In this document: piece by piece, positions 1 through 64,000 of the stretch
Layout: the number at the start of each line of letters is the position of its first letter
How positions within the stretch are numbered: position 1 is the first letter of the stretch
DNA from: an uncultured delta proteobacterium
Lineage (GTDB): Bacteria > Desulfobacterota > Syntrophobacteria > Syntrophobacterales > Syntrophobacteraceae
Assembly (NCBI GenBank): GCA_963712895.1
Contig: CAVQJR010000011.1
Coordinates: 4,588 to 68,587 of the forward strand
Direction of reading: 5' to 3'
DNA: 64,000 nt
Position numbers and translations under genes: made by a program
Notes under the pieces: generated by a model
Seen by the model: only the letters and a program-made list of their open reading frames with translations
What the model was told of the DNA's origin: nothing
Database searches by the model: none

Positions 1-1
1 A

Positions 2-310
2 GAGTTCGCCGGGATTGTAAGGCGAAAATTCGGCTTCGAAACCAGGGTCCCCGCCATTGGAGACCGCATTACGCCGGAGGCCATAGAACCGGCGCCGACC
101 TACGCGGTGGCGGCCGAACCCGGATGGCGCGGCAACGTGGCAAAGCTCATCCAGAAAGCCGAAATCCTTAGAAGCATCCTGGAAGATGCCGCCCGTCCGG
201 CCCCTCCCCACCTGACCCGGCGACTCGAAGAGGAACTCGCCTCTGCCGAAGCGCACCTGGATGAGGCGCTGGTGAGCGTTCAGAAGTCCAGGGCCGTGCC
301 CGGGAGGTGA
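2..310 (+). CDS. 3' end of an unidentified protein; the ORF is open to the window edge
   Basis: Frame 2 has no stop from position 2 to the TGA at 308-310. The listed ORF 107..310 is its tail. No family recognised. Confidence 0.4.
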   Translation, partial: EFAGIVRRKFGFETRVPAIGDRITPEAIEPAPTYAVAAEPGWRGNVAKLIQKAEILRSILEDAARPAPPHLTRRLEEELASAEAHLDEALVSVQKSRAVPGR

Positions 311-325
311 TGCCGGCGGGTTTTG

Positions 326-450
326 TTTCACGCGAAGTCGCGAAAACGCGAAGAAAGGATGGGAAGGGGAAAGAGACAGGAAAGATATTGTTGTTATTCT
401 CTCTTTATCTTTTTCCTTTTTTTTCGCGACTTCGCGGCTTTGCGTGAAAC
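326..450. repeat. K-family palindromic repeat (CGCGAAG-heptad arms)
   Basis: GTTTCACGCGAAGTCGCGAAAACGCGAAGAAAGG (326-358) faces its imperfect reverse complement TTTTCGCGACTTCGCGGCTTTGCGTGAAAC (421-450). A purine-rich then pyrimidine-rich spacer lies between. Related arms occur at 14961-14990, 15566-15597, 23641-23673 and 23806-23838. Confidence 0.8.
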
Positions 451-486
451 CTCTCTTGCCAAAACCCCGCCGGTCCCCGCCTACTC

Positions 487-1536
487 CTACACCCCCAGCG
501 CCTTCCTGATTGCTTTGCCGAACGGCCTTCTAAGCACTCCCACCTCGGTGATGATCCCGGTAATATACTTATTGGGGGTCACATCGAAAGCGGGGTTTAT
601 GGCTATTACTCCGTCGGGGGCCACCTTCCTGCCGTTGAGGTGGGTGACTTCGACCGGGTCGCGATATTCGATGGGGATGCCGCTTCCGTCAGGCAGGGCG
701 ATGTCTATCGTCGAGCGCGGCGCCGCAACATAGAACGGGATGTCGTGGGTGCGCGCCAGGACGGCGACCATGTAGGTACCGATCTTGTTGGCGGTGTCGC
801 CGTTGGCGGCTATCCGGTCCGCTCCCACCACCACCACGTCTATCTTTCCCCGGCTCATCAGGCTTCCGACCGCGTTGTCCGTGATGAGGGTAACCGGAAT
901 TTCCGCCCGCAACAGCTCGAACGAGGTAAGTCTTGCTCCCTGGAGAAACGGCCTGGTCTCACACGAATACACATGCACCGAAGGGTCTTTTTCATGGGCC
1001 GCCCGGATCACCCCCACGGCCGTTCCGTAGTCCGCCGTGGCCAGGGCTCCCGCGTTGCAATAGGTAAGAATCCGCGCGCCCTTCGGCACTACTTCCCTGC
1101 CCCATGTTCCGATCTGGAGGTTGGTCTCCACATCCTCCGCCATGATGGCGTCGGCCTGGGTGCGGATCAGGTCCCGAAGTTCCGCAACGCTCGCCTTCGG
1201 ATTTTCGACCACCACCGAGTAAATACGCTCCACCGCCCAGCCCAGGTTCGCTCCCGTCGGGCGCGCCTCCTTGACCTTCTGGCAAAGCCGGAAAAACTTG
1301 CGCCGGAAATCCTCCACGCCGTCGCTTCTAATCGTTTTCGCCCCCAGCGCCAGGGCAAGCGCGCCCGCGACTCCCACCGCGGGCGCCCCCCGAATGGCCA
1401 TGGTCTTTATGGCTTTGATCACCTGCTCGGGGGTCGTGCACAGGATGGCTTTCTCCCGATGGGGTAAAATTCTCTGGTCCAGGATGGCGACGGCATCCCC
1501 TTCCCAGTAAATAGGCGGCATCCATTGCTCAATCAT
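487..1536 (-). CDS. mtnA: S-methyl-5-thioribose-1-phosphate isomerase (eIF-2B alpha/beta/delta family)
   Basis: Matches the MtnA family along the protein (VAILDQRILPH..., IRGAPAVGVAGA, TYCNAGALAT, VGADRIAANGDTANKIGTY). I take the internal ATG at 1534-1536 (MIEQWMPP) as the start. The upstream 57 codons of the listed ORF are Arg/Ser/Gly-rich and look spurious. Confidence 0.85.
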   Translation of the reverse strand: MIEQWMPPIYWEGDAVAILDQRILPHREKAILCTTPEQVIKAIKTMAIRGAPAVGVAGALALALGAKTIRSDGVEDFRRKFFRLCQKVKEARPTGANLGWAVERIYSVVVENPKASVAELRDLIRTQADAIMAEDVETNLQIGTWGREVVPKGARILTYCNAGALATADYGTAVGVIRAAHEKDPSVHVYSCETRPFLQGARLTSFELLRAEIPVTLITDNAVGSLMSRGKIDVVVVGADRIAANGDTANKIGTYMVAVLARTHDIPFYVAAPRSTIDIALPDGSGIPIEYRDPVEVTHLNGRKVAPDGVIAINPAFDVTPNKYITGIITEVGVLRRPFGKAIRKALGV

Positions 1537-1731
1537 GAAGGTGCTCCTGATCTGTTTCGAATCGCCGCTCGCCCGCACGCGGGCCGAGTCCGGCGGGAAA
1601 TGCCCGTTCGAAATCCGCGACTGATTTGTATTTCCGCCTGCCCGGCCGGGCAGGATAGACCCCGGTATACAAGCTAAATCGGCAACAGTGGCCCGGACCT
1701 GTATCAAATAATCGCAACGGGATCGTACCGG

Positions 1732-3162
1732 CTATCCCGCCAGTTTTTTTCTAAGGATTTCATTTACCAGTTGAGGGTTGGCCTTGCCTTTGGTGGCCCT
1801 CATCACCTGGCCCACGAAAAACCCGATAAGCTTTTCCTTCCCGGCCCGGTACTGCTCGACTTCCGCCGGATTGTCGGCCAAAACGCGCTCCACGGCGGAC
1901 TCGATCTCCGATTCGTCCCGGACCTGCACCAGGCCTTTTTCATCCACGATCTGCCTGGCCGATTTTCCGCCGGCATACATTTCCTCGAACACCGCCTTGG
2001 CTATTTTGCCGCTTATGACGCCGGAGTCCAGGAGGAGCAAAAGCTGTACCATGTTCTCCGGCGATACCGGGCAGTCCTCGATTTCCCGGTCGTCACGCTT
2101 CAGTTCGCGCAGGAGTTCGGACATAATCCAATTGCTGACCGTCTTGGGCTGGGCAAACTCGCCCACCACTTTTTCGAAGTAGTCGGCAAGGGCCCTGGAC
2201 GAGGTAAGCACCTCCGCGTCGTAGGCGGGAAGCCCGTATTGGGCCGCAAACCTCTCGCGCTTGGCGTCGGGGAGTTCGGGAAGGTTCTTCCTGACTTCTT
2301 CGACCCACGCCGGCTCGACTACTATGGGCACCAGGTCCGGATCGGGGAAATAGCGGTAGTCGTGGGCTTCCTCCTTGCCGCGCATGCTTATGGTAACGTT
2401 TCGGTTCGCGTCCCAGAGCCTTGTCTCCTGGATGACCGGCTCGCCGCGTTCAAGGAGCGCTTTTTGCCTTCGAATTTCGAATTCGAGCGCCTTCTGCACG
2501 TTTTTGAAAGAGTTCATGTTCTTGAGTTCGGCCTTTGTCCCCAGCCCCGTGGTGCCGGCCGGCCGAAGGGAGATATTGGCGTCGCACCTCATGCTCCCCT
2601 CTTCCATGTTGCCGTCGCAGATATCGATATAGCGAAGGATTTCACGAAGTTTACGCAAATATGCCGCGGCCTCCTCGGGAGACGCAAGATCGGGCTCGCT
2701 CACGATCTCGATCAGCGGAACGCCGGTGCGGTTAAAATCCACGCAGCTGATCGGCTGGTATTCGTCATGGACGAGCTTTCCGGCGTCCTCTTCCATGTGG
2801 ATTCGCAGCACGCGGATCATTTTTCGGCCGCCGTCGGTTTCTATTTCCACCGAACCGTTTTTGGCCAGCGGAAGTTCGTACTGGGAAATCTGGTATCCCT
2901 TCGGCAGATCGGGATAGAAATAATTTTTTCGGGCGAACTGGCTGAAAGGGGCAACCGAGCAGTCGGTCGCCAGCGCCATCCTGATGGTATATTCGACGAC
3001 TTCGCGGTTCAGGACCGGGAGCACGCCGGGCATGCCCAGGCAGACGGGACAGGTATGCGTGTTGGGGCTTCCCCCGAATCTGGTCGAGCAGCCGCAAAAT
3101 ATCTTGCTCCGGGTGAGAAGCTGCGCGTGGATTTCCAGTCCGATAACCGGTTCGTATTCCAT
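1732..3162 (-). CDS. gatB: Asp/Glu-tRNA(Asn/Gln) amidotransferase subunit B
   Basis: N-terminus [15 protein letters not shown]...CGC...[15 protein letters not shown] and the full-length architecture are typical GatB. Confidence 0.95.
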
Positions 3163-3334
3163 TTCCGATATTGTTCCTCTCGTGGAATTGGTTGGGCAAT
3201 CAGGAGTTCCGCGGTACAGAATCCCCCTTTAAAAAGGCGGAGGCCGGGAGCCTCAATGATAACACTTTGATTTATCATAGTTTCGCTACGTACCAAAACC
3301 GGATTTTTGGATTTGGGAATTTAGGGGTTTACCC

Positions 3335-3363
3335 TCGTGCCCACGCAGGGGCGTTGGGCACGA
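3335..3363. repeat. REP-like hairpin (GTGCCCA / TGGGCAC)
   Basis: TCGTGCCCA (3335-3343) pairs with TGGGCACGA (3355-3363). It uses the same GTGCCCAC/GTGGGCAC word as the M-family repeats. It lies in the gatB/sucC divergent intergenic region. Confidence 0.5.
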
Positions 3364-3581
3364 AGGAAAGAACGCTTTTTAAAGGCGTGGGGCACGCGGC
3401 CCCCATGGCCCCTCCACCCCTCAATTCCCCGGTCCCGGCGGCAAAACAACGTTTGACATTGTGAGAAGTTTCATTTAGGAATAGACAATTACACGCGTTC
3501 AAATACTTTAGACTAGGGCTCTCGTTGGTGAGACACTGATCTGCACATGATGGAGTTGTATCGGCGATTGCGAGGAGAAAA

Positions 3582-4748
3582 ATGAAGATACACGAGTTTC
3601 AAGCCAAAGAATTGTTTCAAAAGTATGGAGTCCCCACCCCTCGCGGGAAAGCGGCCTTCAGCGTCGACGAAGCAAAGAAGATCGCCGCCGAGCTGGGAAC
3701 CTTTCCGGTGGTGGTAAAGGCCCAGATTCACGCGGGCGGACGCGGAAAGGGCGGCGGGGTCAAGCTTGCCAAAAACGCGGCCGAAGTGGACCAATACGCA
3801 TCCAGTATACTGGGAATGACCCTGGTCACGCACCAGACCGGGCCTGAGGGCAGACTTGTAAAAAAACTCCTCGTCGAGGAGGGTCTGCCCATCGAAAAAG
3901 AACTCTACCTTAGCGTGCTCCCCGACCGGGCCACCGCAAAGATCGTCTTCATGGCCAGCGAGGCCGGCGGCATGGACATCGAAGAAGTGGCCGCCAAGAC
4001 CCCTGAAAAGATCATCAAGGTCTATATCGACCCGCTGCTCGGGATGAAGGGCTATCACGCAAACGAGCTGGCTTTCGGTCTGAACCTTTCCGGAGACCTG
4101 GTCAAGCAGTTCAACGCCATGGCCTTCAAGCTCTACAAAGTGTGCGTGGACTATGACTGCTCGCTCGTTGAGATCAATCCCCTGGTGCTTACCAGCGACG
4201 GCAAGGTGATCGCCCTGGACGCCAAGATCAATTTCGACGACAACGCCATGTACCGCCACAAGGACATCGCCGAGTACAGGGACCTGGACGAGGAAGACCC
4301 CTTCGAGATCGAAGCGTCCAAGTATGAGCTGAACTATATCAAGATGCCCGGCGGCAACATCGGCAACATGGTAAACGGCGCCGGCCTGGCCATGGCCACC
4401 ATGGACATCATCCAGCTTGCCGGAGCGGCCCCCGCGAACTTTCTGGACGTCGGCGGCGGCGCCAGCGCCGAGCAGGTGGAAAACGGGTTTCGCATCATCC
4501 TGGCGGACCCGGCCGTGAAGGGCGTGCTGATCAATATTTTCGGCGGCATCCTGCGCTGCGACAGGCTGGCCAACGGTGTCGTCGAAGCGGCAAAAAAAGT
4601 GGGCATCAAGGTCCCGGTGGTCATCCGGATGGAAGGCACCAATGTCGAGGAAGGGCGCCGAATCCTGGCCGAGTCCAAGCTCAATCTTATAACGGCAAAA
4701 GACGTTGCAGACGCCGCCCAAAAAATCGCGCAAATTGCAAAAGGATAG
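3582..4748 (+). CDS. sucC: Succinyl-CoA synthetase beta subunit
   Basis: [20 protein letters not shown]... ATP-grasp N-terminus and a full-length SucC-like sequence. GAGGAGAAAA sits before the ATG. Confidence 0.95.
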
Positions 4749-4760
4749 AAGGGGGAAATC

Positions 4761-5660
4761 ATGAGCATTTGGGTGGATAGAAATACGAGATTGATGGTTC
4801 AGGGTATCACGGGACGCGAGGGCCAGTTCCACACCCTGGCGTGTAAAGCATATGGGACCAATGTGGTGGCTGGCGTCACCCCCGGCAAGGGCGGCCAGAA
4901 CGTCGAGGGAATTCCGGTTTTCAACACCGTGGCAAAAGCGGTGAAGGAAACGGGAGCCAATGCGGCCATGGTCTTTGTTCCGCCTGCATTCTGCGGGGAC
5001 GCCATCCTGGAGGCCATCGACGCGGAAATCCCCCTGATCGTTACGATCACCGAGGGAATCCCCGTCATGGACATGATGAAGGCGAAAAACTACCTCAAGG
5101 CCAGCAAGAGCCGGCTGATCGGCCCCAACTGCCCGGGCATCATAACCCCCGGCCAGTGCAAGATCGGAATTCAGCCCGGCCACATCCATTCGGTCGGCCC
5201 GGTGGGTATCGTGTCGCGCTCCGGGACCCTCACTTATGAGGCGGTACACCAGATCCAAAAATTCGGCATCGGCCAGAGCACGGTCGTCGGCATCGGCGGA
5301 GACCCGGTAAACGGCACCAACTTCATCGACTGCCTGAGCGCATTCCAGGCCGACCCCGACACCAAGGCCATCATCATGGTGGGCGAGATCGGGGGATCAG
5401 CGGAAGAAGACGCCGCCGATTTCGTCAGAAAACACGTGACCAAGCCGGTGATTGGTTTCATCGCTGGCCTTACCGCTCCTCCGGGACGCCGCATGGGCCA
5501 TGCAGGTGCAATCATCAGCGGGTCCAGCGGGACCGCCCAGGGCAAGATCAAGGCAATGCGCGAAGCCGGAATAACGGTGGTTGAAAACCTCGGAGACATG
5601 GGCAAGATCGCACGCGAAGCTTTTGCCCAGGTCATCGGACAGGCCGCGGCGAAAAAATAG
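4761..5660 (+). CDS. sucD: Succinyl-CoA synthetase alpha subunit
   Basis: [21 protein letters not shown] and GHAGAII motifs. It starts 12 nt after sucC. Confidence 0.95.
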
Positions 5661-5723
5661 CGCGAAGCTGCAAGATCAGCCCCGCGCCTTAAAGGCGCAA
5701 ATCCCTAGTGCGAGAGCCTTCCA

Positions 5724-5756
5724 GGGGAAGCGGCAAAATCCGCTTCCCCTTTTTTA
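5724..5756 (+). terminator. Rho-independent terminator of sucCD
   Basis: GGGGAAGCGG (5724-5733), loop CAAAAT, CCGCTTCCCC (5740-5749), then TTTTTT. Confidence 0.8.
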
Positions 5757-5886
5757 TCATCATCCCGCAACCGGGTCTCGATGGAGGCGAGCCGCCTTTC
5801 CGCTTCGAGACCCCGATGCGATGCTTCCCGCAAACAGCGCCCGGCTGCACCCTTGCAGCCTCGATCCCGGCGAAATCCGGGCCCAC

Positions 5887-6585
5887 TTACCGGGCGTAGA
5901 GCTTCAGGATATTTTTCAGGTCTTCCGCCACAGGCGGCGGAGGGGGCGTAGCGCCCTTGAAAATGTCGGCCGGAAGCACCCCCGGCTTATTGTAGAAGGC
6001 GGCGTTGGCGTCATAATCGACGTACAAGGCCGCCCCCTCCAGGGAAATGCCTGCAAACAGGCCCCTGCTTTTCGAATAGGAGAGGATTTCGGCCCGCAGA
6101 TTCAGGTCCGTTCCCGCCTCGGCGGATCTGCCGACGGGACCCGCCGCCACCGAGGCATCGACTCCCAGGGTGAATTTCCCGCCGGATATATAATCCAGGC
6201 TGCGACGGCTGTTGAACACCAGGATAACGTCACTTGACTGGGCACCCGCCTGGAGGCCGAAGCTGCCGCCCGCCAGCTTGAAAAATACCGGGTTGCTCCA
6301 GCCCCGGTCCTGGGTACGCACCACCATAATTCCCGAGCCGTAGCGGACGCCGCCGATAAAGCCCGCCTTCAGAAGATCGGGGAAAATGGCGATGCCGTAG
6401 GCGCCATCGAGAAGGCTCGGAGGAATCGATTGCTCCGGTATTGCCATTATTTCCTTCATTACCGCGATCGACGAAAGGACCTTGGCCTCTTCATTGGCGC
6501 CGGCGCGCAAAGATGCGGGCATCACGAAAACAAAACCCGCCAGCAGGATAGAAATTACGGCAACAGTCCTGTACGGCATAAACAC
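5887..6585 (-). CDS. SYLF (Ysc84/DUF500) lipid-binding domain protein with N-terminal signal/TM segment
   Basis: Hydrophobic N-terminus, then AYGIAIFPDLLKAGFIGGVRYGSG...GGSFGLQAGAQ...TLGVDASVAAGPVGR, typical of the SYLF family. Confidence 0.8.
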   Translation of the reverse strand: MFMPYRTVAVISILLAGFVFVMPASLRAGANEEAKVLSSIAVMKEIMAIPEQSIPPSLLDGAYGIAIFPDLLKAGFIGGVRYGSGIMVVRTQDRGWSNPVFFKLAGGSFGLQAGAQSSDVILVFNSRRSLDYISGGKFTLGVDASVAAGPVGRSAEAGTDLNLRAEILSYSKSRGLFAGISLEGAALYVDYDANAAFYNKPGVLPADIFKGATPPPPPVAEDLKNILKLYAR

Positions 6586-6749
6586 CCCTCCCTATGTACT
6601 GGCTCATTTTGCTGATCGGACCTCGATGGTTTACTCGATAAAGCATGGCTACTATCGCATGGACGGGGAGTACCTTGTCAAAGGAAAAAGGGAGAAGACG
6701 ATATTGCCCGTTGCCGGTTGAAGGCGGAAGCGGCACGGCACGCACGCCA

Positions 6750-8141
6750 TCAGCGCGAAACCGACGCTGCGCTTTCGTGCACGGCCTCGGAGAGCGTGGG
6801 GTGGGCATGAATGGTGTTGCGCAAATCCTGCGCCCTGAGATGGAGGCGCATGGCCAAAACACCTTCGGCGATCAGCTCCGATGCTCGCGCTCCGACGATA
6901 TGGACGCCGAGCACCCTGCCGGACCGGGCATGCGCCAGAATTTTTACGAAGCCCTCCGTTTCCCCGAGGCACCGCGCGCGCCCGGTCCCCACAAACGGAT
7001 AAGTACCCGCCCGGTACGCTACGCCCAGCTTCTTAAGCTCCTCTTCCGTCTTGCCCACACTTGCCACCTCCGGCCGCGTGTAGATGACGGCGGGGATGGC
7101 GTCGTAGTCAACCTCGCCCGGCAGGCCGGTCATGCCTTCCACGGCGGCGATCCCTTCGGCGGTTGCCTTGTGGGCAAGCATGGGACCGGGGATAAGGTCC
7201 CCGATGGCATAGATCCCGTCGGCGGTTGTGCGATACTTTTCATCCACTGTCACAAACCCCCTGGCATCGAGCTTCACCCCGAGTTGATCGAGGCCCAGGC
7301 CGCGGGTCAGCGGTTTTCTTCCCACCGAGACCAGTACCCTGTCAAACGAGACCCGCTCCTGCCCGCCGCCCGCATCGAGGGTAAGCGTCACTTCTTTTTC
7401 GCCCGCATCCGAGCCCGCCACCCTCGTGTTCAACCTGATATCGAATCCCTGCTTTCTTAGCAGGCGGTCCAGCAGCCTTCCCGCCTGGCCGTCGAGCGCC
7501 CCCGCAATCGAGGGCAGCATCTCGATAACGGTGACCTTCGACCCTAGCCGCGCCCACACCGACCCCAGCTCGAGGCCTATGTATCCTCCTCCGACGATCC
7601 CCAGGCGCTCCGGCACTTCACCCAGGGCCAGGGCTTCGGTCGAACCGATAACCTTTTTGCCGTCGAAGGGAAGAAACGGCAGCTCCACCGGCTCGCTTCC
7701 GGTTGCCAGGAGCACCGCCTTGGGGGCGAAACCCTCGACTTTGCCGTCCGCTCCCGCAACTTCCACTTTTCTATCCGCCAGCAGCCTGGCCGTGCCCGTT
7801 ACCAGCGGCACTTTGGCATCATGGAGGAGCTTGCGGACGTTTTCCACCAGGCCGGAAACGATCTTTTTTTTCCGCTCCATTATGGCGGAAAGATCGACTG
7901 AGATTTCAGCGGCGTGGATGCCGTGCTCCCCCAGCCGGTTCCTGGCAAAACTCAGGTACTCGGTAGACTCCAGGAGCGCCTTGCTTGGAATACAGCCCAC
8001 GCGCAGGCACACCCCTCCCGGGTCGTGCTCCTTTTCCACGCAAACCGGCTTCATCCCCAGTTCGGCGGCCCTGAGGGCGGCGGCATACCCGCCCGGACCG
8101 GCGCCTATCACCACCAGATCGACTTGCCTTGAAGCCGGCAT
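6750..8141 (-). CDS. lpdA: Dihydrolipoyl dehydrogenase (E3)
   Basis: GAGPGGY FAD motif, redox-active CLRVGC disulfide, and C-terminal HAHPTLSE. The start abuts the sucB stop. Confidence 0.95.
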   Translation of the reverse strand: MPASRQVDLVVIGAGPGGYAAALRAAELGMKPVCVEKEHDPGGVCLRVGCIPSKALLESTEYLSFARNRLGEHGIHAAEISVDLSAIMERKKKIVSGLVENVRKLLHDAKVPLVTGTARLLADRKVEVAGADGKVEGFAPKAVLLATGSEPVELPFLPFDGKKVIGSTEALALGEVPERLGIVGGGYIGLELGSVWARLGSKVTVIEMLPSIAGALDGQAGRLLDRLLRKQGFDIRLNTRVAGSDAGEKEVTLTLDAGGGQERVSFDRVLVSVGRKPLTRGLGLDQLGVKLDARGFVTVDEKYRTTADGIYAIGDLIPGPMLAHKATAEGIAAVEGMTGLPGEVDYDAIPAVIYTRPEVASVGKTEEELKKLGVAYRAGTYPFVGTGRARCLGETEGFVKILAHARSGRVLGVHIVGARASELIAEGVLAMRLHLRAQDLRNTIHAHPTLSEAVHESAASVSR

Positions 8142-9524
8142 CTAAAGCTCCATCAACATGCGTTCGGGGTTTTCCACGTTGTCTTTTATCGTCTTCAGAA
8201 ACGTCACGGCCTCCCGGCCGTCTATTACCCGGTGGTCGTAGCTGAGGGCCACGTACATCATCGGGCGGACCACCACCTGGCCGCCCAGCGCCACCGGGCG
8301 GTCCTCTATCTTGTGCATGCCCAGGATGGCACTCTGGGGCGGGTTGAGGATGGGGGTGCTCAGAAGCGATCCGTAGATGCCCCCGTTGGTGATGGTGAAG
8401 GTACCCCCTTCCAGGTCCGAAAGCCCGAGACGGTTTTGGGAAATCTTGTCCACGAACTCCACGATCGATCTCTCCAGGCCGGCGAACCCGAGTCCGTCCG
8501 CATCGCGGATGACGGGCACCACCAGCCCGCGCTCCGCACCGATGGCGACGCCGATATTATAGTAGCCGTGGTAGACGATCTCGTTGCCTTCAAGGAATGC
8601 GTTGACCTCGGGAATATCCTTGAGGGCGGCGACACTCGCCTTTATGAAAAAGGACATCATCCCGAGCCGCACGCCATACTTTTGCCGGAAACCATCCCCG
8701 TACTGCTTTCGAAGCGCCTGCACGCGGCTCATGTCGATTTCGTTGAAGGTGGTGAGCATGGCGGTGTTTCGCTTCGACTCCAGGAGCCTTTCCGCGATGC
8801 GCTGCCGGATGGGGGACAACGCCTTTCGAAGCGTCTTCCCGGCGGCGGGAGCGGGAGTGGGACGGCGGGGGGCCGCCGATTTTGGCGCAGCCGGCGCGGC
8901 CGGCCGGCCGGCGGCCGTTCCGACCGGTTCGTGCCGGGGTATCGAAGCGCCGGGCTCGGAGACACCGCCTCCCTGTTCCAGGAAGAGCAGTACGTCGCCT
9001 TCGGTTATCCTGCCTCCCGGTCCGGTCGGGGTCAGCGCCGAAAGATCGACGCCCTTTTCTTCGGCCAGGGACGAAACGGAAGCGGAAGCCAGCGGCTTTT
9101 CGGCAGCGGGCGGTTTTGGGGGAGGTTCGGGTTCGGGCACCGCCGCTTTGGGCGCCGGCGGCCGCTCCACCGGTTTTTCCTCCACCGGGGCCGCCGTTTC
9201 AGCCCGCCCGGCACCGGGCGCGGGTGTTTCGACGGCTTCCCGTGGCTCCCGGGCCGGCGGCTCCGGCCTTTTTTCCCCTTTTTCGGCCGCCGCCGTCTCG
9301 ATTGTGGCGACCACCGTTCCCACCGAGATGGTTTTGCCTTCCTCCACCAGGATCTTCAAGACCCCGGCGGCGGGAGCGCTCACCTCCAGTGTGACCTTGT
9401 CGGTTTCGATGACGAACAGGATATCGTCCCTGGCCACCGTCTCACCGTCTTTTCTCATCCACTGCGCCAGCAGCGCCTCCTGCACGGATTCGCCGACTTC
9501 GGGCACCTTCACTTCGACCTTCAT
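8142..9524 (-). CDS. sucB: Dihydrolipoamide succinyltransferase (E2 of 2-oxoglutarate dehydrogenase)
   Basis: Lipoyl domain with [10 protein letters not shown], a Pro/Ala-rich linker, and the catalytic [10 protein letters not shown] take the start at ATG 9522-9524 (MKVEVKVPE). The listed 76-codon N-terminal extension overlaps the sucA 3' end and looks spurious. Confidence 0.9.
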
Positions 9525-9546
9525 GATCTCTCCTGCCAAGTGCCTC

Positions 9547-12306
9547 TCATTCAACATCCACCCCTTCCAACTCCGGCCGGCGATGCCCTCGCTCCCCGGC
9601 GCCCGGAAACGCCATTTCCAGGAACCTGTCCTGCTCGTGCTTGTGCGAGGCAAGGTAGCCCGAAGCAGGGCTTGCGGCCACGGCCCTGCCGATATATCCC
9701 GGCTCGGAGCCCAGGATCGTTTTGAGCCTGGGGCGCATGAATTCCCACGCACCCATGTTTTCGGGCTCTTCCTGGACCCAGAAAAATTTCCCGGCCTGCG
9801 AATACCTCGAAACCGCCTCCCGAAGTTGCTCTTCGGGGGTCGGGTAGAACTGCTCGACGCGGATTATCCCGGTCCCGGTGTCACCGGATTCCAGGCGCTT
9901 CTTTACGAGGTCGTAGTACACCTTGCCGCTGCAAAAAAAGACCCTTCCCGCATTCTCGAAACCGGTATCTTCGGTGAGGACCTCGTTAAAACGGCCCGCG
10001 GCCAATTCCTGGAGATTGGACACGGCGGCGGGGTCTCTCAGCAGGCTCTTGGGTGTGAGCACGATCAAAGGTTTTCGGAAATTTCTCTTCATCTGCCGTC
10101 GTAACAGGTGAAAATACTGCGCGGGGGTGCTCGGATAGCAGACCTGCATGTTTTCCTGCGCGCACAGTTGCAGAAACCTTTCCATGCGGGCGCTGGAATG
10201 TTCCGGCCCCTGGCCTTCGAACCCGTGGGGCAGGAGCACGGTGAGCCCGCTGTGTCTTTGCCATTTGAACTCGGCGCTGGATATGAACTGGTCGAAAACG
10301 GACTGGGCGTTGTTTGCGAAATCCCCGAACTGGGCCTCCCACATCACCAGGGTGCGGGGGCTCACGAGCGAATAGCCGTATTCGAATCCCAGGACCGCGT
10401 TTTCCGAGAGCATGCTGTCATGGACGTGGAAAGGGGCCTGGTTCGGCGCCAGGTGATTGAGCGGGCAGTGGCGCGCCTCGGTTTCCATGTCGGAAAGGAC
10501 GCTGTGCCTCTGGCTGAAGGTGCCCCTGCTGCTGTCCTGGCCGCTGAGGCGCACCGGGGTCCCCTCGACCAGCAGCGTTGCAAACGCCAGGGCCTCGCCG
10601 GTTGCCCAGTCTATCCCTTCGCCCTTTTCCACGCTTTCCACCCGCCTGTCGAGAATGCGCGCGAGCCGCCGGTGAGTTTTAAAGCCCTCCGGGAATACAT
10701 TGAGCCCGCGGGCAAGGTCGCGCAGCGCCGCGGCGTCCACTCCCGTGGCGACCGGCTCCCAGGACCAGCCGCCGTCAAGACCTTCCCAAACCTCGAAAAA
10801 GCGCTCCGCGGGCATCGTGCACGTCTTTTCGTGGGCGGCCGTATAGGCGAGTTCCATGCACTTGTTTATGCCGTCAACGATGCGCTCGGTTTCGCCCTCG
10901 CCCGTTACGCCCGACTGCTGAAGAGTCTGCGAGTAGATCCGGTACAGGGGCGGGCGGTCCTTGATGCGCTGGTACATTTTAGGCTGGGTATAATAGGGCT
11001 CGTCACCCTCGTTGTGCCCGTAGCGACGGTAGCACACAACGTCCACCACCACGTCCTTGCCGAACTGCATCCGATAGTCGAGCGCCAGCTTTATAATGTG
11101 GACCGCGGTTTCGGGGTCTTCACCGTGGACGTGGAAAATCGGGACCATCAGCATCTTTGCCACATCCGTCGCGTACCGGGTGGACCGGGCGTGTTCGGGA
11201 AGCGTGGTGAACCCGATCTGGTTGTTTATTATGATGTGCAGCGTCCCGCCCGTGCCGTATCCTTCGAGCTGCGAAAGGTTGAGCGTTTCGGCAACGACTC
11301 CCTGGCCGGCGAAGGCGGCGTCCCCGTGGATCAGAAGCGGCAGCACCAGCCCGCGGCCGCTTTCGCCCAACCGTTCCTGCCGCGCATACGCGATCCCTTC
11401 CAGCACGGGGTCCACGGCTTCGAGGTGGCTGGGATTGTTGGCAAGAAACAGGCGGATCTTTTTCCCCTCTCCCTCCAGGTCGCCCATGTAGCCCCGGTGG
11501 TACTTTACATCCCCGGCCCCATAGATCGACTGCGGGTCGTAGTGCTCCTCGAATTCACAAAAAATCCATTCGTAGAGCTTGTTCATTATGTTTACCTGGA
11601 TATTGAGACGCCCCCGGTGGGCCGTTCCAATCTCGATCTCGCCAAACCCGGCGCGGCCGGCATGCCGCACCAGCGCGTCCATCATGGGAATGATTACGTC
11701 CGCACCTTCCAGTGAAAACCGTTTCTGGCCAATGTAGCGAATGTGCAGGAACTGCTCGAACATGTTCGCCTGGCAGAGCTTGTTTAAAATCAGCACCCTT
11801 TCGTCATTGCTCAGGCCGGGGCGGTTGCGCTCCGGCTCGATCCTTTCCTGGAGCCACGCCCGCTCGTGCGGGTCCTGGAGGTGCATGTACTCGATACCCA
11901 CCGAACGGCAGTAGGTCCGGCGCAGCGCGGACAGGATGTCCCGAAGCGTGGCGTCTTCGCTAAACAGGGTGGGTGGGGTGAAGAAACGCCGGTCGAGATC
12001 GTCATCGGAGAGGCCGAAAGCGGAAAGTTCCAGCAGTTCGTGATTATTGACGCACCTTTCCAGCGGGTCGAGACAGGCCAGCAGGTGCCCCAAGTCGCGG
12101 TAACGATAGATGAGTTCCTGGACGCCGCACTGCTTTAGCAGCTCGCCCCTTTCGCAAAAACCGGCGCCGACACGCTCGGGAGATGCCGCCAGCTCGAAGC
12201 CTTCGAAAAAAATCTGCCAGTCGCGCCCGACGCTCAGCGGGTCGGACATCCACTTCCGGTACTGCTCGTCCATGAATTCGGCGTTCAAACCCAAAGCTAG
12301 ATTCAT
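9547..12306 (-). CDS. sucA: 2-oxoglutarate dehydrogenase E1 component
   Basis: 919 aa. N-terminus [28 protein letters not shown] and the ThDP-enzyme body are typical SucA. Confidence 0.95.
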
Positions 12307-12551
12307 CGGTAAATTGTTCCTGTGGGAAGAAAACGAATCGCGCCGGGGGCCGGCTCACGCGCCCGCCGTTGCGGCGAAAATAATCATGATTTCATGTTCC
12401 GTGCGGATTCAAAGCTTAGAGATAGCTATGATGGATGTGATGTCAAGGATGAGAGGCCGCGATGTGATGCGTACAAGCGAGGAGAGATGACAGGCGACAG
12501 CGCCGTTCGGCCGAGGCATCGAAACATGAACGGCCGCGGGTGTGCCGGCAA

Positions 12552-12956
12552 TTAATGGTCCAGGTCGGAAGGCGCATTTTCGTATGCGAAATTCTCGATG
12601 AAATCCTGCAGCATCGACGTTTGTCTTACGTTAAGGTTTTCAAACTCTACGCCGCAGCGCCTGGTTTTTATCTGGTTCCAGGAGCGTTCCGGGATTTCAT
12701 CATCATAGATGACCCTGCAGACCACTTTTTCCAGGTGAATAAATCGCCCGTTGCTTCCGAAAATCTTAATGGAGTGGCTCTCTCGCTGCTCCTCGCCGGT
12801 CGAAAGATAGCGAACGCACAGGCCTCCCATGCTTATGTCCAGGAGGTTGCCCAAATCAAGCGAATCGTCGGGCCGGATGAATGCCGCAAAAGCGCCCTCT
12901 TTCGCTCTATATCTCTTGTACTTCCGTTTCTCTTCGGCCATTTGCCCTTCCATCAA
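12552..12956 (-). CDS. PilZ domain protein (c-di-GMP receptor family)
   Basis: RKYKRYR (RxxxR) followed by DISMGG (D/NxSxxG) at the expected spacing. Confidence 0.8.
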   Translation of the reverse strand: MMEGQMAEEKRKYKRYRAKEGAFAAFIRPDDSLDLGNLLDISMGGLCVRYLSTGEEQRESHSIKIFGSNGRFIHLEKVVCRVIYDDEIPERSWNQIKTRRCGVEFENLNVRQTSMLQDFIENFAYENAPSDLDH

Positions 12957-13497
12957 AATCCGCCGTCCGGCAGTTGAGTAAAATTCGAAGTGCTGTCGCT
13001 CTTACAGGAAAGAATAAATCCCCGGCTCGGAAATCGAAATGGGGCGTAGATGAGATTTGTCTTCTCAGATTAAAAAACCACCCGGAATTCTTATTTGAAT
13101 TTTTATATATAAGTAAGGGGGATTTTAGTGGGTACAAATTGGGTAAAATCGCTAGCCACTTATTCTGGAAGAACAGACAAGACAAGATAGTACAAAGGAT
13201 TGGCGAGTCCTGCCGAAAGGAGAGCCGGTCTACCGTCTTTACCCGTGCGACCGAATCGTTTCAAACCACGGGGAGCGCAAGCCGGCAGGGGCTGCGGCAA
13301 ATAAAAAGCAGTACCGGGCCGGATGGTAAACTCGCCCGCGGTTATTATATTGCCTCTCAGTACCACCGATTTTTGTAAAATTGTTCCACCTCTGCCCGGA
13401 CACTGATTCTGCCGCTGTCTGCGATCGTGAAACGGGGTGGAGCAATTCCCGGTCCCCGTTTTCCAAACTTCAATTCAACGAACAAAAGGAGGATGCG

Positions 13498-13707
13498 ATG
13501 TCTGTGTACAAGATAGTTGAGTTGGTTGGAACCAGCCCGAATTCCTGGGAAGAAGCCGCCAAAGAGGCAGTGGAAACCGCCACCAAGAGCATTCGGGATC
13601 TCAGGATCGCGGAGATCGACAAGATGGACGTAAGGATCGAAAACGGCAAATTGACCGAGTATCGCGTGCGCGTGAAGCTCTCGTTCAAATACGAAGGTGC
13701 CGAATAG
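13498..13707 (+). CDS. Dodecin family flavin-binding protein
   Basis: MSVYKIVELVGTSPNSWEEAAKEAVETA...YRVRVKLSFKYE matches the bacterial dodecin pattern. AAAGGAGGA lies 6 nt upstream of ATG 13498. The listed ORF start at 13381 is an upstream extension. Confidence 0.85.
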   Translation: MSVYKIVELVGTSPNSWEEAAKEAVETATKSIRDLRIAEIDKMDVRIENGKLTEYRVRVKLSFKYEGAE

Positions 13708-13826
13708 CACGGGCGCCGAAGCCGCAAAATCCCGGCCCTTCACCATGAACCGCCCCTGCGGCGGCCATGGAAACACCGGCCCGCGGCAAGCGCGGACACC
13801 CCGTGTCATTTGCCCTGAAGCAAGGT

Positions 13827-14525
13827 TTAGCGCAGGCCACGGAGGCTATTCATTACGCCCAGGAGCACTTCGTAGGCCTCGCAAAGTTCCAGGAAGCCCT
13901 CGTGGACACCGCCCTGGTCGGGATGTATCTTCTTGGCCTTGCGCCTGTAGATTCGGGTAAGCTCCGTCTTGCTCATTTCCGCCAGGCGCCGCGCCGAGAC
14001 GCCGAAAATCTCGTATGCGCGCTCCACCAGCATGTGCCGGGAAGGCCGGGCCGGGCGGTCGAAGTGAGCCTTGAACCCGATGGCCTCAGCCCAGGTTTGG
14101 GTCCGGAACTCGGAGTCAAAGTAGAGCCAGGCGTATTTTGTGAGATACGGATGCAGTCCGTTTCCGTTGTCCGTGGCCCATTCCACGCCGTGGAAATACT
14201 GCTCGTCGTTATTGAGACTGCACAGTTCCCGGACGATGAACCCGTCCAGCTTGTCCCTGTCCAGGGCGGACGGATAATCTCTCACGAACTGAGGGAAAAA
14301 CAGCGGGACTCCCAGAGAGGCGTACACATAGGCGGCGCGTTCGTGCGGCGGGAGTCGATACTCCATCGCCTCTATCACGCTTTCGATTTCGTCCCTGGAC
14401 TTGTAGAGCAAAATATTTAGAAATTTCCAGTGTTTAAGGCCAAGCTCACCTGAATCGACACGGGCAAACCTCAGGTAGTACAGCCTTCGGGCGTCGAAGA
14501 TGTGTACCCTGTCATGGCCGGGCAA
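13827..14525 (-). CDS. J-domain (DnaJ-like) protein with J domain at the C-terminus; true 5' end unresolved
   Basis: IYRRKAKKIHPDQGG carries the HPD motif near the C-terminus. The same frame stays open and protein-like up to 14855 but has no ATG/GTG/TTG (see findings). Confidence 0.7.
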   Translation of the reverse strand: MPGHDRVHIFDARRLYYLRFARVDSGELGLKHWKFLNILLYKSRDEIESVIEAMEYRLPPHERAAYVYASLGVPLFFPQFVRDYPSALDRDKLDGFIVRELCSLNNDEQYFHGVEWATDNGNGLHPYLTKYAWLYFDSEFRTQTWAEAIGFKAHFDRPARPSRHMLVERAYEIFGVSARRLAEMSKTELTRIYRRKAKKIHPDQGGVHEGFLELCEAYEVLLGVMNSLRGLR

Positions 14526-14960
14526 AAGGTCTTCGGGGTTGAACTTGACCCGCAGCGGCCTGCTCCGCCTGGGCCTGAAGGTCTGCAGAATGTCCTGGAA
14601 CCTCGGTTCGAGATAAGGGACAAAGATCTCTTCCAGCTCCTGGGACGTAAACTCCGCCCCCTTCTTTTCGAGCGCCTCTTCCAGGGCGGGATCGAAATAG
14701 AAGCAGCTCCCGCCCGGATACAGGATGCAGGCGCGGGGGTCGGCCCCGATGTCAACCAGGTCCCGCGATTTCAGGACGCCGCTGTCAGGATAGGTTTCCC
14801 TCAGGATAAAGTGATAACCCTTTCGCAGTTTTACGCGCTTGAGGTATAAGGCGAATCACCCCTTTCAAATATAATAAACACCCGCAATGCGGGCTTAAAA
14901 ATTATGGCGCGCGAATTCGAAATCACGTTCCTCCGCGTCCGCTTTCCTTTTTATATTCTT

Positions 14961-14990
14961 TTCCTTCGCGCTTTCGCGTCTTCGCGTGCC
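14961..14990 (-). repeat. K-family repeat arm
   Basis: TTCCTTCGCGCTTTCGCGTCTTCGCGTGCC is the reverse complement of a CACGCGAAGACGCGAAAGCGCGAAGGAA-type arm. It lies immediately 3' of queH. Confidence 0.7.
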
Positions 14991-14993
14991 AAA

Positions 14994-15530
14994 TTATTTC
15001 TTCTTTGAAAACCTCTCATCTTCACTGTAAATACACCCGCAATACTGCTGGCGATATATTCCGAGCGCTTTCGCCCTTTCCTGGCCTTCTTTCCATCCCT
15101 CTCGAAAGTCCCGGTAGAGGAATTCGATGCCGTGCCTGCGCGAGGCCTCTTCGGCAAGCGACCTTACCAGTTCGTGTTTCTGGAGCCTGCTGTACAGAAG
15201 CGTTGTGGTGAAGGCGTCGAAACGGCTTCTTTTCGCAAGCCTTGCCGCCGCGTCCAGGCGCAGGGAGTAGCAGTAGGTGCACCGGCTGGTTTCGCGAAAC
15301 GCAACCTGCCTGAAAAAGGTCTGGGGGTCGTAGTCGGCACGAACGATCAGCGGCAGGTTTTCACTTTCCGCGTAGCTTTCGAGGGCGGCTAGCCTCCTGT
15401 CGAATTCCTGCCGCGGCTGAATATGCGGATTATAGAAAAAGGCATGGACCGCCAGGGCTTCGCCCCGAAGCACCGAAACGGGGTAAATGGAGCACGGAGC
15501 ACAACAGGCGTGAAGAAGGATGCGTGTCAT
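14994..15530 (-). CDS. queH: Epoxyqueuosine reductase QueH (DUF208)
   Basis: LLHACCAPC N-terminal cysteine motif, a later CxxC-type pair (RCTYCY) and C-terminal YCGC. Length is ~178 aa. Confidence 0.85.
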   Translation of the reverse strand: MTRILLHACCAPCSIYPVSVLRGEALAVHAFFYNPHIQPRQEFDRRLAALESYAESENLPLIVRADYDPQTFFRQVAFRETSRCTYCYSLRLDAAARLAKRSRFDAFTTTLLYSRLQKHELVRSLAEEASRRHGIEFLYRDFREGWKEGQERAKALGIYRQQYCGCIYSEDERFSKKK

Positions 15531-15565
15531 TAAAGCCTCTTACGGGTTGAGGGGCGCGGGAGGGG

Positions 15566-15632
15566 TTTCACGCGAAGACGCGAAGGCGCGAAGAAAGAGA
15601 AAGAGAAAGAGAAAGAGAAAGAGAAAAAAAAC
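15566..15632 (+). repeat. K-family repeat arm followed by a (GAAAGA)n microsatellite
   Basis: TTTCA-CGCGAAG-A-CGCGAAG-G-CGCGAAG-AAAG (three tandem heptads), then five or more AGAAAG units and an A-run. Confidence 0.85.
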
Positions 15633-15670
15633 ATATCCTCTTTTTCCTATTCCCACAATCCCTCAATTCC

Positions 15671-17086
15671 TCAATCCCCAAATCCCGCCGCCAGTTTCTG
15701 CGGCAATCCGTCGAAACTTCCGTTGCTCATGCACACTATGAGATCGCCGGGACGGGCGGATTCCAGGATAAAACGGGTTAATTTTTCACTATCGTCGAAA
15801 AAATGCGCATCTTTCCCCCGCCCGCGAATCCGCTCGACCAGAAGGCGCGAATCGAGGCGATCCTGTTCGGGGATGGCTTCGAGCCCCGGCGGCTGCTTAA
15901 TCAGCACCAGGTCGGCGGAATCGAACGAGGCGGCGTACTGTTCCTGGAAAACCCTTCGCCTGCTCGAATTGGTCCTGGGCTCAAATGCAGCCACAATGCG
16001 CCTTCCGGGATAAAAGTCTCTCAACCCGGAAAGGGTCTCACGAACCGCCGTCGGGTGGTGGGCGAAATCATCCATGACGATCACGCCCCCGGATTCGGAA
16101 ACAATGTCCTGGCGCCTCTTCACCCCGCCGAAGTTCGGGAGCACGTCGCGGATCAGGTCCGCGGGCATCCCGGCAAGCCTTGCCGCTGCTATCACGGCGG
16201 TGACATTTCCCGCGTTGTGCCGCCCGGAAAGCCTGGAGCGGAAGGTTTCATCCTTCGATGTGTCCGGATTTCGAAGCGAAAACGAAACCTCCCCCGACCC
16301 GTACGCAACCGATGAGATCCGCCAGTCGGCATTGGCTGAAAAGCCGTAGGTCAGGACTTTTCCGCGACACTGCCCGGCAAGCGCACGGCAGTTCGGGTCG
16401 TCTGCATTCAGGATGAGAAATCCGCTTTCGGGAATCAGGCGCGCAAAATTGACAAACGCTTTCCGTATGGCGTCCAGGTCCGGAAAAATGTCCGCATGGT
16501 CGAATTCGATACCGGTAATTATACCGATGTGCGGCTGATAATGCAAAAACTTGGGCCCCTTGTCGAAAAAGGCGGTATCGTATTCGTCTCCTTCGATTAC
16601 CATGTACTCGCCGCGCCCGATCCGAAAGCTTGCCTGCCAGTCCTTGACAAAGGCCCCCACGAAGGCCCCGGGGTCCATTCCTCCCCGCTCCAGCACCCAG
16701 CCCAGAAGCGACGTGGTGGTGCTCTTTCCGTGCGTACCCGCGACCACCAGCCCTTTTTGCCCGGAGAGGAAAAAACGCCCTATCGCCTGCGGCATCGAGA
16801 GATAGGGCCGCTCCTGTGAGAGTATATACTGCGCTTCCGGGTTTTCACGCCGCACCACGTTTCCGATCACGAACAGGTCCGGATCGAAGCTTTTGGGGTT
16901 ATCGGGCGAAAACCCCTCGAACAGGGGAACTCCCAGGGTTTGGAGGTGCGTGCTCATCGGGGGGTAGAGGTTCCGGTCGGACCCCGCCACCTGGTAGCCG
17001 CTTTCCTTTAGCATCGTGGCCAGCGTACCCATGGCGATGCCGCCGATGCCCACCATGTAGATCTTCTTTATTCCGTCAGATATCAT
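15671..17086 (-). CDS. mpl: UDP-N-acetylmuramate:L-alanyl-gamma-D-glutamyl-meso-DAP ligase
   Basis: IYMVGIGGIAMGTLA, GTHGKSTTTS and EGDEYDTAFFDK are Mur-ligase/Mpl motifs. The start at ATG 17084-17086 (MISDG) overlaps the upstream stop as ATGA. The listed 135-codon extension is Arg/Gly-rich. Confidence 0.9.
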   Translation of the reverse strand: MISDGIKKIYMVGIGGIAMGTLATMLKESGYQVAGSDRNLYPPMSTHLQTLGVPLFEGFSPDNPKSFDPDLFVIGNVVRRENPEAQYILSQERPYLSMPQAIGRFFLSGQKGLVVAGTHGKSTTTSLLGWVLERGGMDPGAFVGAFVKDWQASFRIGRGEYMVIEGDEYDTAFFDKGPKFLHYQPHIGIITGIEFDHADIFPDLDAIRKAFVNFARLIPESGFLILNADDPNCRALAGQCRGKVLTYGFSANADWRISSVAYGSGEVSFSLRNPDTSKDETFRSRLSGRHNAGNVTAVIAAARLAGMPADLIRDVLPNFGGVKRRQDIVSESGGVIVMDDFAHHPTAVRETLSGLRDFYPGRRIVAAFEPRTNSSRRRVFQEQYAASFDSADLVLIKQPPGLEAIPEQDRLDSRLLVERIRGRGKDAHFFDDSEKLTRFILESARPGDLIVCMSNGSFDGLPQKLAAGFGD

Positions 17087-18240
17087 TGTACCAGCGCTTC
17101 CATGACAATGTCGTGCATCAGGGGCCTGAATGCCCTGTGGGCGTCGTTTTCCCTCGATGGGTGGACGCGGTTTGACAAAAGCACCACCAGGACGTCCCTT
17201 TCCAGGTCGAGCCAGAACGAGGTCCCGGTAAACCCGAGATGCCCCACGCTGTTTTGGGAAAAATACCGCCCCGAACTCGATTCGGCAAGTCCCGGCGTAT
17301 CGAACCCCAGCGCCCAGGTGCTGCCGGCGGGCGATTCCCCCCTCATCCAGAAAAGGCGCACCACGTCGCGGGAAACAAGACGGCTTTTCGCCTTGCCCCC
17401 GTATACCGGGCGCAGATGGTCGATCACGGCAAAAACGGAGCGCAGCGTCCCGAAAAGTCCGGCATGCCCCGCCACCCCGCCAAGGCTCCACGCATTCTCA
17501 TCCGATACCTCGCCTGAAAGCACCCGCTTTCGCCACGGGCAAAGCTCGGTTGCCGCATACTCCAGGTTTTCCAGCCCCGGGTCTTTTTCGGGCAAGGCCT
17601 CCGGCCCGCCGCCGGTCCCCAGCGGGCAGAAATGCAGCTCGTCGATGCCGAGAGGTGAGAAGACCATCTCGCGGGCAAGCCGGTCAAGGCCCGATCCCAG
17701 GATCTTTTCCAGGATAAAGCCGAGCAGCATGTACCCGAGGTCGCTGTAGGCGGCGGCGCTTCCCGGAGCGAAGTCCAGGGGCTCTTTCATGATCATGGAT
17801 ACCAGGGCCGCTTTTCGCTTTCCGGGATCGATCCCCGCAAGTTCGAAAAAAAACTGCCTGTAGGGCGCAAGCCCCGAGCAATGGCCGAGAAGCTGCCGGA
17901 TGGTGATTCCCCGCTTATCTTCAGGGGCATCCGGAAAAAAGCGCTCCAGGGGATCGTCCGGGGCGAGTGTTCCGCGCGAAACACAGGCCATGACCAGGGG
18001 GACGGTTGCCAGGGGTTTGGTAAGAGATGCCAGGTCGAAGCGCGTGGAATCCGAAACCGGCCTGCCACCCCAACTGCAGTGCCCATAGTTTTTGGTAAAT
18101 GCAGGCCCTTGCCCTGCCGACACCAGGACGGCCGCCCCCGAAAACACCCGCACCGCCAGTGCGTCTTGAAAAGCCTCGTCCAGGCGGGCCTCCAACTCAG
18201 GCCGAAATCGGGTTTTGAACGATTCTGAGCGCTCTTTCAT
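17083..18240 (-). CDS. Serine hydrolase, beta-lactamase / PBP family
   Basis: SLTK (SxxK) active-site motif in a DLASLTKPLAT context, in a ~385-aa class C/AmpH-like body. Confidence 0.8.
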   Translation of the reverse strand: MKERSESFKTRFRPELEARLDEAFQDALAVRVFSGAAVLVSAGQGPAFTKNYGHCSWGGRPVSDSTRFDLASLTKPLATVPLVMACVSRGTLAPDDPLERFFPDAPEDKRGITIRQLLGHCSGLAPYRQFFFELAGIDPGKRKAALVSMIMKEPLDFAPGSAAAYSDLGYMLLGFILEKILGSGLDRLAREMVFSPLGIDELHFCPLGTGGGPEALPEKDPGLENLEYAATELCPWRKRVLSGEVSDENAWSLGGVAGHAGLFGTLRSVFAVIDHLRPVYGGKAKSRLVSRDVVRLFWMRGESPAGSTWALGFDTPGLAESSSGRYFSQNSVGHLGFTGTSFWLDLERDVLVVLLSNRVHPSRENDAHRAFRPLMHDIVMEALVQ

Positions 18241-19153
18241 GGGTATCCAGGAGAAAGGGCGCGCCGAAGGGTATCACTTCGTTTCGGCGGCCGTGTCCGA
18301 ACGGAAGGCTGTGGACGACGGGAAAGTCGAAAGCCTTTGCATGGTCCATTACCATCGAGCATATCTGCTCGTTCTCGGCGCACCTGTCGAACTCCCCGAG
18401 GATGATCCCGCCAAGCCTTTGCAGGACCCCGGCAAGTTTTAAGTGGTTGACGATCCGGTCGAGCCTGTAGAGCGCCTCGCCGCAGTCCTCGATCAAAAGC
18501 AGCGCGCCGGCGAGGTCGGGCAGGTAAGGCGTCCCCACCAGGTGAGCCAGGCAGGTGAGGTTTCCGCCAAGCACCGGCCCGGTCGCCCTCCCGTGCCTCA
18601 GGACGTGCTCCGCGTCCAGTTGCCACTCGAAAACGGCGCGGCCGCAAAGCACATCCAGCACGTTTTCGACCCTTTCCGGCTGCTCGGCAAGGCCGGTCAA
18701 ATTAGGGCCGTGAAGTGTACACAGGCCCGCCCGCCCGGCCAGCGCCAAGTGCAGGAAGGTGATGTCGCTGTGGCCGAGAAAAATTTTCCTGCACCCGCGA
18801 AGCGCGGCATAAGGGAGCGAGGCAAGCAGCCGCCCGCTGCCGTAGCCACCGCGCACGCAGATTACGGCGCGCACTTCCGGGTCCATAAATGCGTCGCACA
18901 GGTCCTGTACGCGCTCCAGGTCCGATCCGGCAAGATAGGGGGGACGGAAGACGGAAGACGGAGAGTGAGGGTCTTCCGGTGCGGGGGAGGATGCCGGGCC
19001 TGCCATAAAGCGTTGAAGGTTCTTTCCGGCAACCGTCCTGTATCCGGCCTTTTCCAGTATTTCCCGGCCCTTCTCGTACAGGGCCGCTTCGAAGGGGCTC
19101 GACGGTGCGATCAGGGCAATTGTGCTGCCCGCGGCGGCGCCTTTGACGATCAT
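18197..19153 (-). CDS. ldcA: LD-carboxypeptidase (peptidase S66, muramoyltetrapeptide carboxypeptidase)
   Basis: IALIAPSSP, VICVRGGYGSGRLL and LGHSDITFLH motifs. Confidence 0.85.
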   Translation of the reverse strand: MIVKGAAAGSTIALIAPSSPFEAALYEKGREILEKAGYRTVAGKNLQRFMAGPASSPAPEDPHSPSSVFRPPYLAGSDLERVQDLCDAFMDPEVRAVICVRGGYGSGRLLASLPYAALRGCRKIFLGHSDITFLHLALAGRAGLCTLHGPNLTGLAEQPERVENVLDVLCGRAVFEWQLDAEHVLRHGRATGPVLGGNLTCLAHLVGTPYLPDLAGALLLIEDCGEALYRLDRIVNHLKLAGVLQRLGGIILGEFDRCAENEQICSMVMDHAKAFDFPVVHSLPFGHGRRNEVIPFGAPFLLDTHERALRIVQNPISA

Positions 19154-19926
19154 GCCGGTTTTCTGTTCCTGTCGAAAATAATCTTCAGGCCCTTCAGAGT
19201 GAGGTATTCGTCAACTTCGTCTATGACCGGGCATTCGCTGGCGATCAACGGGGCGAGTCCGCCGGTGGCGATAACGAAAATGTCCCGGTTCGCCTCCTTT
19301 TTGATCCTGGTGATAATGCCCTCCACCAGGCCCGCATAGCCGTAGACGATCCCGGCGTTCATGGACGCGATGGTATTTTTGGCAAGTATCGAATGGGGCC
19401 GGGCGAATATCTCCACCCGTGGGAGCTTGGATGCTTTTTGAAAAAGGGCCTCACAGGAGATCATGACCCCCGGGCATATGACCCCGCCCATGTATTCGCC
19501 GCGCTCGGAGATGTAGTCGAACGTGGTGGCGGTCCCGAAATCGACCACCACCGTCGCCTTCTTTCGCAGATCGTAGGCGGCGATGGCGTTCACGATCCTG
19601 TCGGCGCCGACCTCTTTGGGGTTGTCGTAGAGGATGGGCATGCCGGTCCTGATGCCCGGCCCGACCACCAGGGGCGTGGCGTTGAAATACCTTTCGCAGA
19701 ACCGTTCCACCGAATTGAGAACGGGCGGGACAACGCAGGAGATGATCACGTCGCCCACGCTTTCCAGCGGAACGCCCTCCACGGAAAACAGGCTGCGAAG
19801 CGTGATGGCATACTCGTCCGTGGTCATGTTCACTTCGGTGCGGATGCGCCATTCATGAATCAGCCGGCTGTCGTCGAACAGTCCGAGGACCGTATTGGTA
19901 TTGCCTATATCAAGTGCGAGGAGCAT
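19150..19926 (-). CDS. coaX: Type III pantothenate kinase
   Basis: MLLALDIGNTNTVLGLF..., VGADRIVNA and GTATTFD motifs. Confidence 0.9.
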   Translation of the reverse strand: MLLALDIGNTNTVLGLFDDSRLIHEWRIRTEVNMTTDEYAITLRSLFSVEGVPLESVGDVIISCVVPPVLNSVERFCERYFNATPLVVGPGIRTGMPILYDNPKEVGADRIVNAIAAYDLRKKATVVVDFGTATTFDYISERGEYMGGVICPGVMISCEALFQKASKLPRVEIFARPHSILAKNTIASMNAGIVYGYAGLVEGIITRIKKEANRDIFVIATGGLAPLIASECPVIDEVDEYLTLKGLKIIFDRNRKPA

Positions 19927-19996
19927 GAAATCTCCCTAAAGCTGATGCTCGATGCCGGATCCTAGCTAGTACCATGTAACCTTTGTGGCTTTGGGT

Positions 19997-20071
19997 GTAG
20001 GATGGGCACAGTCTTTTTGTGCCCACCGCTTTCCCAACGGATGGTGGGCACGATGAAACGGTGCCCACCCT
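19997..20071 (+). repeat. M-family repeat, core only (two GGGCAC/GTGCCC hairpins)
   Basis: GTAGGATGGGCACAGTCTTTTTGTGCCCACCGCTTTCCCAACGGATGGTGGGCACGATGAAACGGTGCCCACCCT aligns with the cores of 31413-31573 and 40109-40267. Confidence 0.8.
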
Positions 20072-21250
<1,179 letters not shown>

Positions 21251-21258
21251 ACAGAGTA

Positions 21259-22614
21259 CTAATGGCTCATATGCTTTTCGATGCACGATGCCATTTCATA
21301 GGCCACGCAGTCGATCGTTTCGCGGCTTGCCCCTTCCACCATGACGCGCACCACCGGCTCGGTCCCGGACGGGCGGATCACCATGCGCCCCTCGGCCCCG
21401 AGCTGTTTTTCGAGCTTTTCCTGCAGTTCGGCGATTTCGGGGACCTCGGACATCGGCTTGCTACAACCGACGGGCACGTTTACCAGCTTCTGCGGGTAGC
21501 GTTCCATTATGCCCTTAAGCTCACAGAGCGGGCGCTTTTCGCTCAGCATGACCGCAAGCACCTGGAGGGCCGAAAGAATCCCGTCGCCCGTCGTCGTATG
21601 GTCCAGGAAAATCATGTGGCCCGACTGCTCGCCGCCCAGGTTGTACCCGTTCTGGCGCATCTGCTCGACCACGTACCGGTCTCCGACCGGGGTCCTGACG
21701 AGCCGGGCGCCCATTTTTCGAAGGGCCACCTCCAGTCCCAGGTTGCTCATAACGGTGGCCACCACCGTGTTGTCTTTCAGTGCATTATTCTGGACGTAGT
21801 ACTTGGCGCAAATTGCCAGCAACTGGTCGCCGTCCAGTATTTCGCCCTTCTCATCGGCCAGGATCACCCGGTCCGCATCACCGTCGAATGCCAGGCCCAC
21901 GTCGGCACGGTATTCCCTGACCATGGCCGCCATGTACTCCGGGTAGAGCGCTCCGCAGTCCCTGTTGATGTTTTCGCCGTTGGGTTTTTCACCGGTCAGG
22001 ATAACTTCCGCCCCCAGTTCTTCGAAAACCGTCGGCGCCACGCGGTAGGCGGCCCCGTTGGCGCAGTCGACCACCAGCCGCAGGCCCTCCAGGGTGAGGT
22101 CGCGGGGGAAGGTGTTCTTGAGATAGACGATGTAGCGCCCCTGGGCGTCGTCGATTCTCCTGGCCCGCCCTATTCCGCCCCCGGAAGGACGCACCAGCCG
22201 CTCGATTTCTCCGCTCAGGATGAGTTCTTCCATGTAAGCCTCGGTTTCATCGGGCAGTTTGAACCCGTCGGCCGCGAATATCTTGATGCCGTTGTATTCG
22301 TAAGGGTTGTGGGAAGCGGATATTACGATACCGGCATCTGCGCGCATGCTGCCGGTAATGAAAGCGATGCCCGGAGTCGGGAGCGGGCCGACCAGCAGGA
22401 CGTCCACCCCCATCGAACATATCCCCGAGGTGATCGCGTTTTCGATCATGTACCCGGAAAGGCGGGTGTCCTTTCCGATAATTATTTTGGGCTTCCGGTT
22501 GGTGCTCCTGAAGACATGGGCGGCGCTCAAGCCGACCTTCATGGCAATGTCGGTGGTCATGGGGACGGTGTTGGCTATGCCGCGGATTCCATCGGTACCG
22601 AAAAGCTTTCCCAT
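21259..22614 (-). CDS. glmM: Phosphoglucosamine mutase
   Basis: [12 protein letters not shown] and the phosphoserine loop [14 protein letters not shown]. Confidence 0.95.
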
Positions 22615-22664
22615 AATTCAACCTCAATAGAGACTCAAAAGATAATTTACGGCTTCATTGATTT

Positions 22665-23534
22665 TTATTGCTCGGCGGCCCTGCGCACTTCATCCGCCAT
22701 TTTAACCGCATCCCGGTGAAAAGCCACGTCATGAACTCGAACGATGTGCGCGCCGGCCGCGATTCCGAATGCGTCGGCAATGGCGGTCCCCAGCTCCCTT
22801 TCCCCTTCGGGACGGCCGAGCACCGACCCGATGAACCTTTTTCGCGAAACTCCAAGGACTATCGGCCGGTCGATGGCTGAAAAGGCGTCGAGATTTCCTA
22901 TCAGTTCCAGATTATGGTCCACAGTTTTACCGAAACCGATGCCCGGATCAATCAATATCTGCGCGCGCGCGACCCCGCTGTTCACCGCAAACCGGACCCG
23001 CTCTTCCAAAAACCGGCCGATCTCCGGTATCAGGTCCGAGTAGTCGGGCTTTACCTGCATGGTGCGCGGGGTGCCAAGCATGTGCATCAGGATGACCGGG
23101 GCACCCGATCTCGCCGCGGCGGCCGCCATTTCCGGATCGAACCGAAAAGAGCTGATGTCGTTTATTATATCGGCCCCGGCGGCAAGTGCCTGAAGTGCGA
23201 CCCCGGATTTGTTCGTATCTATCGAAATCGGGATATCCGACTTTTCCCTGATCGCCCGAATGACCGGCAGCACCCGCTCCAGCTCGTTTTCAAGGGGAAC
23301 CGGGTCCGATCCCGGCCGCGTCGATTCCCCTCCTATGTCCAGGATGTCGGCCCCTTCTTCGATCAGTTCGAAGGCGCGCGCAACCGCCCGGCCGTACTCG
23401 GAAAACCTGCCGCCGTCGGAGAAGGAATCGGGCGTTATATTCAAGATGCCCATTATGAGGGTCCTGCGGCCAAGTTCGACCGTGCGGCCCCCGGGGAGTT
23501 CAAGATTGTAGATTTTTCTGCCGCAAATTGCCAT
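22665..23534 (-). CDS. folP: Dihydropteroate synthase
   Basis: IMGILNITPDSFSDGG and DIGGESTRPG motifs. I take the start at ATG 23532-23534, but it could be the upstream start at 23603. Confidence 0.9.
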   Translation of the reverse strand: MAICGRKIYNLELPGGRTVELGRRTLIMGILNITPDSFSDGGRFSEYGRAVARAFELIEEGADILDIGGESTRPGSDPVPLENELERVLPVIRAIREKSDIPISIDTNKSGVALQALAAGADIINDISSFRFDPEMAAAAARSGAPVILMHMLGTPRTMQVKPDYSDLIPEIGRFLEERVRFAVNSGVARAQILIDPGIGFGKTVDHNLELIGNLDAFSAIDRPIVLGVSRKRFIGSVLGRPEGERELGTAIADAFGIAAGAHIVRVHDVAFHRDAVKMADEVRRAAEQ

Positions 23535-23640
23535 TGAGAAGCCTCTGGTACTGGAATGCGCGGAATTTAACATCATTTCCGTATAAATTACAGAATTTAC
23601 CACACAGACTCAGGGGCAGCAGGGAAAAGGGGGAAAAAGA

Positions 23641-23838
23641 ACCGCAAAGACGCAGAGGGCGCGGAGAAAAGCCAAGAGAAAAAACACGTGTACTTTTCCG
23701 TAAATGACGGGCTTCTCAATTCGTCATTCCCGCAATGCTTTTGGGCGGGAATCCGGTGTCTTTGCGGTCCTCTGACTCAAAAGCCAATTATTTTTTCTTT
23801 CTCCCGGCTTTTCTCCGCGCCCTTTGCGTCTCTGCGGT
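23641..23838. repeat. K-type inverted-repeat element with a nested P-family core
   Basis: ACCGCAAAGACGCAGAGGGCGCGGAGAAAAGCC (23641-23673) faces GGCTTTTCTCCGCGCCCTTTGCGTCTCTGCGGT (23806-23838). Between them, 23698-23767 carries CGTCATTCCCGCAATGCTTTTGGGCGGGAATCCGGTGTCTTTGCGG. Confidence 0.8.
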
Positions 23839-23864
23839 GAATTCTTTTTCTCCGCGGTTCTTTT

Positions 23865-24767
23865 TTAAGGCCAGTCGGGAGGGACGGGCGCTTCCAGGAC
23901 CAGGACGGTCCCGAGGGCGGGGTGCTTAAGCGAAAGCCTCATTGCATGAAGGTAGAGCCGGGGGGCCGGTTTGGCGCCGTAGGCCCGATCTCCTGCCACC
24001 GGATGGCCTCCTTCCGCCAGGTGTATCCTTATCTGGTGGGTACGCCCGGTAGCGGGGCGCGCCAGCACTACTGCAAAATCACGCTCCCGGCGGAGCACCT
24101 CGAACGAAGTCCGCGCCGTCTTTCCCTGCCCCGTGGGCACCGCGCAGTATTTGCCGCCGACTTTTCCGATTTCACGCTCCGAGCTCCAGGAATCGGCCGC
24201 CGGGCTGCCCTCGACCAGTGCAAGATATTCCTTCCGAACGAGCCCTGCCTGGAAGCTCCTGCCCAGGGCGGCATTAACGCCCCTGTCGAGCCCGAAGAGA
24301 ATCACCCCGCTGGTTTCCCGGTCCAGCCGGTGGTGCAGGGCGGCGTAAGGTTTTGCACCCCCCGGCGACAGAAACCGCAGAAGCGCTGCGAAGACATTGT
24401 TGTACGCATCGGAGGGGGTTTGCTGGCTGGGAATTCCCGCTTCTTTGTCGTAGGCAAGAAGGTGCCGGTCGCGAAAGAGAATTCTGCCGGGATCGATTTC
24501 ATAGAATTTTCGAGGGCCGTAAGCGGGGATGGCGACCGAAATCTGTTCGTCGCCGGAGAGTATCCTGGACGGGTTTCGTTCGACTCGTCCCTGGACGTAA
24601 ACCGAACCGAAATCGACCAGGGCGGCGGCTTCGGCGAGGTTGATCCTGAGGTAGGCGGAGACGGCGCGATCCAGCCTGCCGCCGCGCTCCCCGGGGGTCG
24701 TTTTCCATTTGAAGGACGAACCCAACCCGGAGCGGGGAGGCCTTACCCGGCCGCCGTCACTGCTCAT
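23865..24767 (-). CDS. RluA-family pseudouridine synthase
   Basis: S4-like N-terminus (RLDRAVSAYL) and catalytic HRLDRETSGVILF. Confidence 0.85.
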   Translation of the reverse strand: MSSDGGRVRPPRSGLGSSFKWKTTPGERGGRLDRAVSAYLRINLAEAAALVDFGSVYVQGRVERNPSRILSGDEQISVAIPAYGPRKFYEIDPGRILFRDRHLLAYDKEAGIPSQQTPSDAYNNVFAALLRFLSPGGAKPYAALHHRLDRETSGVILFGLDRGVNAALGRSFQAGLVRKEYLALVEGSPAADSWSSEREIGKVGGKYCAVPTGQGKTARTSFEVLRRERDFAVVLARPATGRTHQIRIHLAEGGHPVAGDRAYGAKPAPRLYLHAMRLSLKHPALGTVLVLEAPVPPDWP

Positions 24768-25125
24768 CGAACCCGGCGGCGCAATCGGCGCCGGGCGTGC
24801 CTTCCTGTCCGAGCGCCCCTTCCTCCATGGCCTCGTCCATCATGGCATCGACGTCGATGTCTTCGTCCATTCCCTCCCCCATCGATTTCATCCACCGGGC
24901 AACGCTTGCAGGGTCGTTTTCGTCAAGCCCGGCCATTCGTGAAGGATCGGCAAGCCGCTCCATCCGGGTCTCTTCGGACAGGCGCACCCGCACCCGCGAA
25001 GGTATCCGCCGCATGGAAGCGCTCCCGCAGTGCGGGCAGACGGCGGAAAACTCCTCCGACACCCTGAACGTGATCACTTCGGACTTCCTGTTGCATTTGC
25101 CGCACAGGTACTCGTAGATGGGCAT
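24757..25125 (-). CDS. FmdB-family zinc-ribbon protein
   Basis: MPIYEYLCGKC...CPHCGS (CxxC-x-CxxC) with an acidic C-terminal tail. Start taken at ATG 25123-25125. Confidence 0.75.
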   Translation of the reverse strand: MPIYEYLCGKCNRKSEVITFRVSEEFSAVCPHCGSASMRRIPSRVRVRLSEETRMERLADPSRMAGLDENDPASVARWMKSMGEGMDEDIDVDAMMDEAMEEGALGQEGTPGADCAAGFDEQ

Positions 25126-25180
25126 AAAAATCATTCCCGCGCCGCAGAAGGTTCGAAATGTATCGGCCACATGAACGGAT

Positions 25181-25834
25181 TCAGAGAATCACATACTTTT
25201 TGATAGTGTACACCACCTCGTCGGGGTCGTCCAGGACCGTCAGGTAATCGATGTCCTCCTGTGCAACGTAGTGGTTGGACACCAGGGTCTCCCGAATCCA
25301 GTCGATCAGGCCCGACCAGTATTGCTTGCCCACCAGGACCACCGGAAAAGGCCTTATGCGCCTGGTCTGGATCAGGGTGAGGGCCTCGAAGATTTCATCG
25401 AGGGTCCCGAACCCGCCGGGCATCCCGATATAGGCCTGTGCATACTTTACGAACATTACCTTGCGAACGAAAAAGTACTGAAAATGCAAATTGACATTGG
25501 AATAGGGATTAGGGCTCTGTTCGAGCGGCAGTTCGATGTTCAGGCCCACCGACTTGGCCCCGCCTTCCCGTGCCCCCTTGTTTCCGGCTTCCATTACCCC
25601 AGGCCCTCCGCCCGTGATGACGTGGTAGCCGCTCTGAGCGAGCTTTCGGGCGATGCAAACCGTCTTCTCGTAGATCTCCTCGCCCGGTTTCACGCGGGCC
25701 GAGCCGAAGATGGACACCGCCGGGTAAAGGTCGCCCAGGGTTTCGAACCCTTCGACGAATTCAGCCAGTATTTTGAACAGGCGCCAGGAATCGCTGATAG
25801 TCATTGCATCGATTACATACTGTTTTTCGGCCAT
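25181..25834 (-). CDS. LOG-family (TIGR00730) nucleotide phosphoribohydrolase
   Basis: VSIFGSAR, ITGGGPGVMEAGNKGA and MPGGFGTLDEIFE motifs. Confidence 0.85.
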   Translation of the reverse strand: MAEKQYVIDAMTISDSWRLFKILAEFVEGFETLGDLYPAVSIFGSARVKPGEEIYEKTVCIARKLAQSGYHVITGGGPGVMEAGNKGAREGGAKSVGLNIELPLEQSPNPYSNVNLHFQYFFVRKVMFVKYAQAYIGMPGGFGTLDEIFEALTLIQTRRIRPFPVVLVGKQYWSGLIDWIRETLVSNHYVAQEDIDYLTVLDDPDEVVYTIKKYVIL

Positions 25835-26143
25835 TGATCATTCCTTCCGCCGGACTGCGAGCCTGGAAGCCGGACCCGGCATAATTTTTTACTGCAATGA
25901 ATAGTTCGTGCGGGAGAGGGGATTATATTAGTGAGTCATATATTGAACAAGGCCGGAGTTGCGCTTTTGTATTACGACGCTTATCAACGTTTTCAGACCG
26001 CCCAGGCTCAGGGTGGGCGCAGAATTGATGTTTGCATGTGCAGCACCGATGAGCTATCTTTGTGCCGCGTTGCTTTTTTGCAATTTCCCTGTACGCAGGC
26101 CTTTCCGACAGGATAAGGCGGCTTGAAATAAAGGAGGGAACGA

Positions 26144-26416
26144 ATGGAAATGAGGGAATTCGTGAGGGCGGCCTTGAAAAAAGTGGGCCAGAAAATCCAC
26201 GATGGCATTCTCGATAAAAACGAGGACGGCTACGGGGACGCCGAGGAGATGCTTCTGGACTGGGTCTGGATCGAACTCAAGGAGGAGTCCCCCGATAAGG
26301 ACGCCGTTGTCAATATGGACCTTGACGACCTCTACGAGGTGATCGAAAGTTCCGCCGACCTGTACGAAGACTACCAGATATTGCTGGAATCCCTGAGGGC
26401 GGAAACAGACCGCTAG
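26144..26416 (+). CDS. Small acidic hypothetical protein
   Basis: AAAGGAGGGA lies 4 nt before the ATG, and a clean terminator follows. No family recognised. Confidence 0.55.
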   Translation: MEMREFVRAALKKVGQKIHDGILDKNEDGYGDAEEMLLDWVWIELKEESPDKDAVVNMDLDDLYEVIESSADLYEDYQILLESLRAETDR

Positions 26417-26456
26417 CTATCCGCGCGCAGTCCTTTTTATAAATTTTTGCAATTCA

Positions 26457-26486
26457 AAGCGCTCCCCCCTGTGAGCGCTTTTTTTA
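26457..26486 (+). terminator. Rho-independent terminator
   Basis: AAGCGCTC (26457-26464), loop, GAGCGCTT (26473-26480), then a T-run. Confidence 0.75.
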
Positions 26487-26487
26487 T

Positions 26488-26940
<453 letters not shown>

Positions 26941-27131
26941 GAACCGGTTTCCGGGCCGTATTTTCGAAGGGTTCGGCGTATTTAATGCCGGGAGGGCGGC
27001 AGGCGGGGTGGAATTGGTTGTATAAATCATCAGGGATCGAGGGATTTGAAAATCGAAGAGCGGACCCCGATTCCTAAAATTCCTCAGTGCTTCAATTCCC
27101 GAATTCTCGTTTGCGTGGAGGCCCTGCCGTG

Positions 27132-29087
27132 ATGGAAACGGACCGGCTGAAGATCCTGCTGATCGAAGACAACGAGGGCGACTATGTTTTGGTGCGGGAC
27201 ACGATATCGGAATTCCCGCACTCCCGGCATCTCATCGAAAGAGTCACGACCCATGGCGATGCCCTGGACAGGATCGGACGGGGGGAGCACGATATCTACC
27301 TGCTGGGCTGCCGTCCGGGCGACAGCTCCGGCCTCGATCTTTTGAGGGAGGCGGGCGCGGAGTCCTGCCCGGCCCCTTTTATCCTTCTCGCCGAGCGATA
27401 CGACTCTGCATTCAAAGGCCGGGCAATGGAGGCCGGGGCGTCCGGGTGCCTGTTCAAGGGCGATATCGGTGTTCCTTTCCTGGAGCATGCCATACGCTGT
27501 GCCGTCGAGCTCAAAAAAATTCGGGAGGAGCTTCGCGCCGGCGATGAACGGTTCCGCCAACTGGCTGAAAACATCAACATGGTATTCTGGATCACTTCCG
27601 TTGAAGGCGACCGGATCATATACATCAACCGGACCTTCGAAACGATCTGGGGCATCCCGCTGGAAACCCTGTACCGGCACCCCGGATGCTGGCTGGATGC
27701 CCTTCACCCCGAGGACCGCGACCTGGCGCCGAATGCCGCGGGCGGCCGGCATCACGTGGAGTTCAAGGCTTTCGAGTATCGGATAGAGCGGCCCGACAGG
27801 TCCATACGGTGGATACGGGACCGTTTTTTCCCCGTTCGAAATCCCGCGGGTGAAGTGCACCGGATAGCCAGGATTTCGGAGGACGTAACCGAGGAAAAGA
27901 GGCTGCGCAAGGAAGCCGAGTATCATCTGCAGCAGATCGTTCACGCGGACAAAATGGCCTCGCTGGGAGAGGTGGTGGCGGGTGTGGCCCATGAAATCAA
28001 TAATCCCAACAGTTTCATAACTTATAACGTGCCTCTTCTGGAAGAAACGTGGAACGCCTTCGAACCCATTATTTCCGAGTACGCCGCGGCGCATCCGCGG
28101 TGGAAGAAGGGTGCGATGTCCCTGGGCGAGTTCCGAGACGAAATGGGGGAGATCATCGAGGCAATCAAGATCGGCTCCGACCGCATAGCGCGGGTAGTGA
28201 GCAACCTGAAGGGCTTTGCGCGGACGGAAGAGGGCATTCCGGCCAGGCCCGTGCAGGTAAACGAGGTGGTCGAGAATACCCTTACCATCGTTGGTGCTCA
28301 GTTGCGCAAGCAGGCCTCGCAGGTGGATGTGAACCTTTCGAAAAACCTTCCGGCCGTCGAAGGGCATCCGCAGAAGCTGGAGCAGGTGGTGGCCAATCTG
28401 CTGCTAAACGCCGCCCACGCTCTTCCCGCCAGGGACGGCGGCAAAATTTCGATCAGCACCCGCTACGTCAAAAGGCTGCGCTGCATCCTGATAGAGATCG
28501 AAGATAACGGCGAAGGGATAAAGCCTGAAGTGATGGGGCGGATTTTCGAGCCTTTTTTTACCACCAGGCGGGCATCCGGCGGCACGGGGCTGGGGCTTTC
28601 CGTTTCCTACGGCCTCATCAAGGAGCATGGGGGCATTATCGGCGCACTTTCGAGGCCGTGGCTCGGAAGCCGGTTCACCGCCTATCTTCCCGTCGAAAGG
28701 GGGGCCGAGGTCCGGCTGAGTCCCATAATCCTGTGCGTGGACGACAACCAGGCGTTTCTCAACATGCTCAGGACGATATTCATCAAGGTGAACACGGGCA
28801 TCGAGGTCCTGGAGAACGCTGAAGGCGTCCTGGCGTACCTGGAGGAGCATCCCGAGGTCGATGTCGTGCTCTCCGACCTGGTGATGCCGCGAATGGACGG
28901 ATGGGAACTCCTGGCAAAAGTGAAGGCCAGGTTCCCCCTGGTTCCCTTCATTCTTTATACAGGTAGCCCGGATGCGCTCCGGGGCAAGCCCGAAGGATCT
29001 CCCGCCCCCGATTACTTTCTGCGCAAACCCTTTACCGTGCAGCATTTAATCAGGATTGTGGACTCGATGGGAAGGCAGCGTCTATGA
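27132..29087 (+). CDS. Hybrid sensor histidine kinase (REC-PAS-HisKA-HATPase-REC)
   Basis: N-terminal REC (ILLIEDNEGD...), PAS (ERFRQLAENINMVFW...), H-box GVAHEINNPN, G-box GTGLGLSVSYG, and C-terminal REC (ILCVDDN...SDLVMPRMDG). Confidence 0.9.
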   Translation: METDRLKILLIEDNEGDYVLVRDTISEFPHSRHLIERVTTHGDALDRIGRGEHDIYLLGCRPGDSSGLDLLREAGAESCPAPFILLAERYDSAFKGRAMEAGASGCLFKGDIGVPFLEHAIRCAVELKKIREELRAGDERFRQLAENINMVFWITSVEGDRIIYINRTFETIWGIPLETLYRHPGCWLDALHPEDRDLAPNAAGGRHHVEFKAFEYRIERPDRSIRWIRDRFFPVRNPAGEVHRIARISEDVTEEKRLRKEAEYHLQQIVHADKMASLGEVVAGVAHEINNPNSFITYNVPLLEETWNAFEPIISEYAAAHPRWKKGAMSLGEFRDEMGEIIEAIKIGSDRIARVVSNLKGFARTEEGIPARPVQVNEVVENTLTIVGAQLRKQASQVDVNLSKNLPAVEGHPQKLEQVVANLLLNAAHALPARDGGKISISTRYVKRLRCILIEIEDNGEGIKPEVMGRIFEPFFTTRRASGGTGLGLSVSYGLIKEHGGIIGALSRPWLGSRFTAYLPVERGAEVRLSPIILCVDDNQAFLNMLRTIFIKVNTGIEVLENAEGVLAYLEEHPEVDVVLSDLVMPRMDGWELLAKVKARFPLVPFILYTGSPDALRGKPEGSPAPDYFLRKPFTVQHLIRIVDSMGRQRL

Positions 29088-30433
29088 AGATCCTGGCGGT
29101 TGACGATGAACAGGTGGCGTTGACCTCGATAAGGCGTCTTTTAAAAAGGCGAGGCTTGCAAGGCGTCGAGATCTGCGACAGCGGAAAAGAGGCGATCCGG
29201 CGAATCAGGCAACGGGACTACGACATCGTGTTGCTCGACCTTCTCATGCCTTCAGTGGATGGGCTCCAGGTGCTCGAAGCCGCCAAGTCCTTCAGACCTT
29301 CCACGGAAGTCATCGTCGTTACGGCCGTGGACGACGTGGCGACGGCGGTCAGGGCGGTGCGGCTGGGCGCCTACGATTACCTGGTCAAGCCGGTCGACAA
29401 CGAGCGGCTGTACCTGTCGATAGAAAGGGCGCACGAGCGCCGGGCGCTCATGGCCGGGCTGGCGGGAAGGGCGGGCGGAGAAGGTGCAAAGCGGGTCCCC
29501 GCGGCCTTTTCCGGGATCATCACCCGCAATCCGCGCATGATAGAGGTGTTGCGGTATGCCGAAGTCATGGCCGGAAGCGGCAATCCGGTGCTCATAACAG
29601 GTGAGACCGGCACCGGAAAGGAACTGGCGGCACGCGGAGTTCACCGCGCCGGCCCCAATCCGGACGGCCCTTTCCTGGCGGTAAATATCGCCTCCATTCC
29701 GGAGAGCCTTTTCGAAAGCCAGCTCTTCGGACACGTCAAGGGGGCGTTTACCGGGGCGCAAAGAGACTACGCAGGCTACTTCGAGCAGGCAAGCGGGGGA
29801 ACGCTGTTCCTCGATGAAGTGGGCGAACTGCCTTTGAACCTCCAGGTGAAAATGCTTCGCGTCCTGGAGGAAAAGTGCGTGGTCCGGCTCGGCGATACAA
29901 AACCGCTCAACGTGGACGTTCGAATCGTTTCCGCCACCAACAGGGACCTGGACCGGTGCTGCCGGGAAGGAAAATTCCGGCTGGACCTGCTCTACCGGCT
30001 CAAATGCGCCCACGTTCACCTCCCTCCCCTAAGGGAGAGGACGGGGGACATACCGCTTCTGGCGTCCCATTTTCAGGCCCAAGCATGCAAAAGGTACAAC
30101 AAAAAGGAGAAGGGCTTCAGTCCGGAATCCATGCGGGCTTTGATCGGCAGGCCTTTTCCGGGAAACATCCGCGAGCTGGCCCAGCTGGTGGACCGCTCGG
30201 TCCTTCTTTCCGACTCTTCCCTGATTCCGCCCGAACAACCGGGAGAAAGCGGCCCGGTTTCGCACCCCCTCGCGCGAAGTCTTTGCACCCTCAAGGAAAA
30301 TGATGAAATGCACGTGGCGTTCGTGCTGGAGCATACCGGCGGCGACCGAAAACAGGCCGCCGCAATACTGGGAATTACCGTAAGGCAACTGCAGCGAAAA
30401 CTCGCCCGGTTGAAAAAAACTCCCGCCGCGTAA
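29084..30433 (+). CDS. Sigma-54-dependent response regulator (NtrC family enhancer-binding protein)
   Basis: REC domain, AAA+ Walker A GETGTGKE, the GAFTGA loop, and a C-terminal Fis-type HTH. The ATGA overlap with the upstream kinase stop indicates coupling. Confidence 0.9.
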   Translation: MKILAVDDEQVALTSIRRLLKRRGLQGVEICDSGKEAIRRIRQRDYDIVLLDLLMPSVDGLQVLEAAKSFRPSTEVIVVTAVDDVATAVRAVRLGAYDYLVKPVDNERLYLSIERAHERRALMAGLAGRAGGEGAKRVPAAFSGIITRNPRMIEVLRYAEVMAGSGNPVLITGETGTGKELAARGVHRAGPNPDGPFLAVNIASIPESLFESQLFGHVKGAFTGAQRDYAGYFEQASGGTLFLDEVGELPLNLQVKMLRVLEEKCVVRLGDTKPLNVDVRIVSATNRDLDRCCREGKFRLDLLYRLKCAHVHLPPLRERTGDIPLLASHFQAQACKRYNKKEKGFSPESMRALIGRPFPGNIRELAQLVDRSVLLSDSSLIPPEQPGESGPVSHPLARSLCTLKENDEMHVAFVLEHTGGDRKQAAAILGITVRQLQRKLARLKKTPAA

Positions 30434-30631
30434 GCCTGGCGACATTAAAGTCACCAGGCCCGACCGGGAGGTCGCCCCCGCAAACCCCGGCCGGTCCCCG
30501 CTATCCCGATCCAGCGCCTTCCCGGCACGGCACGCGGCATGACATTTCCGTCGCACCGCTTCGCCAACGCTAAAACCCCCCACAGATAAAAAAGGTAATG
30601 CCGCCGCGCAATTGCATCCGGTTTTATCGCC

Positions 30632-30647
30632 GGGCACGCAATATGCT
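30632..30647 (+). promoter_or_regulatory. Candidate sigma-54 (-24/-12) promoter
   Basis: gGGCACG-CAAT-aTGCT versus the consensus TGGCACG-N4-TTGCW. GG (30633-30634) and GC (30645-30646) are at canonical spacing. It lies ~70 nt upstream of the CDS at 30716 and just downstream of the NtrC-type gene. Confidence 0.5.
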
Positions 30648-30715
30648 CAGGGTCTTCAGCGGAAGAACGATCAACATGAGGAAAGGCTCCCGTGTGAGCG
30701 GATGAGGAGAGACCA

Positions 30716-31336
30716 ATGAAGACCCTGATAGCGGAAGACGAAATCGTTTCGTGCCGCGTTCTCGAAGATATGCTCGGTGATTGGGGCTACGAAGTCGTCG
30801 TGGCGCACGACGGCGGTTCGGCGTGGGGGATATTGCAGGAGGAAGACCCTCCGAAGCTGGCGATCCTGGACTGGCTGATGCCCGGAATGGACGGCGTGGA
30901 GATCTGCCGGAGGCTGCGCGGCATTGACAGCCGTGAGCCGGCCTACATCATCCTTCTTACCGGGAAGAACCGCAAGGAGGATATCGTCACGGCCCTTGAA
31001 GCCGGGGCCAATGACTTTATCACCAAGCCTTTCGACGCGGAAGAGTTGCGCGTGCGCGTTCAGGCGGGCAGGCGCATCGTCGAGCTGCAGTCGGACCTGG
31101 CGGCGCGGGTCAAGGAATTACAGGAGGCCCTCGACCATATCAAGACACTCCAGGGGATTCTGCCCATCTGTTCGTATTGCGGGAAAATACGCGACGACCG
31201 GAGCTACTGGAGCAAGCTGGAAAGCTACCTGGCCGAACACGCCAATGTGCGGTTCAGCCATGGAATCTGTCCGGAATGCTACGAAAAGCATGTCGTGCCG
31301 ATGCTCGATGAGATCTCGAACAACACCGGGAAATGA
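30716..31336 (+). CDS. Response regulator: REC domain plus C-terminal Cys4/His module
   Basis: REC (LIAEDE...LDWLMPGMDG...TKPF), a coiled linker, then LPICSYCGKIRDDRSYWSKLESYLAEHANVRFSHGICPECY. Confidence 0.85.
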   Translation: MKTLIAEDEIVSCRVLEDMLGDWGYEVVVAHDGGSAWGILQEEDPPKLAILDWLMPGMDGVEICRRLRGIDSREPAYIILLTGKNRKEDIVTALEAGANDFITKPFDAEELRVRVQAGRRIVELQSDLAARVKELQEALDHIKTLQGILPICSYCGKIRDDRSYWSKLESYLAEHANVRFSHGICPECYEKHVVPMLDEISNNTGK

Positions 31337-31412
31337 CGGGTAGGAAAAACACCCGGCCGATATATGCTTTCCGGCACTCTCAAGGCGGTGCCGGGCGTGG
31401 CGTTTACATTTT

Positions 31413-31573
31413 ATACACAACGTCATAAATAATTGCGCAAAGGTCCTGATTTTCGCAGGGTGGACACGGTCTCTTTGTGCCCACCGTTTTTCACCCCGAA
31501 TGGTGGGCACGGTGAAACTTTGCCCGCCCTACACTTCCCCTCTATTTTGCAACTACTTTTGACGCTGTATATA
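31413..31573 (+). repeat. M-family MITE-like element, full length
   Basis: ~160 bp, near-identical in reverse complement to 40109-40267. The termini form a ~27-bp imperfect TIR (ACAACGTCATAAATAATTGC / GCAACTACTTTTGACGCTGT). The core has two GGGCAC/GTGCCC hairpins. Confidence 0.85.
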
Positions 31574-31667
31574 AATTCCCATTTGCCTGCAGTAAGCCTC
31601 TCCACCCGGTGTAGACTGCTTCCTGTAAAGAGCTTTTAAAAGCATGGGGAACGGGCCGTTGCCCGAA

Positions 31668-31873
31668 TGAGGTTGCTTCAAAATACGTGAACTTCACGTA
31701 AATGGGGGACACTCCAAATCGTCATTCCCGCAACGTCTTTGGGCGGGAATCCGGCGTCTTTGCGGTTAAACGATTGCTTATCCCGCTCCCGGCAGGATTG
31801 CGGAAACGGGAAAAAGACGCTGGACCCCGGCTCAGAAAGCTCTGCCGGGGCGACGTTAAGGGGCGAGTCCGCC
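31668..31873 (+). repeat. P-family ~205-bp dispersed repeat
   Basis: TGAGGTTGCTTCAAAATACGTGAACTTCACGTAAATGGGGG...CGTCATTCCCGCAACGTCTTTGGGCGGGAATCCGGCGTCTTTGCGG...GGAAACGGGAAAAAGAC...CTGCCGGGG...GTCCGCC aligns with 48177-48497 and partly with 23698-23767. Confidence 0.85.
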
Positions 31874-31915
31874 AGGCAAGGCAACATTTCCGATTAACCG
31901 AAAACGGGTGACCTG

Positions 31916-34813
31916 GTGACCTTCAGTGTGCGGTCCAAAATCGTTTCCATCACGTTGCTGATTCTGTGTGCGACTATCGGCGCAGCCACGCTGGTCTACA
32001 GTTACGTGTTCAGTGTGGAGTATTCCAGGGCCCTCCAGTCAAGGACCTTTGTCCTGGCGGAAACCTTGAAGTTTCAACTGGACAGGTTGCTCGAGCCGGG
32101 CATGGCGCTCGATGAACTGGTGGGGTTCGACGGGCAGTGCCGGGACCTGGTGGACCGGTACGGGGACGTTTCGTATGCAATGGTGGTAGACAAAAACGGG
32201 ACAATTCTGTTCCACGATGACCCCTCCCGCAAAGGCGGGAAAATAGCGGACGACCCTTCTGCGATGAGAGCGCTGCGGAATGGGAGGGAGGCGATCAGGG
32301 CTCACTTTTTTGACGGTGAAGATGAAGAGTCCTACTCCGCCATGGTTCCGGTTTCCGATACTCACGGCAATTATGTCGCGGCGGTGATGGTCGGCTTTCC
32401 CGCAGAGGCCATAGCCCAAAAAACCGCGCGAATATTCTTCTGTTCCGCCATCCTTGCCGTGATATCCATCAGCCTGGCCGCCGGGCTTCTTCTTTCATTG
32501 CTGCACCTGTGGCTGAACAGGCCCCTTGGAAAGCTGCTCGGCGCTATCGGGGAGATGAGAGAAAAGGGCACGGAGCAGTATAAGACCGTCGATATCCGCT
32601 CCAGGGATGAAATAGGGCAGTTGGGGGCGGCATTCAACCATTTGATAGGCGATCTGAACGAATCCCATTCCAGGCTGAAGAAATACACCGAAGAGCTGGA
32701 ATCCAAGGTGAGCGAACGAACCGCAACGCTGCTCGAAATGAACGGGCGGCTGGAGTCCGACATCACCGAGCGAAAGAGGATGGAGGAGGCGTTGCGGGCG
32801 GCACTGAGAAGTGCCGAGGACGAGCGCTCCAAAACCGAATCGATCATCGCCGCAATGGCGGATTCTCTCTTCATCCTGGGTACCGACTACAAGATCCTGC
32901 ACCAGAACCTGAGTTCCAGGGAGGTGGTGGGAGACCACGCCGGCGAATATTGTTATTCGGTACTCCACCAGCGGAGCGAACCCTGCGAGGGCTGTCAGAT
33001 GGCATCCTGCTTTGCGGACAGCCAGATCCACAGGCGGGAAAACCTCGCCGTCACGCCTTTGGGCCGTGAGGTAAGATACGTGGATGTCACCGCGTCCCCG
33101 ATAAAAGACGCGGAGGGTAAAATCATCGCCTGTGTCGAGGTGGCAAGGGATGTCACCGAGCGCAGACAGAGGGAGGAGGAACTCAGGCTGGCAAAGGAGG
33201 CGGCCGAATCGGCCAGTGCGGCCAAGAGCCATTTCCTGGCCAGTATGAGCCATGAAATCCGGACTCCGATGAACGGGGTCATAGGGATGGTCAAGCTCGC
33301 ACTGCGCAACGATTTGAGTCCGCGGGAAAGGGAGTGCCTGGTGATGGCGAAGTGCTCCGCCGAATCCCTCTTGAGGCTTCTCAACGACCTGATGGATTTT
33401 TCCAAGATCGAAGCGAGAAAGCTGGAGCTGGTCAGTGTTCCCTTTAATCTCGACGAAAGCATCGGCGAGGCGGTGAGCCTGGTGGGGGTCGAGGCGCAAG
33501 GCAAAGGCATCAAGCTCTCACAGGAAATAAGCCCGGCGATACCCCGGCTGCTGGTTGGAGACCCGGGACGGCTGACCCAGGTGTTTATCAACCTTATCGG
33601 CAATGCCGTCAAGTTTACCGAAATGGGGGAAGTGGTCGTGAGGGCCGAGGCGCAATCGGAGAGCGCCGGGGAAGTTTTGTTGCATTTTTCGGTGTCGGAT
33701 ACCGGCATCGGTATCCCCGAAGATAAGCAGGAGGTCATTTTCGAGGCCTTCACGCAGGCGGACGGTTCCACCACGCGAAATTTTGGCGGCACGGGGCTTG
33801 GGCTGGCGATTTCAGCCCGCCTGGTGGAACTGATGGGCGGGAAGATCGAGGTCGAGAGCACGGTCGGCAAGGGGAGCACCTTTCATTTTACCGTGCGTTT
33901 CGGGCTAAGCAGCGAGGGTGAGGATTCGGTGCACGGTCCGGGGGGAAAATACCGGCGTGAGGCCGCCGCCGGGTGGACACCCCTGCCCGAACCGCTTCGG
34001 CGGCTTCGAGTCCTGCTTGCCGAGGATAACCTCATCAATCGGAAACTGGCGGTCTCGATCCTGGAAGACCGCGGGCACGCGGTTAGAGTGGCGAACAACG
34101 GCAAAGAGGCCGTGGCCCTTTTTCGGGCGGAGCCGTTCGACCTCATCCTGATGGACGTGCAGATGCCCGAAACAGACGGCCTCCAGGCGGCCTCCGCCAT
34201 ACGCGAGCTTGAAAAAAGAAACGGCGGGCGTATTCCCATACTGGCCATGACGGCCTATGCGCTGCAAGGGGACCGGGAACGGTGCCTTTCCGCCGGCATG
34301 GACGGCCACATTCCAAAGCCCGTCGACCCCGATGAACTCGTGGGAACGGTTGAAAGATACGCGACAAGGGACCATGATCCGGAGACGGCGCCCGCAAAAG
34401 GGCGGCTTTCGCAGGCCGCCCCCCCTTTCCAAACCGGCGCATTCGACCCGGATGTCGCCCTGGCGGGGGTCAGGGGCAAGATGGACCTTTTGATCGAAAT
34501 CGCGTCCCTTTTCCTGCGGCAGTGCCCGGTGCTGCTCGATGGAATCAGGGAATCGATCGGGAGCGCGGACTGTGAAAGGCTTCGGCGATCGGCTCACACG
34601 CTGAAAGGTTCGGTTGGAAATTTCGGCGCCGAAGAAGCTTTCCAGGCCGCCCTCAAAATGGAAGAATTCGGTATCGGAAAAGACCTCGACGGGGCGGAGG
34701 CGCTTTTCGAAGAGATGGAGAAAAAAGTTCTGGCACTCAGTGCCGCCCTGGGCAAGCTCTGCGGGCAGGACCTCAAGGCTTCCCGGGAGGGTCCGGCCCG
34801 TACGCGGGTCTGA
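31916..34813 (+). CDS. Hybrid sensor histidine kinase (sensor-TM-HAMP-PAS-HisKA-HATPase-REC-Hpt)
   Basis: H-box SMSHEIRTPMNG, G-boxes DTGIGIP and GGTGLGLAIS, REC (LLAEDNLINR...LMDVQMPETDG), and Hpt (HTLKGSVGNFG). GTG start. Confidence 0.9.
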   Translation: MTFSVRSKIVSITLLILCATIGAATLVYSYVFSVEYSRALQSRTFVLAETLKFQLDRLLEPGMALDELVGFDGQCRDLVDRYGDVSYAMVVDKNGTILFHDDPSRKGGKIADDPSAMRALRNGREAIRAHFFDGEDEESYSAMVPVSDTHGNYVAAVMVGFPAEAIAQKTARIFFCSAILAVISISLAAGLLLSLLHLWLNRPLGKLLGAIGEMREKGTEQYKTVDIRSRDEIGQLGAAFNHLIGDLNESHSRLKKYTEELESKVSERTATLLEMNGRLESDITERKRMEEALRAALRSAEDERSKTESIIAAMADSLFILGTDYKILHQNLSSREVVGDHAGEYCYSVLHQRSEPCEGCQMASCFADSQIHRRENLAVTPLGREVRYVDVTASPIKDAEGKIIACVEVARDVTERRQREEELRLAKEAAESASAAKSHFLASMSHEIRTPMNGVIGMVKLALRNDLSPRERECLVMAKCSAESLLRLLNDLMDFSKIEARKLELVSVPFNLDESIGEAVSLVGVEAQGKGIKLSQEISPAIPRLLVGDPGRLTQVFINLIGNAVKFTEMGEVVVRAEAQSESAGEVLLHFSVSDTGIGIPEDKQEVIFEAFTQADGSTTRNFGGTGLGLAISARLVELMGGKIEVESTVGKGSTFHFTVRFGLSSEGEDSVHGPGGKYRREAAAGWTPLPEPLRRLRVLLAEDNLINRKLAVSILEDRGHAVRVANNGKEAVALFRAEPFDLILMDVQMPETDGLQAASAIRELEKRNGGRIPILAMTAYALQGDRERCLSAGMDGHIPKPVDPDELVGTVERYATRDHDPETAPAKGRLSQAAPPFQTGAFDPDVALAGVRGKMDLLIEIASLFLRQCPVLLDGIRESIGSADCERLRRSAHTLKGSVGNFGAEEAFQAALKMEEFGIGKDLDGAEALFEEMEKKVLALSAALGKLCGQDLKASREGPARTRV

Positions 34814-34826
34814 GAAAGGCGGTTTC

Positions 34827-36089
34827 TCAGCAGCCTTCGAGCACCACGTGTTCCTTTTCGGATTTCGATTTGCGGGACTGTTTCCGGCGGCCGATCTCCC
34901 TCAGGGCCTGGTCCAGGTCCTCGCGCAAATCCTCGACATCCTCGCAGCCCACCGAAAACCGCACCAGCTCGTCCAGGATGCCCGCCTCCATTCTTTCCTC
35001 GCGCGGAATCGACGCGTGGGTCATCGATGCCGGATGCTCTATGAGAGATTCCACCCCCCCTAAGGATACCGCAAGCTTTATCAGCCGGACGTTGTTCATG
35101 ACGGTTATTCCGCCATCCAGGCCGTTTTTCACCCCGAATGATATCATCGTGCCGAACCCGTCCATCTGTTTTTTGGCGATTTCGTGCTGCGGATGGTCCG
35201 GGAGGCCCGGATAGCGCACCCAGGTCACCTTGGGGTGAGATTTCAGAAAGCGGGCCAGCTTCATGGCGTTTTCCTGCGCCCTTTCGATCCTGAGCGGCAA
35301 AGTCTTCACCCCCCGAAGTATCAGCCATGCCTGGTGGGGGTCCATGGTGCCTCCGAAAACAGTGACGACTTTTTTCAGCCTCTTATAACTTTCCTCGCTC
35401 CCGGCTATTATCATGCCTCCGACCACGTCGCTGTGGCCGTTTATGAACTTGGTGAGACTGTTGATGACGATATGTGCCCCCAGCTCCAGCGGGCGCTGCA
35501 GGTACGGGCTGGCGAAGGTATTGTCCACCACCAGCAGGACCTTTCGCCGGGCCGCGATCTCACCCGCTGCCCCGAGGTCGGTCAGCTCCATGCTGGGGTT
35601 CATCGGCGATTCCACGAAAATCATCCTGGTCTCGGGCCTCAGCGCCTTTTCGATCTTGGCCGCATCCGAGCTGTCGACAAAGGTGGACTGCACGCCGAAG
35701 CGCGACATCTCCTTTTCGAGCATCACCCGCGACGCCCCATAGATGCAGTTGCCCGCGACCACATGGTCTCCCTGGCTGAGAAGCGCGATAAATACGGCGC
35801 CCACCGCGGCCATCCCGGTGGAGGTGGCGATTGCGGCAAAGCCGCCTTCGAGGGTCGCCAGGCTTTCTTCGAGAGCATGCACCGTGGGGTTTCCGATGCG
35901 CGTGTAGATATAGCCGGGCTGCTCTCCCGCAAACCGGGCTGCCCCGTCGGCCGCGCTCGGGAAGATGAAGGTCGAAGATTGGAATATGGGCACTGAAATC
36001 TCGCCGTAAATCGAGTGTTCCGCCGCCCCGGCATGAACGGCCCTGGTGGTTTTGCGCATGGCGGGTGTCTTTTTCAAATCGTTTTTCAT
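34827..36089 (-). CDS. Cys/Met-metabolism PLP-dependent enzyme, methionine gamma-lyase / cystathionine gamma-synthase family
   Basis: TRAVHAG...PIFQSSTF...YTRIGNPT...SLTKFINGHSD (PLP lysine context). Start at ATG 36087-36089 with GGGAGGA upstream. The listed 172-codon extension is spurious. Confidence 0.85.
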   Translation of the reverse strand: MKNDLKKTPAMRKTTRAVHAGAAEHSIYGEISVPIFQSSTFIFPSAADGAARFAGEQPGYIYTRIGNPTVHALEESLATLEGGFAAIATSTGMAAVGAVFIALLSQGDHVVAGNCIYGASRVMLEKEMSRFGVQSTFVDSSDAAKIEKALRPETRMIFVESPMNPSMELTDLGAAGEIAARRKVLLVVDNTFASPYLQRPLELGAHIVINSLTKFINGHSDVVGGMIIAGSEESYKRLKKVVTVFGGTMDPHQAWLILRGVKTLPLRIERAQENAMKLARFLKSHPKVTWVRYPGLPDHPQHEIAKKQMDGFGTMISFGVKNGLDGGITVMNNVRLIKLAVSLGGVESLIEHPASMTHASIPREERMEAGILDELVRFSVGCEDVEDLREDLDQALREIGRRKQSRKSKSEKEHVVLEGC

Positions 36090-36180
36090 AAGGGTCCTCC
36101 CGGGATTTTTGATCGATAACCCGTACAAAATATATGTAAGGATGAGAGGGTCAACCACTAATGAAGGATTTAAGGACTGG

Positions 36181-36241
36181 GGCAGGGTTGTCAATGACGG
36201 TTGCGGCCCGGGGACTCTGCCGGGGCAGGGTTGCGGGTTGG
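36181..36241 (+). repeat. V-family repeat (GGTTGCGG...GGGGACTCTGCCGGGGC...GGTTGCGGG)
   Basis: It aligns with the reverse complement of 63184-63243. Both copies lie just upstream of a gene start. Confidence 0.6.
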
Positions 36242-36293
36242 AAAGCCTGCGCTTCGGTAGCGCCATGGTGTATAATTTCCTCCGGGAGCGGAT

Positions 36294-37172
36294 ATGATAA
36301 TCAGTGCAAGCCGCCGGACCGATATTCCGGCCTTTTATTCGAAATGGTTCATAAACCGCGTGCGCAAGGGATGGTGCGACGTGCCCAATCCTTTCAACAG
36401 GGCGCAGGTCTCGAAGGTCTCTCTTGCCCCGCGGGACGTGGACGCATTCGTTTTCTGGACCAGAAATCCGCGCCCCCTGATTCCCCGCCTGGACGAACTG
36501 GACGGACTGGGCTTTCGATACCTTTTCCTGATCACCCTCATAGGATATCCACGCGGGATTGACCCCCGTTCGCCCGGACCGGAAGTTTCGATCGCAAATT
36601 TCCACGACCTTGCCTCCCGAATCGGCCCGGAGAGGGTGACGTGGCGCTACGATCCGATCCTTCTAAGCGACATCACCGGGCCCGAGTTTCACGAAGAAAA
36701 TTTCAGGCGCATCGCCCGTGCGCTCCGCGGGACCACGAACCGGTGCGTCATAAGCTTCGTAAACGTGTACCGCAAAGCCAGAAAGCGCCTGGAAGAGGCC
36801 GTTCCGGGAGGGCTTGCGGCGTTCGATCCGGGCCTGCCCCGGACCTCGGAGCTGCTTCGCACCATTTCCGCCGCCGCTCGGGAGGAAGGCATGCGGGTAT
36901 TTAACTGCGCCGGCGGGCACGACTTATCGCCGTTCGGAATCCTTCCGTCCAGGTGCATCGACGGGGAGTTTATCGGAAATCTTTTTTCCGTGCCCGTCAA
37001 AGCGGTGAAAGACCCGTCCCAGCGCGCCGAATGCGGGTGCACGGTGAGCAGGGATATCGGGATGTACGACACATGCCTTTACGGATGCTCCTACTGCTAC
37101 GCCACATCGAACACGGAACGGGCCGAAGCGAACCACCTTTCACACGATCCGGAATCGCCGTCGCTGGTTTGA
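36294..37172 (+). CDS. DUF1848 domain protein
   Basis: MIISASRRTDIPAFYSKWF N-terminus and a C-terminal Cys cluster (ECGCTVSRDIGMYDTCLYGCSYCYA), characteristic of DUF1848. Confidence 0.8.
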   Translation: MIISASRRTDIPAFYSKWFINRVRKGWCDVPNPFNRAQVSKVSLAPRDVDAFVFWTRNPRPLIPRLDELDGLGFRYLFLITLIGYPRGIDPRSPGPEVSIANFHDLASRIGPERVTWRYDPILLSDITGPEFHEENFRRIARALRGTTNRCVISFVNVYRKARKRLEEAVPGGLAAFDPGLPRTSELLRTISAAAREEGMRVFNCAGGHDLSPFGILPSRCIDGEFIGNLFSVPVKAVKDPSQRAECGCTVSRDIGMYDTCLYGCSYCYATSNTERAEANHLSHDPESPSLV

Positions 37173-37210
37173 TCTCGATGCTGGATGCTGGATGCTCGGT
37201 GCCGGATACC
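37171..37210. repeat. TGGATGC-type short tandem repeat tract
   Basis: GATCTCGATGCTGGATGCTGGATGCTCGGTGCCGGATACC directly follows the DUF1848 stop. It belongs to the same word family as 54799-54880. Confidence 0.7.
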
Positions 37211-37381
37211 CGTAGCCTTGCCCCGGCGTAGTTTCCGGGCCGCCCGCGACTCAAAATGCTTTCCCATGCCGGGGCATTTCTGATATGGTTAATCTTATTG
37301 GGTGTTTCGGACCTCACGGGGGCGATTTCCCCTTTTGCCGAAAATCTGCAAACCACAAGCAACTGCAAGGAGCGATATCGG

Positions 37382-38449
37382 GTGAAAAACGACGCATTAC
37401 CATATGAAAAGGTCAGGGCAATTCAGGTAAGTAAGGGAAAACCTCTGTCGCAGCTTATTGCCGAAATGTCCGATACCGGTTTCCAGGGGCGGAGACTGGC
37501 GGAAGTTTGCGACATTTTCGAGGAAATGATCGGGGAAAAAGACCTGACCATTCTTATGGGCTATGCGGGGTCTCTGTCCGTTGCCGGCCAGTGGTCGATC
37601 ATAAGCTGGCTGATGGAGCATCGCTACATAGACGTCCTGGCTGCAACCGGGGCGAATCTCACCGAGGACATCGTCGAGGGCATGGGGCGGAGCTATTACA
37701 AGGGCACCCACGCGGTCGACGACGAATACCTTTGCAGGAAAGGCCTCAACCGGTACTACGATATATACGGGACCGAAAAGGACTACATGAATATGATCGA
37801 GCTGATCGGTGAATTCATCCTGACGCTCGATGAAGATTACAAGTACTCGTCAAGGCAGTTCCTGTACCTGCTGGGATCATGGCTCGGGAAAAAGGGTGTC
37901 AGGAGCATCCTGACTTCCGCGGCCGAGAAGAGAATTCCCGTTTTCTGCCCCGGCATAGCGGACAGTCCCGTCGGAGACGCGGCGCTTTTTGCCAGAAGCA
38001 GGGGCTTTACCCTGTGCATCGACGGCATCAAGGACTACATAGAGTTCATGGGCCTTGCCGAAAAAGTCAAGGATACCGGAGTTTTCTATATCGGTGGAGG
38101 CGTTCCCAAGGATTTTGTCCAGCTTTTCGCCGTTTCGGCCGACCTGCTCTACGCGGACAAGAAAATTCCCAACCGGAAAAACCCTGTGAGCCGCGAAGGT
38201 ACGGACGAGACATACCATCCGCACAAGTACGCCATCCAGATCACATCGGATTCTCCGCAGTGGGGCGGCCTTTCCGGCTGTACCTTCGAGGAGGCGACCT
38301 CCTGGGGCAAGGAAACCATCTCCGGGACCGGGAGAACGGCCCAGTGCTTCTGCGACGCCACCATCGCCCTGCCGCTTCTGGCCCACGTCATTGCCGAAAG
38401 AGTCGAAAATGCCAGGGAGGGAGTGGATTTTTCGGAGTTATTCGCATAA
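37382..38449 (+). CDS. Deoxyhypusine synthase-like protein
   Basis: DTGFQGRRLAE...ILMGYAGSLSVAG...ATGANLTEDI...FYIGGGVPKDF match the DHS family. GTG 37382 is preceded by AAGGAG 9 nt upstream, so the start is uncertain (the listed ORF starts at 37256). Confidence 0.8.
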   Translation: MKNDALPYEKVRAIQVSKGKPLSQLIAEMSDTGFQGRRLAEVCDIFEEMIGEKDLTILMGYAGSLSVAGQWSIISWLMEHRYIDVLAATGANLTEDIVEGMGRSYYKGTHAVDDEYLCRKGLNRYYDIYGTEKDYMNMIELIGEFILTLDEDYKYSSRQFLYLLGSWLGKKGVRSILTSAAEKRIPVFCPGIADSPVGDAALFARSRGFTLCIDGIKDYIEFMGLAEKVKDTGVFYIGGGVPKDFVQLFAVSADLLYADKKIPNRKNPVSREGTDETYHPHKYAIQITSDSPQWGGLSGCTFEEATSWGKETISGTGRTAQCFCDATIALPLLAHVIAERVENAREGVDFSELFA

Positions 38450-38562
38450 AGCGCTTCCCGTGAAATCACGAATGGCTGAGGCGGGCCGGTTGAGCGGGAC
38501 CGCTGCCGTGGAAAATTAGTATGGAAAGCGGCATTTTAATCTCTGCGGACCCCTTAATACTA

Positions 38563-38699
38563 ATTTTCGTTCAAGATAGGCCAATACCGATGGGTTACGC
38601 TCCGCTTCACCCATCCTACATCCCTTTCCAGACCTGAGTTAAGCGGAGGATGGGTGAAGCGGAGCGTAACCCATCACGTTAATCTTGGACGCAACCTGG
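38563..38699 (+). repeat. H-family MITE (IS630-type termini, TA-flanked, 28-bp perfect internal hairpin)
   Basis: TA at 38561-38562 and 38700-38701. The right terminus in reverse complement, CCAGGTTGCGTCCAAGAT, matches the IS630 left end. The stem pairs 38589-38616 with 38648-38675. Confidence 0.85.
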
Positions 38700-38705
38700 T
38701 ATAAG

Positions 38706-39998
38706 ATGAATCCGGAGATCGGAAAAATCACTGGAGACAGTGTGACGGCCGTCCCGCAAGGGTTGCTCGACGCAGCGACTCGATTCCCGGGGAAAGCGTA
38801 TCGCAGAAACAGTTGTTTACTTGTCCTGATTATAGCTGCATTAATCCTGTTTATCAGGAAAACCGATTCGTTTATAAATCCTCAGTTCTGGGCGGAAGAT
38901 GGGGCTGTTTACTTCATCCAGCAATATGGCGGTGGAGCATCGGTTCTTTTCCGAGAATATGCCGGATATCTTCAATTTATATGCAGGCTGATAGCATTTT
39001 TTACAAATATGTTCTTTCCATTTTCCGTTGCTCCGATCGTATATGTCTATTCCAGCCTTGTCTTAACTCTTTTAGTGATAGCCAACGTATTTTCTCCCAG
39101 GTTCAAAGCTGATTACAAGCCATTGCTGGCTTTATCGATAGTCATGGTTCCTCATTTCACAAATGAGATATTCATGAACCTGTCTAACACACAATGGATT
39201 CTTTCCATTCTGCTTTTCATTACCTTATTGAAGGAAAATCCCGGTCGAGAATACGGCAACCTATGGCTCCAGGCTTGTATGGACTTGGTTATCCTGCTCC
39301 TCTGCGGTTTAACAGGTCCATTTTGCATATTGCTGCTTCCACTCGCCTTCTGGAAGTACAAAAAAGATAGAAGTTCCTTCAAGGCGGGTGTCTTTATGGT
39401 AATGTTATTAACATCGTGCATCCAGATATTTTATATTTTAAAATATGCACCGCTGGCAGAGTCCAAATACAGTTTAAATCCGGCCGCATATATAGTTGTA
39501 ATAGGCTGGAAGTTTTTTGGCAATTTATTCCTGGGACATTTCATTTCATATAAGCTGAACCCTTATTTTCTATTCGCGGTGGGGACCTGCATTATCGTTA
39601 CCATAATCCAATTCTCATCGGCATCAAAAACCGGCATAAAAATGGCGACGGTATGCATTGGCTATGGGGTTGTTGTGCTCGCAGCCATCCTGTACAAATG
39701 TAAGGTGGACCCATTGATTTTAGTCCCCGCTGGAAACGGCCCCAGGTATTTTTATATTCCTTGCGTAATGATAACCTGGTCGTTGATTTTATGTATGAAA
39801 CAGGAGGTAAAATGGAAGAGAACTTTAACTAAATCGCTTCTGATACTTATATTAATATCTTCCCTTAGTTCCGGTTTTCATTCCAAACCTCTTAATGATT
39901 ATGCCTGGGCCAGTTATAGTAAGCTGATCGGGTCGAAAAACGATCTGACCATTCCAATTAATCCGAAAGGATGGTATATAAAAATACCTTCAAGGTGA
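38706..39998 (+). CDS. Polytopic integral membrane protein; possible GT-C-like glycosyltransferase or polymerase (function not established)
   Basis: ~430 aa with roughly ten or more hydrophobic segments. It is markedly AT-rich compared with its neighbours. The ATG lies 5 nt after the MITE TA. Confidence 0.7.
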   Translation: MNPEIGKITGDSVTAVPQGLLDAATRFPGKAYRRNSCLLVLIIAALILFIRKTDSFINPQFWAEDGAVYFIQQYGGGASVLFREYAGYLQFICRLIAFFTNMFFPFSVAPIVYVYSSLVLTLLVIANVFSPRFKADYKPLLALSIVMVPHFTNEIFMNLSNTQWILSILLFITLLKENPGREYGNLWLQACMDLVILLLCGLTGPFCILLLPLAFWKYKKDRSSFKAGVFMVMLLTSCIQIFYILKYAPLAESKYSLNPAAYIVVIGWKFFGNLFLGHFISYKLNPYFLFAVGTCIIVTIIQFSSASKTGIKMATVCIGYGVVVLAAILYKCKVDPLILVPAGNGPRYFYIPCVMITWSLILCMKQEVKWKRTLTKSLLILILISSLSSGFHSKPLNDYAWASYSKLIGSKNDLTIPINPKGWYIKIPSR

Positions 39999-40108
39999 GC
40001 TGATAACGATGGGATTCCGCTTATCAGCTTGCTATCGATTAAGCAACTACCTGAAAATGACTGGTGATGTATTTTTTGCATATGCTCTATTTTCGACTAT
40101 ATTTCATA

Positions 40109-40267
40109 TATATACAGCTTAAAAAGTAGTCGCAAAATAGATGGGAAATGTAGGGTGGGCACGGTTTCATCGTGCCAACCATTTGGTGTGAAAAGCGGCG
40201 GGCACAAAGAGATCGTGCCCACCACAAGAATCAGGACCTTTGCGCAATTATTTATGGCGTTGTGTAT
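40109..40267 (-). repeat. M-family MITE-like element, full length, inverted relative to 31413-31573
   Basis: The reverse complement aligns end to end with 31413-31573 (ATACACAACGCCATAAATAATTGCGCAAAGGTCCTGATT...GTGGGCAC...GCTGTATATA). Confidence 0.85.
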
Positions 40268-40294
40268 GATTATAATTATAGGGGCCGTTTCCAA

Positions 40295-42142
40295 GTGTCA
40301 AAAGAGCAATATCCCCTGATAGATGATTCCGAATATCCCATCATCAATTCGTGCCGATTGGGAGTAGGAGTGGTACGACCATTTATCCGAATCTCTCAGA
40401 CGGCGTATCTCAAGTTTTACAAGGTAAATAGAAAAAGCCGGGCCCGCAAATTATACGGAAAATCCCGTTATACCTACGATGACTGGATAGCGGACCACGA
40501 CACCCTGGACGATGCGGCCAGGTCGGCCGTGCGACGTGCTATCGAATCAATGCCCGTGCATCCGGTTATCTCCGTGGTGATGCCCGTATATAATCCGCAG
40601 GTCGAGTTTTTGGAACACGCCGTGGAATCCGTTCGAAACCAGCTTTATCCTTACTGGGAGCTGTGCATTGCAGACGATGCGTCAACGCAGCCAGGGGCGG
40701 CGCGGGTCCTTCGCAAATACCAGCAATCGGATAAGCGCATCAAGGTCGTTTTTCGCCCGGTAAACGGCCACATATCCGAAGCATCCAATTCCGCCGCCGC
40801 CCTGGCCGGCGGCCGATACCTCGCCCTCCTCGACCAGGACGATGCCCTGGCCGAACATGCCCTTTTCCGGGTGGCGCTCGAAATTGTGAAGCACCCGGAT
40901 GCGAAACTCATTTTCTCCGATGAGGATAAAATCAATACGGAAGGGCGGCGCGGCGATCCTTACTTCAAATGCGAGTGGGACCCCGATCTTTTCTGCTCCA
41001 GCAATACGATTAATCATCTCGGAGTGTATGAAACCGCGATTTTTCGCGAACTGGGAGGGTTCCGCAAGGGTTTCGAAGGCTCGCAGGACTGGGACCTCGC
41101 CCTGCGGTTCATCGAACGCATAGGGCCTCGCCAAGTGCGCCACATACCCAGGGTGCTCTATCACTGGCGCATGCACCCAGATTCAATAAGCCTCAACGGC
41201 GATTGCAAGCCGTACGCTCAAAACTCCGCCGAGCGTGCAATCGACGAGCATTTCGCCCGGCTTGGGGTAGGGGCCAAAGCCGCTTCTCTTAAGATCGGGC
41301 ATCGGGTCCGCTATCTTCTTCCGGAGCCTCCGCCCCGGGTGAGCCTGATCGTGTCCGCAAAAAGCGGTTCGACTCTTCTTCTTAACTGCCTGCGAAGTCT
41401 TCTTGAAAAAACGGCCTACCCGGAATTCGAGATCCTGCTGGTAAGTAATCGCAGGGTCTCCGGGCGGGTGAGCCGCCTCGCCGGGGGGAAGGTTCGTGTT
41501 TTGCGCTTCCCGCGGTCCACGGGGGCGGGAGTCATGCTCAACCGGGCAGTCGACCAGGCAAACGGTACGGTTGTCGGTTTCATAGACAGCCGCTTGGAGG
41601 CGGTGAGCGGCAACTGGCTCGACGAGATGGCAAGCCACGCGTGCCGCCCCGAAGTGGGTGCGGTGGGCGGCCGGATACTTTATCTGAACGGCAAGATCTA
41701 CCGCGGCGGCATTATTCTGGGTCTCGATGGAAAATTCGCCGGGCATGCGCACAGAGGCAGACGGCCCCCGTGCTATTTCGGCCAGGGCTCGCTCATCCAG
41801 GGTTATACCGCCGTATCCGGTGCCTGCATGGTGGTTCGCAGGGAAGTGTTTTTACGGGCGGGGGGATTTAGCGAGGACCTTTCCGGCTACGGTGATGTGG
41901 ATTTATGCCTTCGGCTGCGCGAAGCCGGGCTTCGAAACATCTGGACCCCTTATGCCGAGTTTCGGTTCCTGGGCTTGGGCTGGAGATCCGGAGACACGGG
42001 AGATGAAAGTCGCATGAGGGATAAGTGGAGAGACCTTCCGGCTTGTGATCCTTCCTACAGTCCGAACCTTAGCCTCGATGGCGAAAGTTTTCAAATTGCC
42101 CGCAGGCCGCGAATCGAAGAAGTTGCGAGGGGCGATTCCTGA
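40295..42142 (+). CDS. Family 2 glycosyltransferase, two GT2-like halves
   Basis: ISVVMPVYNP...ADDAST...LLDQDDAL (DxD) in the first half. A second Rossmann-like half follows (VSLIVSAK...). The start is uncertain (GTG 40295 or GTG 40370). The listed start at 40172 lies inside the M repeat. Confidence 0.8.
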   Translation: MSKEQYPLIDDSEYPIINSCRLGVGVVRPFIRISQTAYLKFYKVNRKSRARKLYGKSRYTYDDWIADHDTLDDAARSAVRRAIESMPVHPVISVVMPVYNPQVEFLEHAVESVRNQLYPYWELCIADDASTQPGAARVLRKYQQSDKRIKVVFRPVNGHISEASNSAAALAGGRYLALLDQDDALAEHALFRVALEIVKHPDAKLIFSDEDKINTEGRRGDPYFKCEWDPDLFCSSNTINHLGVYETAIFRELGGFRKGFEGSQDWDLALRFIERIGPRQVRHIPRVLYHWRMHPDSISLNGDCKPYAQNSAERAIDEHFARLGVGAKAASLKIGHRVRYLLPEPPPRVSLIVSAKSGSTLLLNCLRSLLEKTAYPEFEILLVSNRRVSGRVSRLAGGKVRVLRFPRSTGAGVMLNRAVDQANGTVVGFIDSRLEAVSGNWLDEMASHACRPEVGAVGGRILYLNGKIYRGGIILGLDGKFAGHAHRGRRPPCYFGQGSLIQGYTAVSGACMVVRREVFLRAGGFSEDLSGYGDVDLCLRLREAGLRNIWTPYAEFRFLGLGWRSGDTGDESRMRDKWRDLPACDPSYSPNLSLDGESFQIARRPRIEEVARGDS

Positions 42143-42174
42143 TGCCGGGGCGGGCGCAAATGCTTTGATGCGAA

Positions 42175-42667
42175 GTTGCGTTCGGGAATGTATCGAGGAA
42201 TGCTTTTTAATAGTCGGGTAGCCGAGGGTAGTTGATCGCTTGATTGTTCGCTCCGATGCCCGGCCAAGCGCAGCCTGGCACAGCCCGGTGGAGGTCAGCG
42301 GCCCCACTATCCGGATTTCTGGGCGGAGATGACAGGGTCTCCCAGGTTCCTGGAGAACCCCAATGTATGCATGCACTGCTCTCTGACCCAGGCGGGACCT
42401 TGGTGTGATACCGTCTTGCACCAGGATGCTGCCTTCCGCCAATTAGACAGCGTCGGCTCCCACGACTGGAACGATTTCGGGGCTCAATCACACGGCCTGC
42501 ATACTCCCTGTGTACGCTTCGCAGGGTGGATTACCTCACCACCACGCAACACTCGGTTCCGGCTGTCGGCACACTTGGCCGGGCGGGGTTGAATACCCGC
42601 AGGGTTCCAATGAGAAATTTCGGAGATATGCACCTCCTCCCAATCTCCCAGGCTTGGCCTGGCGCAC
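42175..42667 (-). mobile_element. Possible second group II intron 5' fragment; 3' limit approximate
   Basis: The minus strand reads GTGCGCCAGGCCAAGCCTGGGAG...GGTGAGGTAATCCACC...GAGCCCCGAAATCG...GGGAGCCGAC, which resembles domain I of a class different from 26488-26940. I recognised no RT ORF and no domain V. Confidence 0.4.
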
Positions 42668-42670
42668 CTA

Positions 42671-42802
42671 ATTTTCGTTCAAGATAGCCAATACCGATGG
42701 GTTACGCTCCGCTTCACCCATACTACATCCTTTCCCAGACCTGAGTTAAGCGATGGGTGAAGCGGAGCGTAACCCATCACGTTAATCTTGAACACAACTT
42801 GG
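42671..42802 (+). repeat. H-family MITE (TA-flanked, 26-bp perfect internal hairpin)
   Basis: Near-identical to 38563-38699. TA at 42669-42670 and 42803-42804. The stem pairs 42696-42721 with 42753-42778. The phaC stop codon follows immediately. Confidence 0.85.
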
Positions 42803-42804
42803 TA

Positions 42805-44004
42805 TCAGGCCTGTTTCGTAAGGACCGTGTCCACTTTTGCGGGACGGGGGTGGCGGACATTGATCTTTCCGGCCGACGGGGCCTTGGTGGAAATACGGGG
42901 GACCCTGGCGCTCACCGGCTCGGGCTCGTCCCTTTCTTTCAGCCATCGTGCAATCTTGGGAATCAATTCGTTCTGGCACCTCGAACTGACGTAAATACCG
43001 ATATGGCCGGTGTTCATGCAAAGGTTTTCGGTGTCCTTGCTGCCCAGCTTTCCGATCAGGGGCTCGCATGCCTCGGGAGGGACCAGGTGGTCGTGCTTGC
43101 CGTAGATATTCAGCACCGGCATGGTGATCTTCGCCAGGTCCACGCGCTGCCCGTCCAGTTCCATTTTGCTCTGGATCAGCAAATTTTTCTGATAGCAGTC
43201 CTCGACGAACTGGCGGATCGTCTCCCCCGGGACATCGGGGCTGTCGAAGATCCACTTCTCCATGCGGATGAAGTTTTCGATGAATTCCTTCTTGTCGATA
43301 TTTTCAAAGTAGCCCACGTACTTGTCGATTACCAGCCGGGCGGGGTTTAAGAGCAGGAAGCCGACGTTTAGCAGGTCTCCGGGCACATTGCCGTAGGCGT
43401 CCACTATCCGTCCCAGGTTGAGTTCCCTGGTCCAGATGTGCAGAAGGCCCTTGCTGGTTTCGAAATTGCTCGGGGTGACGGTGGTGATCAGGTTTTTGAC
43501 TTTCTCGGGGTGCAGGGCCGAGTACATGACGGAAAAAGTCCCGCCCATGCAAACGCCCATCAGGTTGATTTTGGGCACTTTGCACCGCCGGCGGATAAAA
43601 TCGATCACGTTGTCCATATATCCATTAACGTGGTCTGAAATCGTAAGGTAGCGGTCCTTGCGGGTGGGATAACCCCAGTCGATCATGTACAGATCGATGC
43701 CTTCCTTCAGCAGGTTCTGCACGACGCTTCTTCCCGGCTGAAGGTCAAGCATGGTTTCGCGGTTTATCAGCGCGTAGACGACCAGGAGGGGCGTTCGGAC
43801 CGTTTTTTTGGGCGCAGTCGGCTTGTAGTACTTGAGCTTTATGCGGTCTTCCTGGTAGACGACCTCGTGGGGCGTGGTCGCGATATCCGTATCGAGCGGG
43901 TTCAGCAGCACTTCCTTGGACTTGAGGATCCGCTCACGTGATTTCTCAAGGGCCTCGACCAGGCTCCTGAGCATGCCGCTTGAGGAACTACCGTTAGCGT
44001 TCAT
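42805..44004 (-). CDS. phaC: Class III poly(R)-hydroxyalkanoate synthase subunit PhaC
   Basis: Lipase-box GVCMGG, an alpha/beta-hydrolase body of class III size, and an ATGA overlap with the upstream gene. Confidence 0.9.
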   Translation of the reverse strand: MNANGSSSSGMLRSLVEALEKSRERILKSKEVLLNPLDTDIATTPHEVVYQEDRIKLKYYKPTAPKKTVRTPLLVVYALINRETMLDLQPGRSVVQNLLKEGIDLYMIDWGYPTRKDRYLTISDHVNGYMDNVIDFIRRRCKVPKINLMGVCMGGTFSVMYSALHPEKVKNLITTVTPSNFETSKGLLHIWTRELNLGRIVDAYGNVPGDLLNVGFLLLNPARLVIDKYVGYFENIDKKEFIENFIRMEKWIFDSPDVPGETIRQFVEDCYQKNLLIQSKMELDGQRVDLAKITMPVLNIYGKHDHLVPPEACEPLIGKLGSKDTENLCMNTGHIGIYVSSRCQNELIPKIARWLKERDEPEPVSARVPRISTKAPSAGKINVRHPRPAKVDTVLTKQA

Positions 44005-44870
44005 TGCAGTACCTGCTCCTGATTGCTGAGTTTTTTCGCCAGTTCTTTTACCATCTTCTTAAGGGTATAGAGTTCCTTGTAAACTTCATCCATATCCCGG
44101 TTGGTGGGGATCGGAAGGAACTGCAGAAAATCCATCATGATTTCGTCCTTGGACATCCTGAAGCTGGAAGCCTCGTCCACCAGGCGGCAAAGCGTCCAGT
44201 TCCATTCAGGCGACTGGAAAAGCTGCATGTAGTGGCCCTCCAGGACCTGGATCCAGTAGGAGTAATATTCTTTCAAGTCACCGGAGTGCTTTTCCTTTTT
44301 GTCCTTCTCAAGCCTTGCCCGCACTTCCTGTAGCGATTTTTCCAGGGGCAGGCAGAGCAGGTTCTGGAACGCACCCATCGCCCCCTGGTAGGAGGCGAAC
44401 TGGTCGACAAGCCTGTTCATTTTCTCCTGGTAAAACCGCGTGAGCCCCACCTGGGGGACCCTCAAAAGCGGCTGGATTTCCTTCTGGTGGAAATCGACCC
44501 AGGCCTGGAACATGTCCTGCCTGGCCTTGACAAAGCCGAAGCCCCCGTCCTTATTATCCTGGCTCATTCCAAAAGAACCCATCAAGTCCTGGAACTGCAG
44601 GCACCCGTCGAAAAACGACCGTCCCACGGCGGCGGAGACTTCGGCGAAAGCGGCGTAGCTTCCCATCTCCTGCATGGCCTCATTGTTCATGAATTTCGAC
44701 CACAGGGCGTTCCAACCGCCGAACGGCCCTTCCTCCGCCTGCCTGCTGGCGGATTGAGTAAACATTGCCTGCCAGCCGGAAGCCGCGGATTGCCAGAAGT
44801 TCAACATCGACTTGCTCCAATCGGCCCACATGGAGTTGAGATCCACACCCTGCTCGCGATTTTCATCCAT
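44001..44870 (-). CDS. phaE: Probable PHA synthase subunit PhaE
   Basis: It is translationally coupled directly upstream of the class III phaC. The size and the Trp/Gln-rich N-terminus fit PhaE. The call rests mainly on context. Confidence 0.65.
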   Translation of the reverse strand: MDENREQGVDLNSMWADWSKSMLNFWQSAASGWQAMFTQSASRQAEEGPFGGWNALWSKFMNNEAMQEMGSYAAFAEVSAAVGRSFFDGCLQFQDLMGSFGMSQDNKDGGFGFVKARQDMFQAWVDFHQKEIQPLLRVPQVGLTRFYQEKMNRLVDQFASYQGAMGAFQNLLCLPLEKSLQEVRARLEKDKKEKHSGDLKEYYSYWIQVLEGHYMQLFQSPEWNWTLCRLVDEASSFRMSKDEIMMDFLQFLPIPTNRDMDEVYKELYTLKKMVKELAKKLSNQEQVLQ

Positions 44871-45563
44871 TGGCTGCCTCTACTCATTGCGAAAGGTTTA
44901 ACAAGCGTTGTGAGTCAGAACGTCGGTTCCGAGAAGACCCTCGAAAAGCGTGGAGAACACGGTCCCCACCCTGAGCCTGATGGCTCGCCGCACCAGCGGC
45001 AAAAGCGCTCGGGTCAGCGCATCACGGAAATGATAGCCTGCTGAGCTTGGGGCAACTATCCGGGCATAAATTCGACGGCTTATAAACGGAAAATCTCAGC
45101 AAAGAGACTGAAGAACCACCTGTGCGTGATGATCGGCAGTAAAAACCCTCCGCAAATCCAACGGATGTCGGCTGCGTGAACCGCAGGATCAAACGTGCAA
45201 CAGTCGTATGAATGTGTAATGCTTTTCCGAAAAAAACACTAATCGGCAAAGGCTGTATTTTCATCCTGCTCCGGCTGTATTTTCTTAGTACATGGAGGCG
45301 GTCGATATCAGGTCCGCCCGACGGCACATGACTCTTGGGAAAAATGGCCTGTTCGGCGTCGATGTATTTGGGCAAGGCAGGGATTTCGGCCGTCCGCGCT
45401 CTCGCGTGCGGCGAAACCTGGGGAGGAGCGCGGGGGAATCATTCCCTCGCGCTGTTTGAAATCATCCGGCCGTTTGGCGGCTGATCCGGAACTCGGCACG
45501 CGCTCCCAACGCACTCAACGCAGCCCGACAAAGGATCATGCGGGGACTTGCCCTCTTTGCAGG

Positions 45564-46118
45564 CTACACCCTCAGAATGCCGATCACCTTTTCGGAAATG
45601 TCCCGCAGATCGGCTTCATTCGGCCTGCCGACGATGTTTCCCATGCGCCCGGGCAAAGAGAGGTGATTAAGCTTTCCATGAAACTCACCCACTACGTACC
45701 ATTCACTCATTATTTCGTAGCCGAGGTGGTCAAAGAGCTGCCCCATGTACTTTACCGCCGGCACAGCCTCGTTTATTCCCGTATGGCCGCCGCCAAACGA
45801 GCAGTAAATGACCGCTTTTTTGCCCGGACGCCTGGGCGATGCAGGTTTGATCTCTCCCTCACGGACATATTTTTCACGAAGCCGGCTCAAAACCGCCATC
45901 ATCGCCTTTCCGGGCAGCCACGCATAAACCCCCGATCCGGCAAAGACCATATCATAGGCTAGAACGTCCGGTTCGAAATCGTCGGAGGCGACCTTGACGC
46001 TGTCAACCTCATGGCCCAGCTCTCGAAGGGTCTTTTCAATCTGTTTTGCGATTTTTTCCGTATTCCCGGTTCCAGTGAAATAGAGATTGAGGATCTTCAA
46101 TAGCTCTTCTCCTTTCAT
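45564..46118 (-). CDS. Flavodoxin-family protein
   Basis: LYFTGTGNTEKIA FMN-phosphate loop, ~184 aa. Confidence 0.8.
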   Translation of the reverse strand: MKGEELLKILNLYFTGTGNTEKIAKQIEKTLRELGHEVDSVKVASDDFEPDVLAYDMVFAGSGVYAWLPGKAMMAVLSRLREKYVREGEIKPASPRRPGKKAVIYCSFGGGHTGINEAVPAVKYMGQLFDHLGYEIMSEWYVVGEFHGKLNHLSLPGRMGNIVGRPNEADLRDISEKVIGILRV

Positions 46119-46381
46119 GTACGTTCCTGAAAACGCTCGTAAGTGACCAGAATCATTCTAGACATATTGCCATAGTCGATTGAGCGACGTCCTGCAGCAG
46201 GTAAACAACCAGATTAGAATTTCAGGTTGGCTTGAATACGGTCGAGTTCGTATCCAAGTAAAGGATTTAAAGCCGGAACCTGAGGGACCGGCGAAGACAC
46301 GGGAAGCCGCCCGTTGGTTCCCCGGCCGGAGCTTGGGAGCCGGCGGCACATCCAGCATCCGGCATGCGGTATCCAGAACTC

Positions 46382-47722
46382 CTATAATTCGGCGGCGGGC
46401 TTGGTCCAGGCTGGAGTTTCCAGTTCCTTTTCTTCCTTCTCGAACTGTGCCTCTTCCGTCGAGCCTTTCATGGCGGCGGTGGAAAAGTTCTCGCCGTTGA
46501 TGGTCTGGGCCACCCGGTCAAAGTATCCCGCACCGACGAAAGCCTGGTGTTTGACGGCCCGGTAGCCTTCCTTTTCGGACTCGAATTCCTTTTCCTGGAG
46601 CCGGGAGTAGGCGGTCATTCCTTCCTTTTGGTAGCCCTGGGCAAGCTCGAACATCCCCATGTTGAGCGAGTGCCATCCCGCCAGGGTCACGAACTGGAAC
46701 TTGTACCCGAACTTGCCGAGTTCTTTCTGGAAACTTTTGATCGTAGCCTGGTCGAGCCTTTTCCAGTTAAACGAGGGGGAACAGTTGTAGGCAAGCAGCT
46801 TGCCCGGGAATGCCGCATGGACCGCTTCGGCGAATCTGCGGGCCTCGTCCAGGTTGGGCTCCGCGGTCTCGCACCACAGCATGTCCGCATACGGGGCGTA
46901 GGAAATTGCCCGCGCTATCGCTGATTCGAGCCCGCTTCGAACGGCATGGAAGCCCTCGACCGTCCTTTTGCCGGTCAGGAACGGACGGTCCCTTTCGTCC
47001 ACGTCGCTGGTGAGAAGGGCGGCGGAGTTGGCATCCGTTCTGGCCACGATCAGCACCGGAACTCCGCAGACGTCCGCGGCCAGCCTTGCGGCAACGAGCT
47101 TTTGAACGGCCTCGGAGGTGGGCACCAGCACCTTGCCGCCCATGTGGCCGCATTTTTTGGCCGAGGAGAGCTGGTCTTCGAAGTGTACGGCGGCCGCACC
47201 CGCTTCGATCATGGCTTTCATCAGCTCGAAGGCGTTGAGCGGCCCCCCGAAACCGGCCTCGGCGTCGGCCAGTATGGGGGAGAACCAGTGTATGCCGTTT
47301 GCGCCCTCCATGTGGCTTATCTGGTCCGCCCGCATCAAGGCGTTGTTGATCCTTCTAACCAGGTTCGGCACACTGTCCACCGGGTAAAGACTCTGGTCGG
47401 GATAGGTGTGTCCTATGCTGTTGTTGTCGGCCGCAACCTGCCAGCCGCTGACGTATATGGCTTTCAGCCCCGCCTGCACCTGCTGCACGGCCTGCGTGCC
47501 GGACAGGGCACCGAGGGCCGCGATAAAGGGTTCGTTTTTGAGCAGGTACCAGAGCCGGCGGGCGCCGTGGTCCGCCAGGGTGTACTCGATGCGCAACGTG
47601 CCGCGAAGCCGTTGAACGTCCTTTATGGTGTAGGGGCGCTCGATTCCTTTCCAGCGCTCGTCCCGGCCCCACTGGGCAGGCTCGGTGATTTCTTCGTCTG
47701 TGATCATGTCTTGTTCCTCCAA
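46382..47722 (-). CDS. aceA: Isocitrate lyase
   Basis: KKCGHMGGK signature, SGWQVAAD, and a full-length ICL body with a short C-terminal extension. Confidence 0.95.
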
Positions 47723-48176
47723 ACCGCACCGCCGTGCGGAGAAATTTCAAGTTACGCAAAATTGCCTTTTCCGATAAGCACCGTGTCCACGCACCACCGG
47801 GTCGAACCGGTGGTGCGTGATCATGTCCTCGCTGATTCGCCTGGCTTGCCTGTATTTTTCAGGAGAATCGCTTTGACGCCCGTTCGTTAAGAGGCCTGAA
47901 CCGGGCCTGAGATTTTCACTGAACGCACTCTCCGCCTATCCGAAAACGACTTTCAGGCGGGAACAATTCATATGGGGAAAATTATGCCCGGTGGCAACCT
48001 TTTGCAATGGGGTGGAACAAACTCGGAGGATTTTCGCGTTACGCCGCTTCGCAAGTACAATATCGCGGAGGTTTTTCACCGTGCCCGGTTCATACCGTAT
48101 TTTCAAATCCATGAAATAATACGGTTTTCCCAATTGATGGAAAATTGGAACAATCCAATCCGACATGACATTTTTT

Positions 48177-48497
48177 ACGTAAATGTGCGGGAGGAGTTCC
48201 CAAATCGTCATTCCCGCAGCGCTTTTAGGAGGGAACCCGGTGTCTTTGTGGTTTAATTATTGCTTCTCTTGCTCCCGGCGGGAGTGGGGAAACGGGAAAA
48301 AGACACCGGCCCCCCGGACCCGGAAGCACTGCCGGGGTAACGCCAAGGGGCGGGTCCGCATGAGGTTGCGTCAAAATACATGAACTTCGCGTAAGTGGGG
48401 GATGTTCCCAAATCGTCATTCCGGCAACGCTTTTGGGAGGGAACCCGGCGTCTTTGCGGTTTAATTATTGCTCTCTTGCTCCCGGCAGGGGTGGGGG
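48177..48497 (+). repeat. P-family repeats, about 1.6 tandem units
   Basis: One unit runs 48177-48360 and a second unit, 3'-truncated, runs 48361-48497. Both align with 31668-31873. Confidence 0.85.
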
Positions 48498-48623
48498 CCG
48501 GTTCCACGCTGCTGCAATTACCTTATGTTGCCCGGCAAATTACCGCGCATCCCCCATTGCCCCTGAAACTGAAAATGTCCAGAATGGGTTGCAAGTATTT
48601 CTTTTTTCCAGGGGGGGAGATCG

Positions 48624-48782
48624 ATGGAATTCCTGCTCGGCTTGTTTATCGGAGGTCTTGTCGGTGTGTTTATAATGAATGTGTGCCTGGACATGCCCGA
48701 AAGCGGCAAAGCTTTCGAATCTTTGCCGAAGCTTCCGGGATGGGATCCGAAGCCGATGGCCCCGGACCACCGGAGCACATAG
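48624..48782 (+). CDS. Possible 52-aa single-TM peptide
   Basis: GGGGGAG lies 5 nt before the ATG. MEFLLGLFIGGLVGVFIMNVC is a hydrophobic helix. It is below the ORF-track size cutoff and has no homology support. Confidence 0.3.
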   Translation: MEFLLGLFIGGLVGVFIMNVCLDMPESGKAFESLPKLPGWDPKPMAPDHRST

Positions 48783-49027
48783 ACAGGCTGGTCCCGCCGG
48801 GCGAGGCCCCCTCCCGGTGGCCGCGTACGCCGAACTTTGCATGCCGCAATCGAGCGGCGAGAGCATATCCACGTATCCAATACTACGGTGTTTGCCCTAT
48901 TTTCCCGCCTGCACGACAGTAACTATCCTGCCCGCTCATTTAGAGTAACGTCATATATGTATTTATAATCCGCCCTCCGCACCCGGCGGGCTTTTTCTCG
49001 TTTCCACGCGGGAGCACGGACAAGCCT

Positions 49028-49390
49028 TTATTCATCCTGCTGTGGAGATTGCTCGGGCGCCTTGCCTTCCGCGGGATTTTGCAGGACAAACTGAAAAAGT
49101 ATCCTAATCTCATCAAATGCCCGGCTCATGGCGGTTGCCGCCTGGAGCGAGGTTTCCCTTTCTTTTCCTTCGAACAATCCGGGTGTTGAAAAAAGCGCGA
49201 CCTGGGCCGATCTGAACCTGTCGGTGGAACGTTCGGCAAGGGCCCTCAGCTGCAGGAAAACCTTCTCCGGCGGGCTTTCGGAAACCAGCTTTTCCAGTTC
49301 GTTGTATTTTTGTTCGTATTCTCTGGCCAATTGTCCTATAATCCGAAGGTGCGGGGAATGATCATTCACAGAGGGAGTCTCCTTTTGCAT
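49028..49390 (-). CDS. Hypothetical helical protein
   Basis: The ORF has plausible composition. An alternative GTG start at 49369 is preceded by AAGGAG. No family recognised. Confidence 0.5.
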   Translation of the reverse strand: MQKETPSVNDHSPHLRIIGQLAREYEQKYNELEKLVSESPPEKVFLQLRALAERSTDRFRSAQVALFSTPGLFEGKERETSLQAATAMSRAFDEIRILFQFVLQNPAEGKAPEQSPQQDE

Positions 49391-49668
49391 CTTTTATGTA
49401 TTATATAGTTATATCCCACCCTATTGGTGCGATATAATTCAGAAACCGGGGATAGCCGTTTGCTTTTGCGCTGCGACGATAAACCTGTCGCTTAGAATTC
49501 ACCAATTCTTAAGGATGGTGCTTAATGTCGGCAGAACCGGCCCGTGTTTCCGGGCGGGGTATCTGCGCGCACAGCAAAAGGGTGAACCCCTTTCCCCGAT
49601 TCGTCCATACAGTCTGGAAAGACAGCTGAATCTCTTTATACTCCCGATTCGGTCAAAGGTCCTCATGA

Positions 49669-51132
49669 ATGTACGTTAGAAACCTCAATATACTTCTTGC
49701 CGAGTGGATCAAGGTGCCCGTCGACGGGCTGCCTCCCATGCTCGACAGGAAACTGCACGAACGGCTGGTGTTCACCAACCCCGATTACGAACAGCGCCAT
49801 AACCGCGGCGAATGGATAGGCAATATACCCGCACAGATAAGCTGTATCAAGCAGAGAGGACGCAGCTACCTGATTCCACGCGGTTTTCTCGGCCAGTTCC
49901 TGGATTTGTGCAAGAAGTTCCAGGTGCCTTACAAGATAGCGGACAGAAGGCGCTACCTGGAACCGATCCCCATCGAATTTCACGGGGAACTGAAAAGCTA
50001 CCAGCAGGATGCGGCCGAAGCCGTGCTCGAACACGATTGCGGCACCCTGGTGGGCGGCCACAAGAGCGGGAAGACGGTAATCGCGCTCTACACGATAGCC
50101 CAGAGGCGCCAGCCTGTCCTCATAATGATCCCCAAAATCGACCTGCTCGAAGGATGGCTCCGGAAAATCGAAAGCTTTCTCCAGATACCGCGCTCCGATG
50201 TGGGCATTTTTTCCGGAGGGGTTCACAGGGTCGGAAAGCAGATAACCATCGGCCACACCGGCGAGGTAATGCACTACTGGAGAAGCGTGTCGGACAAGGT
50301 CGGCTACGTCATAGTCGACGAGTCCCAGCGCTCGCCGTCCAAGGTATTGACAAACCTGATACCGAACTTCGACTGCCGCTACATTCTGGGGCTGTCCAAC
50401 ACGCTCGAACGGCGGGACCGCCTGTTCAAGCTCATCTACTATTACCTGGGCGAGGTGGTTTACACGATAAACGAACGGGACGCCAGGGAAGGGCGGGGAA
50501 TAATTCCCGGCAAGGTGATAGCGCGCCCCACCCAGTTCACGTACCCTTATAATTCCAGGGCCGATTACATGGCGATGATCCGGGAATTGATGCTCGATGA
50601 GGACAGGAACCGGATCATAGCCGACGACATCCAGGCCGAGCTGGAAAAAGGAGAAAAGCCGCTCCTCATCCTTTCCGGAGACGACGACCAGGAGGAGGCC
50701 CTCAAGGAGGAACTGGGCCGGCGGGGCATCGAGGCGGAATCTTTCAGCCGGTTTCTGCCCGGCCACCAGAAAGACGATGAAGACGGTTCCGGGAACCACC
50801 CTGCGCTGCCCCCGGGATTTGCGATGAAGAAGATAGCGGTGCTGTTGCTCTCGCCGCGCAACCTGGCCAGTTATTCCCAGGAGATCAAAGCGAATGTGAT
50901 CTTTCTCGCCGCTCCGGTCTATTTCCAAAAACCCCTGGCCGCCGCCATACGGGATGTAAGCCAGGATGGAGATTCGTCCGGTGTTCGCCTGAGAATTTAC
51001 GATTACGTGGACACCAGGGTGGGAATCCTGGACAACTATTTCCGCATGCGAAGCTACAATTACGGCGTTCATCCCGACGCGCTGCTCAGTCCGGGAGAAG
51101 AAGACAACTCTTTCCAGTCCGCCGCCAAATGA
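49669..51132 (+). CDS. Superfamily 2 helicase-like protein (ResIII/COG1061-like core)
   Basis: LKSYQQDA, Walker A GGHKSGKT, motif II YVIVDESQ, and motif III GLSNTLER. The C-terminal RecA-like half appears divergent. The antisense ORF 49663..51225 is a shadow. Confidence 0.8.
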   Translation: MYVRNLNILLAEWIKVPVDGLPPMLDRKLHERLVFTNPDYEQRHNRGEWIGNIPAQISCIKQRGRSYLIPRGFLGQFLDLCKKFQVPYKIADRRRYLEPIPIEFHGELKSYQQDAAEAVLEHDCGTLVGGHKSGKTVIALYTIAQRRQPVLIMIPKIDLLEGWLRKIESFLQIPRSDVGIFSGGVHRVGKQITIGHTGEVMHYWRSVSDKVGYVIVDESQRSPSKVLTNLIPNFDCRYILGLSNTLERRDRLFKLIYYYLGEVVYTINERDAREGRGIIPGKVIARPTQFTYPYNSRADYMAMIRELMLDEDRNRIIADDIQAELEKGEKPLLILSGDDDQEEALKEELGRRGIEAESFSRFLPGHQKDDEDGSGNHPALPPGFAMKKIAVLLLSPRNLASYSQEIKANVIFLAAPVYFQKPLAAAIRDVSQDGDSSGVRLRIYDYVDTRVGILDNYFRMRSYNYGVHPDALLSPGEEDNSFQSAAK

Positions 51133-51145
51133 GTTCCAGCCGGAT

Positions 51146-51934
51146 ATGCCGAAACCGCTGGCAGCAATCGCACCGTTTCTAACGTCGTGCCCGGAAGTCA
51201 CAACCCTGGGGGTGCGCGCCGCCATCGCGGACTATGCCCCCGCCGAAAGGCAACTGCTCGCTTCCGCCCGCCGGATATTTTTTCCGACCCCAAGGTTTGC
51301 CAAAATATTCGAAGCCGCCGGGAAAGACGTTTTCCCGAGCGCCTTCACCTACCGGCTGCGCAAGTCCCGGCTGGTCCAGGAGACTTTTTTCCAGCTCTGC
51401 GGGGCGGAAGCGCCGGACGGCGGTCCCTCATTACCCCACCCCCGCACCCGCATCTACTTCGGCCGGCAAAAACAGTCGATCCGCTCGGATTTTGCCTTTC
51501 CCTTCGCCACGATGGGACCGGCGGCCTCCGACGGCGTAAGGGTTGTCGGAAACGACGCCGAACTATCCGATGAGGCCCGCCGGTACAACCCTTTGATAGT
51601 ACAGGAGATATGCCCGTTCGAAGCACGGGTCCTGCTGGTGTTCGTCAATTATCGGTGCATCGCCGCCATCAGGCCCGGCCCCGGCAAGAATCCGCCCGGC
51701 TTCCTTGATTCCGCCATCGCCGCAAGGCCTGGCCTGGATGTTTTTACGGCGCGCCTTTCGCGGCTGCTGCGTTTTTTCCGCATCGGCGATATCGGCGTCG
51801 AAGCCCTGCAGGGCAGGGATTCCGGCTGGCTGGCGGCGGCAATGTCAAGGCCCCCGGTTCGCTGGCAATCCCCGTGCGGCACGTTTAACCGGCACCGCAT
51901 CATCGCGGGCCTGATCGAAAAAAAGGAAATTTAA
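51146..51934 (+). CDS. Hypothetical protein, possibly a degenerate ATP-grasp fold
   Basis: It starts 13 nt after the helicase stop. The segment NPLIVQEICPFEARVLLVFVNYRCIAAIR resembles the ATP-grasp central strand pattern. The fold assignment is weak. Confidence 0.5.
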   Translation: MPKPLAAIAPFLTSCPEVTTLGVRAAIADYAPAERQLLASARRIFFPTPRFAKIFEAAGKDVFPSAFTYRLRKSRLVQETFFQLCGAEAPDGGPSLPHPRTRIYFGRQKQSIRSDFAFPFATMGPAASDGVRVVGNDAELSDEARRYNPLIVQEICPFEARVLLVFVNYRCIAAIRPGPGKNPPGFLDSAIAARPGLDVFTARLSRLLRFFRIGDIGVEALQGRDSGWLAAAMSRPPVRWQSPCGTFNRHRIIAGLIEKKEI

Positions 51935-52045
51935 CGCCCGCCGCGCCATCGCCTGCTTCCTCCCCCCTGGAATTCGCCTCTACCTGTCGTTACAATTATG
52001 TCCATCCCCTTTTACCGGGAAGTGAATAACGAAAGGACTGATCCG

Positions 52046-54784
52046 ATGCTCAAGAGGTTTCAAGCCGTTTTTGCGATAGTCGTCCTGTTCGCCGCCGCGG
52101 TTTTCGCTCAGGCACCGCCCGCCGATGCCGAAATGCAATGTCCCCAGGTTCCCCCGCAATTGCGCCAATCCGTGCAGAGGACCCTGGCCTCCAAGCCCGA
52201 AGACCTGTTCGTGGTGCTCAAAAACGGCCTGACGCTTCTCGTGCACCAACAGCCGGGCGCCGAGGTGGTTTCGGCCCAGGTTTTCGTTCGCGCGGGCTCC
52301 ATGCTGGAAGGAAAGTATCTCAGCGCCGGCCTGTCCCACTACCTTGAACACGTGGTTGCCGGAGGTTCGACCCGATCCTTTACCGAGGACCAGGCCAAGG
52401 AACGCATCAAGGCCATGGGAGGCTCCACCAACGCCTACACCACCTACGACAAGACCGTCTATTATATCAACACGGGGACCGAGCACTGGAAGGACGCCCT
52501 GGATATATTGCTTTCCTACGTTTCCGAAAACCTTCTCGACCCCGGTGAGGTGGCGCGGGAAAAATCGGTAATTCAGCAGGAAATGAAAATGGGTGAAGCC
52601 AATGCGGCCAACGAACTCTGGAGGCTGTTCGTCCAGACCGCCTACCAGGTCAGTCCCGTTAGAATCCCGGTGATCGGATACGAGCAGGTCTTCGTCAGGC
52701 AGACCAGGCAGGACCTTCAGGATTATTACAATAAGCGCTACCAGCCTGAAAACATGGTCGTCGTTCTGGCCGGCAACATTCAGCCGGCCGAAGTGCTGAA
52801 ATTCGTAGTCGATAAGACCGCCGACTTCCTGCCCGGCCCCACCGATTCCGCGCCGGTAACCGAAGAGCCTCTCCAGACCACGCCGCGCTGGAACGAGAAG
52901 GAATTGCCCATAACGAGGCTCGTCCAGGCAAAAATAGGGTTTCCCACGGTAAACGCTTACAACAAGGACGCCTACGCTCTCGATGTCCTGGCGAACCTGC
53001 TGGGCGAGGGGGAAACCTGCCGCCTGTACTGCCGGTTGAAGGACCAGGAAAAAAAGGTCTACGCGATCGGGGCCGCACACTGGTCTCCGGCCTACGTGCG
53101 CGGCCAGTTCATCATCTCCGTTTCGCTCTCCCCTTCGCAATGGCCGGGAGCACTCAAGGATATCGAGGAAGAAATCAAGGGATTTCAGACTTCGACGGTG
53201 AGCGGCCCCGAACTGGCCAAGTCCAAAAAGACGGCCGTGGCGCACCATATCTTCGCCAAGGAATCGGTTTCCGCGATGGCTGCTTCTCTTGCGTCCTCGT
53301 ACCTGATCTCCGGGGACCCGTACTTCGATGAGGAATACGTGGACGGGATTCGCACGGTCACCGCCGAAGATGTCCGGCGCGTCGCCGAGCAGTATCTTGT
53401 CCCCGAGCACATGAACGTGGCGGTGATAAAGCCCCCGTCCGCCGAACCCCCGGCGGTCCAGGCCGCCGCCGCCGCATGCCCGGTCCCGGCAATCTCGCCG
53501 GTTGAATTCGAAAAGTTGCCCGACGGGCTCAGAACTCTGGTCAAACAGGATACCGCTCTACCCTTTGTCACGATGCACATTTACGGCAAAGGCGGGGTTT
53601 CCCTGGAAGATTTTAACCGGCCGGGAATCTCGGCGTTTACGGCCTCGCTTCTAACCGCGGGCACCACCACCCGGACCAAAATGCAAATCCTGAGGGCGGT
53701 GGAGGACGCCGGAGGGTTGATCGATGCCAGGTCCGACAACAACACTTACCACATCTCGATCAAGGTGCTGAAGGAGGACTTCAACTGGGCGATCGACCTT
53801 CTCGCCGACCTGGTGCAAAACTCCAGCTTTCCGCCCGAGGAAATCGAAAAACAGCGCCAGGATACGCTCATCGCCATAAAACGCTCCGATGAAAACTGGC
53901 AAAACGAGGTGCTGCGGCTGTTCAAAAAGAATTATTTCCACAAAACCAATTACGTAAACGACCGCCTGGGTACCGCCGAATCGGTCAAGGCCCTGACGCG
54001 CGACGACCTGCTCGCTTTCTACAAGAAAATGGTCAATCCCACCCATTCGGTCCTGGCGGTCTACGGGGATATCGATCCGGCAGCCGTTAAGGCCGCCATA
54101 GCGGAAAAATTCGGCAAGTGGTCCGGGCAGCCGGTGCAGGTCAACCTGCCGGATGAAAGACGCCCGATAAGCAAGACGGGGGTTGTCGAAATCAAAAACG
54201 AAAAGAACAGCGCGGCCCTCTATATCGGCACCAACGGGATGGCCGTGACCGATCCGCAGCGGCCCGTACTGGATGTTTTGACCGGTATCCTTTCCGGAGG
54301 GGGCGTGACCGGGAGAATGTTCGAAGCCCTCAGGGGCGGCGAAGAAAACCTGGTCTATACCGTATTCGCGTTTCCCTTCTACGGTGAAAACGCCGGGTTT
54401 TTCGGGGTGATGACCCAGACCACGATGGGAAACCTGGACAAGGTCCAGCAGATTATCATGGCAAACCTGAAGAAACTGGCCACCGAACCGGTATCGCAGG
54501 CGGAACTGGACAAGTCGCGTGAAACGATGCTCGTGGCACAGAAGCTTGCCAGGCAGAGCCTGGACAGCCAGGCTTCCAGCGCTGCCCTGAACGAAGTGCT
54601 CGGGCTCGGGTGGGACTACGACCGGCGCTACCCCGAACTTATCGATGCGGTGACACCGGCGCAGATAGAGGAACTCGCCCGGAAGCTGTTCGCCCACACC
54701 CTTACGGCAAAGACCCTGCCCAACCACCCCGTGGAGATCCTGGCGACACCAGCCGCCAGGCCCCACAGCGACGTGCGGATGTAG
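52046..54784 (+). CDS. Secreted M16-family zinc peptidase (two tandem M16 units)
   Basis: Signal peptide MLKRFQAVFAIVVLFAAAVFAQA, the inverted zinc motif HYLEH, and a duplicated peptidase_M16 / M16_C architecture. GAAAGGA lies upstream of ATG 52046. Confidence 0.9.
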   Translation: MLKRFQAVFAIVVLFAAAVFAQAPPADAEMQCPQVPPQLRQSVQRTLASKPEDLFVVLKNGLTLLVHQQPGAEVVSAQVFVRAGSMLEGKYLSAGLSHYLEHVVAGGSTRSFTEDQAKERIKAMGGSTNAYTTYDKTVYYINTGTEHWKDALDILLSYVSENLLDPGEVAREKSVIQQEMKMGEANAANELWRLFVQTAYQVSPVRIPVIGYEQVFVRQTRQDLQDYYNKRYQPENMVVVLAGNIQPAEVLKFVVDKTADFLPGPTDSAPVTEEPLQTTPRWNEKELPITRLVQAKIGFPTVNAYNKDAYALDVLANLLGEGETCRLYCRLKDQEKKVYAIGAAHWSPAYVRGQFIISVSLSPSQWPGALKDIEEEIKGFQTSTVSGPELAKSKKTAVAHHIFAKESVSAMAASLASSYLISGDPYFDEEYVDGIRTVTAEDVRRVAEQYLVPEHMNVAVIKPPSAEPPAVQAAAAACPVPAISPVEFEKLPDGLRTLVKQDTALPFVTMHIYGKGGVSLEDFNRPGISAFTASLLTAGTTTRTKMQILRAVEDAGGLIDARSDNNTYHISIKVLKEDFNWAIDLLADLVQNSSFPPEEIEKQRQDTLIAIKRSDENWQNEVLRLFKKNYFHKTNYVNDRLGTAESVKALTRDDLLAFYKKMVNPTHSVLAVYGDIDPAAVKAAIAEKFGKWSGQPVQVNLPDERRPISKTGVVEIKNEKNSAALYIGTNGMAVTDPQRPVLDVLTGILSGGGVTGRMFEALRGGEENLVYTVFAFPFYGENAGFFGVMTQTTMGNLDKVQQIIMANLKKLATEPVSQAELDKSRETMLVAQKLARQSLDSQASSAALNEVLGLGWDYDRRYPELIDAVTPAQIEELARKLFAHTLTAKTLPNHPVEILATPAARPHSDVRM

Positions 54785-54798
54785 CGGGGGCTTGAGGG

Positions 54799-54880
54799 CT
54801 GGATGCTCGATGGTGGATGCTGGATGCTGGATGGTAAGCCTGGATGCTCGATGGTGGATGGTCGATGGTCGATGGTGGAC
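54799..54880. repeat. TGGATGC / GATGGTC short tandem repeat tract
   Basis: CTGGATGCTCGATGGTGGATGCTGGATGCTGGATGGTAAGCCTGGATGCTCGATGGTGGATGGTCGATGGTCGATGGTGGAC begins 14 nt after the peptidase stop. Confidence 0.8.
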
Positions 54881-55083
54881 AGGGCAAAGCCCTTGCCCAC
54901 CATAGCGTCACCCCGGCAGCGCCTCTGGGCCGGGGTCCAGTGTCTTTCGCTGGTTCCCAAGCTCCGGCTTGGGAACCGGTCTTGCCCCAATGGGGCTCAA
55001 TTCGGTCCGGTCCGGCGCGTAGAGCTGCCCTGGTCACATGCCCCCCACGAGTCACCGCCCGGAAGAACGCTGCAGGCCTTATA

Positions 55084-55203
55084 CCAGTTTGCGTCCAAGA
55101 TCGTTCGTCCTGAGGTATCGAAGGGCGGACGATCCACCCGTTCATGCTTCGATACCTCAGCACGAACGGGACCAAGTTCAGTTCAATCTTGAACACAAAT
55201 TGG
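55084..55203 (+). repeat. H-family MITE variant (TA-flanked, 22-bp hairpin of unrelated sequence)
   Basis: The termini CCAGTTTGCGTCCAAGAT and ATCTTGAACACAAATTGG form an 18-bp TIR. TA at 55082-55083 and 55204-55205. The stem pairs 55102-55123 with 55147-55168 with one mismatch. Confidence 0.85.
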
Positions 55204-55490
55204 TATTAATTACATTTTCGCCAGTGTTTCGAAACGGGGGGCTTACCACCACGGCGCTGCGCGGCTACTCACCTTAATGACGTTCTGCCCGCGCATCCCC
55301 CTCTCCGAATGAGAATCTAATCTCCAGATATGTTTTGAAGAACTTGTGAATTCCCAGTGCTTCGATTTTGAAGAGGAGAGGAATTCCTTTCATTGCCCAA
55401 GGCTCCACAAATGAAACCAGCCGGGACGTTTCCGACATCAAATCCAGGCCGGGAACTTGTTGATTGTAGCCTATGGAAGTCCTTTTCATA

Positions 55491-56613
55491 CCAACTTGCG
55501 TGCAAGATTGAACTATAGTAATATGCAACCCACCACTCAGGAGGAGGTTGCCAATGCCAAAGAAAACGAAAGTATCCGGCGAGGTGCTTCAATTGGCTAT
55601 GGAAGCTGCTGAGAAAGCTAAAACTTCCGATGACCTCAGAGCTGCTCAAGCTGTATTGATCCCTGGCCTTCTCGACATCCCTGACCGCATCACCGGGAAA
55701 ATCATCGGCCGCTCCCGTGTAACAGTAGTCCAACTGCGGAAGAAATTCAGCATGGCTAAACAAGCGCAAAACCGCAACTGGGGCGGTTGCCGCTCCGGCT
55801 ATATGACTGTTGAGCAAGAACGCCAATTCCTCTCGGAATTCTTGGACCGGGCTGCACATGGCCGTATTTTGGTTGTAAGTAAGATTCAGCAGGCATTTGA
55901 GGCCAAAGTGGGGCGCAAGGTAGCCCAAACCACTATATACCGGATGCTGGACCGGCATGATTGGCGAACGATCATTCCCGGACCCCGCCATCCTAAAAGC
56001 AGCGCAGAGGCCCAGGAGGGCTTTAAAAAAACTCCCGAAAACAGTGGCTAAATGCGCCAAGGCACTTGCTCCGCTCAGAGTACGTTTGCGGTTGATGCTT
56101 CAAGATGAGGGCCGCTTTGGAAGAATCAGCACCCCTCAACGTTGCTGGGCGCCACGCGGAGTTCGCCCCTGTGTTCCAAGCCAGATCGTGCGCGAGTACA
56201 CCTATGCATATGCTGCCGTATCGCCTCATGACGGAACAATGGATTCGTTGATTCTTCCTCAGGTTAACGAGCAGGCAATGTCCATCTTTTTACGTGAAGT
56301 AAGCAACCGACATCCGGATGAGTTCATTCTGATGGTAATGGACGGCGCCGGATGGCATAAAGCCAAGGCGCTCAGTGTGCCCACAAACATGGCGCTGATC
56401 TTTCTTCCACCATATAGTCCAGAACTCAATCCGGTAGAGCATATTTCGGATCACTTCCGCGAGGACGGCTTCCGAATCAAGGCTTTTAATAGCATCGAGG
56501 CCGTGGAGGATCAGTTGATGCAGTCCTTGGAAGCCCTCGAAATGAACCCGGCGTTAGTGGCAAGCATGACGGGCTTTCCTTGGATCGTTAGTATGAACTT
56601 GCACGCAAAATAG
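55491..56613 (+). mobile_element. IS630-family insertion sequence (1123 bp) with TA target duplication
   Basis: The left end CCAACTTGCGTGCAAGAT matches the reverse complement of the right end, CTATTTTGCGTGCAAGTT, at 14 of 18 positions. TA at 55489-55490 and 56614-55615 corrected to 56614-56615. The transposase stop lies inside the right IR. Confidence 0.85.
55554..56613 (+). CDS. IS630-family DDE transposase, made from two frames by a probable -1 frameshift
   Basis: orfA (HTH, ends 56051) and orfB (DDE: ...MLQDEGRFG...MVMDGAGWH...PPYSPELNPVEH) overlap. An A7 run at 56025-56031 (TTT AAA AAA A) lies in the overlap. Confidence 0.8.
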
Positions 56614-56703
56614 TAGCAACCACCGGGTAGGGTCGGGCATAAATTCACCTGCCCACCGGAATTTTCATGTATTAATCTAAAATGCCAGTGGGATTCGCGG
56701 ACA

Positions 56704-56790
56704 AGAACTGTACCGTGGCCATAATTTACGAATTCCTCTTGTGCTTCGCACCCGGATTGACGAGCTATCAGTGCAACCACGCGGGAACAA
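56704..56790. repeat. Left ~85-bp inverted repeat bounding the LexA-MTase cassette
   Basis: Its reverse complement aligns with 61283-61367. The perfect 51-bp core is GGTTGCACTGATAGCTCGTCAATCCGGGTGCGAAGCACAAGAGGAATTCGT. Confidence 0.9.
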
Positions 56791-56802
56791 GGGATATCCC
56801 CA

Positions 56803-57499
56803 CTACCGAATGAGCAGCCATAGGTGAGATATGCTTATGGGACATGCTGAGCCTCGGTATTCAGGCCAGAGAAAATCCCTTCTGTGGCTTGAACGATAGA
56901 TCGCATGTTCATCAATCGCGGAATGCTCAATTGGTTTCAGAATGGCTTTATTTTTGACATCATCAAGGATGAAAGCAAGCTGTGCGAAAGAGTACCCTTC
57001 CTTTGCGTATCCGCCATAAGCGCGTCCTGCATGGCCCATGCATAATCTCCATTGACGAAGCGGACTAAGCCCTTATTGCAGTAGCAGGACGAGATGGTGT
57101 GTTTAGGATCGATCGGTTTCACTCCACAAAGAGACCATCTTGATCGCTGAGAATCGGCAAGTTTCCTCGTCTTAATTTGAAGAAGAAGTCCGGCATCTTA
57201 TCGGGGTGCTTTTTGTCAAAATTTGTGATCTTTTGATCCCTGCTCACTCTGCCGAACAACTCATTGTTAAATCCATTGATTTCGCCGCTCTTTCGCAAAC
57301 GGTTTTCGATTATTTCGACCAGAATTTGTGTAACGGTATCTTCGTCAGCCAATTGCATATTAAAGCCGGTGGGAGGGGTTTCTTCGAGCAACTGCCAAGC
57401 CCTCCTGATAACCTTGGTGAGGAGCAGGATAGTACGCTCTGGAATTGGCGGGTGCGGCAAGGTGAATTCCACACCACGAGTGAAAAAGCCGATGGGCAT
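56803..57499 (-). pseudogene. Frameshifted small ORF with a possible PD-(D/E)xK nuclease motif
   Basis: Three successive minus-strand ORF pieces lie in different frames (57119..57499, 56937..57122, 56803..57039). The ATG overlaps the MTase stop (TGATG, 57497-57501). Repairing a 1-nt shift at ~57119 gives ...KMPDFFFKL-x-DGLFVE-x-KPID. Confidence 0.6.
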
Positions 57500-60400
57500 C
57501 AGCTTCTCCTTATCGGAAAAGCATCGAGGTGATGGCGTAGAATGTCTAATGCACATAACCGGGCACGGCTTAGCGTCCAATAACGGTATTGGCCGATGAT
57601 CCCTACAAGCAGATATCTCTCTCCATGGACAATGACACGGCTGCAGCCTGTTCTATTGGCTTCTTCGGTGATCAGAGAAATCAGGTGATTTTGCGCCGCT
57701 TGCGTCGGGACTGGCGAACCTGCGGACGAGGAAACAGAAAAGAAATGCCAAGGAGACAGGAATCCTTGTTTCTCAACCTGAACTTCACGGACTGCCAGGG
57801 TCTCATTTGTCAGATCGAAAGATGGTATCAGTAATTGGTGAAGTTCCGCATAGAAAGCACTGCGCTCGTCTTTCTTTGGGGGGCTGTTGGCACGGTCTCG
57901 GGCTTCCCTGAAGGGAGATGCAATCTCTAGTGTATCTTTCACGACTTGACGCTCATATTCATCGATATCGTATAAATCGAAAATGAAATCGTTAATCGCT
58001 TTCCAGGGTTTGACGGCTTCTGTTTCAAGCTGAATAGACAGAGCTTCTGCGTTTAGGCGTTGATCTGGGGATAACAGCTCTGGTGTTGGAAAAGGAAACT
58101 TCTCAATGTTCTCTTTAAGAAAAGTTCTTCGTTCGGCAGCCATCCTGGAGCTAGTCATCAACACATGGTAGCGGAACAAATCACAGTGGGTGATCAGGTG
58201 AAGGAGCGCGATGATAGTGTTCGCTTTGTTGCTGCCAGCCGCAGAGAAGCCGTAATAGCTTTTGCTGAAAACAGCCGATTCATGCACAATCCATGATTTA
58301 GGCGAGTATTTACGCCCTCCCGGCGATTCCGGTACAATGAGCAGCGGAGGTGTATACAATGCAATACATCTGGGCATATGGGCCGTAGGTTGCATGAATT
58401 TACGGAGCAAAAACACGTCGACCGAAAACAGGCCATTTGGTGGTGGAGCAAAATCTGGCAATCTGAGCATGAATGCTGCATCATATTGGCGCAGTTTTGG
58501 TGAACGATCGTATCCCCTCCCTGAATAAAGTCTCATGTCCTTCCAATATGACTCAACGGTCGGCCACTTCGGTTCATCAATCTTGCGGACCACTTGCACA
58601 TCTAGAGAAGTACCTACAGCTAAAGTTTTAAATAGCCAGGGATCATCAATTACTCCTATAGCGGCTACCGGCTGAGCAGATTGATAAGCAAGACGGAGAC
58701 GTCCCACATCGTTTAGGCTTCTTTCAAGATGAGGTGTAAGGAAATGAAAATGATGGCTGGCAGCGGGCACCCGGTTACGTGCAAACAAGAGCATGATAGG
58801 CTGGCTCATGCCTGGCCAGACCGCAGTATCCGACAGATTAGATCCGTTCAATATCCCCGTAATTTCCATTCCATTGAGGATTGCTTCAAAAGCTTGGACA
58901 CCTGATACTGTCTGTTTAAGAAAGATCGGCCCAGGCAGTACCATGGCGATGATGCCCCCCGGCTTGACCCACTGTGTCGCTTTCCATAAAAAAGGGAGGT
59001 CGGGGTTGTTATCGGGATTGCGGTAAGACTCTGCAAGTCCTCCGAGGCCGCGATTTTTTAGTGCCTGGCGTGTTAGACCCGTGAATGCGGCGTTATGTTC
59101 TCTAACTTGTTTCTTGGACTCTTCATCGTCGCCTTTAAGCCGCCCCCATGGTGGATTGCCGATGACCAGATCGAAGCAACCGTCGAAATCTTCGGGGAGA
59201 TCCGAACTCAGGCTACCCAGCACAAATCCCTTTGCCTCCTGCTCTTCAGGCCTCCTAAAGTTATGCAGCGCCGCACCCTGAAGCGGTTTAGGGAATCTCA
59301 GGCTTTTGGGAGGCCGCTGAGTCCCATTGAGTTCAACAGCGGTGATATAAAGTGACAATGCCGCCAGGCGTAACGCAGATTCATTAACATCGAAACCACA
59401 TAATTGAGTGTAGAGGATAGACTGAATCGTCTTGGTATCAGGTCTTTTACCGTCATGTTCCCACCGGGCCGCTACAAGCTTTCTAAATGCAAGGACGAGA
59501 AAAACTCCGGCACCGCAACTCGGGTCCAGGATTCGAGCGTCCTTCTTATTGGATAGACCGTCAAAAGCATCGTCCACAAGGTATTGAGCAATGTTCCTTG
59601 GTGTATAGTACGCGCTTGTCTGTTTCCTGTGTTGAGGATCCCAGATTTTGCTGAAATTTTCATACACCTGACTGAGTACACCTATAGGAATGTGTGCGAA
59701 GTCGAGATTGCCCCAATCAATAGTGGTTTGGAATGAGGCCCCAACATGTTTCCATCCTTCCAAAATAGCTCTGAGATCAAGGAACACTCGACCGTCCGTC
59801 TTCAAATTCGCTTGATTAAAGAGTTCTTTATAATCGCCTGTAAGAGCAAGCAAGTCACCGTTAAAGGTCTCATCCAGCCATCGGCATGTTGCGACAGAGT
59901 TTTCGACATCTCTAAAGCAATCACCGGAGGAATTTGCGTTTGGGCATACAGTATTAAGTTCATTCTGCCGCACTATTTTGCGGTCCCAGAGGAAGCGAAA
60001 GAACAGTGCCCGTCCAAGGAATGAAAGCACATCAAGAGGATTAAGACCGTAGGTCCCGATGAGATCCTCGGAGGAGTGGGTCATGAGATCATTAATTCTT
60101 TTGAATACAAAATCAGCTTCTTTAGGCTGGCCTTCCAGGCTGAAAACACCGTTTATGATACTCTGAAAGAACAGGGGAGCTTCAGGAGTCTCACGTTTTA
60201 TCGTCTTCCCGGCGCTGCCGGCGAGAGCAGAGCGGTCCAAGTTTATCGGATATACAACCAGTTCGCCGGGATTCAAAACACCGAGGTAGGCAATCTCTCC
60301 CCGGTTAGCAAGAAGACACTGTAAGTCCAACCTCTTCTCGGGATCGGAATTCTGTATCTGGCCTCCCGACACGATGTAAAGGAGAGGCCTGGCCTGGAAT

Positions 60401-60543
60401 TCAGCGACCGCATCAACTTTAAAACTCGCGTTTCCCGAGAGCTTCAGCAGATCGAGGTATTCCAAATGCCTGGGGGTTGGCTCGCTATCGAGCCGAACGA
60501 CGTCATGACATCCATAGGCTTTGGCTTCATCAATGACATTCAT
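57499..60543 (-). CDS. Large N6-adenine DNA methyltransferase (gamma-class, Eco57I/type IIG-like core) with unassigned N- and C-terminal regions
   Basis: Motif I ILDPSCGAGVFL, FDVNESALRLAALSL, and motif IV DLVIGNPPWG in the order I then IV. ~330 aa N-terminal and ~450 aa C-terminal to the core are unrecognised. The start overlaps the repressor stop (ATGA, 60540-60543). Confidence 0.85.
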   Translation of the reverse strand: MNVIDEAKAYGCHDVVRLDSEPTPRHLEYLDLLKLSGNASFKVDAVAEFQARPLLYIVSGGQIQNSDPEKRLDLQCLLANRGEIAYLGVLNPGELVVYPINLDRSALAGSAGKTIKRETPEAPLFFQSIINGVFSLEGQPKEADFVFKRINDLMTHSSEDLIGTYGLNPLDVLSFLGRALFFRFLWDRKIVRQNELNTVCPNANSSGDCFRDVENSVATCRWLDETFNGDLLALTGDYKELFNQANLKTDGRVFLDLRAILEGWKHVGASFQTTIDWGNLDFAHIPIGVLSQVYENFSKIWDPQHRKQTSAYYTPRNIAQYLVDDAFDGLSNKKDARILDPSCGAGVFLVLAFRKLVAARWEHDGKRPDTKTIQSILYTQLCGFDVNESALRLAALSLYITAVELNGTQRPPKSLRFPKPLQGAALHNFRRPEEQEAKGFVLGSLSSDLPEDFDGCFDLVIGNPPWGRLKGDDEESKKQVREHNAAFTGLTRQALKNRGLGGLAESYRNPDNNPDLPFLWKATQWVKPGGIIAMVLPGPIFLKQTVSGVQAFEAILNGMEITGILNGSNLSDTAVWPGMSQPIMLLFARNRVPAASHHFHFLTPHLERSLNDVGRLRLAYQSAQPVAAIGVIDDPWLFKTLAVGTSLDVQVVRKIDEPKWPTVESYWKDMRLYSGRGYDRSPKLRQYDAAFMLRLPDFAPPPNGLFSVDVFLLRKFMQPTAHMPRCIALYTPPLLIVPESPGGRKYSPKSWIVHESAVFSKSYYGFSAAGSNKANTIIALLHLITHCDLFRYHVLMTSSRMAAERRTFLKENIEKFPFPTPELLSPDQRLNAEALSIQLETEAVKPWKAINDFIFDLYDIDEYERQVVKDTLEIASPFREARDRANSPPKKDERSAFYAELHQLLIPSFDLTNETLAVREVQVEKQGFLSPWHFFSVSSSAGSPVPTQAAQNHLISLITEEANRTGCSRVIVHGERYLLVGIIGQYRYWTLSRARLCALDILRHHLDAFPIRRS

Positions 60544-61181
60544 GTAATGCCCCGATAATTTCTGATTCGAATTATCCCCTGATAGCGTCCGAAGATCTGA
60601 ATGAGTTCAATCTCGTCCTTGGCGTATTGACGATCGCGAAATGCTGGGTTTTCGGCTTTTAGTATAAGCAGATCTGGTGACAAGTATACCTTTTTCAATG
60701 TGGCCTCCTGCTCTATAAGAACGGCAGCGATCTCTCCATTTTCAACTCTATCCTGTCTCCGGATTACGGCGAGGTCGCCATTTCTGATTCCTGCCCCTGT
60801 CATGTTGTCGCCTGCAATACGGAGAGCAAAAAGCTCACCTCCACCAAAGAGGGAAGGCGGAATTGGAAGATTTTCTTCAATGTTCTGCTCCGCCCACATT
60901 GGAACTCCTCCTGCAATAACTCCAAGCAGAGGGATAGTCCTCTCCTGCTGGGGAGCAACCATTGTATCTGAAATCACGAACTGGATTCCGCGCGCTTTTC
61001 CGAAATTCAGGCGAATGAAACCTTTTTTTTCGATAAGTCCGAGGTGGCCACGCACAGTGTTGAGACTCCGATAGCCCAAGCCATCGCGGATTTCCGCCTG
61101 AGTCGGTGGAGAGCCATGCTTTTTCTGCCACGCGACAATATAGCGGTAAATGCTAGCTTGTTTCTCGGTCAGGTCCTTCAC
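60540..61181 (-). CDS. lexA: LexA-family (S24 peptidase) repressor paralogue
   Basis: Winged-HTH N-terminus (PPTQAEIRDGLGYRSLNTVRGHLGLIEKKG), an Ala-Gly site in LLGVIAGGVP, and an S24 body with Lys in ATLKKV. The catalytic Ser position reads Asn (AGDNM). GTG start. Confidence 0.85.
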   Translation of the reverse strand: MKDLTEKQASIYRYIVAWQKKHGSPPTQAEIRDGLGYRSLNTVRGHLGLIEKKGFIRLNFGKARGIQFVISDTMVAPQQERTIPLLGVIAGGVPMWAEQNIEENLPIPPSLFGGGELFALRIAGDNMTGAGIRNGDLAVIRRQDRVENGEIAAVLIEQEATLKKVYLSPDLLILKAENPAFRDRQYAKDEIELIQIFGRYQGIIRIRNYRGIT

Positions 61182-61200
61182 TGGGTGTCTTTCTAAGATA

Positions 61201-61235
61201 TACTGTATAAATTAACACTGGTATTATAAACAGTA
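61201..61235. promoter_or_regulatory. Two abutting SOS-box-like operators overlapping TATAAT-like hexamers
   Basis: TA-CTGT-ATAAATTA-ACAC (61203-61218) and CTGG-TATTATAA-ACAG-TA (61218-61233). The outer halves are perfect TACTGT/ACAGTA. They lie 20-55 nt upstream of the lexA-like GTG. TTTATAATAC occurs twice on the gene strand. Confidence 0.55.
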
Positions 61236-61282
61236 TTATAAAGCAGAAAGCAAGGGAATTTTTGAAGCTGTGCTTTAGACAT

Positions 61283-61367
61283 TGATTCCCGCGGGTTGCA
61301 CTGATAGCTCGTCAATCCGGGTGCGAAGCACAAGAGGAATTCGTCAAATAATGGCCACTACAGTTCT
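61283..61367. repeat. Right ~85-bp inverted repeat bounding the LexA-MTase cassette
   Basis: Partner of 56704-56790 (51-bp perfect core, a few indels and mismatches outside it). Confidence 0.9.
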
Positions 61368-61428
61368 ATGTCCCCAGAACTCCTCCCGCATGATGGCAAG
61401 TCATAGAATAAGCCTTAAAAATATCGTT

Positions 61429-61452
61429 GCCAAAGGCAACTTTGGCTTTTTT
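61429..61452 (+). terminator. Candidate rho-independent terminator facing away from the cassette
   Basis: GCCAAAG-GCAA-CTTTGGC followed by TTTTTT. No convincing plus-strand CDS lies upstream. Confidence 0.5.
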
Positions 61453-61560
61453 AAGATATCTTACTTATGGAAACCATCCGAGAAGATAGCATAAGGATGG
61501 GCGATCCCTACTTATTTGGATACGCATTAAGATGGGGAAATAAATGCCCGACGTGGCCGT

Positions 61561-62505
61561 TTAAGGCTCCGTTCGGCCGGGAAGGCAGAGGAATTCCTTT
61601 CCGCCGAAGGCCACAAATGCCAGCCGGGCCTCATCGCGCAGCCTTCTTGATTCGATTTCCAGCTCCCCCTCGGCAATTCCAAGCGATGCGGCCAACTCGG
61701 GGATCGTGCACGGCCGCCTTTCTATGGTTTCAAGAATGCGGGCCGCGATATCGGACTTCCCGGCTTCCGCGCCGCGCCCGCCGAAAACGCCGATGATTTC
61801 GGTTCGTTGCGTCTTGAAATAAGAGGCGGCGCGCTTCATCTCCTCTTCCGAAAGGCCCCTGGTGCCGGCACACGCGGGCGGCCTCACCACCGTGTTGAGT
61901 TCTATCCTGTCGGCCCCCGTTTTTTCCGCCGCCAGCGCCAGCGCGGACAATTGCTCGGGGCTGTCGTTTACCCCGGCAACGAGCATGATTTCGATATGAA
62001 ACAGGCCCCGGTACTCACGCCCGAACGCGCGAAGCCCCTCCAATATTTCCGGAAGACCGAGCATTGGATGAGGCCTGTTGATTCGGGCGAATACTTCAGG
62101 GGTGGCCGCATCCAGGGAGGGCACCACCCTGTCGGCTTTGAGAAGATCTTTTCTGACACCCGCGTCGTGCAGAAGCGAGCCGTTGGTGAGCACCACCAGG
62201 GGGATTGCGGGGTACCTGCCCTTGATCTCGCCGATCAGTTCCCCCAGCATGGCATAAAGCGTGGGCTCGCCCGCGCTGGAAAAAGTGAGGGCGTCGGCCC
62301 CCTTCGGGAACCGGCGGAAGAATTGGTCAAGCTCCTTGAGGACTTCGGCCGGGTCGGCGAAATTTTGCCTCTTCAGGCTCAAGTGGGTCGTCGGCCCCGA
62401 TTCGCAGTATATGCAGTCGAAGGAACATGTCTTCGGGGGAATTACGTCTATTCCCAGCGAACGCCCTAACCGGCGCGAAGGCACGGGACCGAATATCAAA
62501 CCCAT
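61561..62505 (-). CDS. Radical SAM protein with C-terminal winged-helix-like extension
   Basis: GPVPSRRLGRSLGI N-terminus, CSFDCIYC (CxxxCxxC) cluster and GEPTL. Confidence 0.85.
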   Translation of the reverse strand: MGLIFGPVPSRRLGRSLGIDVIPPKTCSFDCIYCESGPTTHLSLKRQNFADPAEVLKELDQFFRRFPKGADALTFSSAGEPTLYAMLGELIGEIKGRYPAIPLVVLTNGSLLHDAGVRKDLLKADRVVPSLDAATPEVFARINRPHPMLGLPEILEGLRAFGREYRGLFHIEIMLVAGVNDSPEQLSALALAAEKTGADRIELNTVVRPPACAGTRGLSEEEMKRAASYFKTQRTEIIGVFGGRGAEAGKSDIAARILETIERRPCTIPELAASLGIAEGELEIESRRLRDEARLAFVAFGGKEFLCLPGRTEP

Positions 62506-62530
62506 TGATTTTCCACCATTTCATCCGGCA

Positions 62531-62953
62531 TCAGGCATCTTCGGAAGAGGTCATTTTCATCACCTGGTCCGCCTTGCCGGTGTAGACTTCGCAATCGGAA
62601 CACGAAATTTGCTTGACGTTGCAGCGGTCCCTGATCTCCCAGCACGGCTGAGGGATATCGAGCAGGGCCGGGCAGCTTTTGCGTTCTTGTTCGGAGCAGT
62701 TGCGGATCGACCAGCAGGGCGCCAGGGTGAGCAACTTTTTTACTCCCGCAATGTTCAAGCCCTCCTCGCTCAGCAGTTTGCGCAGGCATTTGAGCCATTG
62801 CAGGTCATTGTTCGAATAAAACCGTTTGCCGCCTCGCCTGGCCGGTTTTATCAGCCCCTCCTGCTCGTAGACCCTGAGGGTCTTGGGATGAATCCCGATC
62901 AATTCGGCGGCTATGCCGATGGAGTATAAAGCCTTGCTGCCGGGTGGGTCCAT
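62531..62953 (-). CDS. MerR-family transcriptional regulator with Cys-rich C-terminal domain
   Basis: YSIGIAAELIGIHPKTLRVYEQEGLI HTH, then seven Cys in the last ~60 aa (CWSIRNC, SCP, CWEIRDRC, CSDC). Confidence 0.8.
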   Translation of the reverse strand: MDPPGSKALYSIGIAAELIGIHPKTLRVYEQEGLIKPARRGGKRFYSNNDLQWLKCLRKLLSEEGLNIAGVKKLLTLAPCWSIRNCSEQERKSCPALLDIPQPCWEIRDRCNVKQISCSDCEVYTGKADQVMKMTSSEDA

Positions 62954-63183
62954 CGTCCCTGAAACCTCCTTAAACCTTTCGGTACAAGATGATATGAACG
63001 GTGAAGGATTATATAAGCTGCATCAGGCATAGTCAACTTTGCCCGGACCGGCATTTGCTCTTCCAAAAATGCTGAAAATACTGTAATTATTAAGGGTTGC
63101 GGGCTGTGGGTTTCAGGTTGCGGGAGCGCGGCCCGGCCGGCGGTCGCAGCCCTTGGAAAAATCGGCCCTTACGGGTATTTTAT

Positions 63184-63243
63184 CCGCAACACGAAACACG
63201 TAACCTCGCCCCGGCAGAGTCCCGGGGCCGGGGCCGCAACCCC
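63184..63243 (-). repeat. V-family repeat, inverted copy
   Basis: The reverse complement GGGGTTGCGGCCCCGGCCCCGGGACTCTGCCGGGGCGAGGTTACG aligns with 36199-36241. GGTTGCGGG words also occur at 63094-63124. Confidence 0.6.
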
Positions 63244-63258
63244 GAAGGAGAATGCCAG

Positions 63259-64000
63259 ATGCGAAGCGATCTAATGAAAAAGGGCGTTGAAAAGGCACCG
63301 CACCGCTCCCTTTTCAAGGCCATGGGATATACACAGTCGGAACTGGACCGGCCCCTCATCGGCGTGGTCAATTCGGCCAACGAAATCATCCCCGGCCACA
63401 TCCACCTGGACAAGATAGCCGAAGGCGTAAAGGCCGGTATCCGGCAGGCCGGAGGCACTCCGATCGAATTCAGCACCATCGGTGTTTGCGACGGGATAGC
63501 GATGAACCACCCCGGTATGCGCTACTCGCTGGCCAGCCGCGAGCTTATCGCCGACTCCGTTGAGATCATGGCCATGGCCCACCCCTTCGACGGCCTGGTG
63601 CTGATCCCCAACTGCGACAAGATCATACCCGGAATGCTCATGGCCGCGCTCAGGCTCAACATCCCGGCGATCATGATCAGCGGCGGCCCCATGATGGCCG
63701 GGCGGGTGGACGGCAAGCAGGTTGACCTCATTTCGGTGTTCGAAGGGGTCGGTTCTTTTAAGGCGGGCCAGATTTCAGCCGACGAGTTGGACCAGCTCGA
63801 AGACAGCGCCTGTCCGGGGTGCGGTTCCTGCGCGGGAATGTTTACGGCCAATTCGATGAATTGCCTGGCGGAGGCCATCGGGCTTGCGCTGCCCGGAAAC
63901 GGGACGATCCCCGCCGTCACCGCCGCCCGGATCCGCCTTGCCAAGCAGGCGGGCGGGCGCATCCTGGACTTGATAGCAAAAGACATCAAGCCGCGCGACA
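63259..64000 (+). CDS. ilvD: Dihydroxy-acid dehydratase, 5' partial (runs off the window)
   Basis: [24 protein letters not shown]...[15 protein letters not shown]...[11 protein letters not shown]...[10 protein letters not shown]...[22 protein letters not shown] lies 8 nt upstream of the ATG. Confidence 0.95.

Follow-up and report, generated by a model that had tools for sequence, protein, structure and literature searches.

What kind of unit is formed by the three minus-strand genes at this locus, and how far does it extend beyond the window (the whole stretch of 64,000 nt that was analyzed)? The first-pass annotation had described a horizontally acquired cassette in which an SOS-type repressor would gate a restriction-modification (R-M)-like or defense function, with an architecture matching no described system and in a decaying state. 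After comparing the locus with related genomes, we consider it probable that the window carries, in decayed form, a conserved operon of three genes that is horizontally mobile, and that this operon is a DNA-damage-gated R-M-type module.

The features of the locus are collected in Table 1. The ORF list of the window gives three minus-strand ORFs, the third of them at 57119-57499. An ATGA overlap (60543-60540, minus strand) joins the lexA stop codon to the start codon of the methyltransferase (MTase) gene, and a TGATG overlap (57501-57497, minus strand) joins the MTase gene to the third gene, whose start is preceded by an AAGGAG ribosome-binding site. The coupling of the three genes, initially proposed from these overlaps, was thus located at both junctions. 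Over ~55200 to 61400, the GC content is 0.45 to 0.52 compared to 0.58 to 0.64 on either flank, in agreement with the earlier remark that the unit is AT-richer than its surroundings.

Table 1. Features of the three-gene locus and its neighborhood in the window
Feature	Position	Strand	Basis
LexA paralogue, 213 aa	60540..61181	-	TIGR00498, Pfam (both domains), alignment with 20 orthologues and 2 LexA
Gamma-class N6-adenine DNA methyltransferase, 1014 aa	57499..60543	-	Pfam, PADLOC, PDB profiles, motifs
Third gene, pseudogene here	56803..57499	-	Comparison with intact L001 orthologue and family alignment
Two adjacent SOS-box-like operators, TACTGT-N8-ACAGT type	61201..61235	-	Pattern search
Left inverted-repeat arm	56704..56788	.	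Self-alignment vs 61283-61367
Right inverted-repeat arm	61283..61367	.	Self-alignment vs left arm
IS630-family insertion sequence, neighbor	55489..56615	+	Transposase ORFs, terminal repeats

The product of the first gene combines a winged-HTH LexA DNA-binding domain with an S24 peptidase domain in Pfam, and with 156 bits against TIGR00498 (cut-off 110.95) it passes as a LexA equivalog. Every relative in the alignment with 20 orthologues retains the Ser, the Lys, and the cleavage site. The window copy still has the Lys as well as the Ala-Gly site for cleavage, whereas its nucleophile position reads GDNM, compared to G-x-S-M in 20 of 20 relatives and in the LexA proteins of E. coli and B. subtilis. 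This Ser-to-Asn replacement, through a codon change from AGC to AAC at 60804-60806, is the altered catalytic residue already suspected in the repressor. Gene 1 is a genuine LexA paralogue. Upstream of the gene, the two operator boxes, TACTGTATAAATTAACACT and TACTGTTTATAATACCAGT, each deviate from TACTGT-N8-ACAGT by 1 mismatch and overlap the putative operon promoter. They were the sole matches of this type in the window (0.17 expected), and two or more matches were reached in 4 of 100 shuffles of the sequence. A tandem pair is kept in 20 related loci, at ~-63 to -37 nt before lexA, which bears out the proposal that the unit carries its own CTGT-N8-ACAG-like operators. Upstream of lexA, two distant triads (L114 and L116, see below), from genomes differing in GC content, have a single palindrome of the same type, TACTGY-N8-GCAGTA.

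The reading frame of the second gene is intact, including motif I (LDPSCGAGVF, 59500-59529) and motif IV (GNPPW, 59146-59160), which bear out its identification as a large adenine methyltransferase and are invariant across the broad MTase family. The Pfam models N6_Mtase, Eco57I, and MmeI_Mtase cover only residues ~290 to 565, and the best PADLOC match, to REase_MTase_IIG, is partial. Among PDB profiles, DrdV (7lo5) was the top match, followed, among others, by MmeI (5hr4); the core occupies the same position in the chain as in these two enzymes, and the profile matches are confined to it. Foldseek searches with a low-confidence model of the protein (pLDDT 62.6) returned CamA, BpuSI, and BrxX, and because this model is poor, neither the N-terminal region nor the TRD is firmly assigned. 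The C-terminal region is presumed to serve target recognition. Within the N-terminal ~100 residues, the broad family has G11, Y29, L32, V46, E48, P53, L54, L74, L78, R81, G82, L87, G93, L95, and V97 invariant, with one acidic residue (E48) and no Lys among them, and a conserved acidic/lysine catalytic triad is absent from the N-terminal region in this family. The N-terminus had been left unassigned, which needs correcting: the region lies where Type IIG/IIL enzymes have their nuclease, but no conserved triad was found in it. A hypervariable TRD was not found in the MTase clade, in which conservation is nearly uniform (0.52 to 0.88 per 40-residue block). Such an absence of TRD hypervariability is unusual for diversifying R-M enzymes and counts against the R-M reading.

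Compared to the intact 232-aa orthologue in the related locus L001, the third gene of the window carries two 1-nt deletions, the first at 57119/57120 within the E-C-K codons, where it creates a TGA, and the second at 57013/57014. The nuclease-like ORF had been called frameshifted, and these two lesions account for it; judged from its sequence, the putative nuclease gene of the window is dead. Because dN/dS against L001 is 0.21 for this gene (~0.2 for all three genes), the breakage is recent. Intact orthologues are ~231 to 235 aa long. Their family alignment has invariant D104, E126, C127, and K128, and in relatives at 25 to 37% identity, D, E, and K are still invariant and C is present in at least 90%. 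In an AF2 model (pLDDT 80.8), the core consists of a helix, three strands, a helix, and a strand, and we regard the intact product as a putative PD-(D/E)XK-type endonuclease. Neither by structure nor by sequence did it match any solved nuclease significantly (best Foldseek E of ~0.1), EcoO109I, BglII, SgrAI, and Mus81 being matched only at E of ~1 to 3, and a MutH or Vsr-type repair nuclease fold was not matched either. The family comprises 555 clusters, and Pfam, PADLOC, and NCBIfam hold no model for it.

The triad, with its overlapping stop and start codons, was present in ~24 of 27 related loci, all from Desulfobacterota MAGs, where it consists of a 213-aa LexA paralogue, a ~1012-aa gamma-class N6-adenine MTase, and a ~231-aa D…E-C-K protein. 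It also occurs in two far more distant lineages (L114/L115 and L116/L117). A comparison with homologues in related genomes had been suggested; in these, the MTase almost always adjoins lexA or the small nuclease gene, and intact third genes were found. In all six distant lineages sampled, the third gene lies directly 3' of an MTase gene encoding 1007 to 1055 aa, but four of the six have neither lexA nor SOS boxes, and SOS gating is therefore not essential to the core. The pair of MTase and small protein is hereby shown to be the invariant core across phyla, while LexA belongs to the unit in many lineages and not in all. The chromosomal surroundings of the module are unrelated, ranging from insertion sequences with toxin-antitoxin genes to ICE-like genes, a DGR, housekeeping genes, and a defense island that holds an EcoRV-like nuclease and SIR2; a conserved operon in so many contexts agrees with the proposed horizontal acquisition. 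PADLOC, NCBIfam, and Pfam contain no model covering the triad, and the R-M reviews and the 2026 paper on immune-operon regulators that were consulted neither mention LexA control of R-M nor list LexA/S24 regulators. Within those libraries, the searches support the first-pass view that the architecture matches no described system; the triad is a widespread cassette undescribed in them.

The annotation had further placed the cassette between ~85-bp inverted repeats. The arms are present: 57 nt (56722-56778 and 61294-61350) are 96% complementary without gaps, and with one indel allowed they reach ~85 nt at 94% (56704-56790 and 61367-61286). A 49-mer core of the arms occurs exactly twice in the window (0 expected). 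On its inner side, the left arm reaches to within 15 nt of the third-gene stop codon. It is truncated, the closest relative having an arm of 150 nt, and its homology to the L001 arm begins only at arm position 63, whereas the homology of the right arm to that 150-nt arm runs on to 61414. However, the arms do not define the boundary of the module. Besides the window, a single further locus, also of the Syntrophobacter lineage, has inverted repeats (L001/L004; L002, a short contig, has the same cassette and terminates in the repeat), and all remaining loci with comparable flanks lack them. In this lineage, the arms are 96 to 99% complementary within each genome and ~85% alike between genomes, and they occur in two different chromosomal contexts. 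They match an HMM of a ~115-nt palindromic 'E' repeat and resemble a REPIN-like palindromic repeat, from which they probably derive; they are lineage-specific and external to the conserved module. The IS630 copy reported at about 90 bp is separated from the left arm by 88 bp. It has 27-nt terminal inverted repeats (55489-55515 and 56589-56615) and a transposase split into two overlapping ORFs, and it is a neighbor outside the conserved module.

On the preferred reading, the module would correspond to a Type IIG/IIL enzyme in split form, with an MTase/TRD subunit that would pick the site and methylate host DNA, and with a separate nuclease. Since no triad is conserved in the MTase N-terminus, gene 3 would provide the nuclease in trans, forming a split Type IIL-like complex. 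The LexA paralogue, acting on its own operators, would hold the operon low and self-limited, and RecA on single-stranded DNA (upon phage infection, conjugative entry, or DNA damage) would induce its self-cleavage and thereby raise expression of the whole operon. Because the repressor would use its own SOS boxes and only RecA from the host, such a switch could move between phyla. The SOS-repressor gating proposed earlier is consistent with the recurrence of the LexA-headed triad as a conserved operon. In the window, nuclease and repressor are disabled and the MTase is intact, as fits the decaying state noted before; with its nucleophile lost, the repressor should be uncleavable and the operon locked down. 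A loss of R before M would be the order expected for an R-M or addiction pair. Two relatives, L022 and L027, have a frameshifted MTase gene next to an intact gene 3, which sits uneasily with a toxic restriction enzyme acting on its own and fits either an MTase-dependent nuclease or sequencing errors in the MAGs.

Could the cargo instead serve a DNA-damage response, with SOS-induced methylation and nicking for repair, recombination, or mutagenesis in a mobile LexA-headed cassette? The scoring of the first gene as a LexA equivalog, the canonical SOS boxes, the MTase without TRD diversification, and an operon headed by its own LexA, as in a known mutagenesis cassette, would all suit such a role. 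We nevertheless hold it to be quite unlikely, given the patchy distribution in varied contexts, with some loci in defense islands, the GC content below that of the host flanks, the four distant lineages whose core pair has neither lexA nor SOS boxes, and the lack of a MutH/Vsr-type fold match; moreover, a large MTase-TRD protein with a small, putative PD-(D/E)XK protein is an R-M architecture. A device for SOS-triggered suicide (abortive infection) would keep the operon nearly off and the genome unmethylated until derepression by RecA* let the nuclease cut host and phage DNA. Tight double operators overlap the promoter in colicin-type SOS promoters, as they do here, and the loss of both trigger (Ser to Asn) and nuclease in the window could be seen as two lesions neutralizing a lethal module. 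But M and R share the transcript that begins with lexA, and their translation is coupled to it, so that any steady-state repressor synthesis also makes both, and an MTase, the best-conserved component, would be purposeless in a pure suicide device; we find this reading decidedly improbable.

That the unit is above all selfish, a mobile or addiction element maintained by post-segregational killing or self-spread and with the repeats as transposon-like ends mobilized in trans, is unlikely in our judgment, although it overlaps the main reading, selfishness and defense being compatible. It would explain the repeat-bounded copies in two chromosomal contexts of the Syntrophobacter lineage, the long direct repeats flanking the module in L018 and L113, the bare module between housekeeping genes in some genomes, the many 4 to 6-kb contigs ending at the cassette, and the decay of R before M, typical of addiction modules. 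R-M units with long repeats on both sides, inverted or direct, have been documented (Furuta, Abe and Kobayashi 2010, PMC2853133), and like these, the module is a compact unit, inserted bare, with long inverted (window, L001) or direct (L018, L113) repeats. Unlike in those units, a short target-site duplication was not found at the L001 arms, and the repeats are homologous to an intergenic family of REPIN-like palindromes rather than resembling IS ends. Inverted repeats are also missing from all other loci with comparable flanks, and no transposase or integrase is consistently linked. As to a chance adjacency or an annotation or assembly artefact, in which an unrelated LexA, an orphan MTase, and junk ORFs happened to meet, the broken third ORF in the window is all that would speak for it. 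The idea is refuted by the same genes, overlaps, and sizes, which recur across dozens of genomes and also in distant lineages, and by the dN/dS of all three genes; its probability is negligible.

As a DNA-damage-gated R-M-type module, the operon can be set beside several known systems. Like the Type IIG/IIL enzymes MmeI, DrdV, BpuSI, and Eco57I, its MTase has ~1000 aa, a gamma-class N6A core starting near residue 280 to 290, motif I followed by NPPW, and a long C-terminal region after the core. PADLOC, PDB profiles, and Foldseek all gave their best matches to this group, with the matches confined to the core. The MTase differs from these enzymes in having no conserved N-terminal PD-(D/E)XK triad and in always being coupled to a separate ~231 to 235-aa D…E-C-K protein, often with LexA at the head. 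With classical Type II R-M systems controlled by a C protein, it shares a small DNA-binding autoregulator encoded first, then separate M and R, operators over the promoter, horizontal mobility, and loss of R before M. In contrast to these, the regulator is a self-cleaving LexA-family repressor (winged-HTH plus S24) in place of an Xre-type C protein, SOS boxes serve as operators instead of C-boxes, the expected input is RecA*/DNA damage and not only time since entry, and the MTase is three times the usual size. The likeness to BREX (PglX) and MADS (MAD2) is weak and covers the MTase core plus the helical stretch before it (MAD2 score of 59.9 against a cut-off of 720; PglX models 26 to 39 against 400 to 900), and PglZ, BrxC, BrxL, and other MADS genes were absent from all module neighborhoods examined.

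CapW/BrxR WYL repressors, CapH-CapP, and CapK-CapS are DNA-damage-sensing regulators of anti-phage immune operons and accompany, among others, R-M and BREX systems. The module likewise has a dedicated repressor at the operon head that would be relieved by a single-stranded DNA or DNA-damage signal, but its proposed sensor is the host RecA filament acting on the LexA paralogue (SOS co-protease), and not a WYL domain, metallopeptidase, or kinase. In the lexA2-imuA-imuB-dnaE2 cassettes of some Proteobacteria, a LexA paralogue heads a mobile, self-regulated SOS cassette. Here, too, a LexA paralogue stands first in a horizontally spread operon and would repress it via its own boxes, whereas the cargo consists of an MTase and a putative nuclease and not of translesion polymerase parts.

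The three minus-strand genes lie in a block with a GC content of 0.45 to 0.52, compared to 0.58 to 0.64 for the flanking genes, and they are joined by shared codons. The ATGA at 60543-60540 contains the stop codon of gene 1 and the start codon of gene 2, while the TGATG at 57501-57497, with an AAGGAG ahead of it, contains the stop codon of gene 2 and the start codon of gene 3. Furthermore, the two operators upstream of gene 1 were the sole matches to the searched pattern within the 64 kb. The first-pass annotation had described an AT-rich, translationally coupled unit with its own operators next to an IS630 copy, and all of this was recovered here. The left neighbor is an M16-type peptidase gene, and the right neighbor, judged from the annotation of relatives and the ORF at this position, is a radical-SAM gene.

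Positions of the features in the window and in related loci (L numbers); arms are the inverted repeats flanking the cassette and E is the palindromic repeat homologous to them
Feature	Position	Strand	Remark
Gene 1, 213-aa LexA paralogue	60540-61181	-	ORF call
Gene 2, 1014-aa MTase	57499-60543	-	ORF call
Gene 3, 126-aa ORF	57119-57499	-	ORF call; two further short frames down to 56803
SOS-box-like operators	61201-61235		one mismatch each to TACTGT-N8-ACAGT
Arms, left / right	56704-56788 / 61283-61367		
IS630-family element	55489-56615		ends 88 bp from left arm; transposase in two ORFs
IS630 transposase ORFs	55548-56051 and 55957-56613		overlapping; whole span 55548-56613
Solo inverted copy of IS630 left-end repeat	55180-55209		275 nt outside IS630 left end (55485-55514)
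22-bp perfect-stem hairpin	55102-55123 / 55147-55168		adjoins solo copy
Tandem array	54799-54879		7/14-nt unit TGGATGG / TGGATGCTCGATGG, ~5-11 copies
Bidirectional terminator-like hairpin	61426-61446		GTTGCCAAAGGCAAC, then T-run
Frameshifted MTase beside intact gene 3	L022 1255-4276; L027 6001-9033		
47-aa lexA stub	L010 1591-1734		
lexA wholly gone	L026, upstream of 5995		
Retroelement directly 5' of triad	L031 2080-7139		Desulfatiglandales MAG
Distant triads	L114 2104-6723; L116 2220-6753		also L115, L117; genomes 56-59% GC
E repeats	L090 2282-2404; L042 2447-2576; L036 627-741 and 1330-1434		among L035-L109, JGI metagenome contigs
Direct repeats, 96 nt, 97%	L018 4964-5059 and 9897-9992		
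Direct repeats, 136 nt, 98.5%	L113 2881-3016 and 9076-9211		

A scan with one genome per species gave 27 loci, and in approximately 24 of them lexA, the methyltransferase (MTase) gene and gene 3, encoding proteins of 213, ~1012 and ~231 aa, were found in identical order. Most of these triads had the 4-nt overlap between lexA stop and MTase start in common, and gene 3 either overlapped the end of the MTase gene or began a few bases after it. Named hosts include Syntrophobacter, Desulfosarcina, Desulfatiglandales, Desulfonema and Syntrophorhabdaceae. The exceptions were L010 and L022, with only a lexA stub, and L026, without lexA; in L022 and L027, the MTase gene was frameshifted. The triad of L001 was surrounded by IS elements and toxin-antitoxin genes, and that of L003 by ICE-like genes; in L031 it lay next to a diversity-generating retroelement, in L032 among plain housekeeping genes, and in L034 in a defense island with an EcoRV-like nuclease and SIR2. 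Such mutually unrelated chromosomal contexts are the pattern of a compact mobile module. In the L031 retroelement, a reverse transcriptase is accompanied by bAvd and by NACHT/FGE-sulfatase proteins as targets.

The share of modules with lexA among the 555 gene 3 clusters described below was gauged only from six lineages that lie outside the close Desulfobacterota clade. In each of these, gene 3 was directly 3' of a 1007- to 1055-aa protein of the N6_Mtase/MmeI_Mtase type, overlapping its stop codon or a few bases from it, and in two (L114/L115 and L116/L117) a LexA-type gene was located directly upstream of the MTase gene. For the L114 lexA, the gene caller had set the start too late and missed the HTH domain. 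The remaining four lineages (L110, L111/L112, L113 and L118/L119) had no lexA, and no SOS boxes were found before the lexA-less modules of L110, L111, L113 and L026. Since the MTase and the small protein were paired in every lineage, four of them without lexA, this pair is the invariant unit, and on the sequences compared the LexA head is frequent, old and dispensable. An accidental adjacency, the doubt attached to the original call, does not fit a triad that was kept in most of the 27 loci and again in two distant lineages. Gene 3 of the distant triads was ~31 to 35% identical to P0260, a distant reference member of the family.

The product of gene 1 scored 156 bits against the LexA equivalog model TIGR00498 (cut-off 110.95), 56.3 bits against PF01726 (LexA_DNA_bind) and 89 bits against PF00717 (Peptidase_S24). 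With its N-terminal winged-HTH and C-terminal S24 domains both above curated cut-offs, it is by sequence a LexA paralogue. In an alignment of 20 orthologues with the LexA proteins of E. coli and B. subtilis, all 20 had kept the Ala-Gly site as well as Ser as the nucleophile, in G-D/E-S-M, and Lys as the general base, in T-L-K-R/K, and the full set was also present in the distant LexA proteins of L114 and L116. Upstream of each lexA copy in the related loci, a conserved CTTGCT-type element was followed by two abutting palindromes, TACTGT-N8-ACAGTGT-N8-ACAGTAT, ~37 to 63 nt 5' of the lexA start codon. In the distant loci, a single palindrome preceded lexA, TACTGC-N8-GCAGTA in L114 and TACTGT-N8-GCAGTA in L116, and the recurrence of the same type of palindrome at a different GC content and in a different neighborhood suggests that it is read by the LexA of the module. 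The paralogue is predicted to bind the SOS boxes of its own promoter and to undergo cleavage stimulated by the RecA filament on single-stranded DNA, for which the conserved boxes are indirect evidence. A consensus promoter scan gave no call for the minus-strand operon, and its promoter was therefore placed only by the conserved CTTGCT… and TATAAT-like elements near the boxes.

Gene 2 is predicted to encode a gamma-class N6-adenine DNA methyltransferase. Its motifs I and IV read LDPSCGAGVF and GNPPW, respectively; both are intact in the window and invariant across the family. Known Pfam models (N6_Mtase, Eco57I and MmeI_Mtase) matched only residues ~290 to 565, the top PADLOC match, 'REase_MTase_IIG', was partial, and Pfam at E≤10 gave no match for residues 1 to 288 or 564 to 1014. 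With a profile built from relatives at 34 to 85% identity, the top PDB match was the Type IIL enzyme DrdV (7lo5), followed by CamA, HsdM proteins, M.BseCI, BrxX and MmeI. These matches were confined to the MTase core, whose position in the chain (~280) is shared with DrdV and MmeI. The AlphaFold2 model was poor (pLDDT 62.6), and its Foldseek matches (CamA, BpuSI, HsdM, BrxX and BsaXI, E ~1e-6) support only a class assignment to MTases with a target-recognition region (TRD).

Type IIG and IIL enzymes carry their nuclease at the N-terminus. Among the relatives at 34 to 85% identity, no aspartate or lysine was conserved in the N-terminal ~100 residues of the MTase; E48 was the sole invariant acidic residue there, with D44 and Q50 variable, and the other invariant N-terminal positions were R81 and a few hydrophobic or glycine sites. 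Conservation along the chain was roughly uniform, and a hypervariable TRD was not seen. A protein search gave more than 2,400 matches, of which the best 120 were full-length at 66 to 85% identity and 999 to 1039 aa long, save one of 952 aa; those of the best 120 with a taxon name came nearly all from deltaproteobacterial MAGs (now Desulfobacterota). When IMG/VR was scanned with the MTase alignment, none of its viral contigs was found to carry this protein.

Intact orthologues of gene 3 are ~231 aa long. In the alignment of the close family, H98-P-D-K-M-P-D104 and Q120-D-G-L-F-V-E126-C-K128 were invariant, and in the distant family the corresponding D103, E125 and K127 were. Members at only 25 to 37% identity still kept P-D…E-C-K, with the Cys in at least 90%, as well as G-D-Y-A-W-A-M and a C-terminal H-x-R…H-L-W-L. 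The AlphaFold2 model (pLDDT 80.8, pTM 0.83) placed D104 just ahead of strand 105-109 and E126/K128 within strand 122-131, framed by helices 53-71 and 136-150 and with strand 159-166 after them, which in the model is the alpha-beta-beta-beta-alpha-beta core of PD-(D/E)XK nucleases. No match to gene 3 was obtained in Pfam (also at E≤10), NCBIfam, PADLOC or PHROG, nothing below E=0.5 in a PDB profile search, and none at E≤0.001 with Foldseek against solved structures (PDB) and predicted viral structures (BFVD). EcoO109I, BglII, SgrAI, Mus81 and Mrr-like proteins appeared in the Foldseek search at E ~0.2 to 3 only. As no structure match was significant, the putative nuclease assignment follows from motif and topology rather than homology. 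A repair nuclease of the MutH/Vsr type was also considered, but is unsupported, as no fold match was found. When the gene 3 profile was run against 1.84 billion representative proteins, 555 clusters passed E≤0.001, and 369 of these also passed E≤1e-10.

We then compared the triad with known systems. Both BREX and MADS could be excluded, as scores fell far below the cut-offs and partner genes were absent: PglX models gave 26 to 39 bits against cut-offs of 400 to 900, and no PglZ, BrxC or other Brx genes were present in any neighborhood read, while NF047738 (MAD2) gave 59.9 bits against a cut-off of 720, with no other mad genes nearby. The closest resemblance was to the Type IIG/IIL enzymes of the MmeI family, with which the MTase shares a gamma-class motif I followed by NPPW in a chain of ~1000 aa. 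In those enzymes, however, restriction and modification reside in one protein from a single gene, whereas a ~235-aa gene 3 always follows here, and their N-terminal PD-(D/E)XK signature, D…(D/E)xK, was absent from gene 2 in the relatives at 34 to 85% identity. Type II restriction-modification (R-M) systems with a C protein differ in their control, which relies on an Xre-type regulator and C-boxes, while the triad has a LexA/S24 regulator and SOS boxes. The simplest reading of the sequences would be a split Type IIL-like enzyme with gene 3 as its nuclease.

A 2013 review of R-M regulation mentions LexA solely for toxin-antitoxin systems, and a review of R-M biology from 2025 is silent on it. 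CapW/BrxR, CapH-CapP and CapK-CapS (2026) represent an established and growing class of regulators of immune operons that sense DNA damage, among which no LexA-based regulator was found in the literature covered. Searches for LexA together with methyltransferase, restriction or defense returned no description of the triad, no Pfam, NCBIfam or PADLOC model names gene 3, and the MTase is matched only generically or in part. Given that neither the literature nor the models searched contain the triad, its subunit arrangement and its regulator class would both be new for an R-M-type defense.

The related loci hold a self-contained operon, headed by a LexA paralogue with boxes of its own and predicted to be cleavable, in which a catalytically equipped N6A MTase is coupled to a protein with a nuclease motif; everything said here about function is inferred from sequence. 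The LexA paralogue would hold expression of its operon at a low steady level, and since the genes are coupled, this level would also supply MTase and nuclease. The RecA filament formed by the host on single-stranded DNA would trigger self-cleavage of LexA and thereby raise expression of the whole operon. The MTase/TRD subunit could recognize and methylate its site, and recruit or license the small nuclease against unmethylated DNA. Only RecA would come from the host, as the module brings its own LexA and boxes. We tentatively propose, as a possible rather than a probable reading, that the triad is a distinct and widespread defense architecture, i.e., a split Type IIL-like restriction complex with a portable SOS switch (LexA and its own boxes), in which the RecA filament senses invading or damaged DNA.

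If this is true, the SOS co-protease mechanism would join WYL repressors, CapH-CapP and CapK-CapS, and the 555 gene 3 clusters would represent a new class of two-subunit R-M enzyme, a large family combining an MmeI/DrdV-like MTase-TRD subunit that lacks a nuclease with a separate small PD-(D/E)XK protein. A mobile module with its own LexA and SOS boxes would make restriction RecA-inducible in any host, which bears on the timing of defense relative to phage or plasmid entry.

The copy in the window departs from this arrangement at two points, both of which had been read from the sequence alone as signs of decay and both of which held up against the orthologues. Compared to the Syntrophobacter-lineage relative L001, which has an intact triad at 7363-11740, the nuclease-like ORF has two 1-nt deletions. 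One lies inside the E-C-K codons (GAG TG-A AA) and creates a TGA at 57121-57119, and the other is at 57013/57014. In addition, the window LexA is alone among the aligned copies in having Asn in place of the nucleophile Ser (GDNM; AGC to AAC at 60804-60806); its Ala-Gly site and Lys are present, so that the Ser/Lys dyad is incomplete in this copy only. The dN/dS between window and L001 was ~0.2 for all three genes, and because this includes gene 3, its breakage is recent. With a dead nuclease and a repressor predicted to be uncleavable, this copy would no longer function in restriction, and its MTase is intact but probably tightly repressed. Loss of R before M, together with loss of the induction trigger, is expected if induction is costly. 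The window copy is a relic, and if the proposed reading is right, the Ser-to-Asn change and the dead nuclease together amount to a natural knock-out, which shows which parts are costly to keep.

Other degenerate copies were also seen (see the table). The lexA and MTase exceptions (L010, L022, L026 and L027) look like decay at the sequence level, and some may be MAG sequencing errors. The frameshifted MTase genes of L022 and L027, each beside an intact gene 3, may reflect sequencing error; alternatively, gene 3 may do no harm when its partner is missing.

The inverted repeats that the first-pass annotation took as the bounds of the cassette are real, but they do not belong to the module as such. 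Among loci with comparable flanks, they occurred only in the window and in the Syntrophobacter-lineage L001/L004; the short contig L002 carries an L001-type cassette and ends in the repeat. The L001 arms are 150 nt long and 99% complementary. The window right arm corresponds to positions 22 to 145 of the L001 arm, with homology up to 61414, and the left arm is cut off at L001-arm position 63, on the side facing IS630. Arms were 96 to 99% alike within a genome, compared to ~85% between genomes, and the window and L001 cassettes lie in different chromosomal contexts. The full-length L001 arms are flanked by …ACGCAATT on one side and CCTGATCT… on the other, and no target-site duplication was found in these flanks. 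A transposon-like unit is not supported, given that the repeats are not universal, no duplication was seen at the L001 arms, there is no transposase inside, and the ends of the adjacent IS630 are unrelated. Rfam gave nothing for 54000-64000 at E≤1, and neither a tRNA nor a tmRNA was detected in the window by ARAGORN, so the arms are neither a known RNA nor a tRNA attachment site. Single arms did not fold (z ~0), and they lack the fold signal that a role as terminators would call for.

Metagenomes scanned with a 25-nt arm pattern gave no match, while a second, looser scan with a 20-nt arm motif gave ~55 copies of a ~115-nt palindromic repeat, E, on high-GC contigs, along with ~15 chance matches in an unrelated coding sequence. 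E repeats appear intergenic, sometimes with several per contig, and consist of a 5' half GGGTGGCCCCGATAGCTTGTCTATCGGGGTGCCGAAGGCACAAGAGGC, a loop and a 3' half GCCTCTTGCGGCT·CGCCGCCCTGATAGACGAGCTATCAGGGCCACCC. The head is GTRG and is followed by a 9-bp hairpin, the loop is variable, and the second half is inverted. One example formed a long DNA hairpin (-35.6 kcal/mol, z = -6.1). REPIN elements pair two inverted copies of a short palindrome with a GTRG head in a long hairpin, are present in many intergenic copies and go with a RAYT transposase gene in the genome. With two inverted copies of head and hairpin, E presumably resembles them. The cassette arms are homologous to E, and an exact 18- to 20-mer is shared with the cassette arms of a Syntrophobacter-type genome. 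An E-repeat HMM matched only the arms of the window, L001, L002 and L004, with no further copy elsewhere in the 64-kb window or in the other triad loci, and Rfam on ten E loci returned only spurious plant miRNA matches.

Direct repeats were found in two other loci, L018 and L113, where they bracket the MTase-nuclease module plus its neighbors. Such an arrangement is reminiscent of the 'insertion with long target duplication' described for R-M units. Furuta et al. (2010, PMC2853133) reported that R-M gene complexes are recurrently flanked by long inverted or direct repeats.

Some minor features of the window flanks were also recorded. The two overlapping IS630 transposase ORFs are either frameshifted and dead or dependent on a programmed frameshift. 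The solo copy of the IS630 left end, which is inverted and adjoins the 22-bp hairpin, may be left over from an earlier IS630 copy or represent a MITE-like end. The tandem array lies directly 3' of the M16-type peptidase gene, just past its stop codon. On the other side, the bidirectional terminator-like hairpin sits between the right arm and the end of the radical-SAM gene, and the cassette therefore lies just outside the terminator of that gene.

Follow-up and report, generated by a model that had tools for sequence, protein, structure and literature searches.

Long inverted repeats bracket a lexA-methyltransferase operon in an uncultured Syntrophobacteraceae bacterium

The bracketed operon and its genomic slot

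The window, the whole stretch of 64 kb of DNA analysed here, carries a 4.8-kb unit at ~56651-61431, which is composed of an operon and two inverted repeats, hereafter called arms, and has no mobility gene of its own (Table 1). The 4.5 kb between the arms are occupied by three genes on the minus strand, which form one operon according to their open reading frames and Pfam domains. The arms enclose this operon completely, from just upstream of its promoter to just past its last stop codon. We found no transposase, recombinase or integrase between the arms, either in the list of open reading frames or among the Pfam domains, in agreement with the preliminary description of this DNA, which had seen no transposase or recombinase there.

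The first gene encodes a LexA-family repressor, scoring 156 bits against the TIGR00498 lexA model (cut-off 111). Two overlapping SOS-box-like palindromes, the presumed operators of the cassette's own LexA, sit between the upstream arm and lexA and are kept in the related loci L001, L003, L102, L105 and L106. The second gene, an N6-adenine DNA methyltransferase, has an intact frame with a type IIG-like size and layout and type IIG-like PADLOC matches. PADLOC matched generic methyltransferase models alone, and no known defence system spans the three genes. The third gene is a pseudogene in the window. Its family shares an invariant PD...E-C-K (ExK) motif, and the structure predicted for it (mean pLDDT 80) shows an alpha-beta-beta-beta-alpha-beta topology. 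The protein had no match in Pfam, NCBIfam or PADLOC, and a Foldseek search against the PDB returned nothing at E<0.001, with weak matches to McrC, EcoO109I and EcoRII only. From the motif and the predicted topology, the product is probably a PD-(D/E)xK nuclease; we call it probable rather than proven because the fold search against the PDB was not significant.

The window copy of gene 3 is frameshifted by two single-base deletions, one at 57120 within the E-C-K codons and the other at 57014, neither of which occurs in L102, L001 or L103. At the sister locus L102, gene 3 is nearly intact and the methyltransferase gene is fragmented. Gene loss therefore differs between the sister genomes, and assembly errors may contribute to the difference.

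Table 1. Positions of the arms, genes and associated elements of the unit in the window.
Feature	Position	Strand	Remarks
'O' extension beyond the left-arm tip	56616-56650		~70% alike to the downstream end in L001 and the upstream end in L105
Left arm (operon-downstream)	56651-56788		starts 8-14 nt past the gene 3 stop codon
Left 51-bp perfect core	56728-56778	-	one ~50-nt module; terminus GCGGGTTG... toward the cargo
Gene 3, pseudogene in the window	56803-57502	-	homologue of a conserved 232-aa protein
Gene 2, N6-adenine DNA methyltransferase, 1014 aa	57499-60543	-	N6_Mtase/Eco57I/MmeI_Mtase domains
Gene 1, LexA-family repressor, 213 aa	60540-61181	-	LexA_DNA_bind and Peptidase_S24 domains; TIGR00498 lexA
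Two overlapping SOS-box-like palindromes	61203-61233		CTGT-N8-ACAC and CTGG-N8-ACAG; read from the sequence
Right arm (operon-upstream)	61286-61431		tip mutated in the window
Right 51-bp perfect core	61294-61344	+	same module, terminus toward the cargo

Homologues of the methyltransferase number more than 2400, and the top 120 share 66-85% identity with it. Of 76 genome loci from several phyla, almost all contain the three-gene cassette in conserved form, its hosts being Desulfobacterota, Planctomycetota, Acidobacteriota, Verrucomicrobiota and some Proteobacteria. We found no paper on a cassette of lexA, methyltransferase and PD..ExK genes; the cassette may constitute an undescribed SOS-controlled system of the restriction-modification (RM) or defence kind. 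Exact look-ups of the LexA-like, radical SAM and M16 peptidase proteins of the window returned none on record.

The unit resides in a variable hot spot between radical-SAM/MerR genes and an M16 peptidase gene. The variable region of the window comprises 6.7 kb (54792-61498) and is larger than the unit, as the slot contains an IS630 element in addition to the repeat-bracketed unit. The GC content of the unit is 0.45-0.50, compared with 0.60 in the Syntrophobacteraceae host background. In the relative L100 the slot is empty, with the radical-SAM and M16-peptidase genes only 383 nt apart (8961-9342), and in the relative L099 it is filled by a different 7-kb gene set (6357-13617); neither locus contains arm-like sequence. 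The empty locus matches the whole variable region, not the unit alone, and we saw neither excision products of the unit nor a site from which it alone is cleanly missing.

The IS630-family element (55489-56615) encodes HTH_33 and DDE_3 domains in two overlapping frames and ends in its own 27-nt terminal repeats (55489-55515 and 56589-56615). It is inserted 35 nt from the left-arm tip, and the same element is found at this place in L102. We considered whether the arms might be the ends of this neighbour and rejected the idea, as its own ends lie 35 nt away and read TA-CCAACTTGCGTGCAAG..., which is unrelated to the arm tip; TA stands at the arm tips in L102 only, not in L001. An IS630 derivative of ~130 nt, MITE-like and with related ends, lies at 55082-55209 of the window, and L102 carries a copy of it (4740-4874), flanked by TA, directly at the tip of its downstream arm. 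Just past the M16 peptidase gene, 14-nt tandem repeats (TGGATGCTCGATGG-like) extend over 54800-54890. They are followed at 54946-54977 by a palindromic hairpin (GGTTCCCAAGC..GCTTGGGAACC), which has three copies in L100 and is probably a host REP-like repeat. A 15-nt direct repeat, AGAGGAATTCCTTTC (55377-55391 and 61587-61601), was rejected as the boundary of the island; it is probably coincidental, because its right copy lies in conserved radical-SAM coding sequence. Elsewhere in the window, matches to group II intron domains at 26564-26870 (RF02001 and RF01998, plus strand) and 42377-42591 (RF02005, minus strand) indicate that it carries other mobile elements.

The arms and the clade that carries them

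The preliminary description had placed inverted repeats at 56704-56790 and 61283-61367, with a perfect 51-bp core and weaker similarity ending about 6 bp further out. Both repeat and core are borne out by our alignments. Gapped blastn of one arm against the other gave an inverted match of 91 nt with 93.4% identity (56699-56787 against 61286-61373), and a repeat search gave ungapped arms of 57 nt that are 96% complementary (56722-56778 and 61294-61350). The core occurs exactly twice in the window, and none of 100 shuffled sequences contained any match to the 51-mer. The outer limits, by contrast, had been drawn too narrowly. Aligned with the arm of L105, the arms extend over 56651-56778 (78%) and 61289-61425 (88%), to which we added the few bases in common at each edge to define full arms of ~140 nt. 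The inner ~90 nt of the left arm match the partner arm well, whereas the outer ~60 nt are strongly diverged, being only ~55-60% alike. The right-arm tip is GGCA---ACGATATTT in the window as opposed to AGCACACCGGATTTT in the sister L102. The distance between the arms is 4515 nt in the window and 4498 nt in L001.

The arms are thus long imperfect inverted repeats around genes that are not high-copy here, with two copies in 64 kb. No further copy of the arm or its module was found in the window, nor in ~70 other loci searched for the module with nhmmer. Genomes, metagenomes and viral sequences were scanned for an exact 22-mer of the core, plasmids and phages were compared with the arms by blastn, and viral contigs were searched for the arm-tip pattern, in each case without a match. 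Rfam contained no family matching the arms. In L001 an open frame can be traced across the arm, and the frames differ between the two arms of the window; such a frame had no Pfam match and no plasmid match by tblastn. We also considered whether a gene for an IS66 TnpB-like protein or a toxin might have its 5' end in the outer arm, and dropped this idea as neither Pfam nor plasmid tblastn supported it. The arms are not an assembly artefact, since they recur in independent assemblies (ENA/NCBI, Logan, JGI).

Comparison of flank against flank by blastn over the cassette loci revealed a long inverted repeat in the window and in L001, L004 and L002 only, and no such repeat in ~65 cassette loci whose flanks were long enough. 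It follows that one clade gained the arms on a single occasion, as an addition to the cassette machinery and not a part of it. Through cluster look-ups we added L102-L106, so that the arm-bearing clade comprises the window with its sister L102, L105 (a JGI contig), L103, L104 and L106 (a Smithella MAG and a Logan run), and L001, L004 and L002, i.e., only about four known lineages. L102 is 98.3% identical to the window and has the same flanks and the same cassette orientation. In L001/L004, from a Syntrophobacter MAG, the arms are 150 nt long, 99.3% alike and located among IS and toxin-antitoxin genes. The short-read contigs L002, L104 and L106 end inside arms, as expected for a repeat. Repeats flanking the cassette in L021 and L061 were examined as possible relatives of the arms and set aside, as they are unrelated self-palindromic hairpins of a terminator-like or REPIN-like kind.

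Arms and cassette occur together in at least three genomic contexts from two host orders, and the arms are positioned tightly against the operon at both ends in the same way in all four lineages. Comparison of the loci shows that arms and operon have moved together, as one unit, from genome to genome and from locus to locus. As for the cassette itself, the Smithella lineage is ~97% identical to the window in lexA and the N-terminal part of the methyltransferase (L105/L106) and only ~86% identical in the C-terminal part of the methyltransferase and gene 3 (L103/L104). Such a split suggests that recombination has made the cassette a mosaic, perhaps with exchange of the target-recognition region.

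In three contexts, the flank of the upstream arm switches exactly at one tip, (A/T)AGCACACCGGATTT. With a slash marking the switch, the junctions read CGCAATT/AAGCACACCGG in L001, GGAGCAG/AAGCACACCGG in L105 and TTGCCTT/TAGCACACCGG in L102 and the window. The preliminary description had proposed looking for target-site duplications at other copies; we found no such duplication or other direct repeat at the well-defined arm tips of L001 and L102. Beyond the tip, a segment of ~45 nt starting with ATGACTGAGACC, designated 'O', is common to three ends: the gene-3 (downstream) end in L001, the same end in the window and L102, and the lexA (upstream) end in L105. In the window it is cut by the right end of the IS630 element at 56615. 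Because 'O' is shared beyond the tip at some ends, the tip does not mark the outer limit of homology at every end. Judging from these alignments, the tip is a recurrent breakpoint, yet not the sole boundary.

Next to the unit, L001 (11945-12019) and L105 (134-222) each have a truncated extra copy of the outer arm that consists of 'O', the tip and a further ~36 nt; it stands in tandem in the former, where the junction falls at a common ATGACT, and head-to-head in the latter. Since these partial copies adjoin the unit, the arm represents a repeat family and not a one-off duplication. Together with the shared 'O' and the lack of a target duplication, they assign the arms to a small family of repeats that occur in a short form of ~150 nt and a long form of ~195 nt.

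The two arms of one unit evolve in concert. Between the window and L001, nucleotide identity is 0.89 for lexA, 0.87 for the methyltransferase gene, 0.92 for gene 3 and 0.83-0.88 for the arms, which is close to the 0.78-0.80 at third codon positions of the methyltransferase gene. In an alignment of the four arms, 13 sites are the same within an element and different between elements, and the arms within an element differ at one site in L001 and at 30 sites in the window, mostly in the outer part. The 13 concerted sites and the identity near that of third positions imply near-neutral drift of the arms with repeated homogenisation. The alignment shows that recombination or gene conversion between the two arms maintains their likeness.

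The downstream arm has a history of its own in the two sister loci. In L102, ~100 nt of it have gone from between two CCCGC motifs, and the module with them; the window has retained the module, and the outer part is aberrant. This outer part (56651-56710) is only ~55-60% alike to its counterpart in L102 (4690-4738), despite the 98% identity of the loci, and the outer arm of L102 equals that locus's own upstream arm. The mismatch suggests that one of the two loci recently underwent conversion or a template switch. The unit in the window is shown to be a decaying relic by its twice-frameshifted nuclease gene, its diverged outer left arm and the IS630 element 35 nt from the tip of that arm.

Relation to foldback repeats and known systems

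The preliminary description had suggested searching for other copies of the core. Exact copies were lacking, as described above, but a search pattern based on the arm's inner end, as found in both the window and L001, matched 19 metagenome contigs (L080-L098, JGI, mostly Ga01804xx). These contain foldback repeats of 120-145 nt with sharp ends (GCGGGTRGCC...GGCYACCCGC), each consisting of two inverted ~50-nt halves, and each half is 80-84% identical to the 51-bp core of the window. The foldback repeats are intergenic, multi-copy and often located at contig ends. They fold as long hairpins (z = -7 to -9), whereas the arms of the window and L001 alone do not (z = -0.5 to +1.0). Each half forms two local hairpins that are 94% paired with compensatory changes, and covariation is seen in the closing stem (G-C in 6 copies, A-U in 5). 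Rfam offered no fitting family for the foldback repeats; the spurious matches to miRNA precursors reflect the long hairpin. In L096, two foldback copies are joined inside a hairpin loop.

We considered whether the arms are the remains of complete foldback elements and rejected this, as the arms do not fold on themselves and nhmmer finds only one module in each. The local hairpin of the window lineage is degenerate, with 6 of 9 pairs as read from the sequence. In both arms, the conserved sharp terminus of the module faces the cargo, which is the reverse of a MITE carrying cargo.

Transposon-like RM units with long inverted repeats were described by Furuta, Abe & Kobayashi (2010; Nucleic Acids Res 38:2428, PMC2853133), among them a type II unit of Xanthomonas oryzae with 65-bp repeats (60/65) and an 8-bp target duplication (PMC2853133). 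The unit of the window resembles them in its compact methyltransferase and probable nuclease genes, in its long imperfect inverted repeats, which have no further copy nearby, in having no transposase or integrase inside and in a locus that is empty in a relative. Unlike those units, it showed no short target duplication. Its arms, at 140-195 nt, exceed theirs in length; they evolve in concert, are kin to the dispersed foldbacks and are accompanied by partial extra copies. Its cargo also includes its own LexA-family repressor, and its probable nuclease is assigned from a motif and a predicted topology.

Cargo bracketed by MITEs forms a composite of two miniature elements, e.g., in integron mobilisation units and TIME-COMP. 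Composite transposons formed by MITEs are discussed in PMC6382973. The arms are likewise short non-coding repeats without a transposase around cargo, with a module whose family consists of small, sharp-ended palindromes. However, each arm is not a complete two-ended element, does not fold on itself and has one module, and we found here neither target duplications nor a partner transposase. REP/REPIN elements are reportedly mobilised by RAYT transposases (Nunvar et al. 2010; Bertels & Rainey 2011), and a single-copy gene between inverted REPs is normally the RAYT gene itself. The metagenome foldbacks are similar to these elements as inverted pairs of ~50-nt hairpins that are intergenic, multi-copy and marked by compensatory changes, whereas the module in the window has two copies in 64 kb, both at the cassette, a degenerate hairpin and an RM-like operon as its cargo.

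Site-specific recombination offers other parallels. The pdif modules of Acinetobacter plasmids contain cargo between inversely oriented XerC/D sites of 28 bp with an 11-6-11 layout. They have in common with the unit a discrete cargo without a recombinase of its own, inverted sites and different contexts; the arms, however, are 140-195 nt long and contain no evident 28-bp site of 11-6-11 layout. Hin/Gin switches and type I hsdS shufflons also have inverted repeats around a segment and, for the latter, a restriction-modification context, but the present unit has no adjacent invertase, has its promoter inside and was seen in a single orientation at the locus compared.

Explanations for the arms

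The preliminary description had offered three readings of the repeats, namely termini of a non-autonomous cargo element, substrates for inversion of the segment and remnants of a duplicated target. A form of the first is our best explanation, and we regard it as about evenly balanced whether the arms are indeed inverted copies of a small mobile repeat bracketing a cargo operon, as in the units of Furuta and colleagues. A small repeat element, copied in inverted orientation, would bracket one complete lexA-methyltransferase-nuclease operon, and the inner ~50 nt of the repeat would be a module related to the MITE/REPIN-like foldbacks of metagenomes. Movement would proceed via an enzyme supplied in trans and acting on the repeat, or via recombination between dispersed copies. 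The kinship of the core with the foldbacks and the extra arm copies make the arm a member of a repeat family, which supports this reading, as do the recurrence of arms and cassette together in different contexts and the breakpoint at the tip. It is weakened by the missing target duplication, the inward terminus of the module, the shared 'O' and arms that are not foldbacks. Furthermore, searches of the window, of 106 loci and of plasmid, phage and viral collections revealed no autonomous, transposase-bearing element that shares these ends.

A purely passive bracket is a serious rival to the cargo-unit reading, albeit one that we consider somewhat unlikely. Repeat copies would then flank the operon by chance or through one inverted duplication and play no role in mobility; the cassette would spread via larger islands or homologous recombination, and RecA-dependent gene conversion would account for the likeness of the arms. 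The ~65 armless cassette loci in several phyla speak for it, as they imply that the cassette moves without arms, and so do the lack of a target duplication at the tips of L001 and L102, the island of 54792-61498 exceeding the unit and the homology extending past the tip at some ends. L061, where an unrelated REPIN-like foldback stands on each side of a distant cassette, shows that bracketing can arise accidentally. A passive bracket, on the other hand, fits poorly with arms that abut the operon at both ends at positions constant in four lineages and with an upstream flank that changes exactly at the tip in three contexts. The lack of any other copy in the window also argues that this host is not rich in the repeat.

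The proposal that the arms let the 4.5-kb operon flip, by homologous recombination or a distant recombinase, and thereby alter reading into or out of the unit appears improbable to us. One premise holds: the arms exchange sequence, as the 13 concerted substitutions attest, and crossing over within inverted repeats of this size (90-150 nt) would flip the segment that they enclose. The location of 'O' at the gene-3 end in L001 and the window/L102 but at the lexA end in L105 is also compatible with inversion, and equally with insertion either way. Inversion itself did not show at the locus, as the window and its 98% identical sister have the same orientation within the same flanks, and no gene for an invertase or recombinase lies nearby. 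With promoter and operators inside the segment, a flip would not switch the operon. We rejected L105 as an inverted state of the L001 or window locus: sequences outside the arms differ as well, with the extra copy head-to-head in one and in tandem in the other, so L105 and L001 do not represent one locus in two states.

Could the cassette move itself? Its PD-(D/E)xK-like protein or its methyltransferase would cut the arms under LexA/SOS control, leading to excision or transposition after damage. PD-(D/E)xK proteins can serve as transposase subunits, as does TnsA of Tn7; there is no other mobility gene inside the unit, and SOS-like operators sit on the operon. Self-mobilisation of such units was raised and left open by Furuta et al. 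(PMC2853133). We nevertheless judge it very improbable for this unit, since the same three proteins are kept in the ~65 armless loci and are not dedicated to these repeats, and since the nuclease fold of the gene 3 product was not confirmed by the PDB search. Least credible of all is that the arms are a duplicated target site or remnants of a duplicated gene or RNA. The reading frame that can be drawn through the arm of L001 would favour it, but the arm-free loci of L100 and L099 and the travel of the arms with the cassette to unrelated loci refute a duplicated target. A conserved gene or RNA in the core, also contemplated in the preliminary description, is contradicted by the absence of any Rfam, Pfam or plasmid tblastn match and by the differing frames of the window arms.

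A bolder reading, which we hold to be a long shot, follows from the local hairpins with compensatory changes and the covarying closing stem of the foldbacks: the ~50-nt module and the 150-195-nt arm would belong to an undescribed structured mobile repeat family that has captured an SOS-controlled, defence-like operon. In a stronger version, the operon's own nuclease may move the unit when LexA is cleaved.

Little is understood of how RM and other defence operons move when they carry no mobility gene. The 2010 catalogue of units with long inverted repeats gave no mechanism, and the copy in the window is a decaying example of this known organisation. The present case adds a clade in which a cassette family otherwise free of repeats clearly gained them once, direct evidence for homogenisation of the arms and a link between the arms and a dispersed family of foldback repeats. 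The enzyme acting on the repeat, if found, would reveal one way in which defence cargo comes to be packaged and disseminated.

Follow-up and report, generated by a model that had tools for sequence, protein, structure and literature searches.

Overlapping LexA-type boxes as the probable operator of a mobile lexA–methyltransferase cassette in Desulfobacterota

The LexA box of Escherichia coli has the consensus TACTG(TA)5CAGTA, and the two boxes that precede the E. coli lexA gene itself are separate, not overlapping. The C proteins of restriction-modification systems are small HTH proteins (~80–100 aa) that lack a protease domain and are not known to respond to DNA damage. In colicin operons, double boxes are reported to bind two LexA dimers and to leave essentially no expression at the basal level (PMC2994835). 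LexA proteins of delta-proteobacteria recognise divergent motifs (PMC3108266, PMC8565304), duplications of lexA are often associated with divergence of the motif (PMC8565304), and two lexA genes are reported in Leptospira (PMC3789691). Our literature searches for a LexA-controlled restriction-modification cassette returned nothing relevant.

Here we analysed a stretch of 64,000 nucleotides from an uncultured delta proteobacterium of the Syntrophobacteraceae (hereafter, the window), in which a lexA-like gene, preceded by a 35-bp element, heads a three-gene cassette (Table 1). Judging from comparative sequence evidence, this element is very likely the cognate operator of the LexA-family repressor encoded in the cassette, which would thereby regulate its own synthesis.

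Table 1 Features of the cassette and its surroundings, with the two host lexA genes (window coordinates, except for those on contigs C15 and C13)
Feature	Position	Strand	Remarks
Inverted repeat arms, 57 nt	56722-56778 and 61294-61350		96% complementary; operator lies inside the bounded unit
Third-gene remnant	56803..57499	-	frame broken by two single-base deletions (near 57119 and 57013; comparison with L001)
N6-adenine DNA methyltransferase-like gene	57499..60543	-	1014 aa; Pfam N6_Mtase, Eco57I, MmeI_Mtase (partial)
lexA-like gene	60540..61181	-	213 aa, GTG start; Pfam PF01726 and PF00717
Box B, downstream box	61203..61218	-	GTGTTAATTTATACAG, GTGT-N8-ACAG; + strand, CTGTATAAATTAACAC
Box A, promoter-proximal	61218..61233	-	CTGTTTATAATACCAG, CTGT-N8-CCAG, one mismatch to CTGT-N8-ACAG; + strand, CTGGTATTATAAACAG
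TATAAT, candidate -10	61228-61223	-	inside box A
TTGCTT, -35-like	61248..61253	-	conserved in upstream alignments (cTTGCttt); putative promoter element
Terminator-like hairpin	61426..61446		readable on both strands; between radical-SAM gene and cassette
Radical-SAM gene	61561-62505	-	upstream of cassette
Host lexA 1	C15:11807-12430		followed by imuB-like and dnaE2-like ORFs
Host lexA 2	C13:36432-37037

The lexA-like gene and the element in front of it

The product of the first cassette gene matches the LexA winged-HTH domain PF01726 over residues 1–65 (E = 2.7e-15) and the S24 peptidase domain PF00717 in its C-terminal part (E = 2.3e-25), and reaches 156 bits against the NCBIfam lexA equivalog model TIGR00498, for which the cut-off is 110.95. 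By domain content and by this cut-off, the cassette protein is a bona fide LexA. Its homologues number more than 1,000, and those listed with a source name all come from Deltaproteobacteria/Desulfobacterota, one of them being assigned only to Pseudomonadota. The best solved relatives are the LexA proteins of Pseudomonas aeruginosa and E. coli, and the protein is co-linear with residues 1–69 of the latter. It retains S39, N41, H46 and the R64-G65-I66 wing of E. coli LexA, with A42 present in the family consensus, and E44 and E45 are replaced in the cassette family by R44 and S/G45. We take these N-terminal positions to be contacts in the LexA-DNA structure, E44 and E45 presumably being contacts to bases; with these two replaced, the half-site would need to be read in another way by the cassette LexA.

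Upstream of this gene, the + strand of positions 61201–61235 reads TACTGTATAAATTAACACTGGTATTATAAACAGTA, and on the gene strand the whole 35-mer can be written TA-CTGTTTATAATACCAG-TGTTAATTTATACAG-TA, base 61218 being both the last of box A and the first of box B. Each window box matches CTGT/ACAG at 7/8 half-site bases with the fixed 8-bp spacing, and in both boxes the spacer is A+T at 8/8 positions. The distance from the end of box B to the GTG start is 22 nt, and the flanked 35-bp site (to 61201) ends about 19–20 nt before that start (61181). Sequence and coordinates thus agree with a sequence-only reading of this DNA, which had described two CTGT-N8-ACAG-like boxes sharing base 61218, each with one perfect and one imperfect half. 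Two of its further statements hold in part. The 35-bp palindrome that it reported has genuine dyad symmetry, with self-complementarity at 26/35 positions (13/17 pairs), a value reached by 0.015% of composition-matched shuffles, but it is not perfect, since the outer 6 nt alone pair without fault. Likewise, of the two TATAAT hexamers said to be overlapped by the palindrome, that at 61228–61223 lies inside box A, whereas that at 61240–61235 touches the interval by a single base. A cruciform or an RNA element was considered and rejected, as the element folds only weakly (z = -1.06, no significant hairpin) and Rfam gave no match in the region.

The TATAAT in box A and the TTGCTT upstream of it would together form the cassette promoter. 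Their spacing is 19 nt in the window vs 16–17 nt in most orthologues, the difference going back to a 6-nt insertion common to the window and its closest relative (locus L001), and because of this 19-nt spacer a consensus promoter scan did not call the gene-strand promoter. On the + strand, a promoter-like site with the structure TTAACA-16-TATTAT (61212–61239; 10/12 consensus match) overlaps both boxes. Together with the terminator-like hairpin at 61426–61446, this site would suit a bidirectional control region, in which the + strand promoter is also governed by the boxes and yields a short outward transcript. We consider such an arrangement unlikely: the + strand -10 hexamer needs the 6-nt insertion, which is seen only in the window and L001, this geometry is absent from most orthologues, the hairpin may equally well terminate transcription of the radical-SAM gene upstream, and the region, as stated, lacks an Rfam match. 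The hairpin probably insulates the cassette promoter from read-through.

Conservation of the double box and the LexA box of the host

A single CTGT-N8-ACAG motif means little on its own, because one-mismatch boxes occur at chance level in the window (12 found vs 10.97 expected) and perfect sites are not enriched in the 4.97-Mb genome (36 sites, with mostly G+C-rich spacers). The composite 31-bp pattern is a different matter: at ≤1 mismatch it is unique in the genome, where 0.34 occurrences would be expected. When a weight matrix of 20 positions, derived from 25 orthologous loci without the window, was used to rank sites across the genome, box B came first (27.1 bits) and box A second (25.2 bits), the third site scoring 17.3 bits; the family consensus over these 20 positions is TACTGTTAATATTAACAGTA, close to that of the E. 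coli LexA box. The double box is thus beyond chance, and the composite pattern and the matrix ranks both speak against the possibility, raised in the sequence-only reading, that the palindrome occurs at chance frequency in this genome. The matrix scan of the genome gave no other good site beyond the cassette. A genome-wide CTGT-type SOS regulon was also considered and rejected, given the 36 perfect sites and the absence of any matrix score above 17.3 bits outside the cassette.

We then compared the element across an orthologue set of 28 loci from species-representative genomes (58–87% identity). The loci span Syntrophobacterales (Syntrophobacter), Desulfobacterales (Desulfosarcina), Desulfatiglandales and Desulfobulbaceae, and occur also in Syntrophorhabdaceae, Smithella, Geobacter and Malonomonas. 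The double box is kept in 26/28 orthologous cassettes, 16–31 nt before the start codon, and the aligned upstream regions show the pattern cTTGCttt-N~9-T-ACTGT-N8-ACAGTGT-N8-ACAGT-A, in which information content is high at ACTGT, ACAGTGT and ACAGT as well as within the spacer of box A, the flanks being poor in it. The -10 element (TATTAT/TATAAT) by itself accounts for some of the conservation of that spacer. With ≤1 mismatch allowed, box A fits CTGT-N8-ACAG in 24/29 loci, and is perfect in 11 orthologues, and box B fits GTGT-N8-ACAG in 22/29. The shared base is G in 25 loci, the state for a perfect box A and a box B beginning with GTGT, and C in the remaining 4, where box A ends in ACAC and box B has a perfect CTGT; in the alignment it therefore behaves as a one-base overlap of two boxes predicts. 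Three orthologues are irregular, namely L017 (9-nt spacer in box B), L020 (one box) and L027 (degenerate boxes); the last of these is Malonomonas rubra DSM 5091, in which all three cassette genes are present. Read from these alignments, the pattern is the phylogenetic footprint of a putative two-dimer operator that has travelled with the lexA-like gene through many host lineages.

The two boxes are not conserved to the same degree, and one may ask whether a single box is functional, the other being a by-product of an A+T-rich promoter or leader, so that one dimer suffices. Box B is indeed the less conserved, with scores down to 7–16 bits and ≥2 mismatches in 7/29 loci, L020 has only a single box, and with one base in common, one box or the other must contain a mismatch. 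However, the distal half of box B, ACAGT, ranks with the most strongly conserved positions of the alignment, the distance between box A and box B is fixed in 26/29 loci, box B of the window is the top-scoring site of its genome, and the same two-box layout works in colicin operators. Use of one box alone therefore seems improbable to us. Less probable still is that the element is merely a strong A+T-rich promoter with no repressor role, its resemblance to SOS boxes being coincidental. The TATAAT in the box A spacer, the conserved -35-like TTGC ahead of it and the chance-level frequency of one-mismatch single boxes would fit such a promoter, but conservation is strongest in the CTGT/ACAG half-sites, which contain G/C and keep an exact 8-bp spacing, and not in the hexamers, the site has dyad symmetry with a co-varying shared base, and directly downstream lies a LexA gene whose DNA-binding domain has as its nearest solved relatives E. 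coli LexA, which binds CTGT-N8-ACAG, and P. aeruginosa LexA.

The genome carries two further lexA genes, whose products are 71% identical to each other, and these offer another candidate for the protein that binds the boxes. Promoters of the C15 type, aligned from about 15 relatives, have the structure TTGAC-TTTCACC-N5-TTCACC-TAaaTT, in which a direct repeat with an 11-bp period lies inside the promoter spacer; the same repeat, TTCACCTAATATTCACCT, precedes the operon containing the C13 lexA. The TTCACC repeat was found at the host lexA operons and at their orthologues in 20+ relatives, and CTGT-N8-ACAG at none of these. We propose TTCACC-N5-TTCACC as a candidate host LexA box for Syntrophobacterales; as a motif it fits the published divergence of delta-proteobacterial LexA motifs. 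If the chromosomal LexA nevertheless bound the boxes, the cassette would belong to the host SOS regulon, and its own LexA would have another target or none. Control in trans by a host LexA has a precedent in colicin operators, and the host lexA genes could supply the protein. Yet the host lexA operons carry the TTCACC repeat in place of CTGT-N8-ACAG, the genome has no other CTGT-type site and so no such regulon, and the wing sequence of the host LexA is KRALDL, unlike the ARGI of the cassette and E. coli type. Moreover, the box tracks the cassette lexA across hosts with differing LexA types, for example Geobacter, in which the LexA motif is GGTT-N10-AACC (PMC8565304). We accordingly give control by the host LexA hardly any weight.

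The preferred reading, autoregulation of the operon by its own repressor, had also been put forward from the sequence alone, and it is now well supported, though only indirectly, by the footprint in 26/28 cassettes, by the uniqueness of the site in the genome and by the different motif, a TTCACC-N5-TTCACC direct repeat, that emerges when the host lexA operons are compared. Regulator and site make a sharply defined pair, a 35-bp element and a 213-aa protein, of which 28 natural variants are at hand.

Cargo, mobility and origin of the cassette

The start of the methyltransferase-like gene overlaps the stop codon of the lexA-like gene (ATGA). Its product has a clear methyltransferase domain and gives partial matches to the PADLOC models for type IIG REase-MTase and PglX, and the cassette regulator has no PADLOC match. 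The methyltransferase gene takes second place in 28 orthologous loci, and all loci of sufficient length contain, tightly packed, the lexA-like gene (213 aa), the methyltransferase-like gene (~1015 aa) and a gene for a ~231-aa protein. The 231-aa orthologues share invariant E65, P103-D104 and E126-C-K128 in a helix-strand-strand-strand context, a PD-(D/E)XK-like signature from which we infer a putative nuclease. Searches of Pfam, NCBIfam, PADLOC, PHROGs and PDB profiles gave no match for this third protein, and its AlphaFold model is poor (pLDDT 49.9). Neither of the two deletions that break the third gene in the window falls within a homopolymer run.

Related cargo is found elsewhere behind another regulator. 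Plasmids of Pseudomonas, Burkholderia, Agrobacterium and Allorhizobium encode full-length homologues of the methyltransferase (32–34% identity), and in the two plasmids that we inspected (Pseudomonas and Burkholderia) the methyltransferase is followed by a third gene of similar size, which in the Pseudomonas plasmid is homologous to that of the cassette (hhalign 99.9%). The first gene in those two plasmids encodes an unrelated, non-LexA protein of 151–163 aa. The regulator module thus appears, from this comparison of gene content, to be exchangeable between related cassettes.

Several observations mark the cassette as an accessory, mobile unit. Its methyltransferase occurs in 5/96 genomes of the order and in 3/38 other genomes of the same genus, the GC content in the cassette is about 48% (about 46–51%) vs 57–60% in the flanks, an IS630-family element adjoins the cassette, 57-nt inverted repeats bound it, and only 3/378 pairs of orthologous loci have a flanking ORF in common. 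The inverted repeats are a more local trait; among 6 orthologous loci tested, only L001 has comparable long repeats, and we therefore rejected the idea that such repeats characterise the cassette in general.

Within the collections searched, members of the repressor clade come from Desulfobacterota alone. In a tree of 42 sequences the cassette LexA clade has a support of 99/99, and its sister is not the LexA of E. coli or P. aeruginosa but a Desulfobacterota group of LexA-like proteins encoded beside integron-integrase-like genes; this is a small tree with long-branch warnings, one of which concerns the grouping of E. coli with the host. A gammaproteobacterial origin of the repressor is thus unsupported by this tree. 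When LexA of E. coli, of P. aeruginosa and of the host are compared with the N-terminal domain alone, the first two score slightly closer to it, a similarity that is compatible with retention or convergence and that is suggestive, not decisive. The operator type had been taken in the initial reading as a sign of foreign origin. That view survives insofar as the cassette is accessory and mobile and its LexA distinct from that of the host, but a gammaproteobacterial donor is indicated neither by the tree, nor by the range of the clade, nor by the homologous methyltransferase/nuclease-like pairs on proteobacterial plasmids, with their non-LexA first gene: the operator type marks the repressor as distinct from the host's and does not identify a gammaproteobacterial source.

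A broader scenario can be drawn from these data, which we offer tentatively and regard as possible but doubtful. A LexA clade confined to Desulfobacterota would have kept, or independently evolved, the beta/gammaproteobacterial CTGT-N8-ACAG specificity, and by means of a double operator of colicin type would hold a mobile methyltransferase/nuclease pair fully silent until RecA-ssDNA forms, for instance upon DNA damage or phage replication. If this is true, the cassette would be a DNA-damage-triggered restriction or suicide module, serving defence or addiction, with a built-in SOS sensor, and the related proteobacterial plasmid cassettes would have swapped in a different regulator.

Proposed operation and relation to known systems

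Under the proposed autoregulation, two repressor dimers would occupy the two 16-bp boxes, perhaps cooperatively, with box centres 15 bp apart. Box A would mask the -10 hexamer, and the predicted start of transcription would fall within box B together with the early leader, so that bound dimers would block both binding of RNA polymerase and initiation at a single promoter, resulting in negative autoregulation. This promoter would drive the translationally coupled operon for the LexA-like protein, the ~1015-aa methyltransferase and the 231-aa PD-(D/E)XK-like protein. The overlap of the boxes might ensure very tight repression of a product dangerous to its producer, as in colicin operators.

Release from repression would depend on the protease domain. 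The cassette family consensus keeps Ser126 and Lys163, and the cleavage-site consensus is IAAG-VP in 106/120 closest homologues; since typical family repressors keep the Ala-Gly site, the serine and the lysine, self-cleavage on RecA-ssDNA filaments is expected, and DNA damage would then induce the cassette as a whole. The window copy departs from this consensus. Codon 126 (60804–60806) is AAC, which places Asn at the expected catalytic Ser in the context GDNMTG; Lys163 is present, and the catalytic Ser/Lys dyad is thus incomplete. Ser is kept in 119/120 closest homologues, and the codon in L001 is AGC. In addition, the cleavage site reads IAGG-VP in the window, in L001 and in 3/120 homologues, the aligned P1 residue being Gly and the A-G dipeptide lying one position earlier. 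Given Asn126 and the broken third gene, the operator in the window is probably occupied permanently and the cassette silent and decaying. The window copy is therefore likely to have a non-inducible repressor sitting on its operator in a cassette that is being disarmed, a natural example of such disarming through a predicted non-cleavable repressor and a broken nuclease-like gene.

Regardless of the state of this copy, the operator widens the range of the E. coli-type box, which would not be restricted to Beta- and Gammaproteobacteria, the known LexA motifs of Desulfobacterota being quite different. It also couples a LexA sensor to a methyltransferase/nuclease-like cassette and not to repair genes, which suggests DNA-damage-gated restriction or addiction.

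Among described systems, the closest operator is that of ColE1. The colicin E1 operator, CTGTATATAAAACCAGTGGTTATATGTACAG (positions 5063–5093 of a plasmid record, L081), is identical to the window site at 25/31 positions, with the same 31-bp layout and the same shared G. Like the site in front of ColE1 cea, that of the cassette consists of two 16-bp boxes with one shared base and A+T-rich spacers, situated on the promoter (in the cassette a predicted one) of a potentially harmful product, so that the overlapping double boxes may repeat the colicin solution for silencing something dangerous. Colicin operators, however, are controlled in trans by the enterobacterial chromosomal LexA and serve a bacteriocin operon on a Col plasmid, whereas in the cassette the operon itself encodes the repressor, as its first gene, the hosts are Desulfobacterota that appear to use another motif for their own LexA, and the cargo is a methyltransferase with a nuclease-like protein. 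The E. coli lexA gene provides a second parallel, in that a LexA gene lies behind two boxes on its own promoter, a predicted one in the cassette, with the same half-sites and 8-bp spacer, and its protein shares with that of the cassette the domain architecture and a co-linear N-terminal domain. The two proteins are nonetheless only about 35–45% identical and form no common clade in the tree, and the E. coli regulon of >40 genes differs from the cassette's genome, which offers no further site.

The second lexA copies of Leptospira, Xanthomonadaceae and Geobacter likewise represent an extra gene whose motif is unlike that of the host. Unlike these, the cassette paralogue is tied to a three-gene cassette in many Desulfobacterota, and its motif is of the beta/gammaproteobacterial type, not a novel one. 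With the C proteins of restriction-modification systems the cassette shares a repressor gene that heads and is coupled to an operon of methyltransferase/nuclease type, with a putative dyad operator on its own predicted promoter; its regulator, however, is a LexA of 213 aa that includes an S24 domain, and the restriction activity of the cassette is putative. In transposon-like restriction-modification units with long inverted repeats, there is a resemblance to the repeats that bracket the three genes and the operator here, but in the cassette family the conservation of operator and genes does not depend on inverted repeats. The double-box design is thus already known, and what is new is its combination with a cis-encoded repressor, a Desulfobacterota paralogue clade and a methyltransferase and nuclease-like cargo.

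Signs of decay in the window cassette and its relatives

We found that the LexA-like repressor of the window carries Asn in place of the catalytic Ser (AAC at 60804-60806), a residue that is retained in 119 of its 120 closest homologues and is encoded by AGC in L001, the closest relative. The cleavage-site motif of the window repressor is IAGG, not IAAG. Orthologues of the third gene encode a 231-aa PD-(D/E)XK-like protein; compared to L001, the window copy lacks single bases near 57119 and 57013, neither in a homopolymer context, and the first of these deletions is located within the conserved E-C-K motif. In several other genomes (L008, L009 and L018) the cassette methyltransferase is broken into at least two ORFs, as in the splits of 696+201 aa and 611+395 aa, and thus cassette decay is not unique to the window genome.

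Coordinates of the features discussed
Feature	Location	Strand	Remarks
Third gene of cassette operon	window 56803-57499		two single-base deletions vs L001
Promoter-like TTAACA-16-TATTAT	window 61212-61239	+	10/12
Terminator-like hairpin	window 61426-61446		readable on both strands
Methyltransferase-type locus	L115 2543-6749		Pseudomonas frederiksbergensis plasmid
Methyltransferase-type locus	L116 2472-6661		Burkholderia glumae plasmid
Host lexA operon repeat	G000 (window genome) C15:11744-11761		TTCACC-N5-TTCACC
Host lexA operon repeat	G000 C13:35617-35634		TTCACC-N5-TTCACC

Surroundings of the cassette promoter

The promoter-like site on the + strand is oriented away from the lexA-like gene, overlaps both LexA boxes and requires a 6-nt insertion common to the window and L001 only. 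The hairpin, placed between the cassette and a radical-SAM gene (61561-62505, - strand), is probably the terminator of this host gene and an insulator of the cassette promoter, rather than a separate small RNA.

Regulators of related loci

Homologues of the cassette methyltransferase on proteobacterial plasmids (L115 and L116; 32-34% identity) are accompanied by a third gene similar in size to that of the cassette, and the Pseudomonas third protein is homologous to its cassette counterpart (hhalign, 99.9%). The first gene of both loci encodes an unrelated protein of 151-163 aa. The palindrome upstream in L115, AACTG-N14-CAGTT, covers a TATAAT and differs from that of the cassette. These findings suggest that the regulator modules are exchangeable.

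Sister-clade LexA-like proteins (~40% identity; L030, L031, L032, L034 and L039) have the wing GKKRSW, and directly upstream of their genes lies one with a tyrosine-recombinase/integron-integrase-like C-terminus. The sequence TTGACT-ACTATACA-N3-TGTATAGTATA stands upstream of two LexA genes from uncultured bacteria (L033 and L037; WOR-3 in one case). It resembles a further, separate LexA-box candidate of palindromic form that overlaps the promoter.

Promoters of the host lexA operons

The direct repeat TTCACC-N5-TTCACC, with a period of 11 bp, is conserved in the two lexA operons of the host and in the orthologous operons of related genomes (L085-L110), and lies within a TTGAC...TAaaTT promoter. 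Further repeats resembling it occur in the window genome at C7:825712 and C17:64897. We consider TTCACC-N5-TTCACC a candidate LexA box of Syntrophobacterales, unlike the published LexA motifs of Geobacter, Myxococcus and Bdellovibrio.
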